A stretch of DNA of 64,000 nt from an uncultured Actinomycetota bacterium (GTDB taxonomy: Bacteria; Actinomycetota; Actinomycetes; Propionibacteriales; Nocardioidaceae), in NCBI GenBank assembly GCA_963834245.1, contig CAWIAV010000002.1, forward strand, positions 792,038 through 856,037, in the 5' to 3' direction. The translations under genes and the position numbers were made by a program. Shown here one piece after another: positions 1 through 64,000 of this stretch. The notes beneath the pieces were generated by a model. That model had not been told where the DNA came from. It worked only from the letters and a program-made list of their open reading frames with translations, and searched no databases. How positions within the stretch are numbered: position 1 is the stretch's first letter; each line of letters starts with the position of its first letter.

Positions 1-1
1 G

Positions 2-400
2 CTGCACCTGCCGGTCCCGCGTTACGACACCTCGATCGCGATCATGGGGGGCTCCAGCCGCGCGGGGGTGTGGGAGGTGGGCCCGTCACACACGGCGTTC
101 TCGTTGATGGGAGGCGTGACGCTGGACCTGCGGCTGGCCCGCTTCACCGGCCGGCAGACCACCATCAACGCCTACGCGATCTGGGGTGGGGTCGACATCG
201 TCGTCAACGCGGGGACCCGAGTCCTCGTCGACGGCGTCGGCATCATGGGTGGCTTCGACCAGGCCCGCGACCGGGTGCCTGCCGACCTCGGCGTCGACTC
301 GCCCGTCGTGCGCGTGACCGGATTCGCTCTGATGGGTGGCGTCACCGTCAAGCGGCGGCCGATGCCCGGCGAGACCAGGCGCCGGCTGCTCGGTCGCTGA
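2..400 (+). CDS. DUF1707/LiaF-like (cell-wall-active antibiotic response) protein, C-terminal part, 5'-truncated by window edge
   Basis: Frame is open from base 2. Repeated 'AIMGG..R.G.W', 'SLMGGVTLDLR' and 'GFALMGGVTV' beta-repeats are typical of the DUF1707-associated C-terminal domain. Confidence 0.7.
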   Translation: MHLPVPRYDTSIAIMGGSSRAGVWEVGPSHTAFSLMGGVTLDLRLARFTGRQTTINAYAIWGGVDIVVNAGTRVLVDGVGIMGGFDQARDRVPADLGVDSPVVRVTGFALMGGVTVKRRPMPGETRRRLLGR

Positions 401-403
401 GCC

Positions 404-1426
404 TCACCGCGATGGTGGCCCGGTCGAGCTGCGGATCACCAGCTCGGTCGGGAGGACGACGTGCTCGACCGGTTCGCTCGACGCTCGGGAGCGAGCCTGC
501 GACAGCACGTCCAGCACTTGCTGGGCAGCGCGTCGCCCCTGGTCCAGCACCGGCTGGGCGACGGTGGTGAGGTCTAGGAACTGAGCCATCTCGTGATCGT
601 CGACCCCGACCACGGAGAGATCCTCGGGGACCCGAAGACCGGCCAGCCGAGCGCTGCGGAGGACACCGAAGGCCATCTCGTCGGAGGCACAGAACACCGC
701 CGTCGGCGGCTCCGCCAGCGCGAGCAGTCGCGCGCCTGCCTCGACGCCTCCAGCGACGGTGAAGAAGCCCACCTGGTCCAGCTCGGGGTCGGGCGCGATC
801 CCCGCGCGCCCCAGGGTGGCGAGATACCCGTGCCGTCGCACCCGCGGAGTCGCGAAGTCAAGGCTCTCCTCGAGGTCTCCGCCGACATAGGCGATGCGGC
901 GGTGCCCCAGTGCCAGGAGATGCTCGACCGCGGTCGTGGCGGCCGCAGCATCGTCGATCTGCACGCTGGGCCATTCCGGGACGGTGGTGCCGACGAGTGC
1001 GATCGGCGGCGCGTGGTCGCGCAACCAGCCCATCTCGGCCTCGGTGGGTTGCAGCCCCAGGACCATCATGGCGTCCACCCGCTTGGTCAGCTGGTGGGTC
1101 TGCAGCACCCGGTGCCTCGCCTCGCGGTTTCCCGCGAGGTTGAACAGCAACAGGTCGTAGCCCTGGCGCCGGAGCACCTCCTCCGCACCCTGCACGACCG
1201 TGGCGAAGAACCAGCGGGTCACGTAGGGGACCACCACGGCCACGTTCCGGGTCTCTCCGCTGGCGAGCCCGGCAGCAGCGCGCGAGGGCACGTAGTTCAA
1301 GGTGACGGCCGTGTCGGTCACTCGTTGTCGCGTTGCTGCCGAGACTCCCGGGAGTCCACGCAGGGCGCGCGACACCGTGGCCGTCGACAGTCCGGTGGCG
1401 GCGGCGACGTCGTGGATGCTCGTCAT
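404..1426 (-). CDS. LacI family transcriptional regulator
   Basis: N-terminal HTH 'MTSIHDVAAATGLSTATVSRAL' plus a periplasmic-binding-protein-like effector domain ('PTAVFCASDEMAFG', 'DLSVVGVDD'). Start set at the ATG at 1426. Confidence 0.95.
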   Translation of the reverse strand: MTSIHDVAAATGLSTATVSRALRGLPGVSAATRQRVTDTAVTLNYVPSRAAAGLASGETRNVAVVVPYVTRWFFATVVQGAEEVLRRQGYDLLLFNLAGNREARHRVLQTHQLTKRVDAMMVLGLQPTEAEMGWLRDHAPPIALVGTTVPEWPSVQIDDAAAATTAVEHLLALGHRRIAYVGGDLEESLDFATPRVRRHGYLATLGRAGIAPDPELDQVGFFTVAGGVEAGARLLALAEPPTAVFCASDEMAFGVLRSARLAGLRVPEDLSVVGVDDHEMAQFLDLTTVAQPVLDQGRRAAQQVLDVLSQARSRASSEPVEHVVLPTELVIRSSTGPPSR

Positions 1427-1452
1427 CGGTCCGGGCGAGTAGTTTGGGCGCC

Positions 1453-2826
1453 ATGACACGCGCGCTTCCAGATCCCGGCACCTTGGCCCTCGGCGTCGCC
1501 ACGGCGTCCTACCAGATCGAGGGGGCGACCCGGGAGGACGGTCGAGGACCTTCGATCTGGGACACCTTCACCGCGCGGAAGGGAACGATCCGCGATGCCA
1601 GCGACGGCTCCACGGCCTGCGACTCCTACCACCGGCTCGAGGAGGACCTGGACCTCGTCAAGGGTCTCGGCGTGGACTACTACCGGTTCTCCGTGGCCTG
1701 GTCGCGGGTGATCCCCGACGGTCGGGGGCGGGTGGAGTCGCGCGGTCTGGACTACTACGAGCGTCTTGTCGACGGCCTTCTGGCACGCGGGGTGGCTCCG
1801 GCACTGACGCTCTACCACTGGGACCTGCCCCAGCCGCTTGAGGACGCCGGTGGGTGGCTGGAGCGTGGCACCGCCGAGGCGTTCGCCGCCTACGCGGAGG
1901 TCGTGTACGAGCGGCTCGGTGACCGAGTGGGCCTGTGGACCACGCACAACGAGCCCTGGTGCTCGGCCTACCTCGGCTACGCCGCCGGCGTGCATGCACC
2001 GGGTCATCAGCTGGGTGGGCAGGCCCATGTCGCCGCCCACCACCTCATGCTGGGCCACGGCCTCGCCGCCGCGGCGCTGCGGTCCGCAGGAGCGGCGTCC
2101 GTGGGGATCGTGCTGAACCTCGAGCCGGTGTGGCCCGAGAGGGAGGAGGCCGCCGCGGTCGCCGACGGAGTCGACGCGGTGCACAACCGGGTCTGGCTCG
2201 ACCCGTTGATCGACGGGGAGTACGACGCCGGTCTGCTCAGCATCGCACCCGAGCTCTCCGACCCGGCGGTGGTGCGCCCCGGAGACCTGGAGCTCATCCA
2301 GGGCTCGGCGGACTGGCTCGGCGTGAACTACTACACCCCGGTGCGCCCTGATCTCCCCGGAGACGGCCCGCATCCCGCGAACGCGCCCTACCCCGGGGTC
2401 GCACCCTTCAGCTTCGCGCCCCGCGAACCCCGCACAGACATCGGGTGGGAGGTGGAGGCGCGTGGCCTCGAGGAGCTCATGGTGGAGACCTACCGCCGCA
2501 CCGGTCTGCCCCTGCTGATCACCGAGAACGGCGCCGCCTACGCCGATCCTGCGGTGGAGGGGTACGTCGACGACCAGGACCGCATCGCCTACCTGGCCGA
2601 CCACCTCGCGGCGACCGAGCGAGCACGCAGCGCCGGTGCCGACATCCGTGCCTACTTCGTCTGGACGCTGCTCGACAACTTCGAGTGGGCGGAGGGCTAC
2701 ACCAAGACCTTCGGCATCGTCCACGTCGACCCAGCCGACCAGCGACGGACGCCCAAGGCCTCCTTTCGCTGGTTCACCGACTACGTGGCAAAGCACCACG
2801 AGGGCGTGGAACCGCCTACCCCTTGA
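1453..2826 (+). CDS. GH1 beta-glucosidase
   Basis: 'GVATASYQIEG', 'YRFSVAWSRV', 'TLYHWDLP', acid/base 'HNEP', nucleophile 'ITENG', 'DNFEWAEGY'. TAGTTT lies 7 nt before the ATG, suggesting a leaderless transcript. Confidence 0.95.
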   Translation: MTRALPDPGTLALGVATASYQIEGATREDGRGPSIWDTFTARKGTIRDASDGSTACDSYHRLEEDLDLVKGLGVDYYRFSVAWSRVIPDGRGRVESRGLDYYERLVDGLLARGVAPALTLYHWDLPQPLEDAGGWLERGTAEAFAAYAEVVYERLGDRVGLWTTHNEPWCSAYLGYAAGVHAPGHQLGGQAHVAAHHLMLGHGLAAAALRSAGAASVGIVLNLEPVWPEREEAAAVADGVDAVHNRVWLDPLIDGEYDAGLLSIAPELSDPAVVRPGDLELIQGSADWLGVNYYTPVRPDLPGDGPHPANAPYPGVAPFSFAPREPRTDIGWEVEARGLEELMVETYRRTGLPLLITENGAAYADPAVEGYVDDQDRIAYLADHLAATERARSAGADIRAYFVWTLLDNFEWAEGYTKTFGIVHVDPADQRRTPKASFRWFTDYVAKHHEGVEPPTP

Positions 2827-3775
2827 CACTTCCGGCCAGCAGACCGCGCACGAAGTAGCGCTGCAGCGAGAGGAAGACGACCAACGGAACGATCAGCGAC
2901 ACGAAGGCGCCGGCAGAGAGCAGGTGCCAGTCCTCGCCGCGTTGACCCGCAAGCTCGGCCAGCCGCACGGTGAGGGGGGACACCTCGAGGCTGCCGCCAC
3001 CGAAGACCAAGGCCACCAGCAGGTCGTTCCAGACCCAGAGGAACTGGAAGATGCCGAAGGCGGCGATGGCAGGCGCCATCAGCGGCAGCATGATCCGCCC
3101 GAAGATCTGCGGGTGTCCGGCGCCGTCGACGCGAGCAGATTCGATGAGCTCGCGCGGGATCTCCCGCATGAAGTTGTGCAGCAGATAGATCGCCAGTGGC
3201 AGCGCGAAGATCGAGTGCGAGAGCCAGATCGTGTAGAAGCCACCACCGGGGGCGTCGGATCCCGCAAGCTGAGGTAGCCCGAAGGGCGGAGACACGTACA
3301 GCGAGAGGAGCGGAATCATCGTCACCTGGATCGGCACGATCTGGAGCGCGAAGACACCCACGAAGAGCGCGTGCCGCCCGCGGAAGTCCATCCACGCGAA
3401 GGCGTAGGCCGCCATCGTCGCCAGGCTGATCGGGATGAGCACCGACGGGATCGAGACCACCACGGAGTTGATCAGGTAGGTGGCCAGGTTCGTGTCGGAG
3501 CCGGTGATCACCGACCGGTAGTTCTCCAGCGTGAACTCTGGGTTGGCGAGGGTGTTCCACCAGCCGTCGGTCTTGACCTGCGTCTCCGGGCGGAACGAGG
3601 AGATGAACAGCCCCAGGGTCGGCATCGTCCACAGCAGCGCGATGAGCAGCGCGGCGCCGGAGGCGAACCGGTTGGTGAGCGCGGAGTGTGCCGCGGCCGA
3701 GGCGCTCTTGGGTCGAGGGGGCGTCTCGGGGGTCTCGGGGGTCTCGGGGGCGATGTTCGGGGTCGAGGTGCTCAT
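2816..3775 (-). CDS. Carbohydrate ABC transporter permease (MalG-like)
   Basis: Multiple TM segments; EAA motif 'IPRELIESARVDGAG'; 'WVWNDLL'. Confidence 0.93.
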   Translation of the reverse strand: MSTSTPNIAPETPETPETPPRPKSASAAAHSALTNRFASGAALLIALLWTMPTLGLFISSFRPETQVKTDGWWNTLANPEFTLENYRSVITGSDTNLATYLINSVVVSIPSVLIPISLATMAAYAFAWMDFRGRHALFVGVFALQIVPIQVTMIPLLSLYVSPPFGLPQLAGSDAPGGGFYTIWLSHSIFALPLAIYLLHNFMREIPRELIESARVDGAGHPQIFGRIMLPLMAPAIAAFGIFQFLWVWNDLLVALVFGGGSLEVSPLTVRLAELAGQRGEDWHLLSAGAFVSLIVPLVVFLSLQRYFVRGLLAGSVKG

Positions 3776-4734
3776 CGGGCCTCCAGCTTCAGCATCAGGC
3801 GGACGTTGTAGACCACGATCGGGATTACCAGGACGAAGATCAGCGTTGCCAGCGCGGCTCCGAGACCCTGGTTGAAGGACCGGAAGCTTTGTACGTAGAA
3901 CTCATAGGCGATAACGCTGGTCCCGAAGTTGCCGCCAGTCGCGGTCCGCACGATGTCGAAGACTTTGAGGGTGGCGATGCTGATGGTGGTGAGCACCACG
4001 ATCAGCGAAGGTTGGATGCTGGGGACGGTGATGTAGCGGAACATCTTGATGCCGCTGACCCCGTCGAGCCGGGCCGCATCGATGACGTCGTCGGGGATCG
4101 CCTTGATGGCGGCCGACAGGATCGTCATGGCGAAACCGGCCTGGATCCAGACCATGATCACCACGAGGAACAGGGTGTTCCACGGCTCGGTGAGCAGGAA
4201 TCGGTAACTGTCGAGCCCCACCCCCGTCAGCACCGCGTTCAGGATGCCGATCTGGTCCTGGTCGGTTCCCTTGTAGGCGTAGACGAACTTCCAGATGATC
4301 GAGGCGCCGACCAAGGAGATGGCCATCGGCAGGAAGATCAGCGCTTTGGCGAACTTCTCGAACTTGGCACGGTCGACCAGCACTGCGTAGACGAGGCCCA
4401 CGAAGGTCGACAGCAGCGGGACGAGGACGACCCAGATCGCCGTGTTGCGCAGCACCTTCAGCTGTGCGCCGTCGGTGAAGATCGTCTGATAGTTCTCGAG
4501 GCCGACGAACTCCGTACCACCAGCGTTCTTGAACGACTGGATGATCGTGGTCACCGCCGGATATAGCAGCCCCACGGCGATCATCAGCAGCGCCGGGACC
4601 ACGAAGGCTGCGATCTGGATGCGCTCACCGTTGCGCGAGCGGAGCCGCGCGGTCACCAGCAGGATCACGCCCACGACCCCGAAGAACAGCGCCACGGCGA
4701 TGACGAGTTGCAGGAACTTCTCCGCTGTAGACAT
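3772..4734 (-). CDS. Carbohydrate ABC transporter permease (MalF-like)
   Basis: 'FVGLENY', EAA motif 'IPDDVIDAARLDGVS', TM segments; 4-nt overlap with the next permease. Confidence 0.93.
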   Translation of the reverse strand: MSTAEKFLQLVIAVALFFGVVGVILLVTARLRSRNGERIQIAAFVVPALLMIAVGLLYPAVTTIIQSFKNAGGTEFVGLENYQTIFTDGAQLKVLRNTAIWVVLVPLLSTFVGLVYAVLVDRAKFEKFAKALIFLPMAISLVGASIIWKFVYAYKGTDQDQIGILNAVLTGVGLDSYRFLLTEPWNTLFLVVIMVWIQAGFAMTILSAAIKAIPDDVIDAARLDGVSGIKMFRYITVPSIQPSLIVVLTTISIATLKVFDIVRTATGGNFGTSVIAYEFYVQSFRSFNQGLGAALATLIFVLVIPIVVYNVRLMLKLEAR

Positions 4735-4789
4735 CTCTCATCACTTCCGGTCCGGACGAAGGGCCGTGCAAGGGCCCGAGGGGATGGAG

Positions 4790-4827
4790 CCCTGTCGGGT
4801 CATGGCCGCGGCCATGACCCGACAGGG
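4790..4827. terminator. 38-bp perfect palindrome between binding-protein and permease genes (terminator or mRNA-stabilising hairpin)
   Basis: CCCTGTCGGGTCATGGCC-GC-GGCCATGACCCGACAGGG is its own reverse complement and lies just downstream of the SBP stop codon. Confidence 0.75.
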
Positions 4828-4841
4828 TCGCTCTCACAACG

Positions 4842-6215
4842 TCACGAGGACGGCCAGGACTTCTCGATGGCGTCCAGGACTTCCTTGGTGCTGTCGCCGG
4901 TGATCCAGCGGGTCATCTCCTTCCAGAAGGAGCCGGAGCCGACGGCGCCGGGCATCTGGTCGGAGGCGTCGAACCGGAAGACGGCCTCGGGGTCCTGCAG
5001 GATCTCGGCCGACAGCTTGTCGATCGGGCTGGACAGGTTGGCGATGTCGAGGCCGGTGTTGGCGCTCACCCAGCCGCTGCCCGCCTTGGCCTTCTCGTTG
5101 GCCCAGACGTCGCTGGAGAGGTAGGTCTGGAACGCCTGGACCTCGGGCTCGTCGGAGAACGCGGCGACGAACTCGCCACCACCCAGAACGGGGGTGCCGA
5201 ACTCCTCACTGGTGGTCGGCAGGTAGAAGGCGAACACGTCGCCGTCCTCGGCCACGTTCGTCCCCTCGGGCCACTGGGCGGCGTAGAAGCTGGCCTGGCG
5301 GTGCAGGGCGCACTTGTCGTCGAGGATCGGCAGCCCGGACTCCTGGAAGGCCGTGGTGGCGATCGACTTGACGTCACCGATGCCCGCGTTGACGTACTTC
5401 TCGTCCTTGAGGATCGCGCCCACCCGGTCGAGCGACTCGACGATCTTCGGGTCGTTGAACGGGATCTCGTGGTTGACCCACTGGTCGTAGGCCTCGGGAC
5501 CGGCGTCGCGGAGAACCGCGTCCTCGAGCCAGTCGGTGGTCACCCACCCGGTGGCGTCACCGGACTCGATTCCGGCGCACCAGGGCTTGAGGCCGCTCGC
5601 AGCGATCTTGTCGGAGAGGGCCATCATGTCGTCCCAGGTCTCGGGCACCTCCCAGTTGTTCTTCTCGAACATCGACGGGGAGTACCAGACGAACGACTTG
5701 ACGTTGGCTCCCAGAGGAGCGGCGTAGAACTTGTCGTCGACCGTGCCGTAGGCGCGCCAGTCCTCGCCGAAGAACTCATCGACGTTGTCGGAGACAGTGC
5801 TCGGCGCCTCCACCACCTTGCCGGTGTCCTTGACCAGCGTGCTGAGCAGGCCGGGCTGGGGGATGTAGGCGATGTCAGGGGCGTTGCCACTGCGGACTCG
5901 CACGACCAACTGCGCCTCGAACTCCGAGGAGCCTTCGTACTTCACCGTGGCACCCGTGCACTCCTCGAAGACCTTGTAGGAGTTCTCGTGCACCTCTTGC
6001 TCGGGGGGCAGGATGGAGGTGTAAACCCCGACGTCGCGTCCGGTGAGGTCGCCGAAGCTGGTCAGCTGCTCGCACTCGGCCTTGCCTTCGCCAGGCGAGG
6101 TGCCGTCGGCCGCCTTGGTCTCACCGTCGCCGCCGCCGCAGGCAGTGAGGACGAGTCCGGCCGCTGTGATGGCGGCAGCCGCGGCGAGTCGCCGATTAGA
6201 AATGATAGGTCGCAT
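4842..6215 (-). CDS. Sugar ABC transporter substrate-binding lipoprotein
   Basis: Signal peptide 'MRPIISNRRLAAAAAITAAGLVLTAC' with lipobox LTAC; GAGGAG RBS before ATG 6215; family-1 SBP motifs ('GDATGW..TDW.ED', 'FRFDASDQMPGAVG'). Confidence 0.92.
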   Translation of the reverse strand: MRPIISNRRLAAAAAITAAGLVLTACGGGDGETKAADGTSPGEGKAECEQLTSFGDLTGRDVGVYTSILPPEQEVHENSYKVFEECTGATVKYEGSSEFEAQLVVRVRSGNAPDIAYIPQPGLLSTLVKDTGKVVEAPSTVSDNVDEFFGEDWRAYGTVDDKFYAAPLGANVKSFVWYSPSMFEKNNWEVPETWDDMMALSDKIAASGLKPWCAGIESGDATGWVTTDWLEDAVLRDAGPEAYDQWVNHEIPFNDPKIVESLDRVGAILKDEKYVNAGIGDVKSIATTAFQESGLPILDDKCALHRQASFYAAQWPEGTNVAEDGDVFAFYLPTTSEEFGTPVLGGGEFVAAFSDEPEVQAFQTYLSSDVWANEKAKAGSGWVSANTGLDIANLSSPIDKLSAEILQDPEAVFRFDASDQMPGAVGSGSFWKEMTRWITGDSTKEVLDAIEKSWPSS

Positions 6216-6269
6216 TTGACGCTCTCCTCGTCGTTCGGTGTGGACTTTCGCCACACGCAGACCTGCTGA

Positions 6270-6283
6270 TGTAAGCGTTTGCG
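6270..6283. promoter_or_regulatory. Putative LacI-family operator between divergent SBP and ATPase genes
   Basis: TGTAAGCGTTTGCG resembles the LacI-family palindrome TGnAAnCGnTTnCA and sits in the shared promoter region. Assignment to the adjacent LacI is inference. Confidence 0.55.
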
Positions 6284-6442
6284 CAGCACCGCGGTCAAGG
6301 GCTTCGGGCAACGGATTCGTAACGGCGTCAGGTCGTCTAGGCAAGTTTTGCCGAGCCTCCGATCGGCACGTAGTGTGATGCAGACCACTCACAACTCACA
6401 ACGGATCGTCCGGCACGTTCCTGCCGGTGAGGAGATGGAATA

Positions 6443-7525
<1,083 letters not shown>

Positions 7526-7537
7526 CGAGTCGCCGGC

Positions 7538-8464
7538 TCAGGCGGGCTGGTCGGACCCCCGAGGGGTGTTCCGGCCAGCCCGGCCCGCTGTCCGGGTGAT
7601 GATCTCGGTGAACGTCGCGAACAGCTCGGTCGGCATGTCGTGGCCCATCCCGTCGATGATCAGCAGCTCGGCGTCGGGGATCGCGCGCGCGGTGGCCCGG
7701 CCACCGGAGACGTGCACCATCTTGTCGGCAGCACCGTGCACCACCGCCGTGGGCACGCGCAGGGACGCCAGATGGCGTGACCTGTCGCGCTGGTTGAGAA
7801 CGGCCAGCATCTGGCGCATCACGCCGCTGGCAGAGACCCCCCGGTCGTAGGTCTCCTCGGCCCGCGCCCGGGCCTCCTGCTCGTCCATCGGGTAGCCCGG
7901 GGAACCGATCAGCTGCCAGGTCCGCGCCGAGGTCTCGGCGTACGCCTCCCGGCCGGGGGTGCGCTTGGCGATCAGCATCGGCAGCAGCGACGGGTGCTGC
8001 CAGCCGACGCTGCGCTTGCCGACCGTGGACATGATCGAGGTGAGCGAGCGCACCCGGGCCGGGGCCTCGAGGGCCATCGTCTGCGCGATCATGCCGCCCA
8101 TCGAGACCCCCACCACGTGGGCGGAGCTCCACCCGAGGTGGTCCATCAGGCCGAGGGCGTCACCGGCCATGTCGTGAAGCGTGTACGGCGGGCGACTGCC
8201 CCGCCCGACGAAGGCTCGCGCCAGCTGCGCCCGCGAGACGCGCCCGGGGATGCGGCTGGAGCGGCCGGTGTCGCGGTTGTCGTAGCGGACCACGTGGAAA
8301 CCCGCATCGGCCAACATCGCGCACAGCTTCGGGTCCCACCAGTTCATCGGCCCACCGAGACCCATGACCAGCAGCAGTGGTTCGCCGTCGGGGTCGCCGA
8401 AGGTCTGGTAGCACAGCTCGACGCCGGGCGACACGGGGGCGAACAGCTCCTGGGAGACGGACAT
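7538..8464 (-). CDS. Alpha/beta hydrolase
   Basis: 'LLLVMGLG', 'YDNRDTGRS', nucleophile elbow 'GVSMGG', catalytic 'GMGHD'. Confidence 0.88.
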   Translation of the reverse strand: MSVSQELFAPVSPGVELCYQTFGDPDGEPLLLVMGLGGPMNWWDPKLCAMLADAGFHVVRYDNRDTGRSSRIPGRVSRAQLARAFVGRGSRPPYTLHDMAGDALGLMDHLGWSSAHVVGVSMGGMIAQTMALEAPARVRSLTSIMSTVGKRSVGWQHPSLLPMLIAKRTPGREAYAETSARTWQLIGSPGYPMDEQEARARAEETYDRGVSASGVMRQMLAVLNQRDRSRHLASLRVPTAVVHGAADKMVHVSGGRATARAIPDAELLIIDGMGHDMPTELFATFTEIITRTAGRAGRNTPRGSDQPA

Positions 8465-8549
8465 GGCGCTTGGATACCTCATTTCCACAGTTGTTAAACA
8501 ATCAATGAACATATGGTGCCCGAGGCTCTGATAACGCTACCGTCGAAGG

Positions 8550-9392
8550 GTGAACTCACCGATCGGGTCGTTCCTGCTGCCCCCGGGTTTCGAGGGGCCA
8601 GCGGGAGTTCGCGCCCTGGCCGGGGAGACCAGCACGGTCCTCGAGGCGGCTCGCCTGCTCAGGCGGGTTCGCAGCGATCGACGCGCCCGCGCCCTGCGCT
8701 CCTACGCCGGCAGCCATCGGGTGCCTGCGCACGACCCGGTCCTGCTGGTGCCCGGGTTCATGGCCGGCGACGGCACGCTGCGGGCGATGTCGACGTTCCT
8801 GCGGCACGAGGGTTTCCGCACCTACCGTGCCCAGATCCGGGTCAACATGGGTTGCACGAGAGAGGCGGCCGAGCGCCTCGAACGCCGACTGGAGTCGATC
8901 GCGATCCGCCGCGACCGCAAGGTCACCGTCGTGGGCCACAGCCTCGGCGGCATGCTGGCTCGCGGACTCGCCGCGAGGCGGCCCGACCTGGTCGAAGGGA
9001 TCGTGAGCCTGGGCAGCCCCGTCCTCGCCCCCGGTGCCGTCCACCGGGTGCTCGCCTGGGACGCGCAGATGCTGGCCCGGCTGAGCCGCGTCGGATTCGG
9101 CGGAATGATGGGCGCGGAGTGCTTCGGCGGCGACTGCGCCCGGCTCAGCTGGGAGGAGAGTCAGCTCCCCATCGCCGAGGAGCTCGGATTCACCTCGATC
9201 TACAGCAAGCGCGATGGCGTGGTCGACTGGCGGGCCTGTCTGGACCCGGCCGCCACGCACGTGGAGGTACGCACCAGTCACTGCGGCATGGCAGTGGACC
9301 CGGTGGTCATGGACCATGTGCTCGCCGCGCTGCGCGCGCAGCAGGTCAGGCGGGCCAGCCTTCCGGCAGCTCCTGCCGCCGAGGCGGGTTAG
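8550..9392 (+). CDS. Lipase/esterase-like alpha/beta hydrolase
   Basis: 'PVLLVPGF', 'GHSLGG', 'SIYSKRDGVVDW', 'SHCGM'. Confidence 0.85.
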   Translation: MNSPIGSFLLPPGFEGPAGVRALAGETSTVLEAARLLRRVRSDRRARALRSYAGSHRVPAHDPVLLVPGFMAGDGTLRAMSTFLRHEGFRTYRAQIRVNMGCTREAAERLERRLESIAIRRDRKVTVVGHSLGGMLARGLAARRPDLVEGIVSLGSPVLAPGAVHRVLAWDAQMLARLSRVGFGGMMGAECFGGDCARLSWEESQLPIAEELGFTSIYSKRDGVVDWRACLDPAATHVEVRTSHCGMAVDPVVMDHVLAALRAQQVRRASLPAAPAAEAG

Positions 9393-10260
9393 CCCCGCGC
9401 CGCTCGCAGGTGATCGCGGCCACTTCCATCGACCCACGCATCAAGCGGACGAGGGCGTCCTCGTCGCTCGGCAGGCCCACATCGGGGGAGGTGAACACCC
9501 CGGAGTCGTGCAGCTGGGCGAGGGTGGCGGCCATGAACGCGTCACCGGCACCGACGGTGTCGATCACCTCGACGGGCCGGGGACTCGCGCTGGTCTCCAC
9601 CCCCGCGCGGAAGGCGGTCGCGCCACCCGCGCCCCGGGTGAGCAGCACCAGCTCGGTGCGTTCGCCGGTGAGCAGGCTGCGTGCGGTCTCAGCGGGATCG
9701 AGGTCTGGGTGAAGCAGCTCGGCGTCCTCGTCGCTGAGCTTGACCAGGGTGCAGCTGGCGGCCAGCTCGTGGACCTCCCGGCGTACCCGGTCACGGTCGT
9801 CGATGAACGACTCGCGCAGGTTGACGTCGTAGCTGACGAACAGGTCGCGGGCGCGGGCCTGCTCGACCAGGTCGACGACGCTGGCCCGGCCCGGCTCGAG
9901 CAGGGTCCCCAGTGACCCGACGTGCAGGGCGTGGCCCGGCGGGAGCTCTTGGGGAGGCAGGCTCCAGTCGATGTCGAACTCATAGCTGGCGGCGCCACTG
10001 GGGTCGAGTCGAGCGACACCCACCGAGGTGAGGCCGGTGGACGTGGGGGGGCCCACCAGCTCGGCGCCGCTGGCGTGCACGTGCTGCACGACGAGCCCCC
10101 CGCGCTCGTCGTGGCCGACCTGGCTGATCAGGGTGACCGGCACCTCCAGCCGGCCCAGCCCGACGGCCACGTTCAACGGGGAGCCGCCGGGTGACTCGCT
10201 GGAGTCCCCCTCGGAGTCGGTGACGACGTCGACCAGGGCTTCACCTGCAACGATGATCAT
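9346..10260 (-). CDS. PfkB family carbohydrate kinase (fructokinase-like)
   Basis: 'MIIVAGEALVD', 'PGGSPLNVAVGLGRL', 'DTVGAGDAF'. The ORF-track upstream extension overlaps glpX in another frame and is not used. Confidence 0.92.
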   Translation of the reverse strand: MIIVAGEALVDVVTDSEGDSSESPGGSPLNVAVGLGRLEVPVTLISQVGHDERGGLVVQHVHASGAELVGPPTSTGLTSVGVARLDPSGAASYEFDIDWSLPPQELPPGHALHVGSLGTLLEPGRASVVDLVEQARARDLFVSYDVNLRESFIDDRDRVRREVHELAASCTLVKLSDEDAELLHPDLDPAETARSLLTGERTELVLLTRGAGGATAFRAGVETSASPRPVEVIDTVGAGDAFMAATLAQLHDSGVFTSPDVGLPSDEDALVRLMRGSMEVAAITCERRGANPPRRQELPEGWPA

Positions 10261-10271
10261 GGGCACCCAGC

Positions 10272-11297
10272 TCAGTGGTCGAAGTCGACGTCGGCGTACG
10301 CACGAAGCTTGCTCAGCTTGTGCTCGGAGCGGATCGACCTGATCGTCCCGCTGCGCGAGCGCATCACCAGCGAGTGGGTCGAGGCGCCGCCGGCCCGGTA
10401 GCGCACGCCCTCCATGAGCTCGCCGTCGGTGATGCCGGTGGCGACGAAGAAGCAGTCGTCCGCCGAGACGAGGTCGTTGGTGTAGAGCACCCGGTCGAGG
10501 TCGTGACCGGCGTCGATCGCACGCTGCCGTTCCTCCTCGTCCGTCGGCCAGAGCCGGCCCTGGATGACACCGTCGAGACACTTCATCGCGCACGCGGCGA
10601 TGATCCCCTCCGGCGTGCCGCCGATCCCGAGCAGCAGGTCGATGCCGGTGCCCTCGCGGGCGGCCATGATCGCCCCGGCCACGTCCCCGTCGGTGATGAA
10701 CTTGATCCGTGCGCCCGTGGCACGGATCTCCTCGGCGAGCTGCTCGTGGCGCGGCCGGTCCAGCAGGACGACCGTGACGTCCTCGGGCTTGCTCCCCTTG
10801 GCCTTGGCGACCTGGTGGATGTTCTCGGCGACCGGGTAGCGGATGTCCACGACGTCGGCCGCGGCCGGGCCGGTGACCAGCTTCTCCATGTAGAAGACGG
10901 CAGAGGGGTCGTACATCGTGCCGCGCGGGGCGACCGCCAGCACCGCGATGGCGTTGGCCATGCCCTTCGCGGTCAGGGTGGTTCCGTCGATCGGGTCCAC
11001 GGCGACGTCGCACTCCGGTCCGCTGCCGTCCCCGACCTCCTCGCCGTTGTAGAGCATCGGCGCGTTGTCCTTCTCGCCCTCGCCGATCACCACGGTGCCG
11101 CGCATGCCGACGGTGGAGATCAGGACTCGCATCGCGTTGACCGCCACGCCGTCGGCGCCGTTCTTGTCCCCCTTGCCGACCCACCTGCCCGCGGCCATGG
11201 CGGCTGCTTCGGTCACCCGGACGAGCTCGAGTGCCAGGTTGCGGTCAGGGGAGGAGGGGGCTACGGACAACGAGTCGGGCACGTGGCTCTCAGACAT
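10272..11297 (-). CDS. glpX: Class II fructose-1,6-bisphosphatase
   Basis: '[15 protein letters not shown]', '[14 protein letters not shown]', 'DPIDGT', 'GIGGTPEG'. Confidence 0.96.
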
Positions 11298-11339
11298 GGC
11301 AGTGATCGTAACCTTCATCGCGGTTGGCAGGATGGGTCC

Positions 11340-11978
11340 ATGAGCGAGTCGCGAGACGCCGGCGGGGACAGCACCCCCGAGGGAACCCCGACGGGTACGC
11401 CGGGGCCGCGTCGTCCCGCGACGGCTCCGAAGTACCAGCGCAGCCCCGGGGGACTGACGGGTGCCCTGATCGTCACAGTGCTCGCCGTGCTGGCCTTCGT
11501 CGCCTTCCGCGGGCTGGTGCGGGACAACGACCCCACCCCCGTGCGCACGATCGAGTACGCGAAGGTGGTCGAACGGGCCCGGGCCGACGGCCAGCTGCTC
11601 GTGATGGCGCCGCCAGAGCTGCCTGCCGGCTGGACGGCCACCAGTGCGACGTACTCACCGGGGGCCGCGGCGACCTGGCACCTCGGGCTGCTCACCGAGG
11701 AGGGCAGGTACGTCGGCGTCGAGGAGGCGCGCACCAGCGCTGCCGACCTGGTCCGCGAGCACGTGGACCTCGACGCAGAACGAGGCGAGGACGTCGCCAT
11801 CGGGGGGCAGACCTGGCAGTCGTGGAGTGATGCCGGAGGGGACTACGCATTGACTCGCTCGCTGGTGCTCGACGGACGGTCGGTGTCCACCTGGCTGGTG
11901 GTCGGCACCGCTCCGGAGAGCGTGATCCGCGACTTCGCGGAGTCCCTGGATGGCCGGCCGGTCAAGGTCGTCGACTGA
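11340..11978 (+). CDS. DUF4245 domain membrane-anchored protein
   Basis: Single N-proximal TM; '[13 protein letters not shown]', 'WHLGLLT', 'LVVGTA'; lies in the conserved position divergent from glpX. Confidence 0.75.
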
Positions 11979-12060
11979 CCTGAGCCCGGCCCTCGGGGTG
12001 ACCTCTCGGCGTCTCGCACGTTGAACCTCGTGCAAGCACGCCTATCCGGGAGGATCCTCC

Positions 12061-13029
12061 GTGAACAAGCCCGCCCTTGGTCTCGTCACCGCAACGATGC
12101 TGGCTGTGGGTGGCTTCGCAGCCGCCGCGCCGCAGGCGGACGCCAGGTCCTCGCTCCCACAGCAGTCGGTGACGGCCGCGGGCTACCAGGAGTACGTCGC
12201 CCTCGGTGACTCCTGGTCCGCAGACGTCGTGGTCGCGGACACCGACGGTCCTCCGGACACGACCCACGCGCCCGCCGGCTGTGCCCAGTCGCACCGCAAC
12301 TACCCCAAGCTCCTGGCGGCCGAGCTGAAGGTGCCGGTCTTCCGGGACGCGACCTGCGGCTCCGCCACCACCGACGACTTCTACGAGCCCCAGACCGGCC
12401 TGCCGACCGGCGAGAGCAACCCGGCGCAGTTCGACCGGCTCACGGCCACGACCGATCTCGTCACGGTGGGCATCGGCGGCAACGACGCCGGGTTCGCCGG
12501 CGCAGCGATGGACTGCATCAGCCCGCTGCCCCAGGGTGCGCAGTGCAAGGAGAAGTACACCGCCGGCGGTGAGGACCAGCTCGCGAGGCGGATCGAGGAG
12601 TCCGAGCCGAAGCTCGTCCGCGCCATCCAGGACATCCGCGAGCGTTCGCCGCAGGCGCGCATCCTGATGCTCGACTACCTCGCCGGTATCCCGAAGACGG
12701 GCTGCTACCCGACGGTGCCGATCAGCGACTCCGACATGGCTTACCTCTACGCGACCTTCCAGAAGCTCAACGCCATGGTCGAGCGGGCCGCCGCCGCGGG
12801 GGGCGCCGAGTTCGTCGACACCTACACACCCTCGATCGGTCACCATGTGTGCACGGCAGCCACGCACCGCTACGTCGAGGGGCTCGGCGTCGTCTCGGTC
12901 AACGGTGTCGCGGTCGCGGTCCCTGCGCACCCCAACTCGGCCGGCGCCGCCTCGCAGTACCGCACCACCCTCGGGGTGGTGCAGAACCCGCCTGTTGCCC
13001 TGACCGGCAAGCAGCGACGCATCCGGTAG
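12061..13029 (+). CDS. Secreted SGNH/GDSL hydrolase
   Basis: Signal peptide; block I 'YVALGDSW', block II 'ATCGSA', block III 'IGGND', block V 'HPN'. Confidence 0.9.
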   Translation: MNKPALGLVTATMLAVGGFAAAAPQADARSSLPQQSVTAAGYQEYVALGDSWSADVVVADTDGPPDTTHAPAGCAQSHRNYPKLLAAELKVPVFRDATCGSATTDDFYEPQTGLPTGESNPAQFDRLTATTDLVTVGIGGNDAGFAGAAMDCISPLPQGAQCKEKYTAGGEDQLARRIEESEPKLVRAIQDIRERSPQARILMLDYLAGIPKTGCYPTVPISDSDMAYLYATFQKLNAMVERAAAAGGAEFVDTYTPSIGHHVCTAATHRYVEGLGVVSVNGVAVAVPAHPNSAGAASQYRTTLGVVQNPPVALTGKQRRIR

Positions 13030-13057
13030 CCGCAGGTCCCTCCTGGCGGGCGGCGTC

Positions 13058-13264
13058 TCAGGACCGCCCGTCGCCACCCTCGCCGAGCGCCTCGTCGAGG
13101 CGGGCGCGTGCACCCTCGAGGTGACGCTGACACACCTTGGCCAGCTCCTCGCCGCGTTCCCACAGGGCCAGCGACTCCGCGAGGCTGGTGCCACCCTGCT
13201 CCAGGGTGCGCACCACCTCGATCAGCTGCTCGCGGGCCTCTTCGTAGGTGGGTTCCTCAGCCAT
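13058..13264 (-). CDS. xseB: Exodeoxyribonuclease VII small subunit
   Basis: '[36 protein letters not shown]'; overlaps the xseA stop. Confidence 0.95.
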
Positions 13265-14516
13265 CGTCGTCCTCGTCGTCGTGGGCGGGCATCAGGTCGA
13301 TCTGGTCCACCGTGGTCGTGGTGGCTCCGATGCGGCCGTCGGCCACCCGGATGTGGATCTCGTGGCCAGGTGACAGGCCGGCCACGCTGGAGAGTGCCCG
13401 GCCATCGGAGTCGGACAGCACGGCATAGCCGCGGCGCAGCGTCGCGAGCGGTGACAGCGCCCGGACCCGCGCGATCTGGTGCTCGAGGTCGTCGGTGCCC
13501 CGGTCGAGCCGGTGGCCGAAGGTACGACGTACGCGGTCGCGATACGCCAGGATCTCGACATGCCGCTCCGTGAGCCCCGAGCGGGGATCGGCGAGCGCGG
13601 GCCTCGACCGGAGCGCGGCCAGCTGGTGCAGCTCCTTCTCGATGGCACCCCGCAGCACGCTTCGGCCTCGCTCACGCAGCTGCAGCAGCCGCTGCGCCTC
13701 CTCTGCGACGTCGGGCACCACCCGCTTGGCGGCATCGGTGGGCGTGGAGGCGCGGACGTCGCTGACGAGGTCGAGGATGGGGGAGTCCGGCTCGTGGCCG
13801 ATCGCGGAGACGACCGGCGTGGTGGCCGCGAAGACGGCCCGGACCAGCGCCTCGTCTGAGAACGGCAGCAGGTCCTCGACCGACCCGCCACCGCGGGCCA
13901 CGATGATGACGTCCACCTCGGGGTCGCGGTCGAGCGCGGCGACGGCCTCGATGACCTCCCGGGCGGCGTGGATCCCCTGCATCGCGGCGTACTTGACGTT
14001 GAAGCGGACCCCGGGCCAGCGCCGCCGAGCGTGCTCGAGAACGTCTCGCTCCGCGGCGGAGCTGCTCGCCGTGACCAGCCCGACCGTGCGCGGCAGGAAC
14101 GGCAGTGGTCGCTTGCGCTCCTCGGCGAAGAGGCCTTCGGCGGCCAGCAGCTGTCGGCGGCGTTCGAGCCGGGCCAGCAGCTCGCCCTCCCCGACCAGCC
14201 GGATCTCGCGCACGGCGAGGGAGAGCGTGCCGCGGGTGGCGTAGAACGTCGGTTTGGCGTGGCACACGATCTGGGCGCCCTCGACCAGCGGGGTGGGCAG
14301 CGAGTCGATCACCCCGCGGTTGCAGGTGACCGGGACGGAGATGTCGGCCAGCTTGTCGCGCAGGGTGAGGAAGACGGTGTTCATCCCGCCTCGTCGGCTG
14401 ATCTGGGTGACCTGGCCCTCCACCCACACGGCCCCCAGGCGGTCGACCCACTGACCGATCGCCAGGTTGATCTGGCGCACGGGCGCCGGATGCTCGGGCG
14501 AGGTCTCCATGGCCAT
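13257..14516 (-). CDS. xseA: Exodeoxyribonuclease VII large subunit
   Basis: OB-fold 'VWVEGQV', '[13 protein letters not shown]', '[13 protein letters not shown]', 'SAIGHE', 'TPTDAAK'. Confidence 0.96.
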
Positions 14517-14553
14517 GCGGTGACCCTAAGGTGCGGCCCCTACGATTGGACGC

Positions 14554-15564
14554 ATGACTGACCTGGGCACTCCGAGCGTCCTCTCGCCCGACGCCGCCGA
14601 ACGCGCTGTACGGCTGGCCGCACCGCGGGGGTACTGCGCCGGCGTCGACCGCGCGGTGATCACCGTGGAGAAGGCGTTGGACCTCTACGGCACTCCCGTC
14701 TACGTGCGCAAGCAGATCGTGCACAACAAGCACGTGGTGGCCGACCTCGAGTCCCGGGGCGCCGTCTTCGTCGAGGAGCTCGACGAGGTCCCCGAGGGGG
14801 AGACCGTGGTGTTCTCCGCCCATGGCGTGTCGCCGGTGGTGCACGAGCAGGCCGCGGCGCGCGGCCTGAAGACCATCGACGCGACCTGCCCGCTGGTGAC
14901 CAAGGTGCACCACGAGGCGCGCCGGTTCGCCTCCGACGACTACGACATCCTGCTGATCGGCCACGAGGGCCACGAGGAGGTCGAGGGCACCGCGGGCGAG
15001 GCGCCCGACCACATCCAGCTCGTGCAGAGCCCGGACGACGTGGACTCGATCGTCGTCCGGGACCCCGAGAAGGTGGCCTGGCTCTCCCAGACGACGCTCT
15101 CCGTCGACGAGACGATGGCCACCGTCGACGCGATCCGCCGCCGGTTCCCCAAGCTGCTCGACCCGCCCAGCGACGACATCTGCTACGCGACCCAGAACCG
15201 TCAGCTGGCGATCAAGGAGATCAGCCTCGGGGCGGACCTGGTCATCGTGGTGGGCTCGGCCAACTCCTCCAACTCGGTGCGGCTGGCGGAGGTCGCCCTG
15301 GAGGCCGGTGCGAAGGCCGCCTACCGCGTCGACGACGCCAGCGAGGTCGACGAGGCGTGGCTCGCCGGAGTGGACAGCGTCAGCGTCACCTCCGGGGCCT
15401 CGGTGCCCGAGGACCTGGTCGACGGTGTCCTGGCCTTCCTCACCGAGCGTGGGTACCCCGACGCGCAGGCGGTGCACACCGCCGAGGAGTCCCTGATCTT
15501 CGCGCTGCCTCCCGAGCTGCGTCGCGACATGCGTCGCGCGGCTGCGGAGCAGAGCGGCGGCTAG
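14554..15564 (+). CDS. ispH: 4-hydroxy-3-methylbut-2-enyl diphosphate reductase
   Basis: '[11 protein letters not shown]', 'IVHN', 'SAHG', '[11 protein letters not shown]', '[11 protein letters not shown]', 'SSNS'. TACGAT lies 7 nt before the ATG. Confidence 0.97.
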
Positions 15565-15567
15565 CCC

Positions 15568-16188
15568 ATGGCGCGGTACTACGACGTGCACCCGGTCGAC
15601 CCGCAACCGCGGGCGATCAGCCAGGCCGTGTCAGTGCTTCGGGAGGACGGGTTGCTCGCCTATCCCACGGACTCCGGCTACGCGCTGGGCATCCAGCTGG
15701 GGAACCGGGACGGTCTGCAGCGCATCAAACGGCTACGCGAGCTCGACGACAAGCACCACTTCACGTTGGTGTGTCGCGACTTCGCGCAGCTGGGCCAGCT
15801 GGTGCACCTGAACAACGCAGCCTTCCGAGCGGTGAAGTCGGCCACGCCCGGTGCCTACACGTTCATCCTGCCGGCCACCGGTGAGGTCCCCAAGCAGCTG
15901 ATGCACCCCAAGAAGCGGACGGTCGGGGTGCGGATCCCCGATCACGCGGTGGTGCGCGCGCTCCTGGAGGAGCTCGGCGAGCCGATCCTGTCCAGCACGC
16001 TCCTGATGCCAGGTGCGGATGCTCCGATGACCGACGGCTGGGCGGTCAAGGAGGAGCTGGATCACTGGCTGGATGCGGTGATCGACTCCGGGGAGTGCGG
16101 CTCTGAGCCCACCACCGTGGTCGACCTCTCCGACGGGCCGGCGGTGGTCGCCAGGGTCGGCGCCGGGGACGTTGCCCGGTTCGCGTAG
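15568..16188 (+). CDS. Sua5/YciO/YrdC family protein (YciO-like)
   Basis: 'AYPTDSGYALG', 'PGAYTFIL', 'KKRTVGVRIPDH', 'EPTTVVDL'. Confidence 0.92.
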   Translation: MARYYDVHPVDPQPRAISQAVSVLREDGLLAYPTDSGYALGIQLGNRDGLQRIKRLRELDDKHHFTLVCRDFAQLGQLVHLNNAAFRAVKSATPGAYTFILPATGEVPKQLMHPKKRTVGVRIPDHAVVRALLEELGEPILSSTLLMPGADAPMTDGWAVKEELDHWLDAVIDSGECGSEPTTVVDLSDGPAVVARVGAGDVARFA

Positions 16189-16559
16189 GCGCTCCGGCGC
16201 CTGGTGGCCACCCGCGCCCGCGTCGCCAGCACCGCCAGCACGAGCAGGTACGCCGTGAGCAGGCCGCCCGGCCGGTGAGCGAGACCGGACACCACGGCCT
16301 GGACGATGCCGTCGCCGGGGTCAGCGACCCAGGGCACGTGCACCACGGCGACCAACGTGACCAGGCCGAGCAGCAGCAACGGCGGCAGCACGCCGACGTG
16401 GAAGAAGTCGCGGGGACGCACGGCCAGTGCCGCACCGACGCACACGACCACGAACCCCACGTCGAACAAGACCGTGATGCGCTCGTCGATGAGGAGGTCG
16501 GTCGCGAGCACCGCGAGGCCGGCCAGGATCGCCAGTCGCGTCACGCGACTGCCTGACAT
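16062..16559 (-). CDS. DUF6542 membrane protein
   Basis: Four hydrophobic segments with 'ALAVRPRDFF..GVLPPL'; conserved position between ispH and rmuC. The 3' end overlaps the convergent yciO-like gene. Confidence 0.7.
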   Translation of the reverse strand: MSGSRVTRLAILAGLAVLATDLLIDERITVLFDVGFVVVCVGAALAVRPRDFFHVGVLPPLLLLGLVTLVAVVHVPWVADPGDGIVQAVVSGLAHRPGGLLTAYLLVLAVLATRARVATRRRSAYANRATSPAPTLATTAGPSERSTTVVGSEPHSPESITASSQ

Positions 16560-16611
16560 CCGGCCCTCTTCCCACAGGGTGGGTGCGCTCACAGGGTCAA
16601 GGTAGGCCGCC

Positions 16612-17736
16612 TCAGGCGCTGGAACGGCGCGACTCGCCGGACGACACGCCGGGGTGGGTCGGGTGGACCGGGTCGGTCGGTGCCGGGAGCTGGGGGCGTT
16701 CCTCGGCCACCGCCTCCAGCAGCTCGGCCGCGGTGAGTGGTCGGGGCGCCGAGCTCACGGGCGTGACCGGGCTCAGCCGCTCCCTGGTCACCCCGATGTC
16801 CTCGAACTGCCGGGCCGTGACGAGCACCCGGCTCTCGATGGACCCGACGGCGCTGTTGAACGCTTCGACGGCTCCCTTGAGCGAGCGGCCCACCTTGTCG
16901 AGGTGGCCACCCATGACACCGATCCGGGTGTGCAGCTCGCGGCCGAGCTCGTGGATCTCCCGGGTGCGCTCCGCCAGCGCCTCGGTCGTCCAGCCGTGCG
17001 CCACCGTGCGGAGCAGCGCGATCAGCGTGGTCGGCGTGGCGATGACCACGTCCTTGGTGGCGGCGTACGTCAGCAGGGTGGCGTCGGTCTCGAGTGCGGC
17101 CGCGAGGAAGGACTCCGCGGGCACGAACATCACCACGAACTCCGGTGCCCCAGGAAGGGAGCGCCAGTAGGCCTTGCCGGCCAGCGCGTCCACGTGCGTG
17201 CGGACCTGCCGCACGTGCCGACGGAGGTGCCCTTGCGCCTCCTCGGGGTCATCGCAGGCCAGCGCGTCGAGATGAGCGTCGAGGGGGACCTTGGCGTCCA
17301 CCACCACCGACCGGCCGCCTGCGAGCCGCACCACGAGGTCGGGACGTTGGCTGCCGTTGTCGTGGGACATGGTCACCTGCTCGGAGAAGTCACAGTGCTC
17401 GACCATGCCGGCCAGCTCGACCGTGCGGCGCAGGTGCAGCTCGCCCCACTGTCCGCGGACGTGTGGCTTGCGCAATGCGGTGGAGAGGGCTCCGGTCTCG
17501 CGGCGCAGCAGGTCGGTGCTGTGCCGCATGTCGTCGACCTGCTGGCGCAGCTGACCCTGCCACGAGGCGCGCTGCTGCTCGACGTCCATCAGCCGCTCGT
17601 GCAGCCGGTCGAGGCCGTCGCGCAGCACTGCCTGGTCATCCCCGCGGGCCGACAGGGCCCGCAGGACGTCGGGGTCACCGTCGCGTCGGGACCACAACAG
17701 CACGCTCAGGGCGCCTAGCAGTGCGCCGATCAGCAT
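16612..17736 (-). CDS. rmuC: DNA recombination protein RmuC
   Basis: N-terminal TM, coiled coil, 'RGQWGE', 'RPDLVVRL', 'VVVDAKVP', 'PEFVVMFVP', 'TPTTL.ALL'. Confidence 0.93.
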   Translation of the reverse strand: MLIGALLGALSVLLWSRRDGDPDVLRALSARGDDQAVLRDGLDRLHERLMDVEQQRASWQGQLRQQVDDMRHSTDLLRRETGALSTALRKPHVRGQWGELHLRRTVELAGMVEHCDFSEQVTMSHDNGSQRPDLVVRLAGGRSVVVDAKVPLDAHLDALACDDPEEAQGHLRRHVRQVRTHVDALAGKAYWRSLPGAPEFVVMFVPAESFLAAALETDATLLTYAATKDVVIATPTTLIALLRTVAHGWTTEALAERTREIHELGRELHTRIGVMGGHLDKVGRSLKGAVEAFNSAVGSIESRVLVTARQFEDIGVTRERLSPVTPVSSAPRPLTAAELLEAVAEERPQLPAPTDPVHPTHPGVSSGESRRSSA

Positions 17737-17903
17737 GGTCAGGGTGGAAGCAGGATGTCCATGACGAAGAGCGTGACAGCCAGTACCGACAAGTCGGGGA
17801 CGACGTCTCCGCCAGCGCGTGATTTGCGGAACGGGGAAACCTTGCTTATGGTTCCGCGGGCGGGGGGGCTCGATGCAAACCGACGCAACCCCGCAGGAGT
17901 AAG

Positions 17904-20057
17904 ATGAAATACCGTGTAGTCAACACATCTCAGACAGGTCGGCAAAGCTGTCGTAGCCGCAACTGCGGTTCTCGCAGTGGCGGCAACCTCTCAGACACAG
18001 CTGCCCGGCTCGAGCGCCAAGGCCTCGCCGGGCCAGGACAAGATCGTCACCAGCGCCGCCAAGACGTGCGGAGCGGCAGGAAGTACGCGCCCGACTGTGG
18101 CGCACTGTGGGGCGCCTACACCCTGCAGGGCCGAAACCCCGAGCAGGCGGTCACCGGCCTGGAGTCGCAGATCGGGCGCAAGTTCGACCTCACCAAGAGG
18201 TACCACGATTTCTCTGACTCACGGCACCAGGGACGGTTCCCCGACGCCTTTGAGCGCAAGCTCGGCCAGTCGCGCACACCGTTCATCGCCTGGCAGGCAC
18301 GGGTCTCCAAGACCAAGCGCAACATCTCGTGGCGCGCGATCGCCAACGGCAGCTACGACCGCTACGTGAAGAGCGCGGCCACTCGCGTGAAGGCGTACAA
18401 GCGGCCGATGTTCATCGCCTTCGACCCCGCCTTCGATGCCCACCGCACCAAGGGCAGCATGGCCGACTACGTGGCGGCCTACCGGCACATCGTCCAGGTC
18501 TTCAAGGCCAACAAGGTGACCAACGTCGCCTGGGCCTGGGTCTCGACGGGCTACGTCGGGGGAGGCAACGGCTCCCGGATCCAGCAGGGCTACCCCGGTG
18601 ACGCGTACGTCGACTGGATCGGCTGGGACACCTACAACTTCTACAAGTGCAACGGGAGCAGCTGGAAGACCTTCGCGCAGAAGGTGACGCCCACCTACAA
18701 CTGGATGCAGGCGAACGGGCACGGTGACAAGCCGTTCCTGCTCAGCGGCTACGGCACGCAGTACGACCGCGCCAACGCTGCGCGCTCGACCAGAGGTGGC
18801 ACTCCGACGATTCCGGGTGCGCTCAAGAACCTGCCGAACCTCAAGGCAATGATCCGGTCCGACTCCAACGGTGCCTCCCGCACGCGGAAGTGCAACTTCT
18901 ACATCAAGAACGGCGGCGCGGCGAGCCTCAAGGACTTCGCGAATGCCGGTCGCGCGGTGCAGGCCGGGCTCCAGCCCGGTTCGAGCAAGACAGGGACCCC
19001 GGCGCAGGGCGGCAGCGCTCCCAGCGCACCGGCTCCGAGCACACCCGCTCCGAGCGCACCCAAGACCTCCACCGCTCCCAAGACCCCCACCGCTCCTAGC
19101 ACTCCGGTCGCACCCCGGACCACCGGCGCGTCCGGGTCTGCCACGTGCGGAGCGGTAGGCAAGTACGCGCCCAAGTGCGGCGCGCTGTGGGGTGCCTACA
19201 CGCTCCAAGGCGGCAACCCAGAGACGGCGGTCACGAATCTGGAGTCGCAGGTCGGCCGGAAGTTCGACCTGACCCTGAGGTACCACGACTTCTCCGACCA
19301 CCAGCATCAGGGGCAGTTCCCGGATGCCTATGAGCGCAGGCTCGGCCAGTCGCGCTACCTCTTCTTCTCCTGGCAGGCGCGGGTCTCCGACACCAACCGC
19401 AACATCTCGTGGCGTGCCATCGCCAACGGGAGCTACGACAGGTACATCAAGAGCGCAGCCACGCGAGTGAAGGCCTACAACCGGCCGGTGTTCATCGCCT
19501 TCGACCCGGAGTTCGACACGCACAAGACCAAGGGCAGCATGGCTGACTACGTGGCTGCGTACCGGCATGTGTTCAACGTCTTCAAGTCCTACCAGGTGAC
19601 CAACGTCGCCTGGGCGTGGGTCTCCTCGGGTTACCTCGGCGCGGGCAACTCGGACCGGATCCAGCAGGCTTACCCCGGTGACGCCTACGTCGACTGGGTC
19701 GGTTGGGATCCCTACAACTTCTACCGCTGCAACGGCACGGCCTGGAAGACGTTCGGCGAGAAGGTGACGCCCACCTACAACTGGATGAAGGCCAACGGGC
19801 ACGGGGACAAGCCGTTCCTGCTCAGCGAGTACGGCACCCAGTTCGACTCGAGCAACCCGTCCCGCTCCGCGCAGTGGCACGCCGGCATCCCCGGTGCGCT
19901 GAAGAACCTGCCGAACCTCAAGGCGATGGTGCGCTTCGACGCCGACGGGTTCTTCGGTTCGAAGAAGTGCAACCTCTACATCAAGAACGGTGGCAACGCG
20001 AGCCTTCAGGACTTCGCGAAGGCCGGGCGCGAGGTCCAGGCCGGGCTCCGACGCTGA
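17904..20057 (+). CDS. Secreted protein with two tandem GH26-like (clan GH-A) domains joined by a Pro/Thr/Ser/Ala linker; N-terminus probably scrambled by compensating indels
   Basis: Two ~300-aa repeats offset by 1080 nt, each with 'RYHDF', 'WRAIANGSYD', 'YPGDAYVDW.GWD.YNF', 'KPFLLS(E/G)YG'. AGGAG RBS. A signal-peptide-like 'KAVVAATAVLAVAAT' lies in the +1 frame at 17941-18080. Confidence 0.85.
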   Translation: MKYRVVNTSQTGRQSCRSRNCGSRSGGNLSDTAARLERQGLAGPGQDRHQRRQDVRSGRKYAPDCGALWGAYTLQGRNPEQAVTGLESQIGRKFDLTKRYHDFSDSRHQGRFPDAFERKLGQSRTPFIAWQARVSKTKRNISWRAIANGSYDRYVKSAATRVKAYKRPMFIAFDPAFDAHRTKGSMADYVAAYRHIVQVFKANKVTNVAWAWVSTGYVGGGNGSRIQQGYPGDAYVDWIGWDTYNFYKCNGSSWKTFAQKVTPTYNWMQANGHGDKPFLLSGYGTQYDRANAARSTRGGTPTIPGALKNLPNLKAMIRSDSNGASRTRKCNFYIKNGGAASLKDFANAGRAVQAGLQPGSSKTGTPAQGGSAPSAPAPSTPAPSAPKTSTAPKTPTAPSTPVAPRTTGASGSATCGAVGKYAPKCGALWGAYTLQGGNPETAVTNLESQVGRKFDLTLRYHDFSDHQHQGQFPDAYERRLGQSRYLFFSWQARVSDTNRNISWRAIANGSYDRYIKSAATRVKAYNRPVFIAFDPEFDTHKTKGSMADYVAAYRHVFNVFKSYQVTNVAWAWVSSGYLGAGNSDRIQQAYPGDAYVDWVGWDPYNFYRCNGTAWKTFGEKVTPTYNWMKANGHGDKPFLLSEYGTQFDSSNPSRSAQWHAGIPGALKNLPNLKAMVRFDADGFFGSKKCNLYIKNGGNASLQDFAKAGREVQAGLRR

Positions 20058-20071
20058 CCTGACCGGAGCAG

Positions 20072-20844
20072 TCAGTCCAGGTCGACGATGACCGGGGCGT
20101 GGTCGCTGGCACCCTTGCCGGCGCGCTCGTCGGGTCGATGAAGGCACCGGTGACCCGGGCTGCGAGCGTCGGGTTGGCAAGGACGAAGTCGATTCGCATG
20201 CCACGGTTGCGCTCGAAGCGCTGCCGGTAGTAGTCCCAGTAGGTGTAGACCTCCGGGCCGGGTGCGTGCGGGCGTACGACATCGACGTACCCGTCCTCGA
20301 GGAAGCCGGAGAAGGCGGCGCGCTCCCGCGGAGTGACGTGCGTGCTCCTCGCGAAGGCGGCGATGTCGAAGACGTCGTCGTCCTGGGGTGCGATGTTCCA
20401 GTCGCCGACGAGGGCCACGTCGCCGCTCATGCCGCGGGCGGCCTCGCGCAGCCGGGCGAGCCACTCGAGCTTGTAGACGTAGTGCGGGTCGTCGACCTTG
20501 CGCCCGTTGGGCACGTAGAGCGACCAGATCCGTACGCCGCCACAGGTGGCGCCGATCGCGCGCGCCTCGGTCGCAGCCGGATCACCCCAGGTGGGCATCC
20601 CGGGGAAGCCGACCTCGACGTCCTCGATGCCGACCCGGCTGATGACAGCGACGCCGTTCCACTGGTCGTGACCGACGGCGGCGACGTCGTAGCCGAGCAC
20701 GGCCAAGCCCATCAAGGGCAGCTGGTCCTCGCGCGCCTTGGTCTCCTGCAGCGCCAGGACGTCCACGTCGTGGCGCTGCAGGAACGCCTCGACGCGGTCG
20801 ATCCGGCTCCGCAGGGAGTTGACGTTCCAGGTGGCGATGCGCAC
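20072..20844 (-). CDS. xth: Exodeoxyribonuclease III (AP endonuclease), frameshift near the 3' end (~20133)
   Basis: 'RIATWNVNS', 'LQETK', 'YVPNG', 'GDWNIAP', 'RIDF'. The terminal 'ERAGKGASDHAPVIVDL' is reached by restoring one base. TAGGGT lies 7 nt before the GTG. Confidence 0.9.
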
Positions 20845-20874
20845 GCGGGACACCCTAGGCGGGGCCGGCTCGGC

Positions 20875-23064
20875 TCACCCCTGGGAGGGTCCTGGCTCGC
20901 CTGCGGAGTTCAGATAGGTGAAGGTCAGGTCCACCCGGGTGCCCGGCAGCCCGGCCCAGTTGTGCACCTCGAGGCGGTAGCGGCCAGGAGCGGGTGTGGC
21001 GTATGTCAGCGACTCCTCGGTGAGGCTGCCGCTGCCTCCCGACGTCAGGTCGCTGCTCCAGGTGCCGTCGGCGTTCTGCCGTTGCAGGTAGAGGTCGATG
21101 TCCGACGCCATGCTGGGCACGGCGCTGGCGAGCAGCTTGGCGTTGTCGAACCCCTCCTTGACGTCGAACTCGTGGTGGGCCACCGTCACCGGCGTCCGTT
21201 CGGGGCCGCCCGCCGGGGGAGTCACTGATGCCTTCTCCTCGGCCTGGGCAGGCCCGGTGACCGGCGGCTGCCCGCCCTCGTCGAGCGAGAAGGGCACCGT
21301 GTCGGAGACCAGGGTCGGGCTCCCGACCACGGGGACCTCGAGCGAGGTGCCGTCGGGCCCGGTCAGGATCGAGATGTTCGGGTCCTGGGCGAAGGTCGGC
21401 ACCTTGTCCGGGTCAGACGTGGTGAACCGCAGCACCAGCTTGTGGCCCGCGCGCAGGTTGTGCGCCATCGCGAAGCCCGGGGGCTTCATCTCGTAGCGCA
21501 TGCCCGGGACCACCGGTGACGGCGTCGAGACGCCCGAGCGCAGCTCGGGGTTGATGGCGAACTGGCTGATCCGTCGGCGGTCGCCGTCGGTGCCCTCGTC
21601 GTACAGGGTCCCGATGAGGTGCACGCGTGGCGTGGAGAAGGATGCCACCAGGTCGAGCAGCGGCTGGCCCGCCAGCACGGTGTCCGTGGCCATCGGCTCG
21701 GTGGCGAAGTCGACCCCACCGGTGCCCTGGGGGTCGACATGGCCGCGGGCGTCACCGGCGAAGCTCTTCGAGCCCGGTGTCGTCGGACGGCTCTTCGCGA
21801 GGGTGTTGTCGGCGGTCGGGAAGAGCGACAGCATCTGCTGGCTGCTCGTGGGCCACTGCTTGTCGATCAGGATCTGCGAGCGGTCGCCGGTGCGGGCGCC
21901 GCTGAAGGTGCCGTCGGAGAGGAACATCTCCGCCTCGGGACCGGTGTCCACGTCGCGTTGTGCGAGCTGCTTGTCGAACCACGCGTGCAGCGCGTAGGTC
22001 CACTGGATGCCACGCCGTGTCGGGCAGCACCCGGAGCCGTGGTCCCACTGTCCGAGCCACAGCTTGTCTCCGGGGCGTGCGTTGCGCTTGGTGAACCACT
22101 CGATGCCGGCCACCCGGGCGGCGTTGTCGTTGACGCCGTGGACCATGAACACCGAGACGTCGGAGGCGGTGGCCGCCGAGCGCCAGTCGCGCTGCGCGTG
22201 CCACGCGGTGTACTGCCCGGAGAGCTGCGCCTCGCCGGCGGTCAAAGAGCTGTTCGGAAGACCACAACCGGTCTCGGCCGGCTTCTGCCCGGCGTGCTCG
22301 CCACCGGGGAGGTCCCGCTCGGCGGCGAGCTGCTCGTAGGCGAACATGGGTCCGGCCCACTGCAGGAAGTACGGCACTCCCGCCTGGAACTGGTGGTCGT
22401 ACATCGTGGCCATGCCGGCGCTCGGGACGATCGTGACCAGTCCCTCCGGGTCGGTGGCCGCTGCCAGGGAGGGCGTCGAGCCGACGTAGGAGTGACCGGT
22501 CATGCCGACCCTGCCGTTGGACCATGGCTGCGAGGCCGCCCACTCCACGACCCGCTTGAGGTCCTTGGCGTCGTTGCTGCCGAGGTGGTCGAGGCACCCG
22601 TCACTGAGCCCGGTGCCGCGCAGGTCCATCATCACCACGGCGTAGCCCTTGGGCGCGAAGTAGTCCGTCAGCCCGAGGGAGGTGCCCTCGGCGTCACGCG
22701 GCTCGGGGAGGATCCGTCGGCCCTCCCTGTCGGCCAGCGTGCCGTGGTAGGGGCTGGACTCCAGGATCACCGGCCAGGGGCCCTCCCCCGTGGGACGGGT
22801 GACCTCGATGTGGACCTCGGTGCCGTCCCACATGGGCAGCTCGAGCTTGTCCTTGCGCGTGGTGTGGCTGTCCTGGCTCAGTCCCGCGACCTTGGTGTAG
22901 TCGAACGGCGCGGCCGGCTGCGTCGGGGGCGGGTTCTTCGGACCCTTGCCGGGCTTGTCGGGTTTCGCGGCCTGCGCCGGTTGCATGACCGCAACGGTCA
23001 GGACGACGGAGACAGCGGCGGCGAGCGCGGCGCCGAGGCGGCGGCGAGGGGGTAGTGAGGACAT
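20875..23064 (-). CDS. Secreted CocE/NonD (S15 X-Pro dipeptidyl peptidase-like) hydrolase with C-terminal PPC-like domain
   Basis: Signal peptide 'RRRLGAALAAAV..AQA', 'DLRGTGLSDG', nucleophile 'GHSYVG', 'GQWDH'; C-terminal 'DIDLYL..GRYRLEV'. Confidence 0.85.
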   Translation of the reverse strand: MSSLPPRRRLGAALAAAVSVVLTVAVMQPAQAAKPDKPGKGPKNPPPTQPAAPFDYTKVAGLSQDSHTTRKDKLELPMWDGTEVHIEVTRPTGEGPWPVILESSPYHGTLADREGRRILPEPRDAEGTSLGLTDYFAPKGYAVVMMDLRGTGLSDGCLDHLGSNDAKDLKRVVEWAASQPWSNGRVGMTGHSYVGSTPSLAAATDPEGLVTIVPSAGMATMYDHQFQAGVPYFLQWAGPMFAYEQLAAERDLPGGEHAGQKPAETGCGLPNSSLTAGEAQLSGQYTAWHAQRDWRSAATASDVSVFMVHGVNDNAARVAGIEWFTKRNARPGDKLWLGQWDHGSGCCPTRRGIQWTYALHAWFDKQLAQRDVDTGPEAEMFLSDGTFSGARTGDRSQILIDKQWPTSSQQMLSLFPTADNTLAKSRPTTPGSKSFAGDARGHVDPQGTGGVDFATEPMATDTVLAGQPLLDLVASFSTPRVHLIGTLYDEGTDGDRRRISQFAINPELRSGVSTPSPVVPGMRYEMKPPGFAMAHNLRAGHKLVLRFTTSDPDKVPTFAQDPNISILTGPDGTSLEVPVVGSPTLVSDTVPFSLDEGGQPPVTGPAQAEEKASVTPPAGGPERTPVTVAHHEFDVKEGFDNAKLLASAVPSMASDIDLYLQRQNADGTWSSDLTSGGSGSLTEESLTYATPAPGRYRLEVHNWAGLPGTRVDLTFTYLNSAGEPGPSQG

Positions 23065-23158
23065 CGGAGTGCCTTTCCGAGCGGTGGCCAATGCTGTGTC
23101 CAACGCCCCACCGACGCCCGGGTCACGGCCCCGCCGCACGAAAGAGGATGCTGGGGGG

Positions 23159-23485
23159 ATGGAACAGCCACGCGCAGTGCTCACGGCCAAGCTGGCAGAG
23201 ATCGACGACGAGATGGCCGAGATGGAGAAGAAGCCGACCGACCAGGGCTCGATCTCCTTCGGCAAGCGAATCGGCGAGGGGACGTCGATGGCCGTCGACC
23301 GGCTGGCGCAGGTGGCGGTTCACGACCAGCTCCAGCTCACCCGGGCCGACGTGGTGCGGGCACTGGAGAAGCTGGACGACGGGTCCTACGGCACCTGTGA
23401 CGTCTGCGCGAAGCCCATCCCGCAGGGGCGACTCGAGGCGTTGCCCTGGGCGGTTCTCTGCGTGGAGGACTCGGCCAGGCGCTGA
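23159..23485 (+). CDS. TraR/DksA family protein
   Basis: Coiled coil, then 'ALEKLDDGSYGTCDVCAKPIPQGRLEALPWAVLCVED'. Confidence 0.88.
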   Translation: MEQPRAVLTAKLAEIDDEMAEMEKKPTDQGSISFGKRIGEGTSMAVDRLAQVAVHDQLQLTRADVVRALEKLDDGSYGTCDVCAKPIPQGRLEALPWAVLCVEDSARR

Positions 23486-23521
23486 GCTACGCCTGAATCC
23501 GTGCGGTGGCGGGGCCGACCT

Positions 23522-23929
23522 TCAGCCGGGCGACGCGGTGGCCCGCCGGACCGTCGCGAGCACTCCGTCGGACCCGAGCGCCTGCACGTCGCCGACCCAC
23601 TGACCGTCCACGAGCACCGAGCCGGCCGTGGTCGCCCGGTTGGCCTCGCGCAGGGCGGCCAGCGTGCCCCGTCGACGCTGGACCGCCATGAAGACGCTGG
23701 GCAGCAGGTACGCCGTGTTGTTCGCCCCGACTATCTGCACGTCGAGCTCGGGGAGCTCCTCGCGCAGGCGCAGGTAGGTGGCGGCCACCAGTTCGACCTC
23801 CGGGTCGTGCTCGCGCGCACCGTCGACGCGGCCCTCGAAGCAGATGCCGTCTCGCGCGTCACCGCTGCAGCAGCCCGTACCGCCGTGGGCGTCGGTCCAC
23901 GGGCGCACGAGCACCACCCTGGGGGTCAT
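23522..23929 (-). CDS. Hypothetical protein with GGTGCCSG motif, translationally coupled to cstA
   Basis: The ATG at 23929 overlaps the cstA TGA (ATGA). 135-aa ORF 'MTPRVVLVRPWTDAHGGTGCCSG..'. Confidence 0.65.
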   Translation of the reverse strand: MTPRVVLVRPWTDAHGGTGCCSGDARDGICFEGRVDGAREHDPEVELVAATYLRLREELPELDVQIVGANNTAYLLPSVFMAVQRRRGTLAALREANRATTAGSVLVDGQWVGDVQALGSDGVLATVRRATASPG

Positions 23930-25665
23930 CGTCTGCTCGGAGCGTCCGAGTCGCTGTCCACGGGGGCGTCGGTCTTGCCGGCCGCGGGAGAGCCTGCCGA
24001 TCCCCGAAGGGCCATGGCGGCCTCGACGATCAGCCACGCAGCCAGCACGAAGATGATGGCGTCGAGGGGCGCAAGCACCCACTGGTCGGTCTCGATGAAC
24101 TTCTTCAGGTTCACGATCAGCGCCCACGTCGTCATCCCGAGGAGGAAGACCAGCGGGATCACGATCGGCACGATGTTGCGCTTGAGCTGAGCCACCCAGA
24201 CCGCCACGACCGCGAGCGCCAGACCGGCGGTGAGCTGGTTGGTGGTGCCGAACAGCTGCCACAGCACGCCGAACGTGTAGCCCTGGTCACCGCCGCCGGG
24301 CAGCAGTGCCATGGCCAACGGCACGACGACAGCGACGATGCCGGCCAGGGTCAGGTTGCGGGCGAGCTTGTGCCAGCCCGCGATCTCGGCGATCTCCTGC
24401 ACGACGTACCGCTGGAGGCGGACGCCGGTGTCCATGGTGGTTGCGGCGAAGGAGATGACCACGACCGCCGCGAAGATCACCGCGAGGTCGAGCGGGATGC
24501 CGAGGTTGTTGGCGAAGACCCCGACCCCGTTGACGAAGTTGCCCACGGCGCCGCCAGATGCGGTGGCGAAGTCCGGGTAGAGCTTGTCCCAGTCGGACTG
24601 GGTGGCCACGACGCCGGCCGTGGTGGCCAGCACCGCGCCGGTCGCCAGGCTGCCCTCGCCGACGGCCCCCATGTAGCCCACGTAGCGGGCGTCGGTCTCC
24701 TTGTCGATCTGCTTGGCCGTCGTACCCGAGGAGACCAGCGAGTGGAAACCGGAGATCGCGCCACAGGCGATCGTGATGAACAGGAACGGGAAGATCGACG
24801 GCGAGCCCTCCGGGACGTCGTTGACGAGGGGGGCCGAGATCGTGTTCCAGCCGACCAGCATGCCGAGCCCGATCACTCCGAGCGCGATGAACAGCTGGTG
24901 GGAGTTGATGTAGTCGCGAGGCTGCAGCAGCATCCAGATCGGCAGCCGGGAGGCGATGAAGGTGTAGGCGAAGAGGATGACCACCCACAGGTTGCGCGGG
25001 TTGTCGAAGCCGATCGCCTCGGCGAGCGAGGTGATGTCCACCGGCACCTTCTGGCCCACCCAGATCAGCAGGTAGAGGCCGATCACACCGATGATCGAGG
25101 GGACCAGCGCCGCGCTCCGGGTGCGGTAGATGTACTGGCCGATGAACATCGCCAGCGGGATCTCCACGAAGATCGGGATGACCGCGCCGGGGTTGGCCAC
25201 GAACAGGTTGCCGATGACGACGGCGAACACGGCGTTCACCAGGGTCAGCAGGAAGAAGATGATCAGCAGGAAGAGCGTGCGCGCTCGCTTGCTGATGACG
25301 TCGTGCGCGATCGTGCCGATGTTGCGGGCTCCGTGACGCAGCGAGACGGCCAGGGACCCGAAGTCATGCACGCCGGCAGCGAAGATCGTGCCGAGGACGA
25401 TCCACGCGAGTGCCGGGCCCCAGCCCCAGAAGACCGCGATGGCCGGACCGACGATGGGGGCGGCGCCGGCGACCGAGGTGAAGTGGTGGCCGAAGACGAC
25501 GTGCTTGTTGGTCGGGACGAAGTCGATCCCGTCGCTGAACTGGTGGGCCGGGGTCACGAACTCCCGGTCCAGGCAGTAGATCCGGTCGGCGAGGTAGGTC
25601 GAGTAGTAGCGGTAGCCCAGGAAGAACAGGACCCCGACGACTGCGGCGACGGCGATGGCGGGCAC
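23926..25665 (-). CDS. cstA: Carbon starvation protein A family transporter
   Basis: 'DGIDFVPTNKHVVFGHHFTSVAGAAPIVGP', 'LLQPRDYIN', 'IACGAISGFHSL', 'LWQLFGTTNQL'. GAAGGAG RBS before GTG 25665. Confidence 0.95.
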   Translation of the reverse strand: MPAIAVAAVVGVLFFLGYRYYSTYLADRIYCLDREFVTPAHQFSDGIDFVPTNKHVVFGHHFTSVAGAAPIVGPAIAVFWGWGPALAWIVLGTIFAAGVHDFGSLAVSLRHGARNIGTIAHDVISKRARTLFLLIIFFLLTLVNAVFAVVIGNLFVANPGAVIPIFVEIPLAMFIGQYIYRTRSAALVPSIIGVIGLYLLIWVGQKVPVDITSLAEAIGFDNPRNLWVVILFAYTFIASRLPIWMLLQPRDYINSHQLFIALGVIGLGMLVGWNTISAPLVNDVPEGSPSIFPFLFITIACGAISGFHSLVSSGTTAKQIDKETDARYVGYMGAVGEGSLATGAVLATTAGVVATQSDWDKLYPDFATASGGAVGNFVNGVGVFANNLGIPLDLAVIFAAVVVISFAATTMDTGVRLQRYVVQEIAEIAGWHKLARNLTLAGIVAVVVPLAMALLPGGGDQGYTFGVLWQLFGTTNQLTAGLALAVVAVWVAQLKRNIVPIVIPLVFLLGMTTWALIVNLKKFIETDQWVLAPLDAIIFVLAAWLIVEAAMALRGSAGSPAAGKTDAPVDSDSDAPSRR

Positions 25666-25840
25666 GAGACGCTCCTTCCGACAACCCCGGGCCCGAGCGG
25701 CCAGTGCGGGGAAGACACGCAGGGGCATTGTCACCCACTGCCACGCGCCTCACAACCACCAAGTCCGCGAGCCCTACGCTGACCGGGTCGACCTGACCGG
25801 GGAGTCGGACCGGCCGGGCACGCGCAGGAAGCGGGATCCC

Positions 25841-26620
25841 ATGGACGTCGACGAGCTGACGGCGGTGCTGGCCGCATCGTCCTTGAGCGAGCTGTGCTGG
25901 GTCGACGCGGCTGGACGACCCCAGGTGACCGGCGTCGTGACGCTGGTCCGGGGCGGGCGCCCGGCGATCGCCTTCACCTACGCCGAAGAGGCACTGGCCC
26001 GGGATCTCGCCGCGTCGCCCCAGGTCGCTCTGGCGCTGAGTGAGGACCGCTCCACCGGTCGCTCCTTCATGCCCACGCTGCTCACCGGACGACCCCGGCT
26101 GGTCGAGGACCCGGAGGGCGAGGTGTTCGTCCAGGACCTGCTGACCCAGGAGCTGCGTCGCTACCCACCCACGCGCCTGCTGGCCGACTCGCCGCTGCTG
26201 ATGCGCGAGCACTGGTGGTACCTGCCGCGCCTCGTCGTCGAGCTCGAGGTCGACAGCACCGAACCCCTGCCGCCCCGTCGCAGTGGCGGTCGCGACCACC
26301 TGCTGGTGGTGGCGATCGACTCGCGTCCGGTGGTGCGGTCGGCCGGGGTCGGGCAGCAGAGCTCGGGCCGGCTGGAGCTCGACCTCGACGGGACCGCCCC
26401 GCCGACGGGCCCCGGTGTGGTCTTCGGACAGGACGCGTCGTTCCCCGACCTCGAGCAGTGGTCCCAGTGGCACTACCGCGGGCTCTGGGACGGGGCCGGC
26501 TTCGAGGTCGACGAGGCGCCCGAGCGGGTCGGTCTCGGCCAGCAGGCGGGGCTGCTGGCGCGGTGGTGGCGCCAGCGAACGCTCGAACGACTGTGTGTCC
26601 GCGCGATCCCGCAGCGCTGA
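25841..26620 (+). CDS. Pyridoxamine 5'-phosphate oxidase-like (split-barrel) family protein
   Basis: 'ELCWVDAAGRP..V', 'LAASPQVALAL' fit the N-terminus of this fold; weak recognition. Confidence 0.5.
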   Translation: MDVDELTAVLAASSLSELCWVDAAGRPQVTGVVTLVRGGRPAIAFTYAEEALARDLAASPQVALALSEDRSTGRSFMPTLLTGRPRLVEDPEGEVFVQDLLTQELRRYPPTRLLADSPLLMREHWWYLPRLVVELEVDSTEPLPPRRSGGRDHLLVVAIDSRPVVRSAGVGQQSSGRLELDLDGTAPPTGPGVVFGQDASFPDLEQWSQWHYRGLWDGAGFEVDEAPERVGLGQQAGLLARWWRQRTLERLCVRAIPQR

Positions 26621-26674
26621 GGCGGGGCCGGGGCGCCCAGCAGCGCGCCGGTGGACGGGGGATGATGGACCCCT

Positions 26675-29218
26675 ATGGAACTCACCGACCTGCTGCCGTC
26701 CCAGCAACCCGGCGGCGACGCTTCAGGCGGGGTCGACCCGGATCTGCTCTTCGATGCCTTCGAGTCCTGGGTCTCCGACCAGGGCCTGACCTTGTACCCG
26801 GCTCAGGAAGAAGCGCTGATCGAGGTGGTCAGCGGCAACAACGTGATCCTCTCCACGCCCACCGGGACCGGGAAGAGCCTCGTGGCCACCGGTGCCCACT
26901 TCGCCGCGCTCGCGGACGGGCGACGCACCTACTACACGGCCCCGATCAAGGCCCTGGTCTCGGAGAAGTTCTTCGCGCTGATCGAGGTCTTCGGGGCCGA
27001 GAACGTCGGCATGCTCACCGGCGACGCAGCCGTCAACGCCAAGGCGCCCATCGTGTGCTGCACCGCGGAGGTGCTCGCCAACATCGCCCTGCGCGAGGGT
27101 GCCCAGGCCGACATCGGCCAGGTGGTCATGGACGAGTTCCACTTCTACTCCGAGCCCGACCGTGGCTGGGCGTGGCAGGTGCCGCTGCTGGAGCTGCCGC
27201 AGGCCCAGTTCCTGCTGATGTCGGCGACGCTGGGTGACGTCACCGCGTTCGTCGACGACCTGACCCGGCGTACCGGACGGCAGACGTCGGCCGTCACCAG
27301 CGTCACGCGGCCGGTGCCGCTGAGCTATGAGTGGGCGGTGACGCCGATGCACGAGACGCTCGAGGAGCTGCTCACCACGCACCAGTCGCCGGTCTACGTC
27401 GTGCACTTCACCCAGGTCGCGGCCCTCGAACGCGCCCAGGCGCTGACCAGCATCAACGTGTGCACCCGCGAGGAGAAGGACCGGATCGCCGAGCTGATCG
27501 GGGGTTTCCGGTTCAGTCCCGGTTTCGGCAAGACCCTGAACCGGCTCGTCAAGCACGGCATCGGGGTGCACCACGCCGGCATGCTGCCGAAGTACCGCCG
27601 CCTGGTGGAGCAGCTCGCGCAGGCCGGTCTGCTCAAGGTCATCTGCGGGACCGACACCCTCGGCGTCGGCATCAACGTGCCCATTCGCACGGTGGTCTTC
27701 ACCGGCCTGTCGAAGTACGACGGTCGACGCCAACGCATGCTCAAGGCACGTGAGTTCCACCAGATCGCCGGCCGCGCCGGTCGGGCCGGGTTCGACACGG
27801 CAGGCACGGTGGTGGTGCAGGCGCCCGACCACGTCGTGGAGAACCACCGGCTCGTGCAGAAGGCCGGTGACGACCCCAAGAAGCTCAAGCGGGTCCAGCG
27901 CAAGAAGGCTCCCGAAGGTCAGGTCACCTGGACCGAGGACTCCTTCGAGCGCATCGTCGCCGCCGCCCCGGAGGCACTGGTCTCCCGGATGCGGGTGAGC
28001 CACGCGATGCTGCTCAACGTGATCGCACGACCGGGGGACCCCGCCGCCGCGATGCGCCGGCTGCTCAGGGACAACCACGAGGACGAACGGTCCCAGCGCC
28101 AGTTGATGCGCCGTGCGGCTGCCATGCACCGTGCCCTGCTCGGGTCCGGGGTGGTGCAGCTCCTCGACAAGCCTGAGGTGGACGGCCGCCGGGTCCGGCT
28201 CGTCGAGGGCCTCCAGCTCAACTTCGCGCTCAACCAGCCGCTGTCGGCGTACGCCCTCGAGGTCTTCGACACCCTCGACCCGGAGGCGCCGACCTACCCT
28301 CTCGACGTGCTCTCGGTGGTGGAGGCGACGCTCGAGGACCCGCGGGCGGTGCTCGGCGCGCAGGAGCACCTGGCGCGGGGGGTCGCCATCGGCGAGATGA
28401 AGGCCGACGGCATCGAGTACGACGAGCGCATGGAGCTGCTCGAGGACATCACCTGGCCCAAGCCGCTGCAGGAGCTGCTGGAGCACACCTACGAGCTGTA
28501 CCGCCGCCGGCACCCGTGGGTGGGGGACGACGCGCTGTCGCCGAAGTCGGTGGTCCGCGACATGTACGAGCGTGCGATGACCTTCGCCGAGTACGTCGCG
28601 TTCTACGGCCTCACCAGGTCCGAGGGGCTGGTGCTGCGCTATCTCGGCGACGCCTACCGGGCGCTGCGCCAGACGGTGCCCGAGCGAGTGCGCACCGACG
28701 AGCTCGAGGACATCATCGCTTGGCTCGGCGCCGTCGTCCGGCAGACCGACTCGAGCCTGCTCGACGAGTGGGAGCAGCTCAACGACCCCGCCCGGCTGGC
28801 CGGCGACGCAGCGCCGGACATCCTGCCGCCGACGCCGGAGCGGATCACCGCCAACGAGCGGGCCTTCACCGTGCTGGTGCGCAACGCCATGTTCCGTCGC
28901 GTGGAGCTGGCCGCCCTGCGCCGCGCCGAGGAGCTCGCCGAGCTGGAGAGCGCCGCGGGCTCGACCATGACGGGTGCGGACTGGCGCGAGGCGCTGGACG
29001 ACTACTTCGCCGAGCACGACAGCATCGACACCGGTCCCGATGCCCGCGGCCCCCGGATGCTGCTGATCGAGAAGACCCAGCTGACCTGGGAGGTCCAGCA
29101 GATCCTCGGCGACCCGGAAGGCTTCCACGACTGGCGGATCACCGCCACCGTCGACCTCGCGGCGTCCGACGCCGAAGGCGAGCTGGTCCTCGACGTGACC
29201 GGGTTGGTGCAGGTGTAG
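26675..29218 (+). CDS. Ski2-like DEAD/DEAH-box helicase with DUF3516 C-terminus
   Basis: Walker A 'TPTGTGKS', 'APIKALVSEK', 'DEFH', 'SAT', 'QIAGRAGR'; C-terminal 'SEGLVLRYL.DAYRAL'. Confidence 0.93.
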   Translation: MELTDLLPSQQPGGDASGGVDPDLLFDAFESWVSDQGLTLYPAQEEALIEVVSGNNVILSTPTGTGKSLVATGAHFAALADGRRTYYTAPIKALVSEKFFALIEVFGAENVGMLTGDAAVNAKAPIVCCTAEVLANIALREGAQADIGQVVMDEFHFYSEPDRGWAWQVPLLELPQAQFLLMSATLGDVTAFVDDLTRRTGRQTSAVTSVTRPVPLSYEWAVTPMHETLEELLTTHQSPVYVVHFTQVAALERAQALTSINVCTREEKDRIAELIGGFRFSPGFGKTLNRLVKHGIGVHHAGMLPKYRRLVEQLAQAGLLKVICGTDTLGVGINVPIRTVVFTGLSKYDGRRQRMLKAREFHQIAGRAGRAGFDTAGTVVVQAPDHVVENHRLVQKAGDDPKKLKRVQRKKAPEGQVTWTEDSFERIVAAAPEALVSRMRVSHAMLLNVIARPGDPAAAMRRLLRDNHEDERSQRQLMRRAAAMHRALLGSGVVQLLDKPEVDGRRVRLVEGLQLNFALNQPLSAYALEVFDTLDPEAPTYPLDVLSVVEATLEDPRAVLGAQEHLARGVAIGEMKADGIEYDERMELLEDITWPKPLQELLEHTYELYRRRHPWVGDDALSPKSVVRDMYERAMTFAEYVAFYGLTRSEGLVLRYLGDAYRALRQTVPERVRTDELEDIIAWLGAVVRQTDSSLLDEWEQLNDPARLAGDAAPDILPPTPERITANERAFTVLVRNAMFRRVELAALRRAEELAELESAAGSTMTGADWREALDDYFAEHDSIDTGPDARGPRMLLIEKTQLTWEVQQILGDPEGFHDWRITATVDLAASDAEGELVLDVTGLVQV

Positions 29219-29226
29219 CCCCACAG

Positions 29227-29247
29227 AACCCCATGTAAATCGGGGTT
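29227..29247. terminator. Short hairpin between convergent helicase and acyl-CoA dehydrogenase genes
   Basis: AACCCC-N9-GGGGTT immediately after the helicase stop. Confidence 0.35.
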
Positions 29248-29322
29248 ATGGACGCTCATCAAGACCCGTGCCGGCGCCGAACCGTCCACAGCCCTCGCCA
29301 AGTCAGGTCTACGTCGACCGGC

Positions 29323-30522
29323 TCAGGCGAACGCGCTCTCCCCGGTGATCGCCCGTCCCACGATCAGGGTGTTCATCTCGCGAGTGCCCTCGTAGGAGTA
29401 GATCGCCTCGGCATCGGCGACGAACCTGCCGACGTGGTGCTCGAGCAGTACGCCGTTGCCGCCGAGCACCTCGCGCGCCCAGCCGACGCCCTCGCGCATC
29501 CGCACGGTCGCATGGGCCTTGCAGAGCGAGGCGTGCTCGTCCTTGAGCAAGCCCGCGTCCTGGAGCTGCGAGGCACGCACGTTCATGGCCGTCGACGCCG
29601 TGACGTTGCTGAGCATCTTGACCAGCAGGTCCTGGACCATCTGGAACGACGCGATCGAGCGACCGAACTGCTGTCGCGCCTTGGTGTAGCGCAGGGCATG
29701 CTCGAACGCACCGCGCGCACACCCGGTCGCCATCCAGGCGACGTTCATCCGGGTCACCCGGAGCACGTCGGCCGTCGCGCGGAAGGTGTCGGCACGCTGG
29801 AGGCGGTTGGCCTCGGGGACCCGTACGTCGACCAGGTGGATCTCGGCGTTCTGCACGACGCGCAGGGCGATCTTGTCCTCCTGCTTGTCGAACGTCATCC
29901 CCTCGGTGCCCTTCTCGACCACGAAACCCTTGACCTGGTCGTCGGCCTCGTCCCGGGCCCAGACGACGACGAGGTCGGCGAAGGCCGCGTTGCCGATCCA
30001 CTTCTTCTCACCGTTGAGGACCCAGTCGTCGCCGTCACGGCGCGCTGTGGTCGCCATCCCCTGGGAGATGTCGGAGCCGTGCTCGGGCTCGGTCAGCCCG
30101 AACGCTCCGATGAGGTCCATCCGCGCCATGTCCGGCAGCCAGCGCTCGCGCTGCTCGTCGGAGCCGCAGAGCTGGATCGAGCCCATGGCCAGGCCGCCGT
30201 GCACCCCCATGAAGGTGGCCATCGACGGGTCGACCCGGGCCAGCTCCATCGCGACCAGGCCGTCCACGAGCGCCCCGCGAGCCGGGCAGCCCGGCGCGTC
30301 GTACGCCAGGCCGGCGATGCCGAGCTTCGCCAGCCCCGGCACCAGCTCGTGGGGGAACTCCGCCCGCGTCCAGTAGTCGTTGATCACGGGCTCGACCTCA
30401 CGGGTCATGAACGCCCGGACGCTGCTCAGGAGCTCGCGGTCCGGCTCCTCCAGCAGCAGCTCGAAGCCGAGGAAGTCGGAGAACGGCGAGTCGTCGAGGC
30501 CGAGATCGGTCAGGTCAGTCAT
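29323..30522 (-). CDS. Acyl-CoA dehydrogenase (glutaryl-CoA dehydrogenase-like)
   Basis: 'GAFGLTEPEHGSD', 'LNGEKKWIGNA', 'RQQFGR', 'LGGNG', 'YSYEGT'. Confidence 0.93.
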   Translation of the reverse strand: MTDLTDLGLDDSPFSDFLGFELLLEEPDRELLSSVRAFMTREVEPVINDYWTRAEFPHELVPGLAKLGIAGLAYDAPGCPARGALVDGLVAMELARVDPSMATFMGVHGGLAMGSIQLCGSDEQRERWLPDMARMDLIGAFGLTEPEHGSDISQGMATTARRDGDDWVLNGEKKWIGNAAFADLVVVWARDEADDQVKGFVVEKGTEGMTFDKQEDKIALRVVQNAEIHLVDVRVPEANRLQRADTFRATADVLRVTRMNVAWMATGCARGAFEHALRYTKARQQFGRSIASFQMVQDLLVKMLSNVTASTAMNVRASQLQDAGLLKDEHASLCKAHATVRMREGVGWAREVLGGNGVLLEHHVGRFVADAEAIYSYEGTREMNTLIVGRAITGESAFA

Positions 30523-31375
30523 GGGCGCCTCCCGGCTGCAGGAACTCTTCGATGACCGGTGCCAGCTCGCCGGCCTCGGTCAGGATGGCCAGGTGGCCGC
30601 CCTGGTAGATGTGCAGCCGGGCTCGCGGGATCAGCCGGGCCTGCAGCCGCGGGTTCGCGACCGGGATGATCGGGTCGTCGTCGCCGCCCATCACCAGCGT
30701 GGGTTGGCGAATCAGCCCGAGGAACGGCAGGCTGGTCCAACCCGTCATGGCGGCGAGCTGGTAGTAGTAGCCGCGCTTCGGGCCGGCTCGAGTGGCATCG
30801 TGCAGGAGCCGGGCCCCGCGCGCGGGGTCGGTGCGCATCGTGCCGCCGTAGATCTCCGAGGCGATGCTCGCGGCGTACGCCGGGTCGCGGTGCCGCCGGG
30901 GGGTCAGCATCTTGGCCAGCACCCGCGGGTGCGCGGGCACCATCAGCGATCCGGTGCCGGTGGCGACCAGCACCACCCGGCGTACCCGCCGCCGAGACTG
31001 CACGGCCAGCTGCTGCGCGAGGCCGCCGCCCCAGGACAGCCCGAGCACGTCGAAGCTCTCGTGCCCCAGCTTCGCCATCAGCGCCGTGACCCAGGAGGAC
31101 AGCGCGGCGATCGGGTAGGGGAGCGGCGGGGCCTGGCTGCCCCCCACGCCGGGGACGTCGAAGCGCACGATGCCCCGGTCCGGGTCGAGCGCCTGGACGA
31201 GGGGGTCGAGGGCCTCGAGGCTGGCGCCGATTCCGTTGCAGAGCAGCAGCGGCGGTTCGTCGGCCAGCGGCCCGCGCGCAGGACGGACGGAGACCCGGGC
31301 CTGGAGCCCGCGCACGGAGACGGTGCGCACCCGGTCACGACCTCGTCGCGTGTCCGCCGTGCCGTCAGCGGTCAT
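30515..31375 (-). CDS. phaZ: Intracellular poly(3-hydroxyalkanoate) depolymerase, Pseudomonas PhaZ type
   Basis: 'NGIGASLE', 'FDVPGVGGS', lipase box 'GLSWGG', 'DDPIIP', 'GGHL' match Pseudomonas mcl-PhaZ motifs; directly follows phaC. Confidence 0.88.
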   Translation of the reverse strand: MTADGTADTRRGRDRVRTVSVRGLQARVSVRPARGPLADEPPLLLCNGIGASLEALDPLVQALDPDRGIVRFDVPGVGGSQAPPLPYPIAALSSWVTALMAKLGHESFDVLGLSWGGGLAQQLAVQSRRRVRRVVLVATGTGSLMVPAHPRVLAKMLTPRRHRDPAYAASIASEIYGGTMRTDPARGARLLHDATRAGPKRGYYYQLAAMTGWTSLPFLGLIRQPTLVMGGDDDPIIPVANPRLQARLIPRARLHIYQGGHLAILTEAGELAPVIEEFLQPGGAHD

Positions 31376-33083
31376 GGACGTACGTGCCCGGGGCATCGCA
31401 CACGGGCTCGTACGCCGCCGATCCGAGCCGGCGCGGTTTGTTGCGTTCCGGGCCGGTGCGCTCGGCCAGCCATTCGACGTAGTCCTCCCACCAGCTGCCC
31501 TTGACCTTGCTCGCCCCCGCCAGCCACTCCTGCGCGTCCGCGGGGTTCTCCGCAGCGGTCTGGAAGCTGGCCTTGGGGTTGCCGGGCGGATTGACCATGG
31601 CGGCGATGTGACCGCTGGTGGAGAGCACGAACTTGCTGTTGCCGCCGAACAGCTGGGTGCTCTGGTAGCAGGACTGCCACTTGCAGAGATGGTCCGCGAT
31701 CCCGGCCACGACGTAGGAGTCCACGTCGATCTTCCCGAGGTCGACCTCGGAGCCGAGCATCCGCGAAGCGCCGGGCTCGGTGAGGGCGTTGCGGATCGCG
31801 AGGTCCATGAAGTCGCGGTGCATCGCGGCGCTCATCCGCACCGGATCGGCGTTCCAGTAGAGGATGTCGAACGCCTTGGGGGGATAGCCGAGCAGGTAGT
31901 TGTTGACCCAGTAGTTCCAGATCAGGTCGTTGGGACGCAGCCAGGCGAACACCTCTGCGAGCACGCGGCCGTCGAGGTAGCCCTTCTCAGCCGAGGCCCG
32001 GGTCGACGCTGCGGCAGCCTTGTGCGAGAGCAGAGCGTTGGGGAGCCCTGCTTGTTCCTGGTCGAGCACCGTGACGGCCAGGCTGTACGCCGCGACCCGG
32101 TCCAGCTCGCCGATCGCGGCGAGGTGCGCCATCACCATCGAGGCCAGCATCCCCCCGGAGCAGATGCCCAGGATGGCGACCTTGTCCTGGCGCGAGATCT
32201 TCTCGGCGGCGGTCATGGCCTCGAGGATCGCCTCGCCGTAGGTGTCCAGCCCCCACGCGGCGTGCCGGGCGTCGGGGTTGCGCCACGAGATGCAGTAGAC
32301 CTGCTGGCCGTGGGCGACGAGGTGCTCGACCAGGCTGCGCTGCTCGGCGAGGTCGATCACGTAGTACTTGTTGATCGTCGGCGGGACGATCAACAGCGGG
32401 ACGGTGCGGACCTTCGGTGTCTGCGGCGCGTACTGGATCAGCTCGAAGACGTCGGTGCGCAGCACCACCTGGCCGGGCGTGATCGCGAGATCGGTGCCCA
32501 CCTCGAAGGCGTCGGGCTCGACCATGGACGGCACGCGCGGCGCCGTGGCGAAGTCGCGCACGAAGCGTCGCCCGCCGGCGAACAGGTTGCCGCCGCCGGT
32601 GTCGATGACCCGCTTGAGCACCTTGGGGTTGAGCGCCGGGTTGTTGCTCGGCGCCGACGCCTCCACGAGGTTGTCGACGATGAACCGCATCCGCTGCTCG
32701 TCGCCCCAACCGAGCTCGGCGTCGTCGACGAGGCCGCGCGCGGCGTCACCCACCGCCAGATAGCCCTGCAGCGTGCGCTTGAGCAACGGGTTCTTGGCCC
32801 AGCCCTCCTCGGCGAAGCGGCGGTCCTTCTCGTGCGGCGCCACGCTGGAGCGACCCAGACCCACCTTGGCGAGCTCGGCGGCCAGCCCGGCTCCACGGCG
32901 TACGACGCGGCCGGGACGGCGCGCCAGACCGGCGGTGAAGCGGACACCCGACATGCCCGGCAGGAACCTGCGGACCGGGCTGGTGGTGGCGTCGGCCAGC
33001 AGCAGGTCGAGCGGCGTGGACACCTCCACGCGACCGTCGTCGACCTCGTCCACGCGGGTCTGTTGCTCGGAAGCGGTGCTCAC
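31365..33083 (-). CDS. phaC: Class II-type poly(3-hydroxyalkanoate) synthase
   Basis: '[12 protein letters not shown]', 'ISWRNP', catalytic Cys box 'GICSGG', '[19 protein letters not shown]', 'ADH', 'SGHIA', 'GSWW', 'APGTYV'. Confidence 0.93.
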
Positions 33084-34582
33084 GCCTCGGCACCCTTGGG
33101 CGCCTCGACCTCGCGGCGCAGGATCTTGCCAGTGGGTCCCTTCGGCAGCTCATCGACGAGCCACACGGCCCGGGGGTACTTGTAGGCCGCGAGGCGCTCC
33201 TTGGCGAAGGCCTGGAGCTCGTCCTCGGTGGCCGAGGCGCCCTGCTTGAGGGCCACGGCTGCTCCGATCTCCTCGCCCATGTCGTCGTCGGGGATGCCGA
33301 TGACGGCGACCTCGGCGACGGCCTCGTGCTCGTAGAGCGCCTCCTCGACCTCGCGTGGGTAGACGTTGTAGCCCCCTCGGATGATCAGGTCCTTCTTGCG
33401 GTCGACGATGAAGAAGTAGCCGTCCTCGTCCACCTTGGCCAGGTCGCCGGAGTGGAACCACCCGTCCACGATGGCCTCGGCGGTGGCGTCCTCGCGGCCC
33501 CAGTAGCCCTTCATGATGTTCTCGCCCTTGATGGCGATCTCCCCGACCTCGCCCTGAGCGACATCCTTGCGGTCGTCGTCGACGACCTTCATCTCCACGC
33601 CGCGGACCGGGGTGCCGATCGACCCGGGCTTGCGCTCCTGGCCGGGCTGGTTGAAGGAGGCGACCGGTGAGGTCTCGGAGAGTCCGTAGCCCTCGAGCAC
33701 GACGCAGTCGAACGCCTCCTCGAACTTCTTCATCACCTCGACCGGCATCGCCGAGCCGCCGGAGATGCAGGTGCGCAGGCTGGACATGTCCGCGTCCTCG
33801 GCGCCCTCGGCGTGCAGCATCGCGGCGTACATGGTCGGGACGCCCTCGAACACGGTCACCCGGTCTCGGGCGATCACCTCGAGTGCCTTGTCGGGGTCGA
33901 AACGCGGGATCAGGGTGAGGCAGGCGCCCTTGAGCACGGAGGCGTTGAGGCCGCAGGTGAGGCCGAAGACGTGGAAGAGCGGCAGGCAGCCCATGATCAC
34001 GTCGTCCTCGGTGATCTCGATCAGGGTCTCGGCGCTCGTCGCGGCGTTGGAGACCATGTTGTGGTGGGTCAGCTCGGCGCCCTTGGGCTGCCCGGTGGTC
34101 CCGGAGGTGTAGAGGAGCACGACGTTGTCGTCGTCGGCGCGGTCGACGACCTCCTCGTCCGGCTCGTGCTGGGCGAGCAGCTCGAGGAACCCGGTCGGCT
34201 CCACGCTGATGCACTCGATGCCGACGGCATCAGCGCCCTTGCCGGCCTCCTCGGCCATGTCCTGCCAGGCGAAGACGAGAGAGGCACCCGAGTCCTCGAG
34301 GTAGTACTTCACCTCGCGTCCCTTGAGCAGCGGGTTCATCGGTACGACGACCGCACCCATCGAGATCGCGCCGTAGAAGATCGCCGGGTAGTGCGGGACG
34401 TTGGGCAGGACCATGCCGACCCGGTCCCCGGGCTTCACCCCCTTGCTCTTCAACAGCGCCGCGACGCGACGGGCGCCGTCCTGGAGCTGCTGGTAGGTGA
34501 GCACGGTGTCGTCGAGCTTGATCGCCGGACGGTCGGGGTGCTGCTCGGCGCTCTTGGTCAGGTTGTCGGCCAGGTTGGTCAC
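33080..34582 (-). CDS. Long-chain fatty acid-CoA ligase
   Basis: AMP-binding '[11 protein letters not shown]', 'EGYGLSET', 'SGDL', '[11 protein letters not shown]', 'KGPTGKI'. GGAGG RBS before GTG 34582. Confidence 0.94.
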
Positions 34583-34774
34583 GGGTTGCCTCCAGGCGTC
34601 GTGTGTCGGTCGTGCCGGGCTCGAGCGGGCTGTTCGAGCCGCGCGAGGTGCGTGGTCTGGGATCGTTACCGTTTCCACTACCCACTGTGGCCGGCGTCAC
34701 ACTCGAACGTACACAGCGCTCAGTGACTTCTTGGATTCGTGGGTGCGGGCTCACCGCCCGTAGACTCGCCGCCC

Positions 34775-35851
34775 GTGGCACTCACCATCGGAATCGTCGG
34801 TCTCCCCAACGCGGGCAAGTCGACCCTCTTCAACGCCCTGACCAAGAACAACGTGCTCGCGGCGAACTACCCGTTCGCGACGATCGAGCCGAACGTGGGC
34901 GTGGTCGGAGTGCCGGACGAGCGCCTCGGCAAGCTCGCGGAGATCTTCGGCTCGGCCAAGGTCCTTCCCGCGACCGTCGAGTTCGTCGACATCGCCGGCA
35001 TCGTCGCCGGCGCCTCCCAGGGGGAGGGCCTCGGCAACAAGTTCCTCTCCCACATCCGGGAGTCCTCGGCGATCTGCCAGGTGACCCGGGTCTTCCGCGA
35101 CGAGGACGTCACCCACGTGGACGGCGAGGTGAACCCCGAGTCCGACATCTCCACGATCCAGACCGAGATGATCCTGGCGGACCTCCAGACCGTGGAGAAG
35201 GCGATCCCGCGGCTGGAGAAGGAGGCGCGCGGCAACAAGGCGCTGAACGCCAACCTCGACGCGGCGCGCGAGGTCAAGGAGCACCTCGAGGCCGGTACGC
35301 CGGTCATCTCCACCAAGGTCGACCGTGAGCTGGTCCGCGAGCTGTCGCTGCTGACTGCGAAGCCCTACATCTACGTCTTCAACTGCGACGCCGACGAGCT
35401 CGGCGACGAGGGCCTGAAGCAGAAGATGCGCGACATCGTCGCCCCGGCCGAGGCGATCTTCCTCGACGCGAAGTTCGAGGCCGAGCTGGTCGAGCTCGGC
35501 GACGACGACGAGGCCCGCGAGATGCTCGCCGAGATGGGCGTGCAGGAGCCCGGGCTCGACGTACTCGCCCGCGTCGGCTTCGACACCCTCGGTCTGCAGA
35601 CCTACCTGACCGCCGGGCCCAAGGAAGCGCGCGCCTGGACGATCAAGAAGGGCGCCACCGCACCCGAGGCCGCCGGTGTGATCCACACGGACTTCCAGAA
35701 GGGCTTCATCAAGGCCGAGATCGTCTCCTACGACGACCTCGTCGCCGCGGGCTCGATGGCCACCGCCAAGTCGGCCGGCAAGGTCCGCATGGAGGGCAAG
35801 GACTACGTCATGGCCGACGGTGACGTGGTGGAGTTCCGCTTCAACGTGTGA
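34775..35851 (+). CDS. ychF: Redox-regulated ATPase YchF
   Basis: 'GIVGLPNAGKSTLFNAL', 'ANYPFATIEPN', 'DIAG', 'EGLGNKFL', 'GKDY.M.DGDVVEFRFNV'. TAGACT lies 8 nt upstream. Confidence 0.97.
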   Translation: MALTIGIVGLPNAGKSTLFNALTKNNVLAANYPFATIEPNVGVVGVPDERLGKLAEIFGSAKVLPATVEFVDIAGIVAGASQGEGLGNKFLSHIRESSAICQVTRVFRDEDVTHVDGEVNPESDISTIQTEMILADLQTVEKAIPRLEKEARGNKALNANLDAAREVKEHLEAGTPVISTKVDRELVRELSLLTAKPYIYVFNCDADELGDEGLKQKMRDIVAPAEAIFLDAKFEAELVELGDDDEAREMLAEMGVQEPGLDVLARVGFDTLGLQTYLTAGPKEARAWTIKKGATAPEAAGVIHTDFQKGFIKAEIVSYDDLVAAGSMATAKSAGKVRMEGKDYVMADGDVVEFRFNV

Positions 35852-35855
35852 ATCG
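35833..35855 (+). repeat. 23-bp direct repeat, left copy (attL-like), covering the ychF 3' end
   Basis: GTTCCGCTTCAACGTGTGAATCG, identical to 37509-37531. Confidence 0.9.
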
Positions 35856-35900
35856 GCGCGTTTGCGCAGGTCAGAGGGGGTATGACGCCCGACCATCGGG

Positions 35901-36030
35901 TCGGAGTCCGTTGAGATCTCAGAACTGAAGAAGGCCGTGGTGCGGTCGCGCGCGGCCGAGCTGGAGGCGGACCCGTCGATCGGTCTGACCTGGACGAACT
36001 GGACGCACGGCTGGCTTCGCGCTCGGGCCA
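35901..36030 (+). pseudogene. Possible remnant of an addiction-module antitoxin (TIGR02574-like)
   Basis: With one base restored, translates as 'EISELKKAVVRSRAAELEADPSIGLTW-DELDARLASR', resembling that family's C-terminus. No start codon. Confidence 0.35.
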
Positions 36031-36057
36031 GACGCGTCTGACTGAGACGACATTCAA

Positions 36058-36107
36058 ATGTTTCTCATTATTGACTTTCAGAGTTGAATGACTAAAATGA
36101 GAAACAT
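36058..36107 (+). promoter_or_regulatory. TA operon promoter embedded in a 23-bp inverted repeat (operator)
   Basis: Arms 36058-36080 and 36085-36107 match at 19 of 23 positions, the outer 12 bp perfectly, with a 4-nt spacer. Contains -35 TTGACT (36071-76) and -10 TAAAAT (36093-98). Confidence 0.82.
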
Positions 36108-36568
36108 GCCAGCCCCTAGCCCGTACACGAGTGCCCGAGCAACAGGCGGACCTCGAACGCCTGGGCGCCCGGCTGCGCGAACGCCGAAAGGCCCTCGGTG
36201 TCACGGTAGTCGCCTGTGCCGAAGCTGCTGGCGTTTCGCGCGTCACCCTGCACAGGATCGAGACAGGCAACCCCTCGGTCACGATCGGCGCCTACATCAA
36301 CGTTGCCGCCGCACTCGGACTCCACCTCGTCGTCCCGATCCTCGACGCTCCAGCAGCAGAACCGGCGACGATCACGGTCGGCGACTACCCCGGCCTCCGC
36401 ACGCTGGCCTGGCAGACCGACGCCGGCACCACCATCACCGAGACGGAGGCACTCAACCTCTACGAACGCGGCTGGCGACACCTCAACCAGGAAGGCCTCA
36501 CCGATCACGAGAAGGCGTTCATCCAGCACCTCGCGGACACCTACAGCAACGGGAGGCTCCTTGTTTAG
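36106..36568 (+). CDS. XRE-family HTH protein, putative antitoxin (ATG 36106 needs one indel near 36133; otherwise GTG 36131)
   Basis: 'LGARLRERRKALG..AEAAGVSRVTLHRIETGNPSVT.GAY' HTH plus C-terminal 'DYPGLRTLAWQ..EALNLYERGWRHL'. Its stop overlaps the toxin start. Confidence 0.82.
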
Positions 36569-37283
36569 GCGGCTGCACCACCAACAGGTGGCCGAGGTGC
36601 TGTCGATCCTCGACGCACCGCTCCTGGCCGAGCACAACTGCTGGTTCGGAGGCGGGACCGCGATCGTCCTCGCCAACGGTGAGTTCCGCGAATCGGTCGA
36701 CATCGACTTCCTGGTCTCCGACCCGCAGTCCTACCGCGCGCTGCGCCAGATGGTCAGGGACCACGGGCTCGACGCTCTGGCCACACGCGAACTGGACCTG
36801 GGTCGAACACCCTCTGTTGACGGTTACGGGATCAGGACCTCGGTGCTCGTAGCAGGGGTTGCGATCAAGTTCGAGATCATCCATGAAGGCCGCATCGACC
36901 TCGACACTCCCTCCCCGGACGATGAGATCTGCGGGTTACGGATCCTGACGCGAACAGACCAGGTCGCAACCAAGCTGCTCGCCAATGACGACCGCTGGGC
37001 AGACACGTCGACGTTCAGCCGCGACCTCATCGACCTGGCCATGATGAAACCCGACACCGCCGCCCTGAAGGCCGGCGCGCGCAAGGCGGTCGATGCGTAC
37101 GGCAAGACGGTTGGCGAGAGCCTCAACAAAGCAGTCACCTACCTCCGAGATCGCCCGCAACGTCTCGACGAATACATCCGAGCACTCAAGATCGACGCGC
37201 CCCGAGCAGTTGTCTGGCAGAGCATCCGCGACTTGTCCGCAAGATCCGCGAAGATCGAAGGTCTGGGTCGGGGCTCGGACTAG
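36561..37283 (+). CDS. AbiEii/DUF1814-type nucleotidyltransferase, putative toxin
   Basis: TTG start after GGGAGG; 'FGGGTAIVL..FRESVDIDF', 'KLLANDDR', 'SRDLIDL' are AbiEii motifs. Confidence 0.85.
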   Translation: MFRRLHHQQVAEVLSILDAPLLAEHNCWFGGGTAIVLANGEFRESVDIDFLVSDPQSYRALRQMVRDHGLDALATRELDLGRTPSVDGYGIRTSVLVAGVAIKFEIIHEGRIDLDTPSPDDEICGLRILTRTDQVATKLLANDDRWADTSTFSRDLIDLAMMKPDTAALKAGARKAVDAYGKTVGESLNKAVTYLRDRPQRLDEYIRALKIDAPRAVVWQSIRDLSARSAKIEGLGRGSD

Positions 37284-37508
37284 CCTGACGGCATGTCGGT
37301 GAGTCCGACGCCGGCGACAGTGAGTCCGCGACGAATGACCTCATGGTCTCCGACCGTCCAGCGGTCCGCAAACAGTCCGCAAGAAGTCACGCGGAGCCGT
37401 TTCTGACCAACGGCTGCCAACGACTCATGGACGGCGTTCGCCCAGGTCAGAGACCCTTTTCCGGCTGTTTTCAGCGATGATCGAAGGGGGCCGAAACACC
37501 CGGTTTTC

Positions 37509-37531
37509 GTTCCGCTTCAACGTGTGAATCG
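37509..37531 (+). repeat. 23-bp direct repeat, right copy (attR-like)
   Basis: GTTCCGCTTCAACGTGTGAATCG, identical to 35833-35855. Confidence 0.9.
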
Positions 37532-37680
37532 ACCCGCTTCGCTGGCCAGAAGGCCGGTGCGTCCAGTCGGCGCGGAGCCCGCGAGGGACTCACGGGACCG
37601 GGGTCGCTCCCGTCGGCTTCGGCCAGCCGGGGAGTCCGAACGGCTCCCTCGCAGCAGCCCTCGCGATCTACGATCGCCTC

Positions 37681-40179
37681 ATGCTGCTCGACCGGAGCGC
37701 GGACCTCGCGTCGTTCGCTGCTTGGTCGGCGGACGCCTGCGACGGCAGGAGTTCTGTCGTCCTCGTGGAAGGTGAGGCTGGATCGGGTAAGACGAGTCTC
37801 GTCCGCAGTGGCACGAGCGCCTTCGAGTCCTGGTGGGGCTGGTGCGACCCCCTCGACACTCCTCGGCCCCTCGGCCCTTTGTTCGATCTGGCGCCGGTCG
37901 CAGGCTTGACGGTCGGCAAGGACCCCTTCGAGGCGTACGACGCGTTACTGGGGGTGCTGCGTGACCGGGCCACACCGGTCGCGGTGGTCCTGGAGGACCT
38001 CCACTGGGCAGACGACGCGACGCTCGCCATGCTGCAGTTCCTCGGTCGCCGGCTCGATGGGTGCCGAGCGTTGGTGGTCGCGACCTATCGAGGTGACGAG
38101 GTGGGACCCGCTCTTCGGCGGGTGCTGGGCGACCTCGCGCGACTCGGAGATCGCGTCCACCGGATCGGGGTCGGACCGCTGTCGCCGGCGGCCGTGGCCG
38201 TGCTGACGGAGGGCACGGGGCTCGACCCTGTCGAGGTCCTGGAGGTCACCAAGGGCAACGCCTTCTTCGTCACCGAGGTCGTCGCTGGCGGGGGTGGGAT
38301 CACCGAGACCGTGGCAGACGCGGTGCTCGCCCGCGTGCAGGCCCTCCCGGAAGGCACGCGCGAGCTCCTGGAGCTGGTCTCGGCGGAGCCGGGCGGGCTG
38401 GACGTGGGTTCGGTCCCGCACTCCGACCGGGCCAACGGCCTGCTGGTGGACATCGGTGAACGGATCGCCTTCCGTCACGAGCTGGCCCGGCGCGCCGTCT
38501 ACGACCATCTGCCGCTCGTTCGCCGCCGTCAGCTGCACCGACGCCTGCTCGAGAGCCTGGCCGGCTCGGTCGACCTGGCACGCATGGCTCACCACGCGGT
38601 GGGGACCGGGGATCCGGACACCATCGTGACGCACTGCCGACCGGCCGCCGAGGAGGCCGTCGTGCGCGGCGCCAACCGCCAGGCGGCCGGCTTCCTCAGC
38701 GCTCTGGTCGACCAGGAAGAGAGCTTGTCACCGCGGGACCACATCGAGGTGCGCGATCGGCTCGGTGTCGTGCTGGGTGCGCTCGACCGCCATGCCGATG
38801 CGGTCAGCCATCTGCAGAGCGCTCTGGAACAGGCCGAACGGATCGGCGACGACAGGGCGCGCGGTCGAGTCCTGTCTCACCTCGCCGCGGCACAGTGGCG
38901 CGCCGGCGACGTCGCCGCGTCCGCCCTGCTTCGCGAGCGGGCCGTGGAGGTCCTCCAACCTCTCGGGCCCACGGCGGAGCTGGCGGCCGCCCTGACCTAC
39001 TCCGCGCGCGGCCGGATGCTGGCGCGCCATCACGAGCCGGCCCTGGAGCGCGTTGCCGCGGCTGAAACCGTCGCTGCCGAGGTCGGGGACGAGTCCGCCG
39101 CCACGGCGGCAAGACTGTTGCTCGGCACGATCGAGCTGGTGACCGGAGACCCTGACCGCGGCATCGCGCACCTCACCGGCGTCCTCGCCGAGGCGCGAGC
39201 ACGAAGAGATCCGGTCCTGGAGGTGGATGCGCTGCGCATGCTGGGCAGTGGAGCCGGCGAGGCCCGGCGGTACGAGGACGCCTTCCCCTGGGCGCAGCAG
39301 CTCGTCGACAGCTCCCTCAGCCGGGACAACGACTTCGACGTCGCCTACGCGCGGGCGTGGCAGGCCCGCATCCGCTTCGAGCAGGGGCGGTGGGAGGAGG
39401 CGGCGACGCTGGCGGCTGCGGTGAGCGCTGACCACGGTGCGCCGGTCAACCGCTCCACGGTCCTGGGCGTCGTCGGCCGCCTGCGAGTGCGACGTGGCGA
39501 TCCTCGGCCCCTCGAACCGCTGGCAGAGGTGCTTCGGCTCGGGGGACTGGAGCTCCAGCACCGGTGGCCAGGGCTGTGTGGTGCCGCGGAACAGCACTGG
39601 CTCGCGGGCGACCACTGCGTCGGCGTCGAGGTCCTCCAGCAGCCATACCTGCAGGCACTCGAGACCGACAGCAGATGGGCACAGGGCGAGATCGGCTACT
39701 GGCTGTGGCGCAACGGCGGCATCGACGAGGCGCCCCCGCTGGCGGCGGAGCCGTTCGCGGCGCACATGTGCGGAGACTGGGCGGCGGCTGCGGAGGCCTG
39801 GGAGAGGATCGGGTGCCCCTACGAACGGGCGCTCGCACTGGTGGACGGCGACGCCGACGCGGTCGCCGAAGGGGTCGCCATCCTCGACCGGTTGGGCGCC
39901 CGCCCCGCCGCAGCCTGGACGAGGCGTCGACTTGCCAGCCGGGGGCTGCCGGTGCCACGTCCGGCCCGTACGCAGACGCTGGAGAACCCCTGGGGGATGA
40001 CGGAGCGCGAAGCCGAGATCCACCAACTCGTCCTCGACGGCCTGGACAACCCGACCATCGCCTCCCGGCTGTTCATCTCCCGGCGCACCGTCGAGCACCA
40101 TGTCTCCGCCGTGCTCCGCAAGCGCGGCGTCACCCGACGTGACGAGCTCCTGGGTGAGGCCGGGCCCTCACCTGGGTGA
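37681..40179 (+). CDS. Large ATP-binding LuxR-family regulator (AAA ATPase, TPR-like region, LuxR HTH)
   Basis: Walker A 'GEAGSGKT', 'LEDLHWADDAT', 'TKGNAFFV', C-terminal 'MTEREAEI..GLDNPTIASRLFISRRTVEHHVSAVLRK'. Confidence 0.92.
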   Translation: MLLDRSADLASFAAWSADACDGRSSVVLVEGEAGSGKTSLVRSGTSAFESWWGWCDPLDTPRPLGPLFDLAPVAGLTVGKDPFEAYDALLGVLRDRATPVAVVLEDLHWADDATLAMLQFLGRRLDGCRALVVATYRGDEVGPALRRVLGDLARLGDRVHRIGVGPLSPAAVAVLTEGTGLDPVEVLEVTKGNAFFVTEVVAGGGGITETVADAVLARVQALPEGTRELLELVSAEPGGLDVGSVPHSDRANGLLVDIGERIAFRHELARRAVYDHLPLVRRRQLHRRLLESLAGSVDLARMAHHAVGTGDPDTIVTHCRPAAEEAVVRGANRQAAGFLSALVDQEESLSPRDHIEVRDRLGVVLGALDRHADAVSHLQSALEQAERIGDDRARGRVLSHLAAAQWRAGDVAASALLRERAVEVLQPLGPTAELAAALTYSARGRMLARHHEPALERVAAAETVAAEVGDESAATAARLLLGTIELVTGDPDRGIAHLTGVLAEARARRDPVLEVDALRMLGSGAGEARRYEDAFPWAQQLVDSSLSRDNDFDVAYARAWQARIRFEQGRWEEAATLAAAVSADHGAPVNRSTVLGVVGRLRVRRGDPRPLEPLAEVLRLGGLELQHRWPGLCGAAEQHWLAGDHCVGVEVLQQPYLQALETDSRWAQGEIGYWLWRNGGIDEAPPLAAEPFAAHMCGDWAAAAEAWERIGCPYERALALVDGDADAVAEGVAILDRLGARPAAAWTRRRLASRGLPVPRPARTQTLENPWGMTEREAEIHQLVLDGLDNPTIASRLFISRRTVEHHVSAVLRKRGVTRRDELLGEAGPSPG

Positions 40180-40196
40180 GGCTCACGGATGTGAGG
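40149..40196. promoter_or_regulatory. Clustered GTGAGG/CTCAC boxes upstream of the DUF4242 gene
   Basis: CCTGGGTGAGGC occurs at 40149-60 and 40171-82 (22-bp period), with a further GTGAGG at 40191-96 and inverted CTCAC copies. Confidence 0.4.
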
Positions 40197-40257
40197 GCGG
40201 CGCGCCGGTCCATAGCGTGAGGCGCACTGGACCACACCCAACAAGAAGGAGACGGCC

Positions 40258-40533
40258 ATGCCTCGCTACCTCATCGAACGGACCTTCCCGGACGGTCTCG
40301 CGATCCCTCAGGACGACAGCGGCGCGAAGGCGTGCCTGGACGTCGTCGACGGAAACGCCGGCCACAGCGTCACCTGGGTCCACTCCTACGTGTCGCCGGA
40401 CAAGACGAGGACCTTCTGCATCTATGACGGTCCCTCGCCGGAGGCGATCCGGTCCGCTGCGGCAGACACCGGGCTGCCCATCGACACGATCACCGAGGTC
40501 TCCGTCCTCGACCCCTACTTCTACCGGGTCTGA
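40258..40533 (+). CDS. DUF4242 domain protein
   Basis: 'MPRYLIERTFP', 'VTWVHSYVS.DK.RTFCIYDGPSPEAIR', 'LPID.ITEV'; AAGGAG RBS. Confidence 0.88.
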   Translation: MPRYLIERTFPDGLAIPQDDSGAKACLDVVDGNAGHSVTWVHSYVSPDKTRTFCIYDGPSPEAIRSAAADTGLPIDTITEVSVLDPYFYRV

Positions 40534-40838
40534 CCCCGCCCCTCCGACGTACATCCTCGATCCGGGCACGGCTCGCTCACGCCGACTCCCTACCCATCTC
40601 GGCCAGAGGTGGACGGGGGTGGTGAGAGCCGGCGTCGCACAGCGTCCTTGCGCCACCAGTAACCGACTGCGAGGGACGCGACTCCTCAGGGACTGTGCGT
40701 GCAATGAAAACTTCAGCCGAGCCAGTCATAGCACTCTGTCCACAGCGCCTCAATGCGAGTGTTCGCCCTCCTGTTGGTGCCGAGGGCCAGTCCTCAGTGC
40801 CTTCCGCTGGGTAACCCCGGTGGGGCACCGCTAGCCGA

Positions 40839-41375
40839 TCACAGGCGATTGAACGGTTCGGCGTAGGTGAACGTGCCGCGCAGCCCGCGGTAGCAGGCAA
40901 GCCGGCGAACCTGGAAGTAGTCGCCCCACTGGGGATCGGGCGGCGCGATGCCGTCCCGAGACGACGGACGGAAACCGAAGCGGCCGTAGTACTCCGGCTC
41001 CCCTAGGAGCGCGACCAACGGCTCACCGAGGGCGTCGGCGGCGCCGAGCACAGTGTGCATCAGCGCGGAACCCACCCCCCGGCCCTGGTGGTCTGGCGTC
41101 ACGGCCAAGGGACCCAGACCCAGTGCGGGTACGCCGTCCACCGCGCCGCGGGTGCACACCACGTGTCCGACGATCGTGTCGTCGTGGTGCCCACCGTCGC
41201 TGGGCTCGACTGCCACGAGCGACAGCGTCGGCAGCCAGCCCGCGTCGGACCGCAACTGTTCGAGCAGGCCCACCTCGATCGGGAGCTTCTCGGGGGCCTC
41301 AGGGGAGGCAAAGGCCGCCGCCACGACGGCCCGGACCGCCTCCACGTCGCCGGATTCCTCTCGTCGGATCAGCAT
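40839..41375 (-). CDS. GNAT family N-acetyltransferase (YhbS-like)
   Basis: 'LGPLAVTPDHQGRGVGSAL', 'VALLGEPEYYGRFGF'. Confidence 0.9.
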   Translation of the reverse strand: MLIRREESGDVEAVRAVVAAAFASPEAPEKLPIEVGLLEQLRSDAGWLPTLSLVAVEPSDGGHHDDTIVGHVVCTRGAVDGVPALGLGPLAVTPDHQGRGVGSALMHTVLGAADALGEPLVALLGEPEYYGRFGFRPSSRDGIAPPDPQWGDYFQVRRLACYRGLRGTFTYAEPFNRL

Positions 41376-41515
41376 GTAGCCAAGTGTCGCGACGCCTTTG
41401 CCACTCCGTCCATCCGGATTGCGTGCCACGTCGGCCCCCGTCGCTCGCGGGCTCGCCCCACTTCGACACACGCAGGTGCATCTTCGGGTCGGCTCGTGGG
41501 TGCCCGTCCGGCTGC

Positions 41516-43342
41516 CTACTTGACCGCGGTGGCATCCATCTCGACCAGCAGCTCGGGCCACGCCAAGGTGGCGACGCCCAGCAGCGTGCTGGCGGGTCGG
41601 CATCCCGCACGGTCGAACCGGCCGACCACGTCGACGGCCTCGTCGGCCTCCCAGTAGGCCTCGATGTCGGTCGTGTAGTAGTTCAGCCGGACCACGTCCG
41701 AGAGCTCGTAGCCGGCGGCCTGGAGCACGGTCTCGAGGTTGTCGAGTGTCTGACTGATCTGCGCCTTCATGTCACCGGCGTGCACCGGGTTGCCGTCGGC
41801 GTCCATCGAGGCGATGCCCGAGACGTGGAGGACGCGCTCGCCTCCGACGACCTCGATGGCCTGCGCGTACCCGAGCTCGTCCTGCCAGGTCCAGGGGTTG
41901 ATGGTGTTGCGTTGCATGGTGCTCGTCCTCTCTCGTGGTTGGTGGCCCGTGACGTCCAGGCCGTGGTTGAACAGGTTGTGCGGGTCGACCTGCGCCTTGA
42001 GCGCAGCCAGCCGCTGGAGGGCGCCGGGAGTCGTGCCCCGTGCGACGCCGTGGCGGCGGTCATCGCCCTCGACGTAGTTGAGGTAGTGCCCGCCCGTCAG
42101 GTCGGCCGCGATGCGTCCCTCGACGTCCTTGATGCGGGCGCGGACGGCGGCGACGTCGGAGTCGGACTCGGTCACGCCGACGAGCTCGAGCAGCATCGTT
42201 GCGTCCCGGTTGCCGAAGGCCGCCGGGTGGTCCGTGCCCCGTGCGATCGCGCCGCCGGCGTGGCGCAGCTCCGTCTGCACGAGCAGCGGGGGACCGTCCT
42301 CCGGGAACGTCGCCCGGACGAGCTCGGTGATCGCGTCGTCCCCGAGCGAGCCCAGCCACACTCCCGTGCCCTCGTAGCCAACCGGCTCGAGCGGGTCCTG
42401 GCTGATCTCGGCGATGTGCGCGAAGGGGAGGGGCCCGAACTCGTCGCGAGCGGGCTCGCGCCAGTCGCGCCAGTACGCCAGCAGCCGGTCGCCCTCCGCC
42501 GCCGGTCCGTCGTAGGCGCCGCGGACCAGCACCAAGGAGCGGCCGCGCAGGTCCTCCGGCACGTCCTCGAGGTCGGGGAAGTTGGCGAGAGTCACGGCCG
42601 AGGTCAGGTCGTCGGGCACGCTCGGGAGCCAGTCCCGCCAGCGGCGCATGACCTCCGAGGCCATCGCGGCCGGGTAGTAGAGCGTGCCGCCGTAGACCTC
42701 CTCGATCGGGTACAACCGGGTCTCCATCGCGGTGACGACGCCGAGGTGGCCGGCCCCCGCGCCACGCAGCGCCCAGAACAGCTCCGGGGTCTCCTCCGGA
42801 GTGACTCGCACGAGCTCACCGGCAGCCGTCACGAGCTCGAAGGCGAGGACGCTGTCGGCGCTGGTGCCGTACTTGCGTGCCAGCCAGCCGAGCCCGCCGC
42901 CGAGCGTGTAGCCGACCGCCGAGACGTCAGGTGTGGAGCCCAGCAGGGGTGCCAGCCCGTGCGGCGTGACGACATCCAGCACTGCCTGCCACTTGGCACC
43001 ACCAGCGATCAGGGCCGTACGCCGCTCCACGTCGACCTGCACGTCGTCGAGGCGGGCCAGGTTGATCAGGATCGCGTCCCGTGCGGGCAGCGTCGGGCCG
43101 TGCCCGCTCGACTGGATCGCCAGCGGGAGGTGGTGGCGTCGGGCGAAGTCGACCACGGCGATCACGCCGGCGGTCGTCGTCGGGAGGGCGACGGCGAGCG
43201 GGAGGTGCTCGACCGCCATGTTCCAGGCGGTCCGCCAGGTGTCGTAGCCGGGGTCGCCCGGCTCGAAGACGTCGAGTCCCTGGTGGTCCGCGAGCTCGGT
43301 GAGGCGGACCTCCGTGGGGAGGGGTGCTGTGGTGGCGGTCAT
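41516..43342 (-). CDS. FAD-binding (BBE-like) oxidoreductase joined in frame to a C-terminal Rid-family domain (41516-41917)
   Basis: 'SSGHG', 'VGYTLGGG.GWLARKYG', 'LFWALRGAG', 'VDPHNLF', followed without a stop by 'MQRNTINPWTWQDELGYAQAIEV..RPASTLLGV..LLVEMDATAV'. An internal GAGAGG RBS precedes ATG 41917. Confidence 0.8.
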   Translation of the reverse strand: MTATTAPLPTEVRLTELADHQGLDVFEPGDPGYDTWRTAWNMAVEHLPLAVALPTTTAGVIAVVDFARRHHLPLAIQSSGHGPTLPARDAILINLARLDDVQVDVERRTALIAGGAKWQAVLDVVTPHGLAPLLGSTPDVSAVGYTLGGGLGWLARKYGTSADSVLAFELVTAAGELVRVTPEETPELFWALRGAGAGHLGVVTAMETRLYPIEEVYGGTLYYPAAMASEVMRRWRDWLPSVPDDLTSAVTLANFPDLEDVPEDLRGRSLVLVRGAYDGPAAEGDRLLAYWRDWREPARDEFGPLPFAHIAEISQDPLEPVGYEGTGVWLGSLGDDAITELVRATFPEDGPPLLVQTELRHAGGAIARGTDHPAAFGNRDATMLLELVGVTESDSDVAAVRARIKDVEGRIAADLTGGHYLNYVEGDDRRHGVARGTTPGALQRLAALKAQVDPHNLFNHGLDVTGHQPRERTSTMQRNTINPWTWQDELGYAQAIEVVGGERVLHVSGIASMDADGNPVHAGDMKAQISQTLDNLETVLQAAGYELSDVVRLNYYTTDIEAYWEADEAVDVVGRFDRAGCRPASTLLGVATLAWPELLVEMDATAVK

Positions 43343-43360
43343 GGCGGTGCCTCCTTGGTA

Positions 43361-43407
43361 ACAGACCGACTAGTTGGTTTGTATCTTAGACCAACTAGTC
43401 GGTTTGT
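43361..43407. promoter_or_regulatory. Two palindromic TetR operator boxes between divergent oxidoreductase and tetR
   Basis: ACAGACCGACTAGTTGGTTTGT (43361-82) and AGACCAACTAGTCGGTTTGT (43388-407). The cores 43365-78 and 43390-403 are perfect inverted copies. Confidence 0.8.
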
Positions 43408-43426
43408 CAATGGGTACCATCGGTTC

Positions 43427-44072
43427 ATGGCTACTCCCTCAGCGCGCGAGAAGATCCTCGAGGCCGCCCACGACCTGGTCTTCGAGATGGGCTTCACCGG
43501 CACCACCGTCGACGCGATCCTCGAGGCGAGCGGCACCTCCAAGGGGGCGTTCTTCCACCACTTCCCGACCAAGGGGGCGCTCGGCAAGGCCCTGATCGAG
43601 CGGTACGCCGAGACCGACGCCGAGGTCCTCGAGCGTCAGATGACCCGGGCGGAGTCGCTGACCGCCGATCCCGCAGAGCAGCTGGTCGAGTTCCTCCGCG
43701 GCTTCGAGCACGACATCGAGGCGGGCCTGATCACCCAGCCCGGGTGCCTGTTCGCGTCGTACCTCTACGAACGGATCCCGGCGGAGGTGGACTTCGACGC
43801 TGTGGTCCTGCGGGCCATCGCGCTGTGGCGGGGGAGGATCCTCGAGAAGCTCCAGCAGGCCGTGGACGCTTCGGCCGCCGGCGGTCGACGTGGACCTGGA
43901 GTCGTTGGCCGACCACGTGTGGGCGGTGTTCGAGGGCGGGTTCGTGCTCGGTCGCGCCGTGGGCGACCAGATCAAGCTGCGCGACCAGCTCCGGCACCTA
44001 CGCGCCTACTTGACACTGCTTCTCGGACTCGACGCCTCGGCTCCCCGTCCGGAGGCGACACACGGGAGCTGA
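43427..44072 (+). CDS. TetR/AcrR family regulator (NemR/LmrA-like), one frameshift near 43870
   Basis: 'AREKILEAA..GFTGTTVDAILEASGTSKGAFFHHFPTKGAL', 'PGCLF'. The C-terminal 'VDLESLADHVWAVFEGGFVL' continues in another frame. Confidence 0.85.
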
Positions 44073-44177
44073 GCTGCTCCGGCTGACCCGGTGGGGTCGG
44101 GACCCGGCGACGACCTTGTCGAATGTGCGCTCGGCCCGTGCTCGTGAGATCCTCGGACCACGAGCCGATCAGGCTCG

Positions 44178-44220
44178 CCGGACGATGGAGCCGTACCCGG
44201 AACGCGACAAGACGGCCATC
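44178..44220 (+). ncRNA. Guanidine-III (ykkC-III) riboswitch
   Basis: CCGGACGATGGAGCCGTACCCGGAACGCGACAAGACGGCCATC: P1 CCGG/CCGG, pseudoknot GCCGT/ACGGC, conserved GACGA and GACAAGAC; lies directly before the AGGAG RBS of an SMR gene. Confidence 0.88.
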
Positions 44221-44231
44221 AGGAGTCCGTC

Positions 44232-44546
44232 ATGGCGTGGTTGGTTCTCGTTCTCTCCGGTGTCCTCGAAGGCGTGTGGGCGGTGGCGCTCGGCAAGTCG
44301 GAAGGGTTCACCCGGCTCACGCCGTCGCTGGTCTTCACCGCCGCGCTGGCGCTCAGCATGGGCGGCCTTGCCTACGCGATGCGGACCCTGCCGGTCGGGA
44401 CCGCCTACGCCGTGTGGGTCGGGATCGGCGCGGCCCTGACGGTCGGCTTCGGCATGGTCACCGGGTCGGAGTCGGTGAGCGTCGTGAAGGTGGCGCTGAT
44501 CGTCGGCCTGATCGGCTGCGTGGTCGGCCTCAAGCTCGCCCACTGA
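44232..44546 (+). CDS. sugE: SMR family guanidinium exporter (Gdx/SugE)
   Basis: 104 aa, four TMs; 'MAWLVLVLSGVLEGVWA' with the membrane Glu, 'LPVGTAYAVWVGIG'. Confidence 0.92.
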   Translation: MAWLVLVLSGVLEGVWAVALGKSEGFTRLTPSLVFTAALALSMGGLAYAMRTLPVGTAYAVWVGIGAALTVGFGMVTGSESVSVVKVALIVGLIGCVVGLKLAH

Positions 44547-44678
44547 GCCAGCCGCTCGACGCCGGCTCCGGACGCGTGACGCCGGTGACGGGACCCAGGG
44601 TCCGGGCTGGACGGACCCACTGCCGCGTCCTGCTGCGCCGGCGGGTCTGACGGTCGTCCGTCGGAATGTTCTACGTTC

Positions 44679-45572
44679 GTGACCATGTCGTGCGCGGGTG
44701 CCGTCGTCGACGACTCCCGTCGACGGCCCTCACGGCGGCGGGTCCTGGTGACCGCCGCCGTTCTGGTCGGCATGCTGGTCGTCGTGGTGGGCGGACTCGT
44801 AGCGATGCAGCGCAGGCTCATCTACTTTCCCGACACCGCACCCGTCCCCGCCGCCGCGCAGGTCCTGCCGGGTGCGCGCGACGTCACGCTCCGCACGTCC
44901 GACGGCCTGGAGCTCGGGGCGTGGTTCGCCCCGCCCAGCACGAGCCCCGAGCGCGACCTCGCGGTCCTGGTGGCCCCCGGCAACGGCGGCAACCGGTCCG
45001 GCCGCGCCGAGCTGGCGCAGCTCCTGCGCGGGCGTGGCCTGGCAGTGCTTCTCATGGACTATCGCGGGTACGGCGGCAACCCCGGCAGACCGTCCGAGGA
45101 GGGGCTGGCCCGCGATGCCGACGCCGCGGTGGCCGCGCTGGAGGAGCTGGGCTACCCGCCCGACCGGGTCATCTACCTGGGTGAGTCCCTCGGCACCGGC
45201 GTGGTCGCCGCGCTGGCGACTCGCACGCCGCCGGCCGGGGTGGTTCTGCGCTCCCCGTTCACCGAGCTCGCGGACGTCGGTGCGCACCACTACCCCTGGC
45301 TGCCGGTCCGATTGCTGTTGCGCGATCGCTTCCCGGTCGTGGAGCACGTACGCCGCAGCGACGTACCCCTCGTCGTGGTCTACGGGACTGCCGACACTGT
45401 GGTCCCGGCCGACCTCAGCGTTCGGGTGGCAGACGACGCGCGCACGCTCGTCGACGTCGTTGTGCTCGACGGTGTCGACCACAACGACCCGGAGATGTTC
45501 GGCGAGCCCGTGGTGGACGCCGTGGTGCGCGTGACCGGGAGCAGTCGCGGCACCACCGATGGCGGGTCGTAG
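44679..45572 (+). CDS. Membrane-anchored alpha/beta hydrolase (ABHD13/17-like)
   Basis: TM then 'QRRLIYFP', 'PGNGGN', 'DYRGYG', 'GESLG', 'DHND'. Start position uncertain. Confidence 0.85.
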   Translation: MTMSCAGAVVDDSRRRPSRRRVLVTAAVLVGMLVVVVGGLVAMQRRLIYFPDTAPVPAAAQVLPGARDVTLRTSDGLELGAWFAPPSTSPERDLAVLVAPGNGGNRSGRAELAQLLRGRGLAVLLMDYRGYGGNPGRPSEEGLARDADAAVAALEELGYPPDRVIYLGESLGTGVVAALATRTPPAGVVLRSPFTELADVGAHHYPWLPVRLLLRDRFPVVEHVRRSDVPLVVVYGTADTVVPADLSVRVADDARTLVDVVVLDGVDHNDPEMFGEPVVDAVVRVTGSSRGTTDGGS

Positions 45573-45595
45573 CGATCCTGACGCTGAGGTGCGGG

Positions 45596-46942
45596 TCACC
45601 CGTCCGGTGGTGGCCGGGAGTCGCCTTCAGGGATGCACCGGCGCTTCGGAGGATCGAAGGCGAACGTTGCGGGTGCGGTGGTGCGGATGGTCCAGGGTGC
45701 GGCGTGGATGAGTCGGTGGTGGTGGCCGCAGAGCAGGATCAGGTTGGGTAGCGACGTCGGGCCGCCGTCTGCCCAGTGTTGGATGTGGTGGGCGTGGCAG
45801 AGCAGTGGTGGGCGGGTGCAGTGGGGGAAGCGGCAGTGGTGGTCGCGGGCGACGAGGGCTTTCCAGATCGCGGGGGTGGTCAGTCTTCGGGTGCGGCCGA
45901 CGTCGAGGACCTCTGATGCTCCGCCGAGGACGGCGGGGATGAGGTCGGCGTCGCAGCACAGGCGTCGCAGGGTGGCGGGGGAGAGCTGTTCCCCGGTCTC
46001 GGTGGTCGCGAACCCGGAGTGCTGCTGCAGGTCGGTGAGGGTCATGGTCAGGGTGAGTCGGGGGGTGGCGCCGTGGGTCTGGGGGAGCAGGTCGGCGCTT
46101 TGGAGTCGGTGGCAGGCCTCGACGAGGGCGTCGAGCATCCGGGTGCCGTGGTCGCGGGGGTCGCGGCCGTCGTGACCGCAGCCCGGGGTCTCGCAGCTGG
46201 CCGGGTCGCAGACCGGACCAGCGGTGGGTTGGGGTGCGGCCAGGGGGATCAGGGTGGCTTTGAGGTGGGCGGCGTCCTCGGTGCTGCAGCGTCCTTTGAT
46301 CCAGGCGCCGCCGCACTGGTCGTCGGTGATGGTGAGGTGGCGGCCGAGGTGGGCGGCGCGTTCGAGGCGGTCGAGCTCGCGTTCGGCGCGGCGGTCATCG
46401 CCCTCGGGGTCGATCAGGCACAGCAGCCGGCGGGTGAGCTTGCGCAGCTCGGTGGCATCGAGGGCTTTGGCCTCCTCCAGCAGCACCTGGACTCCGCGGC
46501 GGCGTAGGTCGGGGTCACCGGGCAGGGTGTCGATGGCGCGTTCGATGACCTGGGCCTTGGCGAGCGAGAGCCACCCGTCGGCCAGGGCCTCACCGACCGG
46601 GGCGAGCAGGGGTGTCTCGACGGCCTTGGCGAGCCGGACCGTCGCGGGGCCGGTGCCCTTGTGGCCACCGGCGACCGCGGTCACGTAGTCCTGGGTGGAG
46701 GCCCAGCCGGCGGTCTTGACCGCGTGGGTGGCGTCGAGCTCGGCGAGGATGGCCAGCTCGAGGGCGTCCAGGGTCGACTTCAGCGCCTCGACCTCGGTGA
46801 CCGCGTCCATCAGCTCGGCCCGGGGACGGGCCGCCCACAACGTCGAGCCCAGCTCACGCACCTGCCCGCGCACCACGGCCAGCGCACCCGCGACACCACC
46901 GGCACCGGTGCCGTCACGGGGGTCGATCAGCTGGCTGGTCAT
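45596..46942 (-). CDS. DUF222 (13E12-repeat-like) protein with C-terminal HNH endonuclease signature, copy 1
   Basis: 'LRRLCCDADLIPAVLG..LDVGRTRRL', 'RDHHCRFPHC', 'CHAHHIQHWADGGPTSLPNLILLCGHHHRLIH'. Confidence 0.9.
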   Translation of the reverse strand: MTSQLIDPRDGTGAGGVAGALAVVRGQVRELGSTLWAARPRAELMDAVTEVEALKSTLDALELAILAELDATHAVKTAGWASTQDYVTAVAGGHKGTGPATVRLAKAVETPLLAPVGEALADGWLSLAKAQVIERAIDTLPGDPDLRRRGVQVLLEEAKALDATELRKLTRRLLCLIDPEGDDRRAERELDRLERAAHLGRHLTITDDQCGGAWIKGRCSTEDAAHLKATLIPLAAPQPTAGPVCDPASCETPGCGHDGRDPRDHGTRMLDALVEACHRLQSADLLPQTHGATPRLTLTMTLTDLQQHSGFATTETGEQLSPATLRRLCCDADLIPAVLGGASEVLDVGRTRRLTTPAIWKALVARDHHCRFPHCTRPPLLCHAHHIQHWADGGPTSLPNLILLCGHHHRLIHAAPWTIRTTAPATFAFDPPKRRCIPEGDSRPPPDG

Positions 46943-46948
46943 GGGTGA

Positions 46949-46970
46949 ATTCAAGCAGCGACCACCGACA
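46949..46970 (-). promoter_or_regulatory. RecA-NDp/PafBC-like DNA-damage promoter motif, leaderless
   Basis: Minus strand TGTCGG-N10-TTGAAT-N6-ATG; same layout upstream of the second DUF222 gene. Confidence 0.55.
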
Positions 46971-47076
46971 GTTTCTGCCGAGAATCCGCTGCTGTGAAAG
47001 GGGATTCTCGAGTGGTCTTGCGGGATCGAACTGTCCTGACGAGGCGCACCACTGGTGGCGCTGCTCGCACCCGTGC

Positions 47077-47907
47077 CTAGTGCCTCCCGAGGAGGTGGGC
47101 CGCGATGACTGGTGCGATCGCCTTGGGCTTCACGTCGTGGGTCTGGCCCGCGAGGGTCTCGAACCGGCCGTGGGGAAGGGCCGCGGCGATCAGTGGCTGC
47201 GCATTGCGCATGTAGGCGTAGCTCCTGTCCCCGGAGATCATCAGGGTCTCGGCCGTGATCGAGTCGAAGTAGCCGGGAGGCAGGGGGCTCTGCTGACGGA
47301 AGGGGCCGACCAGCGCGAACTCGTAGGGGAGCGTGTGCGCCACGGCGGCGAGCTGCTTCCACAACGGCAGAACGCGCATCAGCAGCCGGACGGGTGCAGG
47401 CACCTCCATGAAACGGAAGAACTCGGTCACGGCCTCGCCGCGGCGTCCTTGGTCGACGAGCTCTTGGAGGTGCCGGGAGAAGTCGGGGTCGTCGGGTGGG
47501 TGGCTCGAGTCGAGGATGAACGGCGCCTCGTAGCAGACCATCCGCAGCACGGGAGCGCCGCGGCGAGCGGCCTCGAGCGCCAGGGCCGCCCCAGCGGAGT
47601 GCGCGAACACGTTCGCCGGGCTACCCGAGGCCTCGATGACCGCGACCAGGTCCTCGACCTCACGCTCGACGGTGTGAGCTGTTGCTCCCGGGTCGCTCTC
47701 ACCCCGACCGCGTCGGTCGTAGGAGCAGACGGAGAAGCGGTCCATCAGGATCTTGCGCAGTCCTGGGCTGAGTCCCTGGGTGCGGTGGGCGAGCGCGCCG
47801 TCGACCAATACGAGCGGAGGCCCTGCCCCGTCGACCTGGTAGGCGATCCTCGTCCCGTCGGCACTGCTCACGAAACGGGCCGACTGTCCCGGAGATGGCG
47901 CAGTCAT
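47077..47907 (-). CDS. Alpha/beta hydrolase
   Basis: 'SADGTRIAY', 'YDRRGRGES', 'AHSAG', 'GQTH'. Confidence 0.88.
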   Translation of the reverse strand: MTAPSPGQSARFVSSADGTRIAYQVDGAGPPLVLVDGALAHRTQGLSPGLRKILMDRFSVCSYDRRGRGESDPGATAHTVEREVEDLVAVIEASGSPANVFAHSAGAALALEAARRGAPVLRMVCYEAPFILDSSHPPDDPDFSRHLQELVDQGRRGEAVTEFFRFMEVPAPVRLLMRVLPLWKQLAAVAHTLPYEFALVGPFRQQSPLPPGYFDSITAETLMISGDRSYAYMRNAQPLIAAALPHGRFETLAGQTHDVKPKAIAPVIAAHLLGRH

Positions 47908-47926
47908 GGCTGGTACACGCTGCCGC

Positions 47927-48592
47927 TCAGGCCGCCGCGGCATTGTCTGCCGGTCGCTCGAAGCCCATGACCGTCCACGACAGGCCGCGGTGTCGGTACC
48001 GGACGGCCATCCCCTGCGACTCCACCACCGCCACCATCGCCCGGGGCGGGTGGACGAATGCGCGGAAGTCGTTGCGCCGAAGTCGACGTACGAGGTTCTC
48101 CAGGCCGAAGCTCAACCGGGTGACGAGCGTGCGCGGTGGGTGTGAGAACACCAGGAGCTGCCGGGCATGGCTCGCCGCCGCGGACAACAAACGCTCGTAG
48201 TCCGGATAGCAGCACACGACCCGGTGCAGGACGACGACGTCGGCCGGCTCGACTCCGCCCGGTTCCGTGGCGATGTCGAGGAACCGCCGCGTCACTCGGT
48301 CACCGAGACCGGATCCTGCGAGCAGGCGGGCAGCCTCTTCCTCGTAGCTGGTGGAGATCTCCAGGTTGGTGGCCTGCTGGGCCCCGCGTCGGAGCAGCTC
48401 GAGGTGCACCTCACCGATGCCGCCACCGATCTCCAGCACGGTCGCACCGTCGAGGCCGCGGGCGCTCAGAAAGTCCACGACCCGCCTGCGAGTCGGATCA
48501 AGGCCACGCCTGCGGCACCGCCGTGCCACCCGGCGCGCGAAGCGATCACCGAAGGTCTCGTCGTATGCGGCGCGGTTGCAGCAGTCGTTCAT
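47927..48592 (-). CDS. Class I SAM-dependent methyltransferase
   Basis: 'VLEIGGGIG', 'DVVVLHRVVCCYPD'. Confidence 0.85.
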   Translation of the reverse strand: MNDCCNRAAYDETFGDRFARRVARRCRRRGLDPTRRRVVDFLSARGLDGATVLEIGGGIGEVHLELLRRGAQQATNLEISTSYEEEAARLLAGSGLGDRVTRRFLDIATEPGGVEPADVVVLHRVVCCYPDYERLLSAAASHARQLLVFSHPPRTLVTRLSFGLENLVRRLRRNDFRAFVHPPRAMVAVVESQGMAVRYRHRGLSWTVMGFERPADNAAAA

Positions 48593-48739
48593 CTGTTCAG
48601 TATCGGTCCGCGCGGCTGGGGATGGCCATGGTCAGCGGCCGTCACTGTCACACGCACGTGAACCATGTGCGCACCCGAGTGCGTCGTCTTGGTTTCGCCC
48701 CGCGACGGCATGTCCCGGGTCGGCGTCAGCGCCCCGGCG

Positions 48740-48994
48740 TTACGCCCTCGCGGTGACCAGCCAGGCGGAGGACCCGAACAGGACTCCCTCCGGGGTTTCG
48801 TGTTCGGCGACCAGGCGGTGGAGGTTGTCCAGGGCGCTCTTCGCGGGCTTGTCGTCGAGGTCGTGGATGAGGCCCTTGGTCAGTCCCATCGCGCCCATGA
48901 ACGTGTACGCGTCGTCAGCATCACGGCCGAACTCCAGCAGCGCTTCGTGTTCGGTCACCGCGACCTCGCCGAAACCGGCGGCTTCGAGCGCCAA
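48740..48994 (-). pseudogene. C-terminal remnant of a class I SAM methyltransferase
   Basis: 'AAGFGEV..FGRDADDA..HETPEGVLFGSSAWLVTAR' resembles the tail of that family. No SAM-binding N-terminus upstream. Confidence 0.5.
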
Positions 48995-49217
48995 CCCGAC
49001 TGGGAGGCTCTCGAGGCGATGGCAACACCGGCCTACTCCCTGAGCCGGGGATGTGTCGCCCGAGCGCGATCCTGCGAAGGGTTCCTAGGCAACCTTGCGG
49101 CGTAGTCGAACTTCGAAGGCTGCAGCGGGCCCCCGGGGGGCCCGGACGGCGCTGTCTCGCCGGCTGTTGGCGAGACGGGCCACCTCGACCAGACTGTTGC
49201 GAAAGTTCCGGGGGTGT

Positions 49218-49244
49218 TGTCGATCTCGACGCGGACCGTGCGAC
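49218..49244 (+). promoter_or_regulatory. ECF42-type promoter upstream of the YciI-sigma operon
   Basis: TGTCGA-N17-CGAC matches the -35/-10 described for ECF42 sigma factors. Confidence 0.6.
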
Positions 49245-49291
49245 AAGAGGGTGAGTGGCACGGCGCCACCCGACGAAGGAGAGGAACAGCG

Positions 49292-49648
49292 ATGAAGTAC
49301 ATGGTCTTGCTCATCGGTGACGGCCCCCAGAAGCCGTGGCCGACGATGACCCCGGAGGAACAGGGTGCGGTGATGACCCGGTTCGAGCAGTTCGACAGCG
49401 CGTGCACGCAGCGTGACGGAGTGTCGATCGTTGCGGGGGAGGCGCTGGACGGACCGAGCTCCGCAACGGTCATGCGCACCGGGTCGGACGGCGCTACGAC
49501 GCTGACCGAGGGCCCGTACGCCGAGGTGCTCGAGGGCCTCGGTGGGTTCTACGTCGTCGAAGCACCAGATCTGGACACTCTCACCGAGCTGCTCCGGGTC
49601 CTGCCTCCCTACGACATGGAGATCAGGCCGGTCATCGAGTACGGGTGA
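49292..49648 (+). CDS. YciI/DGPF family protein
   Basis: 'MKYMVLL', 'GEALDGPSSAT', 'TEGPYAEVLEGLGGFYVVEAPDLD', 'EIRP'; GAGG RBS. Confidence 0.9.
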   Translation: MKYMVLLIGDGPQKPWPTMTPEEQGAVMTRFEQFDSACTQRDGVSIVAGEALDGPSSATVMRTGSDGATTLTEGPYAEVLEGLGGFYVVEAPDLDTLTELLRVLPPYDMEIRPVIEYG

Positions 49649-50898
49649 CGCAGGTGAACGACGCAGCGGCCACGCTCCAGCAGACGATGCTCGACGGCTG
49701 GGGGCACTTGCTGGCGGGGCTGCTGCGTCGACACCGGCGTCCCGACCTCGTCGAGGACGCGCTGGCCGAAGCATTCGCACAGGCTGCGCATGCGTGGCCG
49801 ACCGGAGGCGTGCCGGAGAACCCGATGGGGTGGTTGCGGACGGCCGCCGACCGACGCGTCCTCGACGTGCTGCGTCGTGAGGCGTTGGCGCGGAACCGAG
49901 TGCATCTGATCTCACTGGGTGTCCCGCCAGAGGCAACAGAACACGCTCGACCCGGCGATGACGTCGACGACCGCTTGGCCTTGATCTTCATGTGTACGCA
50001 CCCGGCGCTGTCCGAGGAGGTCCGCCCCGCTCTGGCGCTGCGCTTCGTGATCGGCGTTCCGACCGAGACCATCGCCAGGCTGTTCCTCGTCCCGGTGCCC
50101 ACGATGCAGGCACGGCTGACCCGGGCGAAGAAGCGCCTGGCGGGATCCGGTATCCCGTTCTGCCTTCCCAGCCCCGAGGTCTGGCCGCAGCGGGTCGAGG
50201 GAGTGGCCCGCGCGATCTACCTCGCGTTCACGGCCGGATACGCACCCGGGGGTGATGAGGTCGTCCGGGTCCGAGAGGCCGGCGAGGCTGTGCGGCTCGC
50301 GCTCCTGGCGGAGCGGATCGTGTCCGACGACTCGGGTGTTCTGCGTTCGCTGGCTGCGTTGTTGTTGCTCCAGCACTCACGACGCGATGCGCGGACCGAT
50401 GACGAGGGTCGGATCGTCGTGCTGGCCGAACAGGACAGGTCGCGGTGGCGCGCCGACGAGATCGCTGCTGCGACCGAACTCCTGGGACGGACCCGGCCCA
50501 CGGTCGGCTACGGCGAGGAGCTCAGGCTCCAGGTCGTCATCGCCGCTTGCCATGCACTTGCCTCCGACTTCGCCGACACCGACTGGCACACGATCACCGC
50601 CGCCTACCTGCGGTTGGAGCAGCTGACGGGCTCACCGCTCGTCCGACTCAACCGAGCCGTCGCGCTGGCCGAGCTCTCCGGGCCGATGGCGGGCTTGGCC
50701 TTGTTGAAGGGTCTCGACGAGCGGCTGCCCGGACATCACCGGGTGGCTGTGGCGCGGGCCGAGCTGCTCCGGCGTGAGGGCCTGATACCCGAGGCGCGCG
50801 CCGCCTATCGCGAAGCCCTCACGTGGTGCCCCCCAGGGGCAGAGGCCAGGCACCTGTACAGGCGGCTCGCCTCGCTCGACACGACTGCGCCGGTCTGA
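49645..50898 (+). CDS. ECF sigma factor with C-terminal TPR/DUF6596 extension (ECF42-type)
   Basis: 'LVEDALAEAF', 'DDRLALIFMCTHPAL', 'QRLTRAK'-like region 4, 'LAEQDRSRW', 'SPLVRLNRAVA'; coupled to the YciI gene. Confidence 0.9.
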   Translation: MTQVNDAAATLQQTMLDGWGHLLAGLLRRHRRPDLVEDALAEAFAQAAHAWPTGGVPENPMGWLRTAADRRVLDVLRREALARNRVHLISLGVPPEATEHARPGDDVDDRLALIFMCTHPALSEEVRPALALRFVIGVPTETIARLFLVPVPTMQARLTRAKKRLAGSGIPFCLPSPEVWPQRVEGVARAIYLAFTAGYAPGGDEVVRVREAGEAVRLALLAERIVSDDSGVLRSLAALLLLQHSRRDARTDDEGRIVVLAEQDRSRWRADEIAAATELLGRTRPTVGYGEELRLQVVIAACHALASDFADTDWHTITAAYLRLEQLTGSPLVRLNRAVALAELSGPMAGLALLKGLDERLPGHHRVAVARAELLRREGLIPEARAAYREALTWCPPGAEARHLYRRLASLDTTAPV

Positions 50899-51313
50899 GG
50901 CGTCGGGGCCGGAAGGGCTGGGTGATCAGGCGAAGACGCGGATCGGGCACCTTGCGGCCGTGGACCATGCAGAACGGGTGACCCGCCGGGTCCTCGAAGA
51001 CGCGGTACCCCGTCTCGGGAGCACCGAGGCGCCGTACCGCTCCGAGCCTCAGCACGGCATCGACTGCCGGACCGAAGTCCTCGACAGCGATGTCCAGGTG
51101 GAGCTGCTGGGGGTGTCGGGCGTCGGGCCAGCGCGGAGCGACGTAGGGCTCGACCCTCTGGAACGCCAGCTCCCGCATGTGTTCCTGGCTGCCGATCACG
51201 ACCCAGTCCGGCTCGTTCTCGAGCACCCGCATCCCCAGGATCTCGGCATAGAACCCAGCCAGGGCCTGCGGGTCAGGGCAGTCGAACACGGTCTTCTCGA
51301 GGCGGCCGATCAT
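50819..51313 (-). CDS. VOC/glyoxalase-like family protein
   Basis: 'VFDCPDPQALAGFY', 'LAFQRV', 'QQLHLDI', 'VFEDPAGHPFC'. Confidence 0.88.
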   Translation of the reverse strand: MIGRLEKTVFDCPDPQALAGFYAEILGMRVLENEPDWVVIGSQEHMRELAFQRVEPYVAPRWPDARHPQQLHLDIAVEDFGPAVDAVLRLGAVRRLGAPETGYRVFEDPAGHPFCMVHGRKVPDPRLRLITQPFRPRRLRPAQSCRARRAACTGAWPLPLGGTT

Positions 51314-51471
51314 GGCTCCATCATGCGCATCCCGCGGTGGCTGTTCCGGTGCCTCTGCCACTTCGCCCGCGGTGTCGACCCTCGACGTACGGCGAACAGT
51401 CAGCGCCGTGACTCAGCTGCAGGACCGCTTGGCGATCCTCGAGTGGGTGGCGATCACGTCAGACTGGGGCG

Positions 51472-51867
51472 ATGAGCGCACAGGTGCGGCTGGACCATGT
51501 CGTGATCGCCGTCAGCGACTGGGAGCACTCGACGGCCTTCTACCGTGACGTGCTCGGCGCGGAGGTCATCGACCACCCTGACGGGCGGATCGCGTTCCGC
51601 TTCGGAAACCAGCAGCTCAACGTCCACGGTCCTGGCCTGGACGTCGGCGCCCTTGTCGCAGCTCGGCCGGTGACACCGGGAGGCAGTGACCTGTGCCTGG
51701 TCTGGCCCGGCAGCGGTGAGGAACTCGCGCGTCACTTGTCCGCCCACGGGGTCGTCGTCGAGGCCGGCCCGGTGGAGCGTCACGGCGGCAGTGGCGCTGG
51801 CTTCAGCACCTACTTCCGAGACCCTGATGGCTCGCTGCTCGAGTTCATCGTCTACCCCGCCACGTGA
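51472..51867 (+). CDS. VOC family protein
   Basis: 'LDHVVIAVSD', 'QQLNVH', 'PGGSDLCL', 'YFRDPDGSLLEF'. Confidence 0.9.
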   Translation: MSAQVRLDHVVIAVSDWEHSTAFYRDVLGAEVIDHPDGRIAFRFGNQQLNVHGPGLDVGALVAARPVTPGGSDLCLVWPGSGEELARHLSAHGVVVEAGPVERHGGSGAGFSTYFRDPDGSLLEFIVYPAT

Positions 51868-51868
51868 G

Positions 51869-51894
51869 GTCCGGGGACGCCTGTGTCCCCGGAC
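51869..51894. terminator. GC-rich hairpin between convergent genes
   Basis: GTCCGGGGAC-N6-GTCCCCGGAC right after the VOC stop. Confidence 0.6.
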
Positions 51895-51999
51895 TCGAGG
51901 TGTGTCGAGCGTTGCGCGAGGAGTATGTCGTGCCGTGACGTCGGGCAACGCTGACGACCGAGCCGCGAGCCTTCGTATGGGCCGAGGTTGACGATCCGG

Positions 52000-52452
52000 T
52001 CAGGCAACCTGCTCGAGGTGTACGGACAGTCTCCTCAGCGAGTCTGTCCAGCCGCCCTCGTGCAGCGCCAGTCGTGCCGCGGTCGCGAAGCCCCCATGCC
52101 GCACCGACAATCGGGTCGCGTCGCCCCTCGCGTCGAGGGAGATCTCGACGACTGTTTCTCGGTCGTCGGGATCGGGCTCCTCCCAACGGAAGCTGTAGGA
52201 GAGCCGCCTCGGCGGCTCGATGGCGAGGAACTCGCCTGCCAGGTGGAACAGGGCACCGTCGGGGGGCTGCATGCCCAGGCGGTAGCCGCCGCCGACTCTC
52301 AGGTCGAGCTCTATCTCGGGCGTGGTGAATCCGGTCGGGCCCCACCAGCTGCCCAGCTCGGACGGATCGGTCAGTGCTCGGAAGACCCGTTCGCGCGGGG
52401 TGCCCAGCGTGCAACTCAGCTCAAGAAGCAATGGGTCAAGCGCACTCGCCAT
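52000..52452 (-). CDS. SRPBCC/AHSA1-like domain protein
   Basis: 'RERVFRALTDP..WWGP', 'DLRVGGGYR', 'GEFLAIEPPRRLSYSFRW', 'H..GW..SL.RL'. Confidence 0.88.
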   Translation of the reverse strand: MASALDPLLLELSCTLGTPRERVFRALTDPSELGSWWGPTGFTTPEIELDLRVGGGYRLGMQPPDGALFHLAGEFLAIEPPRRLSYSFRWEEPDPDDRETVVEISLDARGDATRLSVRHGGFATAARLALHEGGWTDSLRRLSVHLEQVA

Positions 52453-52608
52453 GGCTCCCATGCTCTCACCAACGGCAGCTGCTCGCGCGGGCGCTCGAGG
52501 TCTCAGCGGGCCGATCGCGCCTTGGATCCCGGGGCCACGAGAGGTCGAGCGGAGTTCTTTGTCCCGGTCTCGCGGAGTGGACATAACCGCAGGTCAGAGG
52601 GGCTTTCT

Positions 52609-52630
52609 TGTCGGTGGTCGGTGCTTGGAT
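52609..52630 (+). promoter_or_regulatory. RecA-NDp/PafBC-like DNA-damage promoter motif, leaderless
   Basis: TGTCGG-N10-TTGGAT-N7-ATG(52638). Confidence 0.55.
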
Positions 52631-52637
52631 TCGAGTC

Positions 52638-53973
52638 ATGAGCAGTAGTCGCGACGTGGACGATCACCGGCACCCGGTGGCCGAGTTCGCGTGTCGGCTG
52701 ACCGGTCGTCTGGACGGCCTGGCCCAGGTGCCGTTGCTCTCGATGACCCCGGCCCAGAAGCGGGCCGCGTTGGTCGAGCTGGCCCGCGGCGAGGCACAGC
52801 TGGCGGCGTTGCGGTTGCGGCTGCTCGCCGATGCCGAGCAGTCCGAGGCCACCGTCGAGTCCGGTGCGGCCACCGCAGCGGACTGGGTGGCCGTGGAGAC
52901 CCGCCAAGTACGCCGTGAGGCCCGCTCGGAGCTGCGTCTGGCCCAGCGCCTGGACCACCACGAGACCCTGTCCGCGGCGATGGCTTGCGGGCGGGTCAAC
53001 CTGGCCCAGTCCCGGGCGATCGTGGCTGCGCTGGACCGGCTGCCCCGCACCGGCGCCTGGGCGCTCACCACCGAGCAGCGGGCCGCGGCCGAGCAGCACC
53101 TGGTCGACCTCGCCGCCCACCACGACGCCAAGGACCTCCGCGTCCTGGGCCGCCGGGTCTTCGAGGTGATCGCCCCCGAGGTCGCCGAACAGTTCGAGGG
53201 CCGCGCCCTGGAACGCGAAGAGGCCCACGCGCTGCGCCGGACCACGCTCACCCTGTGGGAGGACGACGAAGGCACCTGCCACGGCCGGTTCCGCATCCCC
53301 ACCCTGCACGGCCAGATGCTGACCAAGATGATCCTCGCCCTGGCCTCACCCACCCGCCCCACCACCACCGGACCGGCTGCTGGCGGCACCGCGGCGGCCG
53401 TCGATGCTGTGGACCGCGAGTCCGCGATCGCCTCTGGGATCGACCCGGACCTGCCCACCCCGGTCCGGCACGGGATCGCACTCACCCAGCTCCTCGAAGC
53501 CATCCCCGCCACCGCCCTGCCCAAGACCGGCGGCTGCTCGGCCACCATCGTGGTCACCATGACCCTGACCCAGCTCCTGGCCGACCTCGAGACCGCCGGG
53601 GTCTGCACCCTGGACACCGGCGGATCGATCTCCGCCGCCGAGGCCCGGAGGCTCGCGTGCCGGGCCGGGATCATCCCGATGGTCCTCGGCGGACCCACCC
53701 AGGTCCTCGACGTCGGCCGCCGACGCCGCCTGCACACCGAAGCCATGCGCCTGGCGATGAGCATCCGCGACCGCGGCTGCACCACCCAGGACTGCCAGAC
53801 CCCACCAGGGATGTGCCACGCCCACCACGACACCCCCTGGTCCCGGGGCGGCCACACCAACACTGCACACCGGCCGACTCCTGTGCCCCCACCACCACCG
53901 CCGCGTCCACGACCCCACCTATGTGACCCGACACCACCCCGACGGCCAGATCACCTTCCACCGACGCGAGTGA
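52638..53973 (+). CDS. DUF222-HNH protein, copy 2, frameshift inside the HNH motif (~53870)
   Basis: 'ARRLACRAGIIPMVLG..LDVGRRRRL', 'RDRGCTTQDC', 'CHAHHDTPWSRGGHTN'. The motif completes as 'GRLLCPHHHRRVHD..GQITFHRRE*' in another frame. Confidence 0.82.
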
Positions 53974-54169
53974 CAGTTGAGTCCAAGGCGTGGTGTACGA
54001 CGCGCCAACCCCTGCCATGCCGGACCCGCGACTTCGAACAAGTGCTGCCGGCACCATGTCCGCCGCGATCCAGGCTGCACGATTGAGTTCTACTTCTCGG
54101 ACCGGCTGCGCAAGCTTCGCCGGCGGAACCTGTGGGTTGTGCTCAGCGCGCGTCTGCCCCAAGCGGAAC

Positions 54170-54964
54170 CTAGGTGAGATCGTCGAAAAGGTCGGTCAGG
54201 ATCGGGGCATCGCGTCCGTGCTCGGGCCAGGCGATCGCGTACCACTCCCGCCCCACCCGACGCTCCCACTGAGCTGTGTTCGTCGGGTCGTCAGACATGA
54301 CGTGTACTTGACTCTTGTGCTCCCGCAGGCCGGCCACGATGCGACCGGCGGCAACCCGACAGTCGACGGTGATCCGGATCTGCTCATCCGGGACACCGCG
54401 CATGTGGTACGTCTGGGTCGGGTCGAAGGTGAACAGCCCGAGCTCGGCGCGCTGGCGATTCCACCGCTCGAACACCGACTGCGGGATGGCCCCGTGCGCG
54501 AGCCGCTGGAAGCCGGACCTGCTTTCGGAGCGAAGGCGCGCGAAGGCTTCGTCGGTGGCTGCCCCGATCGCGATGTGGTCTGGATGTCCGAAGATGCCAT
54601 CGGGGCCGAACGTGACCACAACGGCCGGATCCTCCGCCTCGAGGATCGCTGCGACCGCCGAGACAACGTTGTCGAACGGAACGTCCGCGACGCCACCATC
54701 CGGGAGACCGAGCCACTCGTGACGATCAGGAACGCGGCCCAATGCTCGCCACGCGGCTTCATCTTCACCCCGGCGAACGGATCCAAGCGTTTCGCGCGTG
54801 GCCGGGAACCCCTCGCGGATGTCCCCCTGCTCGCCGTACGTGGCGTGGATCAGAACGAACCTGAAGTCGGGGTCGTCGGCGTGCAACGCGACGCTGCCCG
54901 CAACCCCGTAGGCGTCGTCGTCTGGATGCGCGAAGACGCATGCGAGGGTCCGGTTGCCAGACAC
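54170..54964 (-). CDS. PIG-L/LmbE family deacetylase
   Basis: 'VFAHPDDD', 'ATYGEQG', 'VVTFGPDG.FGHPDH', 'EHKSQ'. Confidence 0.9.
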   Translation of the reverse strand: MSGNRTLACVFAHPDDDAYGVAGSVALHADDPDFRFVLIHATYGEQGDIREGFPATRETLGSVRRGEDEAAWRALGRVPDRHEWLGLPDGGVADVPFDNVVSAVAAILEAEDPAVVVTFGPDGIFGHPDHIAIGAATDEAFARLRSESRSGFQRLAHGAIPQSVFERWNRQRAELGLFTFDPTQTYHMRGVPDEQIRITVDCRVAAGRIVAGLREHKSQVHVMSDDPTNTAQWERRVGREWYAIAWPEHGRDAPILTDLFDDLT

Positions 54965-55021
54965 GGCTTCAATCTATCTGCCGCGCGGAGCGCAAGCGGT
55001 GCCGTGCGTGCGGCCCGGGCG

Positions 55022-55534
55022 TCAGTTCTGCAGGGGAACTCGCAGTCGCCAGCCGGTCTTGATCAGGTCGGGGTCCTTGATCCTCGGGTTGGCTCTGACG
55101 ATCTGGCCGACGGTGATCTTCGTGAACGGCTCGAGCTTGCGCACGATCCCGGTGAGCGTGTCGCCGGACTCCACCCGGTAGATCAAGAAGCCGTGCGAGT
55201 CGGGGAAGCAGATCACCTCGACCTCCCGGGTGTTGAACCCGGGGCTGGGGCCCTCGTCGGGCAGGCCGGGGTTGTCACCGAAGACCTGGACGGTCAGCCG
55301 AGTTCCGGCCCGCGGCGGGTCGGGGATGCGTACGCGGGCAGTGAAGTCGCCGACGCCGATGCCACCGCCGGCGGACTGCGCCGAGTCGGTGGCCAGCACC
55401 TTTCCCTTCGGGCCGAGCACCCGGACACCGATGGTTCCCTCGAATCCTGCCCCGATGCCGGCGACCACGAAGCGATCACCGACGACGTCGTTCTTGCGTG
55501 GCTGCCGCACGCGCACATCGGTCACCAGTGCCAT
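55022..55534 (-). CDS. Gmad2-like immunoglobulin domain plus C-terminal LysM domain protein
   Basis: 'VRQPR.NDVV..RFVVAG....FEGT', then 'YRVESGDTLTGI..IVRANPRIKDPDLIKTGWRLRVP'. GAGG RBS; no signal peptide seen. Confidence 0.75.
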   Translation of the reverse strand: MALVTDVRVRQPRKNDVVGDRFVVAGIGAGFEGTIGVRVLGPKGKVLATDSAQSAGGGIGVGDFTARVRIPDPPRAGTRLTVQVFGDNPGLPDEGPSPGFNTREVEVICFPDSHGFLIYRVESGDTLTGIVRKLEPFTKITVGQIVRANPRIKDPDLIKTGWRLRVPLQN

Positions 55535-55883
55535 GACCACACCTCATCAGATTCGAATTGGGTCACTCCCTTGCCCACCACTGCATACTGCTCGCGGGTG
55601 GTGCGTCCGGCAAGCCACCGGAGCGGCCAGTTCGGTCGCGGCGCTCAGGCTCATGGTGGCTCTGCGTGTGGCACTTGCGCCGACGGCGCCTTGCTCTGAT
55701 GGTCGACGACCTGATCGCCCCACACGTCGTCCGGAGCGAGCAGGACGAGAACGGATCAGAGGCTGAGCCGTAGAGCGGGTGCATCGGCCGGTCCGGGCCG
55801 CGCGGGACCTTGGACTCTGTGATTCTCAGCCGTGGTCGTGATGCGGTTGGACCCTGTCCACCGAGCCGACGGAAGGCGCCCAC

Positions 55884-56225
55884 ATGGAGGTCCAGATCAA
55901 CTCCGACAACAACGTCGTGGTCAGCGCGGGACTCAGCGAACACATCGAGACCGGCCTGGGGAGTGCGCTGTCGCAGTTCGGGGACCGCCTGACCAGGGTG
56001 GAGGTCCACCTGCGCGACGACAGCGCCGGCCGTCAGACCGAGGACGACATCCGCTGTCTCATCGAGGCGCGACCCGCGGGTCAGCAACCGGTCGCGGTGA
56101 CCGACCGGGCCGAGGCTGCGGCAACCGCCTTCGACGGCGCGATCGACAAGCTCGTCGTGCTGCTCGAGGCCAAGTTCGGCCGCATCCAGGACAAGGACTT
56201 CCGCGACACCATCCGCGGCAGCTGA
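55884..56225 (+). CDS. HPF/RaiA family ribosome-associated protein
   Basis: 'QINSDNN', 'RLTRVEVHLRD', 'RCLIEARPAG', 'A.DGAIDKL'. Confidence 0.85.
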   Translation: MEVQINSDNNVVVSAGLSEHIETGLGSALSQFGDRLTRVEVHLRDDSAGRQTEDDIRCLIEARPAGQQPVAVTDRAEAAATAFDGAIDKLVVLLEAKFGRIQDKDFRDTIRGS

Positions 56226-56340
56226 CGGGGGGCGGTCGGGACCACTGACGTGAGCCGACAGGTGGGTGGTCAGTCGAGACCACTCACGTGCGACGACATG
56301 GTGGTCGAGCGGCGTGTTGCTCGAGCAGCGACTCGCGAGG

Positions 56341-56649
56341 TCAGGTTGCCTGCTGCTCGCGCCGCTCGTGCAGGCGCTGCTGGGCTGCCGGCAGGAACGC
56401 TAGGCAGGGCGCGTCTGCGCCCGGGTGCTTCTCGTGCAGGTGGAACGTCCAACGGTCCATCGCCGCCATGAAGCCGTTGTCGCCGCCGGGCCGGTACGCC
56501 GACCAGCTGCGCTCGCCACGGGCGACGCACTCGGAGCAGCTGATCTTGTAGACGAACTGCTGCTTGTCATCCAGGTCGATCTTGACGCGTGCCAGAGAGC
56601 CGGCCTCGACGGCGGCCTTCTTCTCACGAGCGGATCGGCTCGCCGTCAT
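56341..56649 (-). CDS. Hypothetical protein with CxxC...HxHxxH motif
   Basis: 102-aa ORF with plausible codon usage, starting at ATG 56649. Confidence 0.65.
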   Translation of the reverse strand: MTASRSAREKKAAVEAGSLARVKIDLDDKQQFVYKISCSECVARGERSWSAYRPGGDNGFMAAMDRWTFHLHEKHPGADAPCLAFLPAAQQRLHERREQQAT

Positions 56650-56750
56650 GTCACACCCCTGGTTGGTCGGCCACTGGAGCCTACGTTGCCGCAGGCCGAA
56701 CCCAGGGGTCATCCCGTCGTGACGGATCTCGCTTCGGAAGCAGTGACATC

Positions 56751-56800
56751 CGCCGCCTGGCGCCGCCTGGCGCCGCCTGGCTCCGCCCGGCTCGGCCTGG
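56751..56800. repeat. 10-bp tandem repeat, five copies (three perfect CGCCGCCTGG)
   Basis: cgccgcctgg x3, ctccgcccgg, ctcggcctgg; intergenic. Confidence 0.8.
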
Positions 56801-56878
56801 CTCACGACATGCACCTGCCCGGTCCCGGTCCCGGTCAGCATGCCGCCTTCCGCGTCCTGGCAGGTGCCTGGCGGGTCG

Positions 56879-58261
56879 TCACCGCTGGGCGCGCGGGGTG
56901 ATGTGCTGGTTCAGCCGGAACACGTCTTCGGGGTCCCACTCCGACTTCAGCGCGACCAGTCGCTCGTACGCCGCACCATAGGCCTCGCGGACCCGGTGCT
57001 CGCCCTCGTCGCCGAGGTGGTTGACGTAGGTGCCGGTTGCCCACGGTCGCATCGCCGACCACAGTCCGCGTGCCCAGGCCCGGTGCGGCTCCGGCGACTC
57101 GGTGGGGTCGACCCAGATGGCGGCCACCGTCAGCATCCACTCGGCGTCGCGGTTGACGAAGGCGGTCGCGTCGGCGGGCACGCGAGCGATCGCCCCACCC
57201 AGCTGGTGCAGCAGGATCTGGTTGTACGGCGAGGTGGCACGGAGGTGGTGCTCGGCGAGCAGCTCGAGTGCGTGATCGTCGAGCGGACCGAGGAGGTCGG
57301 ACTTCACGTAGGAGCGCCGCTCATCCGGGATCAGCGGGTCGACGGCCTGCTGGAGCTCGACGTAGCTCTGCGCCCGCATGGTGTCGACGGCCGCGGGGCC
57401 GATGCTCCGCAGCGGGGCCAGCACGGCTTCACCGACCTCGACGGGGCCGCAGTGCGACCCGGCCAGCACGCACACCGGTTGGCCCTGGGCCTCGGGTGGC
57501 ACGAACGGTGCCTCCGGGGCGGTGACCATGGCGGCCATCAACCGGACCTCGTCGGGCATCGTCGGTGCCAGGTCCACCAGGTGACGCAGCACCTCGAGGT
57601 CCCGGAAGCCCGGGTGGATCAGCTCGCCGGCGTACATCGGCCCGACGGGGTGCAGGTCGTACTCGAAGGAGGTGACGATCCCGAAGTTCGCGCCCGCGCC
57701 GCGGATCCCCCAGAAGAGCTCCGGGTTCTCCTCGTGGCTGGCCCTGACGACCTCACCCGAAGCGGTGACCAGGGTGACGGCCCGGAGGTTGTCGCAGGTC
57801 AGGCCGAACCGTCGGCTCAGGGTGCCGATGCCGCCACCGAGAGTGAGACCCGCGATCCCGGTGTCGGAGACCTCGCCGCCGGGAACCGCCAGTCCGTGCT
57901 CCTGGGTCGCGTGGTCGAGCTCGCGCCACAGCACGCCCGGTTGGGCGATCGCGGTGCGTCGCTGGGGGTCGACCGCGATGGTCTTCATCGGGGACAGGTC
58001 GATGACCAGCCCGTCGTCGCAGGTGGCGAGCCCGGCCATGCTGTGGCCGCCGCCGCGCACGGCGAGCACGAGCCCGGCCGCGCGAGCCAGGCCGACGGCG
58101 ATGCGGACGTCCTCGGTGCTCGTGCACCGCATGATCGCCGCCGGGTAGCGGTCGATCGCGCGGTTCCAGACGCGGCGGGCCTCGTCGTAGTCAGGGGAGC
58201 CGGGGAGGACCAGCTCGCCCAGGAAGTCGGCGGGAGGGTTGATGGTCGCAGTGGTAGTCAT
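56879..58261 (-). CDS. FAD-binding oxidoreductase (BBE/6-hydroxy-D-nicotine oxidase-like)
   Basis: 'VRGGGHS' (covalent-FAD His), 'GLTLGGG.G', 'LFWGIRGAGANFGIVT', 'YVNH', 'WDPEDVFRLNQ'. Confidence 0.92.
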   Translation of the reverse strand: MTTTATINPPADFLGELVLPGSPDYDEARRVWNRAIDRYPAAIMRCTSTEDVRIAVGLARAAGLVLAVRGGGHSMAGLATCDDGLVIDLSPMKTIAVDPQRRTAIAQPGVLWRELDHATQEHGLAVPGGEVSDTGIAGLTLGGGIGTLSRRFGLTCDNLRAVTLVTASGEVVRASHEENPELFWGIRGAGANFGIVTSFEYDLHPVGPMYAGELIHPGFRDLEVLRHLVDLAPTMPDEVRLMAAMVTAPEAPFVPPEAQGQPVCVLAGSHCGPVEVGEAVLAPLRSIGPAAVDTMRAQSYVELQQAVDPLIPDERRSYVKSDLLGPLDDHALELLAEHHLRATSPYNQILLHQLGGAIARVPADATAFVNRDAEWMLTVAAIWVDPTESPEPHRAWARGLWSAMRPWATGTYVNHLGDEGEHRVREAYGAAYERLVALKSEWDPEDVFRLNQHITPRAQR

Positions 58262-58296
58262 GCAGCGAAGCTACGAGCCCGCTGCGGCCGCGCGGT

Positions 58297-58314
58297 ATCC
58301 CAGAACAATGGGGT
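58297..58314. promoter_or_regulatory. Imperfect palindrome in the divergent promoter region (candidate LuxR-HTH binding site)
   Basis: ATCCCA-N6-TGGGGT between the oxidoreductase and its divergent regulator. Confidence 0.35.
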
Positions 58315-58348
58315 TCCAGACGCCGCCGCCCGGGGCTACTTTCGTCTC

Positions 58349-59440
58349 ATGAGCACGGGTCCAGCCCTGTCGCGCACACGCGAGCGGCTGGTGCGTGCGG
58401 CGGACTCGGCGAGCAGCGTCAACGAGCTGTTCGCCTCGATGGCCCGGGTGCTGCGGGAGGTGACGCCGCTCGACGGCTGGTGCGGCCACACCCTCGATCC
58501 CGCGACGTCGATGCCCACCGGTGGCGACGCCCGTGAGGGGTATGCCCCCGAGCTGCTCTCGCGGCTCCTGGAGATCGAGTACGGCGTGGGGGACGTGAAC
58601 CCGTTCAACGACCTGCTCCAGAGACCTGAACCGGTCGGCGTGCTGCGCGACGCGACCAACGGTGACCCCGCCCGGAGTGCCAGGTACCGCGAGGTGATCA
58701 CCCCGTCGGGCTTCGAGCACGAGCTGCGAGCGGTCTTCCGGCACCAGGGTCGGCCCTGGGGAGCCTTCGTGGCGATCCGCGCCGACGACGCGCCACCGTT
58801 CACAACGGTCGAGACCGAGCTGCTGGCGTCGGTCTCCACCGCAATGGCGACAGCGGTGAAGCGGCTCCTCCTCCAGGCGCACGTGGACTCCGGTGGCGTT
58901 CCCGACAGCGCCGGGCTGCTGCTGCTCGATGCCGAGCTGCACATCTCCACGTGCACCCCGGAGGCCGGGCGCTGGCTGTCGCGGCTGGCCGAGAGGGAGA
59001 TCTGCGAGCTGCCGCTGTCGGTGGTGGCGTTGGCGCGCAGCGCCGTCGGCCAGGGGACCACGGTGCGCAGCCGGGTCCGCACGAGCGAGGGCGCCTGGAT
59101 CACGATGACCGCATGGTCCCTGGACGGGGGCAGGGTCGCGATATCGCTTGAACCGGCCGCGCCGCACGACCTGACCGCGATCGCCCTCGAGGCCTACTCG
59201 CTGTCGCCCCGAGAGCGCGAGGTCGTGCAGCTCGTCCTGCTGGGGCTCTCGACCGCGGAGATCGGCAGGCGGCTGTTCCTGTCGCCGTACACCGTGCAGG
59301 ACCACCTCAAGGCTGTGTTCGAGAAGACCGGTGTGCGCTCGCGCCGCGAGCTGGCCGCCGACCTCTTCTTCCGGCACTACCTGCCGCGCATCGAGCGCGG
59401 CACCCCCCTCAACGCGGAGGGCTGGTTCGCCGAAGGCTGA
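58349..59440 (+). CDS. GAF-like plus LuxR-HTH transcriptional regulator
   Basis: 'TLDPATSMPT', 'ELRAVFR..GRPWGA', C-terminal 'LSPREREVVQLVLLGLSTAEIGRRLFLSPYTVQDHLKAVFEKTGVRSR'. TACTTT lies 6 nt before the ATG. Confidence 0.9.
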   Translation: MSTGPALSRTRERLVRAADSASSVNELFASMARVLREVTPLDGWCGHTLDPATSMPTGGDAREGYAPELLSRLLEIEYGVGDVNPFNDLLQRPEPVGVLRDATNGDPARSARYREVITPSGFEHELRAVFRHQGRPWGAFVAIRADDAPPFTTVETELLASVSTAMATAVKRLLLQAHVDSGGVPDSAGLLLLDAELHISTCTPEAGRWLSRLAEREICELPLSVVALARSAVGQGTTVRSRVRTSEGAWITMTAWSLDGGRVAISLEPAAPHDLTAIALEAYSLSPREREVVQLVLLGLSTAEIGRRLFLSPYTVQDHLKAVFEKTGVRSRRELAADLFFRHYLPRIERGTPLNAEGWFAEG

Positions 59441-59556
59441 ACCGAGTCCGGCCTGCATCGCGGCGTACGACGAACTGCCGGGCCAAGCCGATTGCGCGTC
59501 CGCGTCGAATCCCTTGCTGCGAGCGACGAGTTCGCACCGCGACGAGGAGGCACCTG

Positions 59557-59757
59557 ATGGCCGGCACGACGACTGCGGCGACACCCAGCGTCACCATCTC
59601 GGTGCGCGAGCTCGCGGGCAGGTTGCTGGGTCTGCCCGGCGCAGCCCGCGGCGCCGAGTGCACGGGCGACTCGACGTGCGCGTGCGGGCAGGCGCTCGAC
59701 TGCTGCCACAGCGGGCACTGCCCTCGCTGCGGGGTCGCGCTGCGCTCGACCACGTGA
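59557..59757 (+). CDS. Small cysteine-rich protein (66 aa, 7 Cys)
   Basis: Strong GAGGAGG RBS; C-terminal 'CTGDSTCACGQALDCCHSGHCPRCG'. Confidence 0.65.
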   Translation: MAGTTTAATPSVTISVRELAGRLLGLPGAARGAECTGDSTCACGQALDCCHSGHCPRCGVALRSTT

Positions 59758-59855
59758 TCGGCCGCGGCGACTGATTCGAAGCCTGGGCCACGCGCTCGTA
59801 GACTGACCCGAGCGCCCGGACCCCCGCGGCACCCTCCCCGACGATGCAGGACCCT

Positions 59856-61511
59856 GTGACTTCCACGCCCTCCGACCGCCCAGCCGCCTCCAGCCACCCC
59901 AGCGCCGCACGCCTTCGCGAAGTGACCCGCGAGGCCTCGCGTCGCCGCACGTTCGCGGTGATCAGCCACCCCGACGCCGGCAAGTCGACCCTGACCGAGG
60001 CCCTGGCGCTGCACGCCCAGGTGATCACGGAGGCAGGCGCGGTGCACGGCAAGGCCGGGCGTCGCTCGACGGTCTCGGACTGGATGGAGATGGAGAAGGC
60101 CCGAGGCATCTCGATCACCTCGGCCGCCCTGCAGTTCGCCTACGGCGACCACGTGGTCAACCTGGTCGACACCCCCGGCCACTCCGACTTCTCCGAGGAC
60201 ACCTACCGGGTGCTGTCCGCGGTCGACGCCGCGGTGATGCTCGTCGACGCGGCCAAGGGGCTCGAGCCCCAGACGTTGAAGCTGTTCCGGGTCTGCAAGG
60301 CCAGGGGCCTGCCGGTGATCACGGTCATCAACAAGTGGGACCGGCCGGGACTCGACGCACTGACCCTGATGGAGGAGATCCAGAACCGGATCGGCCTCGT
60401 CCCGACGCCGCTGACCTGGCCGGTCGGCATCGCCGGTGACTTCAAGGGCGTGCTGGAGCGGCGTACCGGTGACTACGTCGCCTACACGCGCACCGCCGGT
60501 GGCGCCACGCGAGCGCCGGAGGAGCGGATGGGTCCGGAAGCCGCCTCGGCCCGGGCAGGTGTCGACTGGGACGCCGCGGTCGAGGAGCACGAGCTGCTCT
60601 CCGCCGACGGGGCCGATCACGACCAGCACCTCTTCCTCACCGGCTTCACCACCCCGGTGCTGTTCGCCTCGGCCATCTCGAACTTCGGCGTCGCCGCACT
60701 GCTCGACACACTCGTCGAGCTGGCGCCGCCGGCCGCACCCTTCCGCCACGGCGAGGACGGCCCAGAGGGCCGTCCGGCGCAGGTTCGCGAGGTGTCTGCC
60801 CCGTTCAGTGCCTTCGTGTTCAAGGTGCAGGCCGGGATGGACACCAACCACCGTGACCGGGTCGCGTTCGCGCGGGTCTGCTCCGGGGTCTTCGAGCGCG
60901 GCATGGTGGCCACCCACGCACAGTCGGGGCGTCCGTTCGTGACCAAGTACGCCCAGGCGATCTTCGGGCGAGACCGCGAGGTCATCGACACCGCCTACCC
61001 GGGCGACATCATCGGGCTGGTCAATGCCAATGCCCTGACGATCGGGGACACGATCTACCTCGACGAGGCGGTGACCTTCCCGCCGATCGCGACCTTCGCG
61101 CCCGAACACTTCGCGGTCGCCTCGGCGAAGGACAGCGGCCGACACAAGCAGTTCCGGCGCGGCATCGACCAGCTCGACAGCGAGGGCGTGGTCCAGGTGC
61201 TGCGCTCGGAGCTGCGCGGACAGCAGTCGCCGGTGCTCGCGGCGGTGGGGCCGATGCAGTTCGAGGTCGCCGCCGCGCGGATGGAGAGCGAGTTCGGGGC
61301 ACCGATCCGGCTGGAGCACCTCGGCTACACCCAGGCTCGGCTCACCGATGCCGCATCGGCTCCGGCGCTGGCCGCGATCCGGGGCATCGAGATCCTCCAG
61401 CGCACCGACGGTGCGCTGCTCGCGCTCGCTCCCGACAAGTGGCGGGTCAGCGTGATCGAGCGCGACCACCCGGATCTCACGTTCGAACCGCTCATCGCCG
61501 GCGAGAGCTGA
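59856..61511 (+). CDS. prfC: Peptide chain release factor 3
   Basis: 'RRTFAVISHPDAGKSTLTE', 'SDWMEME..RGISITS', 'DTPGH.DFSEDTYR', 'NKWDR', 'AVG.MQFEV'. Confidence 0.96.
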   Translation: MTSTPSDRPAASSHPSAARLREVTREASRRRTFAVISHPDAGKSTLTEALALHAQVITEAGAVHGKAGRRSTVSDWMEMEKARGISITSAALQFAYGDHVVNLVDTPGHSDFSEDTYRVLSAVDAAVMLVDAAKGLEPQTLKLFRVCKARGLPVITVINKWDRPGLDALTLMEEIQNRIGLVPTPLTWPVGIAGDFKGVLERRTGDYVAYTRTAGGATRAPEERMGPEAASARAGVDWDAAVEEHELLSADGADHDQHLFLTGFTTPVLFASAISNFGVAALLDTLVELAPPAAPFRHGEDGPEGRPAQVREVSAPFSAFVFKVQAGMDTNHRDRVAFARVCSGVFERGMVATHAQSGRPFVTKYAQAIFGRDREVIDTAYPGDIIGLVNANALTIGDTIYLDEAVTFPPIATFAPEHFAVASAKDSGRHKQFRRGIDQLDSEGVVQVLRSELRGQQSPVLAAVGPMQFEVAAARMESEFGAPIRLEHLGYTQARLTDAASAPALAAIRGIEILQRTDGALLALAPDKWRVSVIERDHPDLTFEPLIAGES

Positions 61512-61520
61512 ATCCTGGGG

Positions 61521-61913
61521 CTACTGCTCCAGCGACCGCGGGTCCGAAGGTACGTCGACGGCGTAGCGCTGGAGCACGTCGAGCGGCACGATCGGTAGGA
61601 CCGCCTCGTTGGTCGCGGCCAGCACGACCGGAGCGGCCGCTCCGTCGTCGTAGGCGCGCGCCCAGTTCACCGCCGTCACGCACCAGCGGTCGCCCGGCAC
61701 GAGGCCGGGGAAGCGGAACTGGGGGTGCGGGGTCGACAGGTCGTTGCCGATGCTGCGCTGGTGCTCGAGGAACTCGGCCGTGACGACCGCACAGATCGTG
61801 TGGCTGCCGAGGTCCTCCGGCCCGGTGTTGCAGCAGCCGTCCCGGTAGAACCCGGTCATCGGGTCGAGGCCACACGGTTCGAGGTCCTCACCGAGGACGT
61901 TGAGCTCTGCCAT
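61521..61913 (-). CDS. DUF2237 family protein
   Basis: 'NVLGEDLEPC..DPMTGFYRDGCC', 'FLEHQRSIGNDLSTP', 'PGDRWC'. Confidence 0.9.
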   Translation of the reverse strand: MAELNVLGEDLEPCGLDPMTGFYRDGCCNTGPEDLGSHTICAVVTAEFLEHQRSIGNDLSTPHPQFRFPGLVPGDRWCVTAVNWARAYDDGAAAPVVLAATNEAVLPIVPLDVLQRYAVDVPSDPRSLEQ

Positions 61914-61955
61914 GGGACCCAGCATTGCCTACCGGGCCCAGCAGGACGCGGCGGG

Positions 61956-62999
61956 CTACTTGTAGGCGATCCCAGCGCTCGCGGGCCCGGCCAGCGGGAC
62001 GATCTCGACCTCGCGGAAGCCCACTTCGCGACACCAGCCCTCGAAGTCGCTGCCCGTGAAGTCGAACGCGTCGCCGAACTCGATCAGCATGTTCAGCGAC
62101 ATCATCAGCCCGAACGCGTTCTCCCGACGAGCGTCGTCGATGATGTTCTCGATCACGATGAAGGCGCCACCCTCCGGGATGGCGTCGTACGCCGCCCGGA
62201 TCAGATGCATCTTCTTCTCCAGGTTCCAGTCGTGCAGGATCATGCCCATCGTGACCACGTCAGCCTTCGGCAGCGGGTCGGTGAGGAAGTCGCCGGTGGC
62301 CGTGGACACACGCTCGGAGAGCCCCGCCCCGGCAATGGCTCGCTCGGCTATCGGCGCCACCGGCGGCAGGTCGAAGGACGTGCAACGCAGGTGCGGGTGG
62401 TGTCCGGCCAGGATCATGCTGAGCTGCCCGGTGGCCCCGCCGACGTCGCACAGCGTGGAGTAGCGGGAGAAGTCGAACTTCTGCGCCAGGGCGTGGAAGT
62501 TGCCCAGCGAGATGCCGGACATCGCCTCCATGAACTGTTCGAGCCGGGCCGGGTCGGCGTACAGCTCCTCGAACATGGGCTTCCCACTGTGCTTGATCTC
62601 GTTCTGCGGCTTGCCGGTCTGCAGCGCCTCGGTCAGGCCGCCCCAGAACTCGAAGAGTCGTGCGTTGAGCATCTCCAGGATGCCGCCGATGTAGGTCGGA
62701 CTGTTCTTGTCCAGGAAGACGCCGGTGTCGGGGGTGTTCGCATACCGGGCCGCAGGGCCGTCACCCTCGCGGGCCAGGAGGCCCAGCGCGACCAGGGTGT
62801 CGAGGAAGTCGAAGGTCGCGCGCGGATGGAGCCCGAGCCTCTCCTCGACCTCGGCGCCGGTCAACGCGTCCCGACCGAGCGCGGTGAACAGCTCCAGCTC
62901 CACAGCTGAGAGCAGTGTCTTGGAGGCCCAGAAGCCGGCCCCCACCTGCATGATGTGGGCGGGGTCGACCTCCGCCTCGGACTGCACGGACGTAGCCAT
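61956..62999 (-). CDS. O-methyltransferase with dimerisation domain
   Basis: 'FWASKTLLSAVELELF', 'DVGGATG', 'FDLP', 'GDFL..PLP.ADV..M..ILHDW'. Confidence 0.9.
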   Translation of the reverse strand: MATSVQSEAEVDPAHIMQVGAGFWASKTLLSAVELELFTALGRDALTGAEVEERLGLHPRATFDFLDTLVALGLLAREGDGPAARYANTPDTGVFLDKNSPTYIGGILEMLNARLFEFWGGLTEALQTGKPQNEIKHSGKPMFEELYADPARLEQFMEAMSGISLGNFHALAQKFDFSRYSTLCDVGGATGQLSMILAGHHPHLRCTSFDLPPVAPIAERAIAGAGLSERVSTATGDFLTDPLPKADVVTMGMILHDWNLEKKMHLIRAAYDAIPEGGAFIVIENIIDDARRENAFGLMMSLNMLIEFGDAFDFTGSDFEGWCREVGFREVEIVPLAGPASAGIAYK

Positions 63000-63192
63000 G
63001 ACTGTCTCCTTCGCGAGCGCGTTCCGGACCGACGCGCCCCTGTGGCCGAGACGCGCCACTTCCTCGACCCTACGACCGACTCTGGCTCCTGCCTAGGGTC
63101 CGATCCCGAGGTGGTCGGCGCTGGACGGTGACCGGCCACGTGCGGGACATTGGATCGCAGCAGGGCATCGCCAAGGTGTGGGGAGCAGCCGG

Positions 63193-63573
63193 ATGACACG
63201 TCGGGTCAGAGTTGGTTCAACAGCGGACTTCGTCCCGGGCGAGCTACGCACCGTCGACGCCGACGGCGTCTCGCTCGTGGTGGCGCGCGACGGCGACTCC
63301 TACTGCGCCGCCCGAAACCGCTGTCCGCACATGGGCTTCCCCCTGGGTAGGGGACCCGGTGGGGTGCGGTACGCCGACGGGGTGGTCCAGTGCCCGTGGC
63401 ACAACTCGAAGTTCGAGCTGTGCTCGGGCCGGAACCTCGACTGGGCCACCGGCTTCGCGGGGCGCGAGATGCCGCGGTGGACCCGGAGCCTGGTCGCCCT
63501 CGGGCGGACGCCGACCGCGCTGACGACCTACCCGGTCGTCGTCGAGGGCGAGGACGTCTACGTCGAGCTCTGA
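63193..63573 (+). CDS. Rieske (2Fe-2S) domain protein
   Basis: 'NRCPHMG' and 'QCPWHNSKF' Rieske ligand boxes. Confidence 0.9.
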   Translation: MTRRVRVGSTADFVPGELRTVDADGVSLVVARDGDSYCAARNRCPHMGFPLGRGPGGVRYADGVVQCPWHNSKFELCSGRNLDWATGFAGREMPRWTRSLVALGRTPTALTTYPVVVEGEDVYVEL

Positions 63574-63610
63574 GGCGCGTCGTCCTCATCGGACACCGGC
63601 TGCGTCGGAC

Positions 63611-64000
63611 TCAGGACGATGGTGCGCGTCGGAGGTCCCGGCCAACCGGGGTGAGCAGACAACGTGACGCCAGGCCCACGGTGTGCCCCAGCATCGCGAC
63701 GTAGCGGGCCGAGAGGAACGAGAAGTGCCGGGTGGCCCAGATCGTCTCCGCGGTCACCCAGGCGAGGTCGCGGGCCTTGTCGATGTTCCAGGCGCTGACG
63801 AGGTGCACCAGCGGGCCGACGGCGTCGTCGACGTACAGCTCGACCTCGTTGAGGAACGAGCGTCGGATCTCGGACTCCACCGAGGCCAGCACCGCGTTGA
63901 TGCGCTCGTAGTCGCGGCGGACGAAAGCACGGCTCAGCGGTACCTCCCGGGCGCGGCAGGTCGCCACGAGCGCCAGGGGGAGGTCGTTCTCGATGTGCGC
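63611..64000 (-). CDS. DUF5995-like protein, 5'-truncated by window edge
   Basis: 'AHIENDLPLALV', 'DYERINAVL', 'WNIDKARDLAW'. Confidence 0.65.
   Translation of the reverse strand, partial: AHIENDLPLALVATCRAREVPLSRAFVRRDYERINAVLASVESEIRRSFLNEVELYVDDAVGPLVHLVSAWNIDKARDLAWVTAETIWATRHFSFLSARYVAMLGHTVGLASRCLLTPVGRDLRRAPSS

Follow-up and report, generated by a model that had tools for sequence, protein, structure and literature searches.

A tandem GH26-like protein of an uncultured actinomycete joins a catalytically dead, selectively maintained barrel to an intact catalytic barrel

We analyzed a 64,000-nucleotide stretch of DNA (hereafter, the window) from an uncultured member of the Nocardioidaceae (Actinomycetota), which encompasses a gene for a protein with two barrels related to glycoside hydrolase family 26 (GH26) arranged in tandem (Table 1). 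As assembled, the open reading frame at 17904-20057 encodes 717 amino acids. Its neighbors in the window are housekeeping genes (rmuC, xthA, a yrdC-like gene, ispH, xseA, glpX, an S15 peptidase gene and cstA), and it lies outside any exopolysaccharide (EPS) cluster of the ExoK, PslG, BcsZ or WpsE type. The two domains are 76.8% identical at the protein level and ~80% identical in DNA, and no high-identity tracts indicative of gene conversion were found between them, identity remaining at 0.76-0.90 throughout. The linker that joins them has a lower GC3 than the domains (0.74 vs 0.93), differs in length in two other contigs (X2 and X4), and is modeled with pLDDT <50 in a whole-tandem prediction of pTM 0.52, in which domain 1 shows the same secondary-structure pattern as domain 2. 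To trace its origin, the linker was compared with the 3' flank, the 5' region and the flanks of the syntenic orthologue L001, none of which was significantly similar.

Table 1. Features of the tandem gene (positions in the window)
Feature	Start	End	Strand	Remarks
Whole gene	17904	20057	+	Signal peptide, dead GH26 barrel, Pro/Thr/Ala/Ser linker, predicted live GH26 barrel, stop; from ORF list and translation
Shine-Dalgarno AGGAG	17895	17899	+	5' of the true ATG; CAGGAGT conserved in the window and the syntenic orthologue L001
Sec-type signal peptide and mature N-terminus, MKYRVSTHLRQVGKAVVAATAVLAVAATSQTQLPGSSAKASPGQDKIVTSAAKTCGAAG	17904	18080	+	Out of frame at 17919-18078 in the assembly
Extra base	17919	17919	+	Private; first of a frame-restoring pair; absent from near-identical X1 (0 mismatches); X4 lacks the base at 17918
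GG run, 1-nt loss back to the ORF frame	18076	18080	+	GGG in relatives, GGC in domain 2; X4 reads GCAGGGAAG
Domain 1, dead Lic26A-like (beta/alpha)8 barrel	18081	18977	+	aa 60-358; 76.8% identical to domain 2
Ala176, acid/base position, domain 1	18429	18431	+	GCC, FDPAFD; Glu in every live homologue
Gly282, nucleophile position, domain 1	18747	18749	+	GGC, LLSGYG
Local frame slip (+2 at 18788-89, +1 at 18809)	18788	18809	+	Private; X1 (2 mismatches) lacks all three bases
Linker, 55 aa, Pro/Ala/Ser/Thr-rich, flexible	18978	19142	+	Composition P12 A11 S10 T10
Domain 2, intact Lic26A-like GH26 catalytic barrel	19143	20054	+	Barrel proper from 19161, aa 420-717
Glu536, acid/base, domain 2	19509	19511	+	GAG, FDPEFD; just after beta-4; aligns with CtLic26A E109 (H-E-A-N-G)
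Glu642, nucleophile, domain 2	19827	19829	+	GAG, LLSEYG; on beta-7; aligns with CtLic26A E222

A first, sequence-only reading of this DNA had the gene begin at 18066, which is the GTG chosen by the gene-caller; the real start is the ATG at 17904, accompanied by a conserved AGGAG and followed by a Sec-type signal peptide. That reading overlooked two indels that shift the signal peptide out of frame in the assembly. The +1 frame of the window aligns here with the signal peptide of L001, a single-domain protein, and after two single-base corrections the peak Kyte-Doolittle hydrophobicity of the signal region is 2.5, compared with -0.45 as assembled. At the second indel (18076-18080), the offset between the two repeats shifts from 1079 to 1080.

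Assignment of both domains to the GH26 family, proposed from the letters alone, was corroborated by HMM alignment, which yielded a match for each domain. The window protein scores 40.1 bits against Pfam PF02156 (GH26; cutoff, 20.2 bits); GH26 was the only Pfam match, with no carbohydrate-binding module (CBM) model detected, and the protein belongs to no CAZy CBM family. A family profile (A2), with domain 2 as its first sequence, matched CtLic26A, the GH26 lichenase module of CelH from C. thermocellum (2bv9, 2cit, 2v3g, 2vi0), over the full length (E=2e-62), aligning Glu with Glu at positions 109 and 222. We take E109 and E222 of CtLic26A to be the acid/base and the nucleophile, respectively, roles that fit the H-E motif and the titles of the PDB entries on the covalent intermediate. 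The AlphaFold (AF2) model of domain 2 (pLDDT 95.7) consists of eight strand/helix repeats, and its best Foldseek matches were 2v3g, 2bv9 and 2cit (TM 0.75-0.82), the top 34 all being GH26. Within this confident model, Glu536 (model residue 121) follows the strand at 114-118, and Glu642 (model residue 227) lies inside the strand at 223-230, that is, after beta-4 and on beta-7, where the sequence-only reading, drawing on the layout of clan GH-A, had expected the catalytic residues. Domain 2, a clan GH-A barrel of the GH26 family with both Glu in place, is best explained as a working retaining hydrolase, with Glu536 as the predicted acid/base and Glu642 as the predicted nucleophile. The window protein and CtLic26A share the fold at the level of a GH26 subfamily; however, they are ~22% identical, and CtLic26A is a single live barrel within a cellulosomal multi-enzyme, whereas the window protein is a tandem with a dead first copy.

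Domain 1 lacks both catalytic Glu and is thus a structural homologue of GH26 but not a GH26 enzyme. With neither carboxylate present (Ala176, Gly282), the double-displacement reaction is therefore impossible in this domain. The codons at both catalytic sites and the 1080-nt offset between the domains, checked on the sequence, are exactly as first reported. An independent, near-identical contig from another sample (X1) does not differ from the window at the GGC codon of Gly282, another (X2) is identical to the window across the Glu536 codon, and a relative that is ~87% identical (organism A) carries GCG, also Ala, at the acid/base position in its domain 1 contig and GAG in its domain 2 contig. 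Organism A has the tandem as well, an 806-nt contig covering the end of domain 1, the linker and domain 2. In four-point bootstrap tests, the domain 1 contig of organism A grouped with domain 1 of the window with 92% support, and the sister grouping of domains 1 and 2 received 75% support. A 501-nt contig reading GA? at the nucleophile codon proved to belong to a third, more divergent homologue and not to domain 1 of organism A. Sequencing or assembly error as the source of the Glu losses has negligible probability: the assembly does have local indel discrepancies, but these changes are substitutions, borne out by independent short-read contigs of other samples, which lack Glu codons in domain 1, and the diverged relative has a synonymous Ala variant. 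The catalytic loss in domain 1 is real and old, and the original dismissal of sequencing error was sound. The count of two substitutions per site on which that dismissal was based also holds; at the acid/base position, however, the path is a single replacement, GAG>GCG, and a subsequent synonymous change, because the relative carries GCG.

It is highly improbable that domain 1 is still catalytic through other residues or another mechanism. The flanking Asp residues of FDPAFD remain and the cleft appears conserved, but neither catalytic position holds a carboxylate, and Gly at the nucleophile position removes the covalent step; to judge by the title of PDB entry 1odz, engineered GH26 variants with the nucleophile changed from Glu to Gly are hydrolytically dead glycosynthases. 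Nor do the dead N-terminal domains of an older class of GH26 tandems, discussed below, show any consistent replacement chemistry, with R, A, T or M and G, A or S at the catalytic sites.

The indels require separate consideration. The local frame slip near 18790, which turns SQRWHSD into STRGGTPT at the cost of a near-invariant Trp, had been listed, together with the F-to-S change in MIRSD, as a warning sign of decay. The slip is indeed present in the window but is not found in the near-identical independent contigs and is private to this assembly; the change to S is real, being carried by the same contigs. Over 12 kb elsewhere, the window and these contigs have zero indel disagreements, which leaves indel error spread across the assembly without support as the source of the slips. 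Because the indel discrepancies cluster in this gene instead of occurring assembly-wide, the window allele may be non-functional. We consider it possible, albeit unlikely, that this genome carries a freshly broken allele, with four real indels, a signal peptide that could not be read in frame, an unexported protein and a tandem that functions only in sister populations. The indels at 17919, ~18078, 18788-89 and 18809 are each missing from X1 or X4 contigs, and the 12 kb free of disagreement shows that they are not generic assembly noise. However, both indel pairs restore the reading frame, which would be odd for free decay; one of the indels is a homopolymer-length difference (GG vs GGG); and GC3 and domain 2 are pristine. 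Among the sequencing runs checked for the window's own reads, none had more than 19% of the window's words. Near 30540, the apparent shift of frame against L001 is also carried by X1, which likewise speaks against assembly-wide indel error.

Domain 1 keeps 11 of the 13 family-invariant residues, only the two Glu being lost, and 23 of 24 near-invariant residues; the retention of aromatic and Cys residues noted at the outset extends to all four Cys and to every other family-invariant residue, aromatics included. Among 37 columns with at least 90% conservation, changes on the domain 1 branch affected both catalytic columns and none of the 35 others (Fisher p=0.0015). The domain 1 branch has omega of 0.34 [0.21-0.58], and comparison of domain 1 between the window and organism A gave dS of 0.345, dN of 0.099 and omega of 0.29 [0.17-0.48] over 167 codons; none of 2000 bootstraps reached 1 in either analysis. 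Both lineages in the latter comparison already have Ala at the acid/base position, so that the value measures selection after the loss. Conservation of the loss under low dN/dS elsewhere had been proposed as a check on the pseudoenzyme reading, and the tandem-bearing relative does keep Ala at the acid/base position, with purifying selection acting on domain 1. As befits a pseudoenzyme, the catalytic residues are gone while the fold is kept, and purifying selection has continued past the loss: domain 1 is catalytically dead and selectively maintained.

These observations effectively refute the alternative that domain 1 is a leftover of the duplication, decaying and bound for deletion, which we regard as very improbable. 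Both catalytic residues are gone, the frame slips in this assembly, and the substitution rate is slightly raised: 28 polarised changes fall in domain 1 and 17 in domain 2 (p=0.14), all outgroups lie nearer to domain 2, by 3-5 points, and some domain 1 changes, such as P184T and F259S, occur at fairly conserved positions. Against this stand omega estimates with upper bounds below 0.6, the absence of change at all other highly conserved positions, an intact domain 1 in X1 and organism A, and GC3 of 0.93. The argument that loss of exactly the two catalytic residues speaks against random decay survives in part: the pattern is non-random, but selection for inactivation is not required to explain it, and neutral drift at codons freed from catalytic constraint would give the same pattern.

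Because the syntenic orthologue is single-domain, the duplication is lineage-specific. Scans of genome-contig and metagenome-contig collections found no close tandem orthologue; the best match was single-domain L001, and all others were at most 50% identical. An exact-sequence lookup of the window protein returned no record. The closest single-domain relatives have weak, mostly sub-threshold CBM4_9 or galactose-binding-like matches in the N-terminal region (CBM4_9 in P0002; weak galactose-binding-like beta-sandwich matches in P0004, P0012, P0013 and P0016). These CBM-appended GH26 proteins resemble the window protein in their order of signal peptide, N-terminal non-catalytic module, linker and C-terminal GH26, but their module, as far as the weak matches go, is a beta-sandwich CBM, whereas the window protein has reused a copy of its catalytic barrel in that place. 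The beta-sandwich is the usual fold among known CBMs; domain 1, by contrast, is a barrel.

Since domain 1 is dead yet kept by selection, it is most likely a helper of the live copy. We lean, with modest confidence, towards a secreted tandem in which the live C-terminal barrel is assisted by the dead N-terminal one as a self-derived, non-cleaving glycan-binding module. Under this scenario, the gene for a single-domain Lic26A-like GH26 endo-beta-glycanase would have undergone lineage-specific internal duplication, producing a secreted two-barrel protein; the N-terminal barrel would then have lost both carboxylates, while its fold, disulfide cysteines and other invariant residues stayed under purifying selection. 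On its 55-residue flexible Pro/Thr linker, domain 1 might grip the polymer or fix the enzyme to it, giving the live barrel a higher local concentration of substrate. Glycan binding by domain 1, to which its retained invariant residues and its position as a module point, may benefit catalysis. Judged by the tests proposed with it, the first interpretation is supported: catalytic death and selective maintenance are shown, and a role in glycan binding or processivity is inferred. GH26 specificities include mannan, lichenan, beta-1,3-xylan and mixed-linkage xylan; the substrate of the window protein may resemble beta-1,3/1,4-glucan or xylan and might be an exopolysaccharide of bacterial origin.

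Natural precedents for such a domain point in both directions. GH18 chi-lectins (YKL-40, TCLL), the textbook example, have a barrel without the catalytic carboxylate in which glycan binding and selection are kept (PMC3662789, PMC11721955); unlike domain 1, they belong to another GH family and clan, are mostly eukaryotic and stand-alone, and have usually lost the acid alone. Closer to the window protein is GH26B of the Segatella copri PUL7, the sole tandem or inactive GH26 found in our literature search, in which both catalytic Glu are mutated, a feature conserved in two MAGs and 62 further S. copri genomes/MAGs; it is secreted and has been interpreted as a non-hydrolase and possibly a binding protein (PMC12704710). 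Like domain 1, it is a natural GH26 lacking both catalytic Glu, but it belongs to the mannanase branch, is encoded in a Bacteroidota PUL and stands alone, with no live paralogue fused to it. As a counterpoint to a binding role, this doubly dead protein bound none of the tested mannans, glucomannan or xyloglucan (PMC12704710).

Domain 1 might instead be kept for other reasons, such as assisting folding or secretion, spacing, anchoring through protein-protein contacts or to the cell envelope, or covering domain 2 as an autoregulatory lid, alternatives that together appear unlikely. Purifying selection by itself shows no more than that the domain is of use, and the S. copri protein, conserved and doubly dead, offers an example of a non-binder. 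However, the window protein and the dead N-terminal domains of the older class alike retain every invariant residue apart from the two Glu; the corresponding N-terminal slot of the relatives yields the weak CBM-like matches; and the tandem model (pTM 0.52) predicts no fixed interface joining the two domains. We would favor glycan binding as the role of domain 1.

The arrangement of a dead N-terminal and a live C-terminal barrel is not confined to the window gene. In an unrelated, older class of tandems, either the acid/base Glu or both Glu are missing from 41 of 43 N-terminal domains, whereas all 47 C-terminal domains keep both. The N-terminal domains of this class are as conserved as the C-terminal ones, and the two are ~31% identical, vs 77% in the window gene. 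The pattern has thus recurred convergently. Three of the older tandems (L019, L021 and L024) are located in putative sulfated-EPS clusters of the Wzx/Wzy type, so that the older class alone, and not the window gene, is found in an EPS cluster. The same context is seen for WpsE of Actinoplanes missouriensis, a GH26 protein in the wps-1 Wzx/Wzy cluster with two sulfotransferases, deletion of which has a mild phenotype (PMC13390465); the window gene, in contrast, is outside such a setting. According to a 2026 paper, no GH26-bearing Wzx/Wzy cluster has been characterised so far, and our literature search found no description of the older tandem class.

Tentatively, and with less assurance than for the window protein itself, we suggest that Lic26A-like GH26 proteins may have built a substrate-holding module from themselves at least twice independently, by cis duplication of the barrel and silencing of the N-terminal copy, once anciently and once recently. 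If so, the young pair would be a natural snapshot of a minimal path from enzyme to lectin, with ~28 polarised changes, two of them catalytic, and the old class would represent a part of the actinobacterial sulfated-EPS machinery that processes chains and has so far gone unrecognised.

Dead GH barrels are already known, as the chi-lectins and S. copri GH26B illustrate, but their origins are usually obscured by age. The window gene combines dead and live copies, 77% identical, in one polypeptide with a single-domain outgroup and a second post-loss lineage, which makes it an unusually clean system for determining which changes make a GH-A enzyme a partner that no longer cleaves, whether this kind of partner binds glycans and whether it improves the live domain. 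Through the older class, GH26 tandems of Actinomycetota are linked to clusters putatively devoted to sulfated exopolysaccharides. For annotation, automatic labels such as '2x GH26' or 'beta-mannanase' overstate the catalytic content of such proteins.

The tandem GH26 gene encodes two copies of one domain that are 76.8% identical in protein sequence, are offset by 1080 nt at both catalytic sites, and are joined by a linker of 55 residues, mostly Pro, Ala, Ser and Thr, that has a GC3 of 0.74 compared with 0.93 in the domains; the similarity search detected no source for this linker. Re-reading the catalytic codons confirmed those named in the sequence-only reading, GCC and GGC in domain 1 (the N-terminal barrel) and GAG and GAG in domain 2 (the C-terminal barrel). 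The Pfam GH26 match scored 40.1 bits (cutoff 20.2 bits), and the nearest solved protein in a single-sequence search was C. thermocellum Lic26A. The single-sequence alignment to its lichenase module (CtLic26A) misplaces the acid/base via a spurious gap; residues were mapped with a 59-sequence family profile, which matches CtLic26A along its whole length (E=2e-62). With this profile, E109 of CtLic26A, in its H-E-A-N-G motif, is matched by the invariant Glu of FDPEFD, and E222 by that of LLSEYG; we take these two CtLic26A residues to be the acid/base and the nucleophile, respectively. The AlphaFold model of domain 2 (pLDDT 95.7) is a (beta/alpha)8 barrel with the first Glu just past strand 4 and the second on strand 7. 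Foldseek ranked Lic26A structures top (TM 0.75-0.82), followed by one mixed-linkage xylanase, one beta-1,3-xylanase and, lower down, mannanases, an order that places the modelled domain among the lichenase/xylanase-like members of GH26. Where relatives are annotated 'beta-mannanase', the label should not be trusted as a guide to substrate.

Features of the tandem GH26 gene, the upstream GH1 and transporter genes and the older tandem loci (window positions unless a locus is named)
Feature	Position	Strand	Description
GH1 beta-glucosidase	1333-2826		upstream of tandem gene
Two likely ABC permeases	2816-4734		upstream of tandem gene
Solute-binding protein	4842-6392		upstream of tandem gene
Tandem GH26 ORF	17904-20057	+	assembled length 717 aa; contains the same domain twice
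Domain 1 barrel	18081-18977	+	first repeat copy
Domain 1 acid/base site	18429-31	+	GCC = Ala176 in FDPAFD
Domain 1 nucleophile site	18747-49	+	GGC = Gly282 in LLSGYG
Domain 2 barrel	19161-20054	+	second repeat copy
Domain 2 acid/base	19509-11	+	GAG = Glu536
Domain 2 nucleophile	19827-29	+	GAG = Glu642
Older tandem loci	L019:8001-9929, L021:8001-9977, L024:6940-8880, and flanks		proteins of ~620-690 aa, dead N-terminal and live C-terminal barrel

No sequencing run contained the window's own reads, the best one matching 19% of the window's words; the loss of both Glu residues was checked in metagenome contigs from other samples. Soil-metagenome contigs nearly identical to the window (run X1) agree on GGC at the nucleophile codon. 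For a relative with ~87% nucleotide identity to the window (organism A; runs X4 and X7), an 885-nt contig that starts upstream of the gene and covers most of domain 1 carries GCG at the acid/base codon (Ala, synonymous to the window's GCC) and clusters with window domain 1, not domain 2 (92%, four-point bootstrap); a domain 2 contig in the same samples has GAG at this codon. Because an 806-nt contig of organism A joins the end of domain 1, a 168-nt linker and domain 2, the tandem is common to both organisms. The Glu loss is genuine rather than recent noise. The two substitutions remarked on earlier are accounted for at the acid/base site by the GCG intermediate: the replacement came first and a synonymous change came after it.

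Linker length (window 18986-19158) differs between populations, with 171 nt in the window vs 168 nt in organism A and a 9-nt insertion (GCCACCCCC) after window 19139 in an X2 contig. The X4/X7 samples also contain a 501-nt contig (...AWKTFERTI...TYNWFKSKGL...ASTRWYSDIP), aligned to window 19768-19858 and 18722-18781, whose nucleophile codon begins GA (Glu or Asp). This more divergent, third homologue matches neither domain of organism A, so more than one related genome or paralogue is present in these samples.

The start at 18066 in the sequence-only reading is a gene-caller's GTG; a conserved AGGAG and the ATG at 17904 agree instead with the start of the orthologue at the syntenic locus L001. 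The +1 frame encodes a good signal peptide between 17920 and 18075; one base at 17919 is absent from an X1 contig with 0 mismatches, and near 18078 the window's GG corresponds to GGG in X4. With both corrections the product begins MKYRVSTHLRQVGKAVVAATAVLAVAATSQ. The frame slip reported near 18790 does exist in the window (+2 at 18788-89, +1 at 18809) and is private to the assembly, all three bases being absent from X1; removing them recovers ...RSQRWHSDIPGAL and a near-invariant Trp. These private indels could be a local consensus error or could mark the window copy as a genuinely damaged allele, the latter being less likely than not. Each indel pair is frame-restoring, one indel is a homopolymer-length difference, and the window shows no indel disagreement with the same near-identical contigs across 24000-36000; the discrepancies in the tandem gene are not assembly-wide. 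At the population level, the ancestral form of the gene is a tandem that is intact and secreted.

L001, from a MAG of an uncultured actinobacterium, shares the window's neighbours (yrdC-like, membrane protein, rmuC, then the GH26 gene and xthA) and encodes a single-domain protein of 355 aa with a normal signal peptide, whose C-terminus (...AGLQP) is the exact end point of window domain 1. Domains 1 and 2 are sisters relative to L001 (75% support), and dS between them (0.50) is slightly under that to L001 (0.55-0.57), which together date the duplication to the split from L001 or soon after it. No gene-conversion tracts were visible between the domains.

With the three private bases removed, domain 1 vs domain 2 gave dS 0.50, dN 0.15 and omega 0.30. 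Using L001 as outgroup, domain 1 had a branch omega of 0.34 [0.21-0.58] and domain 2 one of 0.26 [0.15-0.45], with 0/2000 bootstraps reaching 1. Domain 1 is mildly accelerated, with 28 polarised amino-acid changes vs 17 in domain 2 (p=0.14), and domain 2 is nearer to every outgroup by 3-5 points. Between the window and organism A, domain 1 has 68 reconstructed differences over 167 codons (36/20/12 at positions 3/1/2; dS 0.345, dN 0.099, omega 0.29 [0.17-0.48]), and, because Ala is already present in both lineages, this purifying selection acted on a domain that was crippled beforehand. Domain 1 keeps 11 of 13 family-invariant columns, losing only the two Glu, and is the same as domain 2 at 23 of 24 near-invariant columns; both catalytic positions changed, compared with none of the 35 remaining highly conserved ones (Fisher p=0.0015). 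On these data domain 1 is being maintained rather than decaying, and we regard it as very probable that domain 1 is catalytically dead yet kept by selection.

Among 120 surveyed homologues, both Glu are kept in all 71 single-domain sequences covering both catalytic columns and in 47/47 C-terminal domains of two-domain proteins. By comparison, only 2 of 43 N-terminal domains have both; 18 carry E>R at the acid/base alone and 23 lost both (A, T or M plus G, A, S, R or N), and these N-terminal domains retain the other invariant residues. They are conserved to the same degree as their C-terminal partners, with identities of 70-77% among N-terminal and 66-76% among C-terminal domains; the N-vs-C identity of ~31% marks a separate, old duplication. 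Three representatives from both sub-classes are located in Wzx/Wzy clusters that encode a priming transferase, glycosyltransferases, Wzy, a flippase and Wzz/BY-kinase along with several sulfotransferases and a sulfatase, a combination that makes them probably sulfated-exopolysaccharide loci of uncultured Actinomycetota. They resemble Actinoplanes wps-1, which includes the GH26 WpsE, whose deletion has a mild phenotype; the 2026 paper describing wps-1 states that a Wzx/Wzy cluster with GH26 had not been characterised before (PMC13390465).

We propose that the tandem protein would be exported by Sec, with its C-terminal barrel cutting a beta-linked polymer by a retaining mechanism and its N-terminal barrel, unable to cleave, binding the same polymer, since the invariant residues it has kept suggest that its cleft is intact. 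The tandem model (linker pLDDT <50, whole-model pTM 0.52) predicts no fixed interface between the domains, and such a flexible tether would let domain 1 behave like a CBM. We give this full binding-module account slightly better than even chances. The strongest caution is S. copri GH26B, which like domain 1 is a secreted, conserved GH26 with both catalytic Glu gone, and which neither cleaves nor binds any tested glycan (PMC12704710). Dead GH barrels, doubly dead GH26 among them, were already known; what is new is a dead GH26 barrel fused in cis to a live paralogue, the youth of the pair, direct evidence of selection after catalytic loss, and the convergence with an undescribed tandem class linked to putative sulfated-EPS clusters.

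No EPS-type Wzx/Wzy cluster surrounds the window tandem gene, whose neighbours are housekeeping genes. At a distance of 11-16 kb are a GH1 gene and a sugar ABC transporter, a set that might serve to import beta-gluco-oligosaccharides from the GH26 enzyme. The closest single-domain relatives have weak CBM4_9 or galactose-binding-like matches in the N-terminal region, and those of Microbacterium adjoin a sugar ABC transporter. At L023:5650-11712 (Microbacterium sp. p3-SID336), adjacent single-domain paralogues P0008 and P0009, the latter with a weak CBM-like N-terminal match, come after a protein of 715 aa that shows a weak phage-tail beta-helix match, and adjoin a sugar ABC transporter and a GntR regulator, in what looks like a foraging locus.

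Downstream of the tandem gene, xthA (exodeoxyribonuclease III; 20072-20853, - strand) is frameshifted near its 3' end, around 20132, and the conserved C-terminal end ...ERAGKGASDHAPVIVDLD, which carries the catalytic His motif, falls in another frame; related X1, X2 and X8 contigs have an additional base at 20132-20133. In L001, xthA is intact (257 aa). Relative to L001, ~5.8 kb between xthA and a DUF3516 helicase (20875-26660) is extra and codes for CstA and for a member of the S15 X-Pro dipeptidyl-peptidase family (796 aa). At 29323-30812, one L001 stop-to-stop frame splits into two window frames around 30540; the near-identical X1 contig is the same as the window there, which rules out an assembly error, and the difference is either a real lineage difference or an ORF-segmentation artefact.

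What the first reader, a model, noticed from the sequence alone, without database searches (positions are those of the whole stretch)
35833..37531. 1.7-kb integrase-less islet at the ychF 3' end, bounded by a perfect 23-bp duplication and reduced to a toxin-antitoxin pair
Seen: GTTCCGCTTCAACGTGTGAATCG occurs at 35833-55 (last ychF codons and stop) and again at 37509-31. Between the copies are an XRE-HTH gene, an AbiEii-like nucleotidyltransferase gene and no recombinase. The right end carries short tandem words (GTGAGTCCG x2, GTCCGCAA x2) that could be arm-type sites. Established: site-specific integration into a gene's 3' end regenerates the gene and leaves a duplicated core. Inference: this is either a minimal element mobilised in trans or a collapsed larger element stabilised by addiction. 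It may act as an anti-phage or island-exclusion module at an integration hotspot.
Basis: partly seen in the sequence, partly recalled or inferred. Interest (0 to 1): 0.7.

Follow-up and report, generated by a model that had tools for sequence, protein, structure and literature searches.

The report
Decayed mobile-element stump with toxin-antitoxin pair
This 1.7-kb islet is what is left of a mobilizable element that integrates into the end of the ychF gene: it keeps both attachment sites and an AbiE-type toxin-antitoxin pair, has lost its integrase and transfer genes, and is a clear but ordinary example of a known kind of remnant.

Summary
An exact 23-bp repeat (35833-55, 37509-31) brackets an XRE-type antitoxin gene and an AbiEii nucleotidyltransferase gene, with no recombinase.

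Comparison with about 180 related loci shows what it is. The last 15 bp of ychF (GTTCCGCTTCAACGT) is the attachment core of a family of integrative mobilizable elements in Nocardioidaceae and Intrasporangiaceae. These elements encode a tyrosine integrase, an excisionase-like protein and a TrwC relaxase.

The islet carries that family's two conserved arms:
- a roughly 150-nt P arm with the invariant doublet GTCCGCAA-N3-GTCCGCAAGAA;
- a partly decayed P' arm.

It also holds a frameshifted relic of a second antitoxin gene, so it is a collapsed larger element, a CIME in the published sense. Right of attR lies an older, decayed P' arm. That indicates tandem accretion and explains why the repeat is 23 bp rather than 15.

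The same AbiE pair sits downstream of ychF in every related context examined, never with an integrase. It is 89-97% identical in DNA where ychF is only 75-86%, so it moves horizontally, probably with help from related elements.

The antitoxin gene also has a 5' frameshift unique to this window.

Verdict: new member of a known kind, modest interest.

The parts
34775..35851 (+). ychF, the target gene. Its last 15 bp plus the stop region form the attachment core.
   Evidence: TIGR00092 at E = 3.9e-129 over residues 1-358. Pfam YchF-GTPase_C and MMR_HSR1.
35833..35855 (+). attL core, the left copy of the exact 23-bp repeat. The segment shared family-wide by attL and attR is 35833-35847, GTTCCGCTTCAACGT.
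   Evidence: exact copy, 0 of 100 shuffles. In other loci only the 15-bp segment is shared by the two junctions.
35856..35930 (+). P' arm, the left arm of the element. The conserved GCAGGTCAGAGGGGG block (35866-35880) is intact. The arm-type doublet has decayed to CCATCGGGTCGGAGTCCGTTGAGA (35893-35916), against the consensus CCAGTCCGCACAGAGTCCGCAAGAA.
   Evidence: Alignment A2 with 12 other ychF-proximal arms. 97% identity to L043 over 35852-35886. The same arm lies between the integrase stop and the core in L124, L127, L130, L131 and L133.
35910..36041 (+). Pseudogene relic of an Unstab_antitox (PF09720) antitoxin gene. The N-terminal ~33 codons are missing and there is a 1-nt deletion near the 3' end.
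   Evidence: blastn 77% to L155 6998-7096. 19/28 amino-acid identity to the C-terminal half of the L155 73-aa antitoxin, E = 3e-14. A weak PF09720 hit for the relic and a clear one (E = 2.4e-10) for L155.
36058..36107 (+). Promoter and operator of the TA operon. The inverted repeat has 23-nt arms (36058-80 and 36085-107) and encloses TTGACT (36071-76) and TAAAAT (36093-98). The conserved ATG at 36106 lies 7 nt after the -10 hexamer, which suggests a leaderless mRNA (inference).
   Evidence: Inverted repeat I1. Promoter scan scored 10/12, with 2 sites found against 0.2 expected. The block is nearly invariant in L018, L030, L039, L063 and L093.
36106..36568 (+). Antitoxin gene, with an XRE-HTH N-terminal domain and an AbiEi-like C-terminal domain. 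An extra G at 36132 disconnects the conserved ATG (36106) from the HTH frame. Only the GTG at 36131, which the insertion itself creates, keeps a 145-aa ORF.
   Evidence: Pfam HTH_31 at E = 8.8e-13. PADLOC AbiEi PDLC02278 at E = 7.9e-24 over residues 80-145. The frameshift shows against 8 homologous loci and against metagenome contigs (positions 36132/36133 'left out 1').
36561..37283 (+). AbiEii/DUF1814 nucleotidyltransferase toxin gene (240 aa). It starts at TTG and overlaps the antitoxin stop by 8 nt.
   Evidence: PF08843 at E = 1.1e-19. PADLOC AbiEii at E = 7.6e-69. 97% identity to P0001 over the full length. NTase motifs I-IV are all present, as defined in PMC3985639.
37284..37351 (+). Spacer between the toxin stop and the P arm.
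   Evidence: A single-copy version is present in L082, L165 and L166. The spacer is absent in L018, L039 and L084. Metagenome contigs skip 37286-37352.
37352..37508 (+). P arm, the right arm of the element. It holds the arm-type doublet GTCCGCAAACAGTCCGCAAGAA (37364-37385), a GCAGGTCAGA-type block (37434-37452) and the motifs TTTTCCGG and CGAAAC.
   Evidence: Alignment A1 with the attR-proximal arms of L002, L014, L018, L030, L038 and L039, with a long invariant block. The same arm lies next to the relaxase side of integrase-bearing elements in L093, L096, L155 and L156.
37509..37531 (+). attR core, the right copy of the exact 23-bp repeat.
37532..37593 (+). Decayed P'-type arm of an older element, i.e. 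the scar of an earlier occupant of the site. It makes this junction attP-like (P arm, core, P' arm).
   Evidence: Row 'win_attR_right' in alignment A2. blastn 74% over 82 nt to the L047 ychF end plus left arm. Analogous P'-like sequence follows attR in L165 and L166.

Best explanation
The islet is the decayed stump of an integrative mobilizable element (IME), i.e. a cis-mobilizable element (CIME).

Intact members of the family insert with a tyrosine integrase, by recombination within the 15-bp sequence GTTCCGCTTCAACGT at the end of ychF. The element carries its own copy of that sequence, so the gene is regenerated. The integrated element ends up flanked by core + P' arm on the ychF side and P arm + core on the far side.

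Intact members encode an integrase, a small HTH_17 excisionase-like protein, an HTH regulator and a TrwC relaxase. Immediately inside the P arm they carry a toxin-antitoxin module of variable type.

In this genome everything except the two attachment sites and the P-arm-proximal module has been deleted. That module is an AbiE-type pair. A fragment of another antitoxin gene survives as a scar. The stump sits in tandem with the scar of an older element, at the head of a 24-kb variable region between ychF and prfC.

Shown here: the repeat, the arms, the family and its integrase, the relic, the tandem junction, and the horizontal spread of the module.

Inferred:
- The pair persists because loss of an intact AbiE operon is counter-selected (addiction), and/or because it gives abortive-infection defence.
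- Integrase-less copies spread by being excised and transferred together with, or by the enzymes of, a co-resident related IME.
- This particular copy is now poorly mobile or immobile, because its P' arm-type sites are degraded.
For: - Repeat and gene content.
- ychF 3' end as a hotspot. 16 of 75 related ychF loci have a second core within 10 kb, and 14 carry the GCAGGTCAGA block just after the stop.
- Conserved arms. The P arm is shared with six elements of unrelated cargo (A1). The P' arm is shared with 10 or more loci (A2).
- Cognate integrase family. L043 has a PF00589 integrase and a TrwC relaxase. About 45 of 80 metagenome loci found through the integrase contain the ychF end in their flank, with the integrase gene convergent with ychF and the P' doublet between the integrase stop and the core. 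P arm + core sits next to the relaxase side in L093, L096, L155 and L156. HTH_17 and DUF3024 genes are confirmed in these elements.
- Collapse. There is a frameshifted Unstab_antitox relic at 35910-36041, a relaxase N-terminal remnant in the AbiE-bearing L039 element, and DUF3024 directly upstream of the pair in L083, L084 and L167.
- A TA slot next to the P arm. L155 has Unstab_antitox + ParE, L096 has HEPN, and L108 and L014 have PIN.
- Tandem accretion. A decayed P' arm lies right of attR. L166 has three cores in series. L018 and L030 have internal P arm + core junctions before the pair.
- Horizontal spread without an integrase. Every AbiEii cluster looked up (8 of 8) lies 0.2-7 kb downstream of ychF with no integrase within 10 kb. 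TA DNA identity to the window is 89-97% where ychF is 75-86%, including in Phycicoccus, which is in another order.
- Toxin integrity. All four NTase motifs are intact.
- The definition of a CIME and the accretion model are taken from PMC5704250.
Against: - No intact element with integrase, relaxase, the AbiE pair and the P arm all together was found among about 180 loci, so the progenitor is inferred, not observed.
- In L043 and its closest relatives the integrase lies several kb from the P' arm. The assignment of this integrase to these exact arms therefore rests on co-occurrence, not on a complete sequenced element with both ends (L108 comes closest).
- Left junctions differ between the minimal islets of the window, L165 and L166. 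This fits independent collapses, but could also reflect recombination between arms.
- In L093 the pair lies beyond a chromosomal phnA gene and has no arm of its own, so linkage to the arms is not absolute.
- The antitoxin 5' frameshift means the operon may not be fully functional here, which weakens the addiction argument for this copy.
- No excision product or empty site could be examined, because the genome's own reads were not found.
Confidence: 0.8

Rival explanations
1. This particular copy is an actively trans-mobilised minimal element. On this reading the 1.5-1.7-kb unit (core, P', AbiE pair, P, core) is a hitch-hiking element that is excised and integrated by integrases of co-resident ychF-specific IMEs and transferred by their relaxase. 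This copy would then be a recent arrival, not a local decay product.
For: - Core-to-core units of nearly the same size occur in the window (1676 bp), L166 (1672 bp), L165 of Phycicoccus (1541 bp), and internally in L018.
- The pair is far more similar between hosts than ychF is.
- It is never found with its own integrase.
- In L093 it sits in tandem with an intact IME.
- CIME-ICE co-transfer is documented in other bacteria (PMC5704250).
Against: - The window's P' arm-type doublet is degraded.
- The left junctions of the different minimal units are not homologous, so they are not copies of one transmissible unit.
- No integrase was found in the 64-kb window.
- No excised form could be tested.
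Confidence: 0.3
2. The structure is a chance or recombinational duplication of the ychF 3' end unrelated to site-specific integration. For example, the TA pair could have been inserted by illegitimate recombination, with a short duplication arising at the same time.
For: No integrase is present in the islet. The repeat is short.
Against: - Conserved 150-nt and 75-nt arms with shared arm-type doublets flank the cores here and in elements with unrelated cargo.
- The same arms flank integrase-bearing elements at the same site.
- The exact repeat is not expected by chance.
Confidence: 0.03
3. The islet is a prophage remnant rather than an IME remnant. The arms would belong to a temperate phage family that uses the same arm-binding integrase type.
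For: One IMG/VR contig (L081) carries the same GTCCGCAAATAGTCCGCAAGAAGTC doublet next to phage structural genes.
Against: - In L081 the adjoining core is the 3' end of a tRNA gene, not ychF.
- All ychF-site elements with an integrase carry a TrwC relaxase and no phage structural genes.
- An L039 relaxase remnant is linked to the AbiE pair.
Confidence: 0.05

Closest known systems
CIMEs (cis-mobilizable elements) derived from ICESt1/ICESt3-type elements at the 3' end of fda in Streptococcus thermophilus, and the accretion model for tandem ICE/IME/CIME arrays (reviewed in PMC5704250)
   Same: [quoted passage not shown] It is integrated in the 3' end of a housekeeping gene, lies in tandem with other element remnants, and has an internal chimeric att site.
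   Different: The host phylum differs (Actinomycetota). The target gene is ychF. The integrase family and arms differ, and the relaxase is TrwC-type. Mobilisation of this copy is untested, and its P' arm sites are degraded.
AbiE (AbiEi/AbiEii) type IV toxin-antitoxin / abortive infection system of Streptococcus agalactiae and Lactococcus (PMC3985639)
   Same: It is a bicistronic operon with overlapping genes. The DUF1814/AbiEii NTase toxin has motifs I-IV intact. The antitoxin is a two-domain DNA-binding protein. A 23-nt inverted repeat covers the promoter. It is located on an integrated mobile element, and PMC3985639 reports that AbiE stabilises mobile elements.
   Different: The antitoxin's N-terminal domain is an XRE-type HTH (PF13560), not the COG5340 winged HTH. 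Only the C-terminal half matches an AbiEi model. No activity has been tested. This copy has a 5' frameshift in the antitoxin gene.
MenAT nucleotidyltransferase TA systems of Mycobacterium tuberculosis (PMC7450476, PMC10435456, PMC11375011)
   Same: The toxin is an actinobacterial DUF1814-family NTase. tRNA acceptor-stem modification is therefore a plausible mode of action for this toxin.
   Different: No detectable sequence match to any solved structure at E <= 0.01. The antitoxin type differs. The target is unknown.
Pipolins integrated at ychF in Actinobacteria (PMC11551731)
   Same: ychF serves as an integration site for defence-carrying integrative elements in Actinobacteria.
   Different: Those elements use large serine recombinases and encode a piPolB polymerase. 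The family here uses a tyrosine integrase and a TrwC relaxase and has no polymerase.

Membership tests
CIME (cis-mobilizable element; definition in PMC5704250) | Flanked by attL and attR sites of an ICE/IME family | tested here: met
   Cores lie at 35833-55 and 37509-31. The P' and P arms are homologous to those flanking integrase/relaxase-bearing elements at ychF.
CIME (cis-mobilizable element; definition in PMC5704250) | [quoted passage not shown] | tested here: met
   Only two genes and a pseudogene relic lie between the cores. tblastn found no integrase or relaxase homologue in the window.
CIME (cis-mobilizable element; definition in PMC5704250) | Can be mobilised in cis or in trans by a related ICE/IME | not testable with these tools
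   The evidence is indirect only. Integrase-less copies have spread horizontally, and L093 shows tandem association with an intact IME. The P' arm doublet of this copy is degraded.
Integrative mobilizable element (IME), autonomous | Encodes its own site-specific recombinase | tested here: not met
Integrative mobilizable element (IME), autonomous | Encodes a relaxase and/or carries an oriT | tested here: not met
   tblastn with the L043 TrwC relaxase found no hit in the window. oriT was not searched for.
Tyrosine-integrase attachment site with arm-type sites (lambda-like architecture) | A short common core shared by attL and attR, with repeated arm-type sites on both arms and distant from the core | tested here: met
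   A 15-bp common core is seen across loci. The GTCCGCA doublet lies ~145 nt left of the core in the P arm and ~45 nt right of the core in P' arms, in the same orientation. Protein binding was not tested.
AbiE type IV TA / abortive infection system (PMC3985639) | DUF1814/AbiEii NTase toxin with motifs I-IV (hG[GS]x15DhD with an Arg; K-containing motif III; +DxxD) | tested here: met
   PF08843 and PADLOC AbiEii. In 240-aa numbering the motifs are FGG-x15-DID at residues 29-49 with R43, KLLANDDR at 138-145 and RDLID at 154-158 (whose own numbering is one lower).
AbiE type IV TA / abortive infection system (PMC3985639) | Upstream antitoxin of the COG5340/AbiEi family with an N-terminal winged HTH | tested here: not met
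   The N-terminal domain is an XRE-type HTH (PF13560/PF01381). Its closest solved relatives are HipB, HigA and C.AhdI-type proteins. Only residues 80-145 match a PADLOC AbiEi model. The pair is therefore an AbiE-like variant.
AbiE type IV TA / abortive infection system (PMC3985639) | Bicistronic operon, autoregulated through inverted repeats over the promoter | tested here: inconclusive
   The genes overlap by 8 nt. A 23-nt inverted repeat covers the -35 and -10 hexamers. Binding and repression were not tested. The window copy has a 5' frameshift.
AbiE type IV TA / abortive infection system (PMC3985639) | Toxicity neutralised by the antitoxin; phage resistance | not testable with these tools
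   This needs expression and phage-challenge assays.

The most novel reading that the evidence does not exclude
The AbiE islet may not be a dead stump. It could be a successful minimal hitch-hiker: a 1.5-1.7-kb integrase-less unit that spreads between actinobacterial orders by borrowing ychF-specific integrases and relaxases. Once installed, it would regenerate an attachment site next to ychF and so act as a landing pad that nucleates defence islands. The toxin-antitoxin slot beside the P arm would then be the part of these elements that selection keeps, whichever TA type occupies it.
Probability: 0.25. Interest if true: 0.55.

Novelty: new member of a known kind. Interest (0 to 1): 0.35.

Why it matters
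The finding defines an integration hotspot and its element family in soil Actinomycetota: ychF-specific tyrosine-integrase/TrwC elements with recognisable arms. I did not find this family described in the literature searched.

It gives a clean natural example of an addiction or defence module outliving the rest of a mobile element. The same AbiE pair is left next to ychF in several genera, while different defence cargo accumulates beside it, including type I restriction-modification, GmrSD, PIN and RelA/SpoT-like genes.

Practically, the core and arm motifs allow these islands to be annotated, and they predict where new defence genes will be found. Conceptually it adds nothing beyond the established models of CIMEs, accretion and TA stabilisation.

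Tried and rejected
- Reads of the source genome. The best public runs hold only about a third of the 31-mers, all from metagenomes. Neither spanning of the repeat by single reads nor excision could be tested.
- Apparent 'joints' that skip 35879/35886 to 37364 in metagenome contigs. I rejected these as evidence of excision. They come from other elements whose intact P' doublet aligns better to the window's P-arm doublet than to its decayed P' arm.
- A third core or a second P arm further right in the window. None was found with up to 2 mismatches in 14 nt or by blastn-short. The right end of the older element is therefore lost or unrecognisable. A minus-strand near-match at 13996-14009 is probably chance.
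- An intact progenitor carrying both integrase and the AbiE pair. It was not found in 80 genome loci, 80 integrase-anchored metagenome loci or 8 AbiEii cluster look-ups.
- A phage origin. One viral-contig hit (L081) shares the arm doublet but sits at a tRNA gene.
- Solved structures for the toxin: none at E <= 0.01.
- Rfam: no RNA family in the islet.
- The idea that the sequence right of attR is native ychF-downstream DNA. I rejected this because unoccupied relatives (L005, L006, L008, L012) show unrelated sequence there.
Full report
**Observation.** The 23-bp sequence GTTCCGCTTCAACGTGTGAATCG is present exactly twice in the window, at 35833-35855 and 37509-37531. No further copy appears even at 3 mismatches, and none of 100 shuffles gave a match. 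The left copy spans the last codons and the stop of ychF (34775-35851; TIGR00092, E = 3.9e-129).

Two overlapping genes lie between the copies:
- An XRE-HTH protein. Its C-terminal half matches a PADLOC AbiEi model (PF13560 at 8.8e-13; PDLC02278 at 7.9e-24).
- An AbiEii/DUF1814 nucleotidyltransferase (PF08843 at 1.1e-19; PDLC02298 at 7.6e-69). This gene starts at TTG 36561, encodes 240 aa and overlaps the antitoxin stop by 8 nt. All four NTase motifs defined for AbiEii (PMC3985639) are intact.

A near-consensus promoter, TTGACT-16-TAAAAT at 36071-36098, lies inside a 23-nt-arm inverted repeat at 36058-36107. No recombinase is present. GC content dips to 0.58-0.65 across the islet, against about 0.68-0.72 in the flanks.

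**The ychF end is an integration hotspot.** I fetched 80 ychF loci from one genome per species. The best match is a Marmoricola MAG at 92%. The source genome itself is not in the collection, but the organism is clearly a member of the Nocardioidaceae.

Of 75 loci with usable downstream sequence:
- 16 have a second copy of the ychF 3' end within 10 kb;
- 14 carry a conserved GCAGGTCAGA block just after the stop;
- 5 have a homologue of one particular tyrosine integrase within 10 kb.

In these loci the two junctions usually share only GTTCCGCTTCAACGT. The ychF-side copy continues with element sequence (GTGAATCG...) and the distal copy with local chromosomal sequence. This is the pattern expected from recombination between an attP that carries the gene's end and a chromosomal attB.

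**The islet carries the two arms of an element family.**
- P arm. The 150 nt to the left of the window's right repeat aligns with the equivalent stretch in L002, L014, L018, L030, L038 and L039, whose cargo is unrelated. The alignment has a long invariant block, GCGGTCCGCAAA[T/C]AGTCCGCAAGAAGTC, then CGCGTTTCCGCAGGTCAGA, then GTTTTCCGG (A1).
- P' arm. The sequence to the right of the left repeat aligns with the ychF-proximal sequence of at least ten loci. The consensus is GTGAATCG[G/A]CGC...GCAGGTCAGAGGGGG...CCAGTCCGCACAGAGTCCGCAAGAA (A2).

Both arms therefore contain the same GTCCGCA doublet and the same GCAGGTCAGA block in direct orientation. This is the architecture expected for arm-type binding sites of a tyrosine integrase.

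In the window the P-arm doublet (37364-37385) is perfect. The P' doublet has decayed to CCATCGGGTCGGAGTCCGTTGAGA (35893-35916).

It results from a 21-nt tandem duplication seen only here. L082, L165 and L166 have one copy, and L018, L039 and L084 lack the spacer.

**The cognate enzymes.** In L043 (Nocardioides terrae), a P' arm 97% identical to the window's over its first 35 nt is followed within 10 kb by three genes: a tyrosine integrase (PF00589), an HTH regulator and a TrwC relaxase.

Using that integrase to fetch 80 metagenome loci, I found the ychF end in the flank of about 45 of them. The integrase gene is convergent with ychF. In the 56-65%-identity branch the P' doublet sits exactly between the integrase stop and the core (L124, L127, L130, L131, L133). 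In L093, L096, L155 and L156 a P arm plus core lies on the relaxase side.

These elements also encode a 71-76-aa HTH_17 protein upstream of the integrase, which is excisionase-like, and a DUF3024 protein between the relaxase and the P arm. L108 shows a near-complete 19-kb element from P arm to ychF. The window contains no homologue of the integrase or the relaxase.

**Evidence of collapse.**
- Window 35910-36041 is a truncated, frameshifted copy of a PF09720 (Unstab_antitox) antitoxin gene. It shows 77% DNA identity to L155 and 19/28 amino-acid identity to the C-terminal half of the L155 73-aa protein, E = 3e-14. In L155 that gene and a ParE-like toxin gene occupy the position next to the P arm.
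- Other family members have HEPN (L096) or PIN (L108, L014) genes in that position. The P-arm-proximal slot is therefore regularly a toxin-antitoxin slot.
- AbiE-bearing relatives retain other pieces of the parent. L039 has a relaxase N-terminal remnant. L083, L084 and L167 have DUF3024 just upstream of the pair.
- In seven of eight loci examined, the toxin stop is followed by a complete, truncated or internally deleted P arm.

**Tandem accretion.** The sequence right of the window's attR core (37532-37593) is itself a decayed P' arm (A2; 74% over 82 nt to L047). The right junction is thus P arm, core, old P' arm, as expected when one element inserts beside another.

This also explains why the exact repeat is 23 bp. 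Both copies are followed by element-type sequence, GTGAATCG. L165 and L166 show the same feature, and L166 has three cores in series. L018 and L030 have internal P arm + core junctions just upstream of the AbiE pair.

In the closest relative with long flanks (L006), prfC lies about 1 kb after ychF. In the window it lies 24 kb away. That 24 kb holds mostly regulatory and metabolic accessory genes and no recognisable second right end.

**Spread of the pair.** The toxin has more than 120 clusters at 85% identity or higher. All eight clusters I looked up lie 0.2-7 kb downstream of ychF, and none has an integrase within 10 kb. Various defence-type genes can sit between ychF and the pair:
- type I restriction-modification with GmrSD (L083);
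- PIN (L082);
- a RelA/SpoT-like gene (L084);
- a DUF4186/AAA_18 block (L168-L173).

Minimal core-to-core units like the window's (1676 bp) occur in L166 (1672 bp), in Phycicoccus duodecadis L165 (1541 bp) and internally in L018.

DNA identity of the pair to the window is 89-97%, while ychF in the same genomes is 75-86%. Vertical inheritance is therefore excluded.

The left junctions of the minimal units are not homologous to each other. This fits repeated independent collapse onto the same surviving module, or exchange of arms.

Because the pair travels without an integrase of its own, help from co-resident elements is the most economical route, as in published CIME-ICE accretion and co-transfer. 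L093 shows it directly beside an intact element. This step is inference.

**State of this copy.** In 8 homologous loci the antitoxin reads in frame from a conserved ATG that lies 7 nt after the -10 hexamer, which suggests a leaderless mRNA. The window has one extra G at 36132 that breaks this frame. The insertion itself creates the GTG at 36131, from which the HTH and C-terminal domains can still be read. Metagenome contigs lack the extra base.

This could be a sequencing error. If it is real, it could be a mutation that lowers or reroutes antitoxin translation. The toxin remains intact. Together with the degraded P' doublet, this suggests a copy in slow decay.

[quoted passage not shown] It derives from a ychF-specific family of elements with a tyrosine integrase and a TrwC relaxase.

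Its cargo is an AbiE-like system whose antitoxin has an XRE rather than a COG5340 N-terminal domain. It therefore fails one defining feature of canonical AbiE while matching the toxin features.

ychF has been reported as an integration site for pipolins that use serine recombinases in Actinobacteria (PMC11551731), and an intergenic site upstream of ychF is reported for a pneumococcal satellite prophage. I found no description of the family characterised here.

The finding is real and well explained, and it is a new member of a known kind. Interest is modest.

Noticed in passing
window 36106-36135: The antitoxin gene has a +1 G insertion at 36132 relative to 8 homologous loci and to metagenome contigs. 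The conserved, probably leaderless ATG at 36106 is out of frame with the HTH domain. The insertion itself creates the GTG at 36131 that restores an ORF. This is either a sequencing error or a real regulatory or decay mutation.
   Followed up: partly
window 37299-37340: A 21-nt tandem duplication (GTGAGTCCGACGCCGGCGACA / GTGAGTCCGCGACGAATGACC) lies in the spacer between the toxin stop and the P arm. Relatives have one copy or none.
   Followed up: yes
L155 6685-7214; L096 2887-3342; L108 164-571; L014 12794-13222: In intact or larger elements of the family, the position just inside the P arm is occupied by a toxin-antitoxin or toxin-like gene of varying type: Unstab_antitox + ParE, HEPN, PIN and PIN respectively. 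This looks like a conserved 'TA slot' next to attR.
   Followed up: partly
window 52587-52603: There is an exact 16-nt copy of the arm block CCGCAGGTCAGAGGGG (E = 0.005 in blastn-short). It lies just upstream of a 492-aa ORF (52608-54086) that has no Pfam hit. It could be a further scar of a ychF-site element inside the 24-kb variable region, or an unrelated use of the motif.
   Followed up: no
window 35852-59843: About 24 kb separates ychF from prfC (59844-61511, RF3_C confirmed). In the relative L006 the two genes are about 1 kb apart. The inserted region encodes two large LuxR-type regulators (37681-40179 and 56840-59440), an ECF sigma/DUF6596 protein, oxidoreductases and hydrolases, and has no recognisable mobility gene.
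   Followed up: partly
L081 (IMG/VR contig) 700-1040, minus strand: The same arm doublet (AGTCCGCAAATAGTCCGCAAGAAGTC, plus a third GTCCGCAA) lies next to the 3' end of a tRNA gene and directly after a phage tape-measure gene. Integrases with this arm specificity apparently also serve elements that target tRNA genes.
   Followed up: partly
L166 (CP041091.1) 9258-17100: This locus has three cores in series. The order is ychF, then a 1672-bp AbiE islet with an intact P' doublet, then a 6.1-kb element ending in an Unstab_antitox gene next to its P arm, then another P'-like scar. It is a textbook accretion array and a good reference locus.
   Followed up: partly
window 44157-44546: A Guanidine-III riboswitch (RF01763, 51 bits) lies immediately upstream of a small multidrug-resistance family gene (44232-44546). 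This is the usual guanidine-exporter arrangement.
   Followed up: no
window 6384-6442 and 8864-8951: There is an msiK RNA motif (RF01747, 55.5 bits) at 6384-6442. ARAGORN reports an odd 88-nt 'tRNA-???' with a two-base anticodon on the minus strand at 8864-8951, and Rfam does not support it at gathering score.
   Followed up: no
L093 5221-5580 (minus) and L096 2321-2782 (minus): In some hosts the native gene just beyond the ychF attachment site is phnA/yjdM (PF03831, PF08274). In L093 the AbiE pair lies beyond phnA and has no arm of its own. This is an exception to the otherwise tight linkage between the pair and the P arm.
   Followed up: partly
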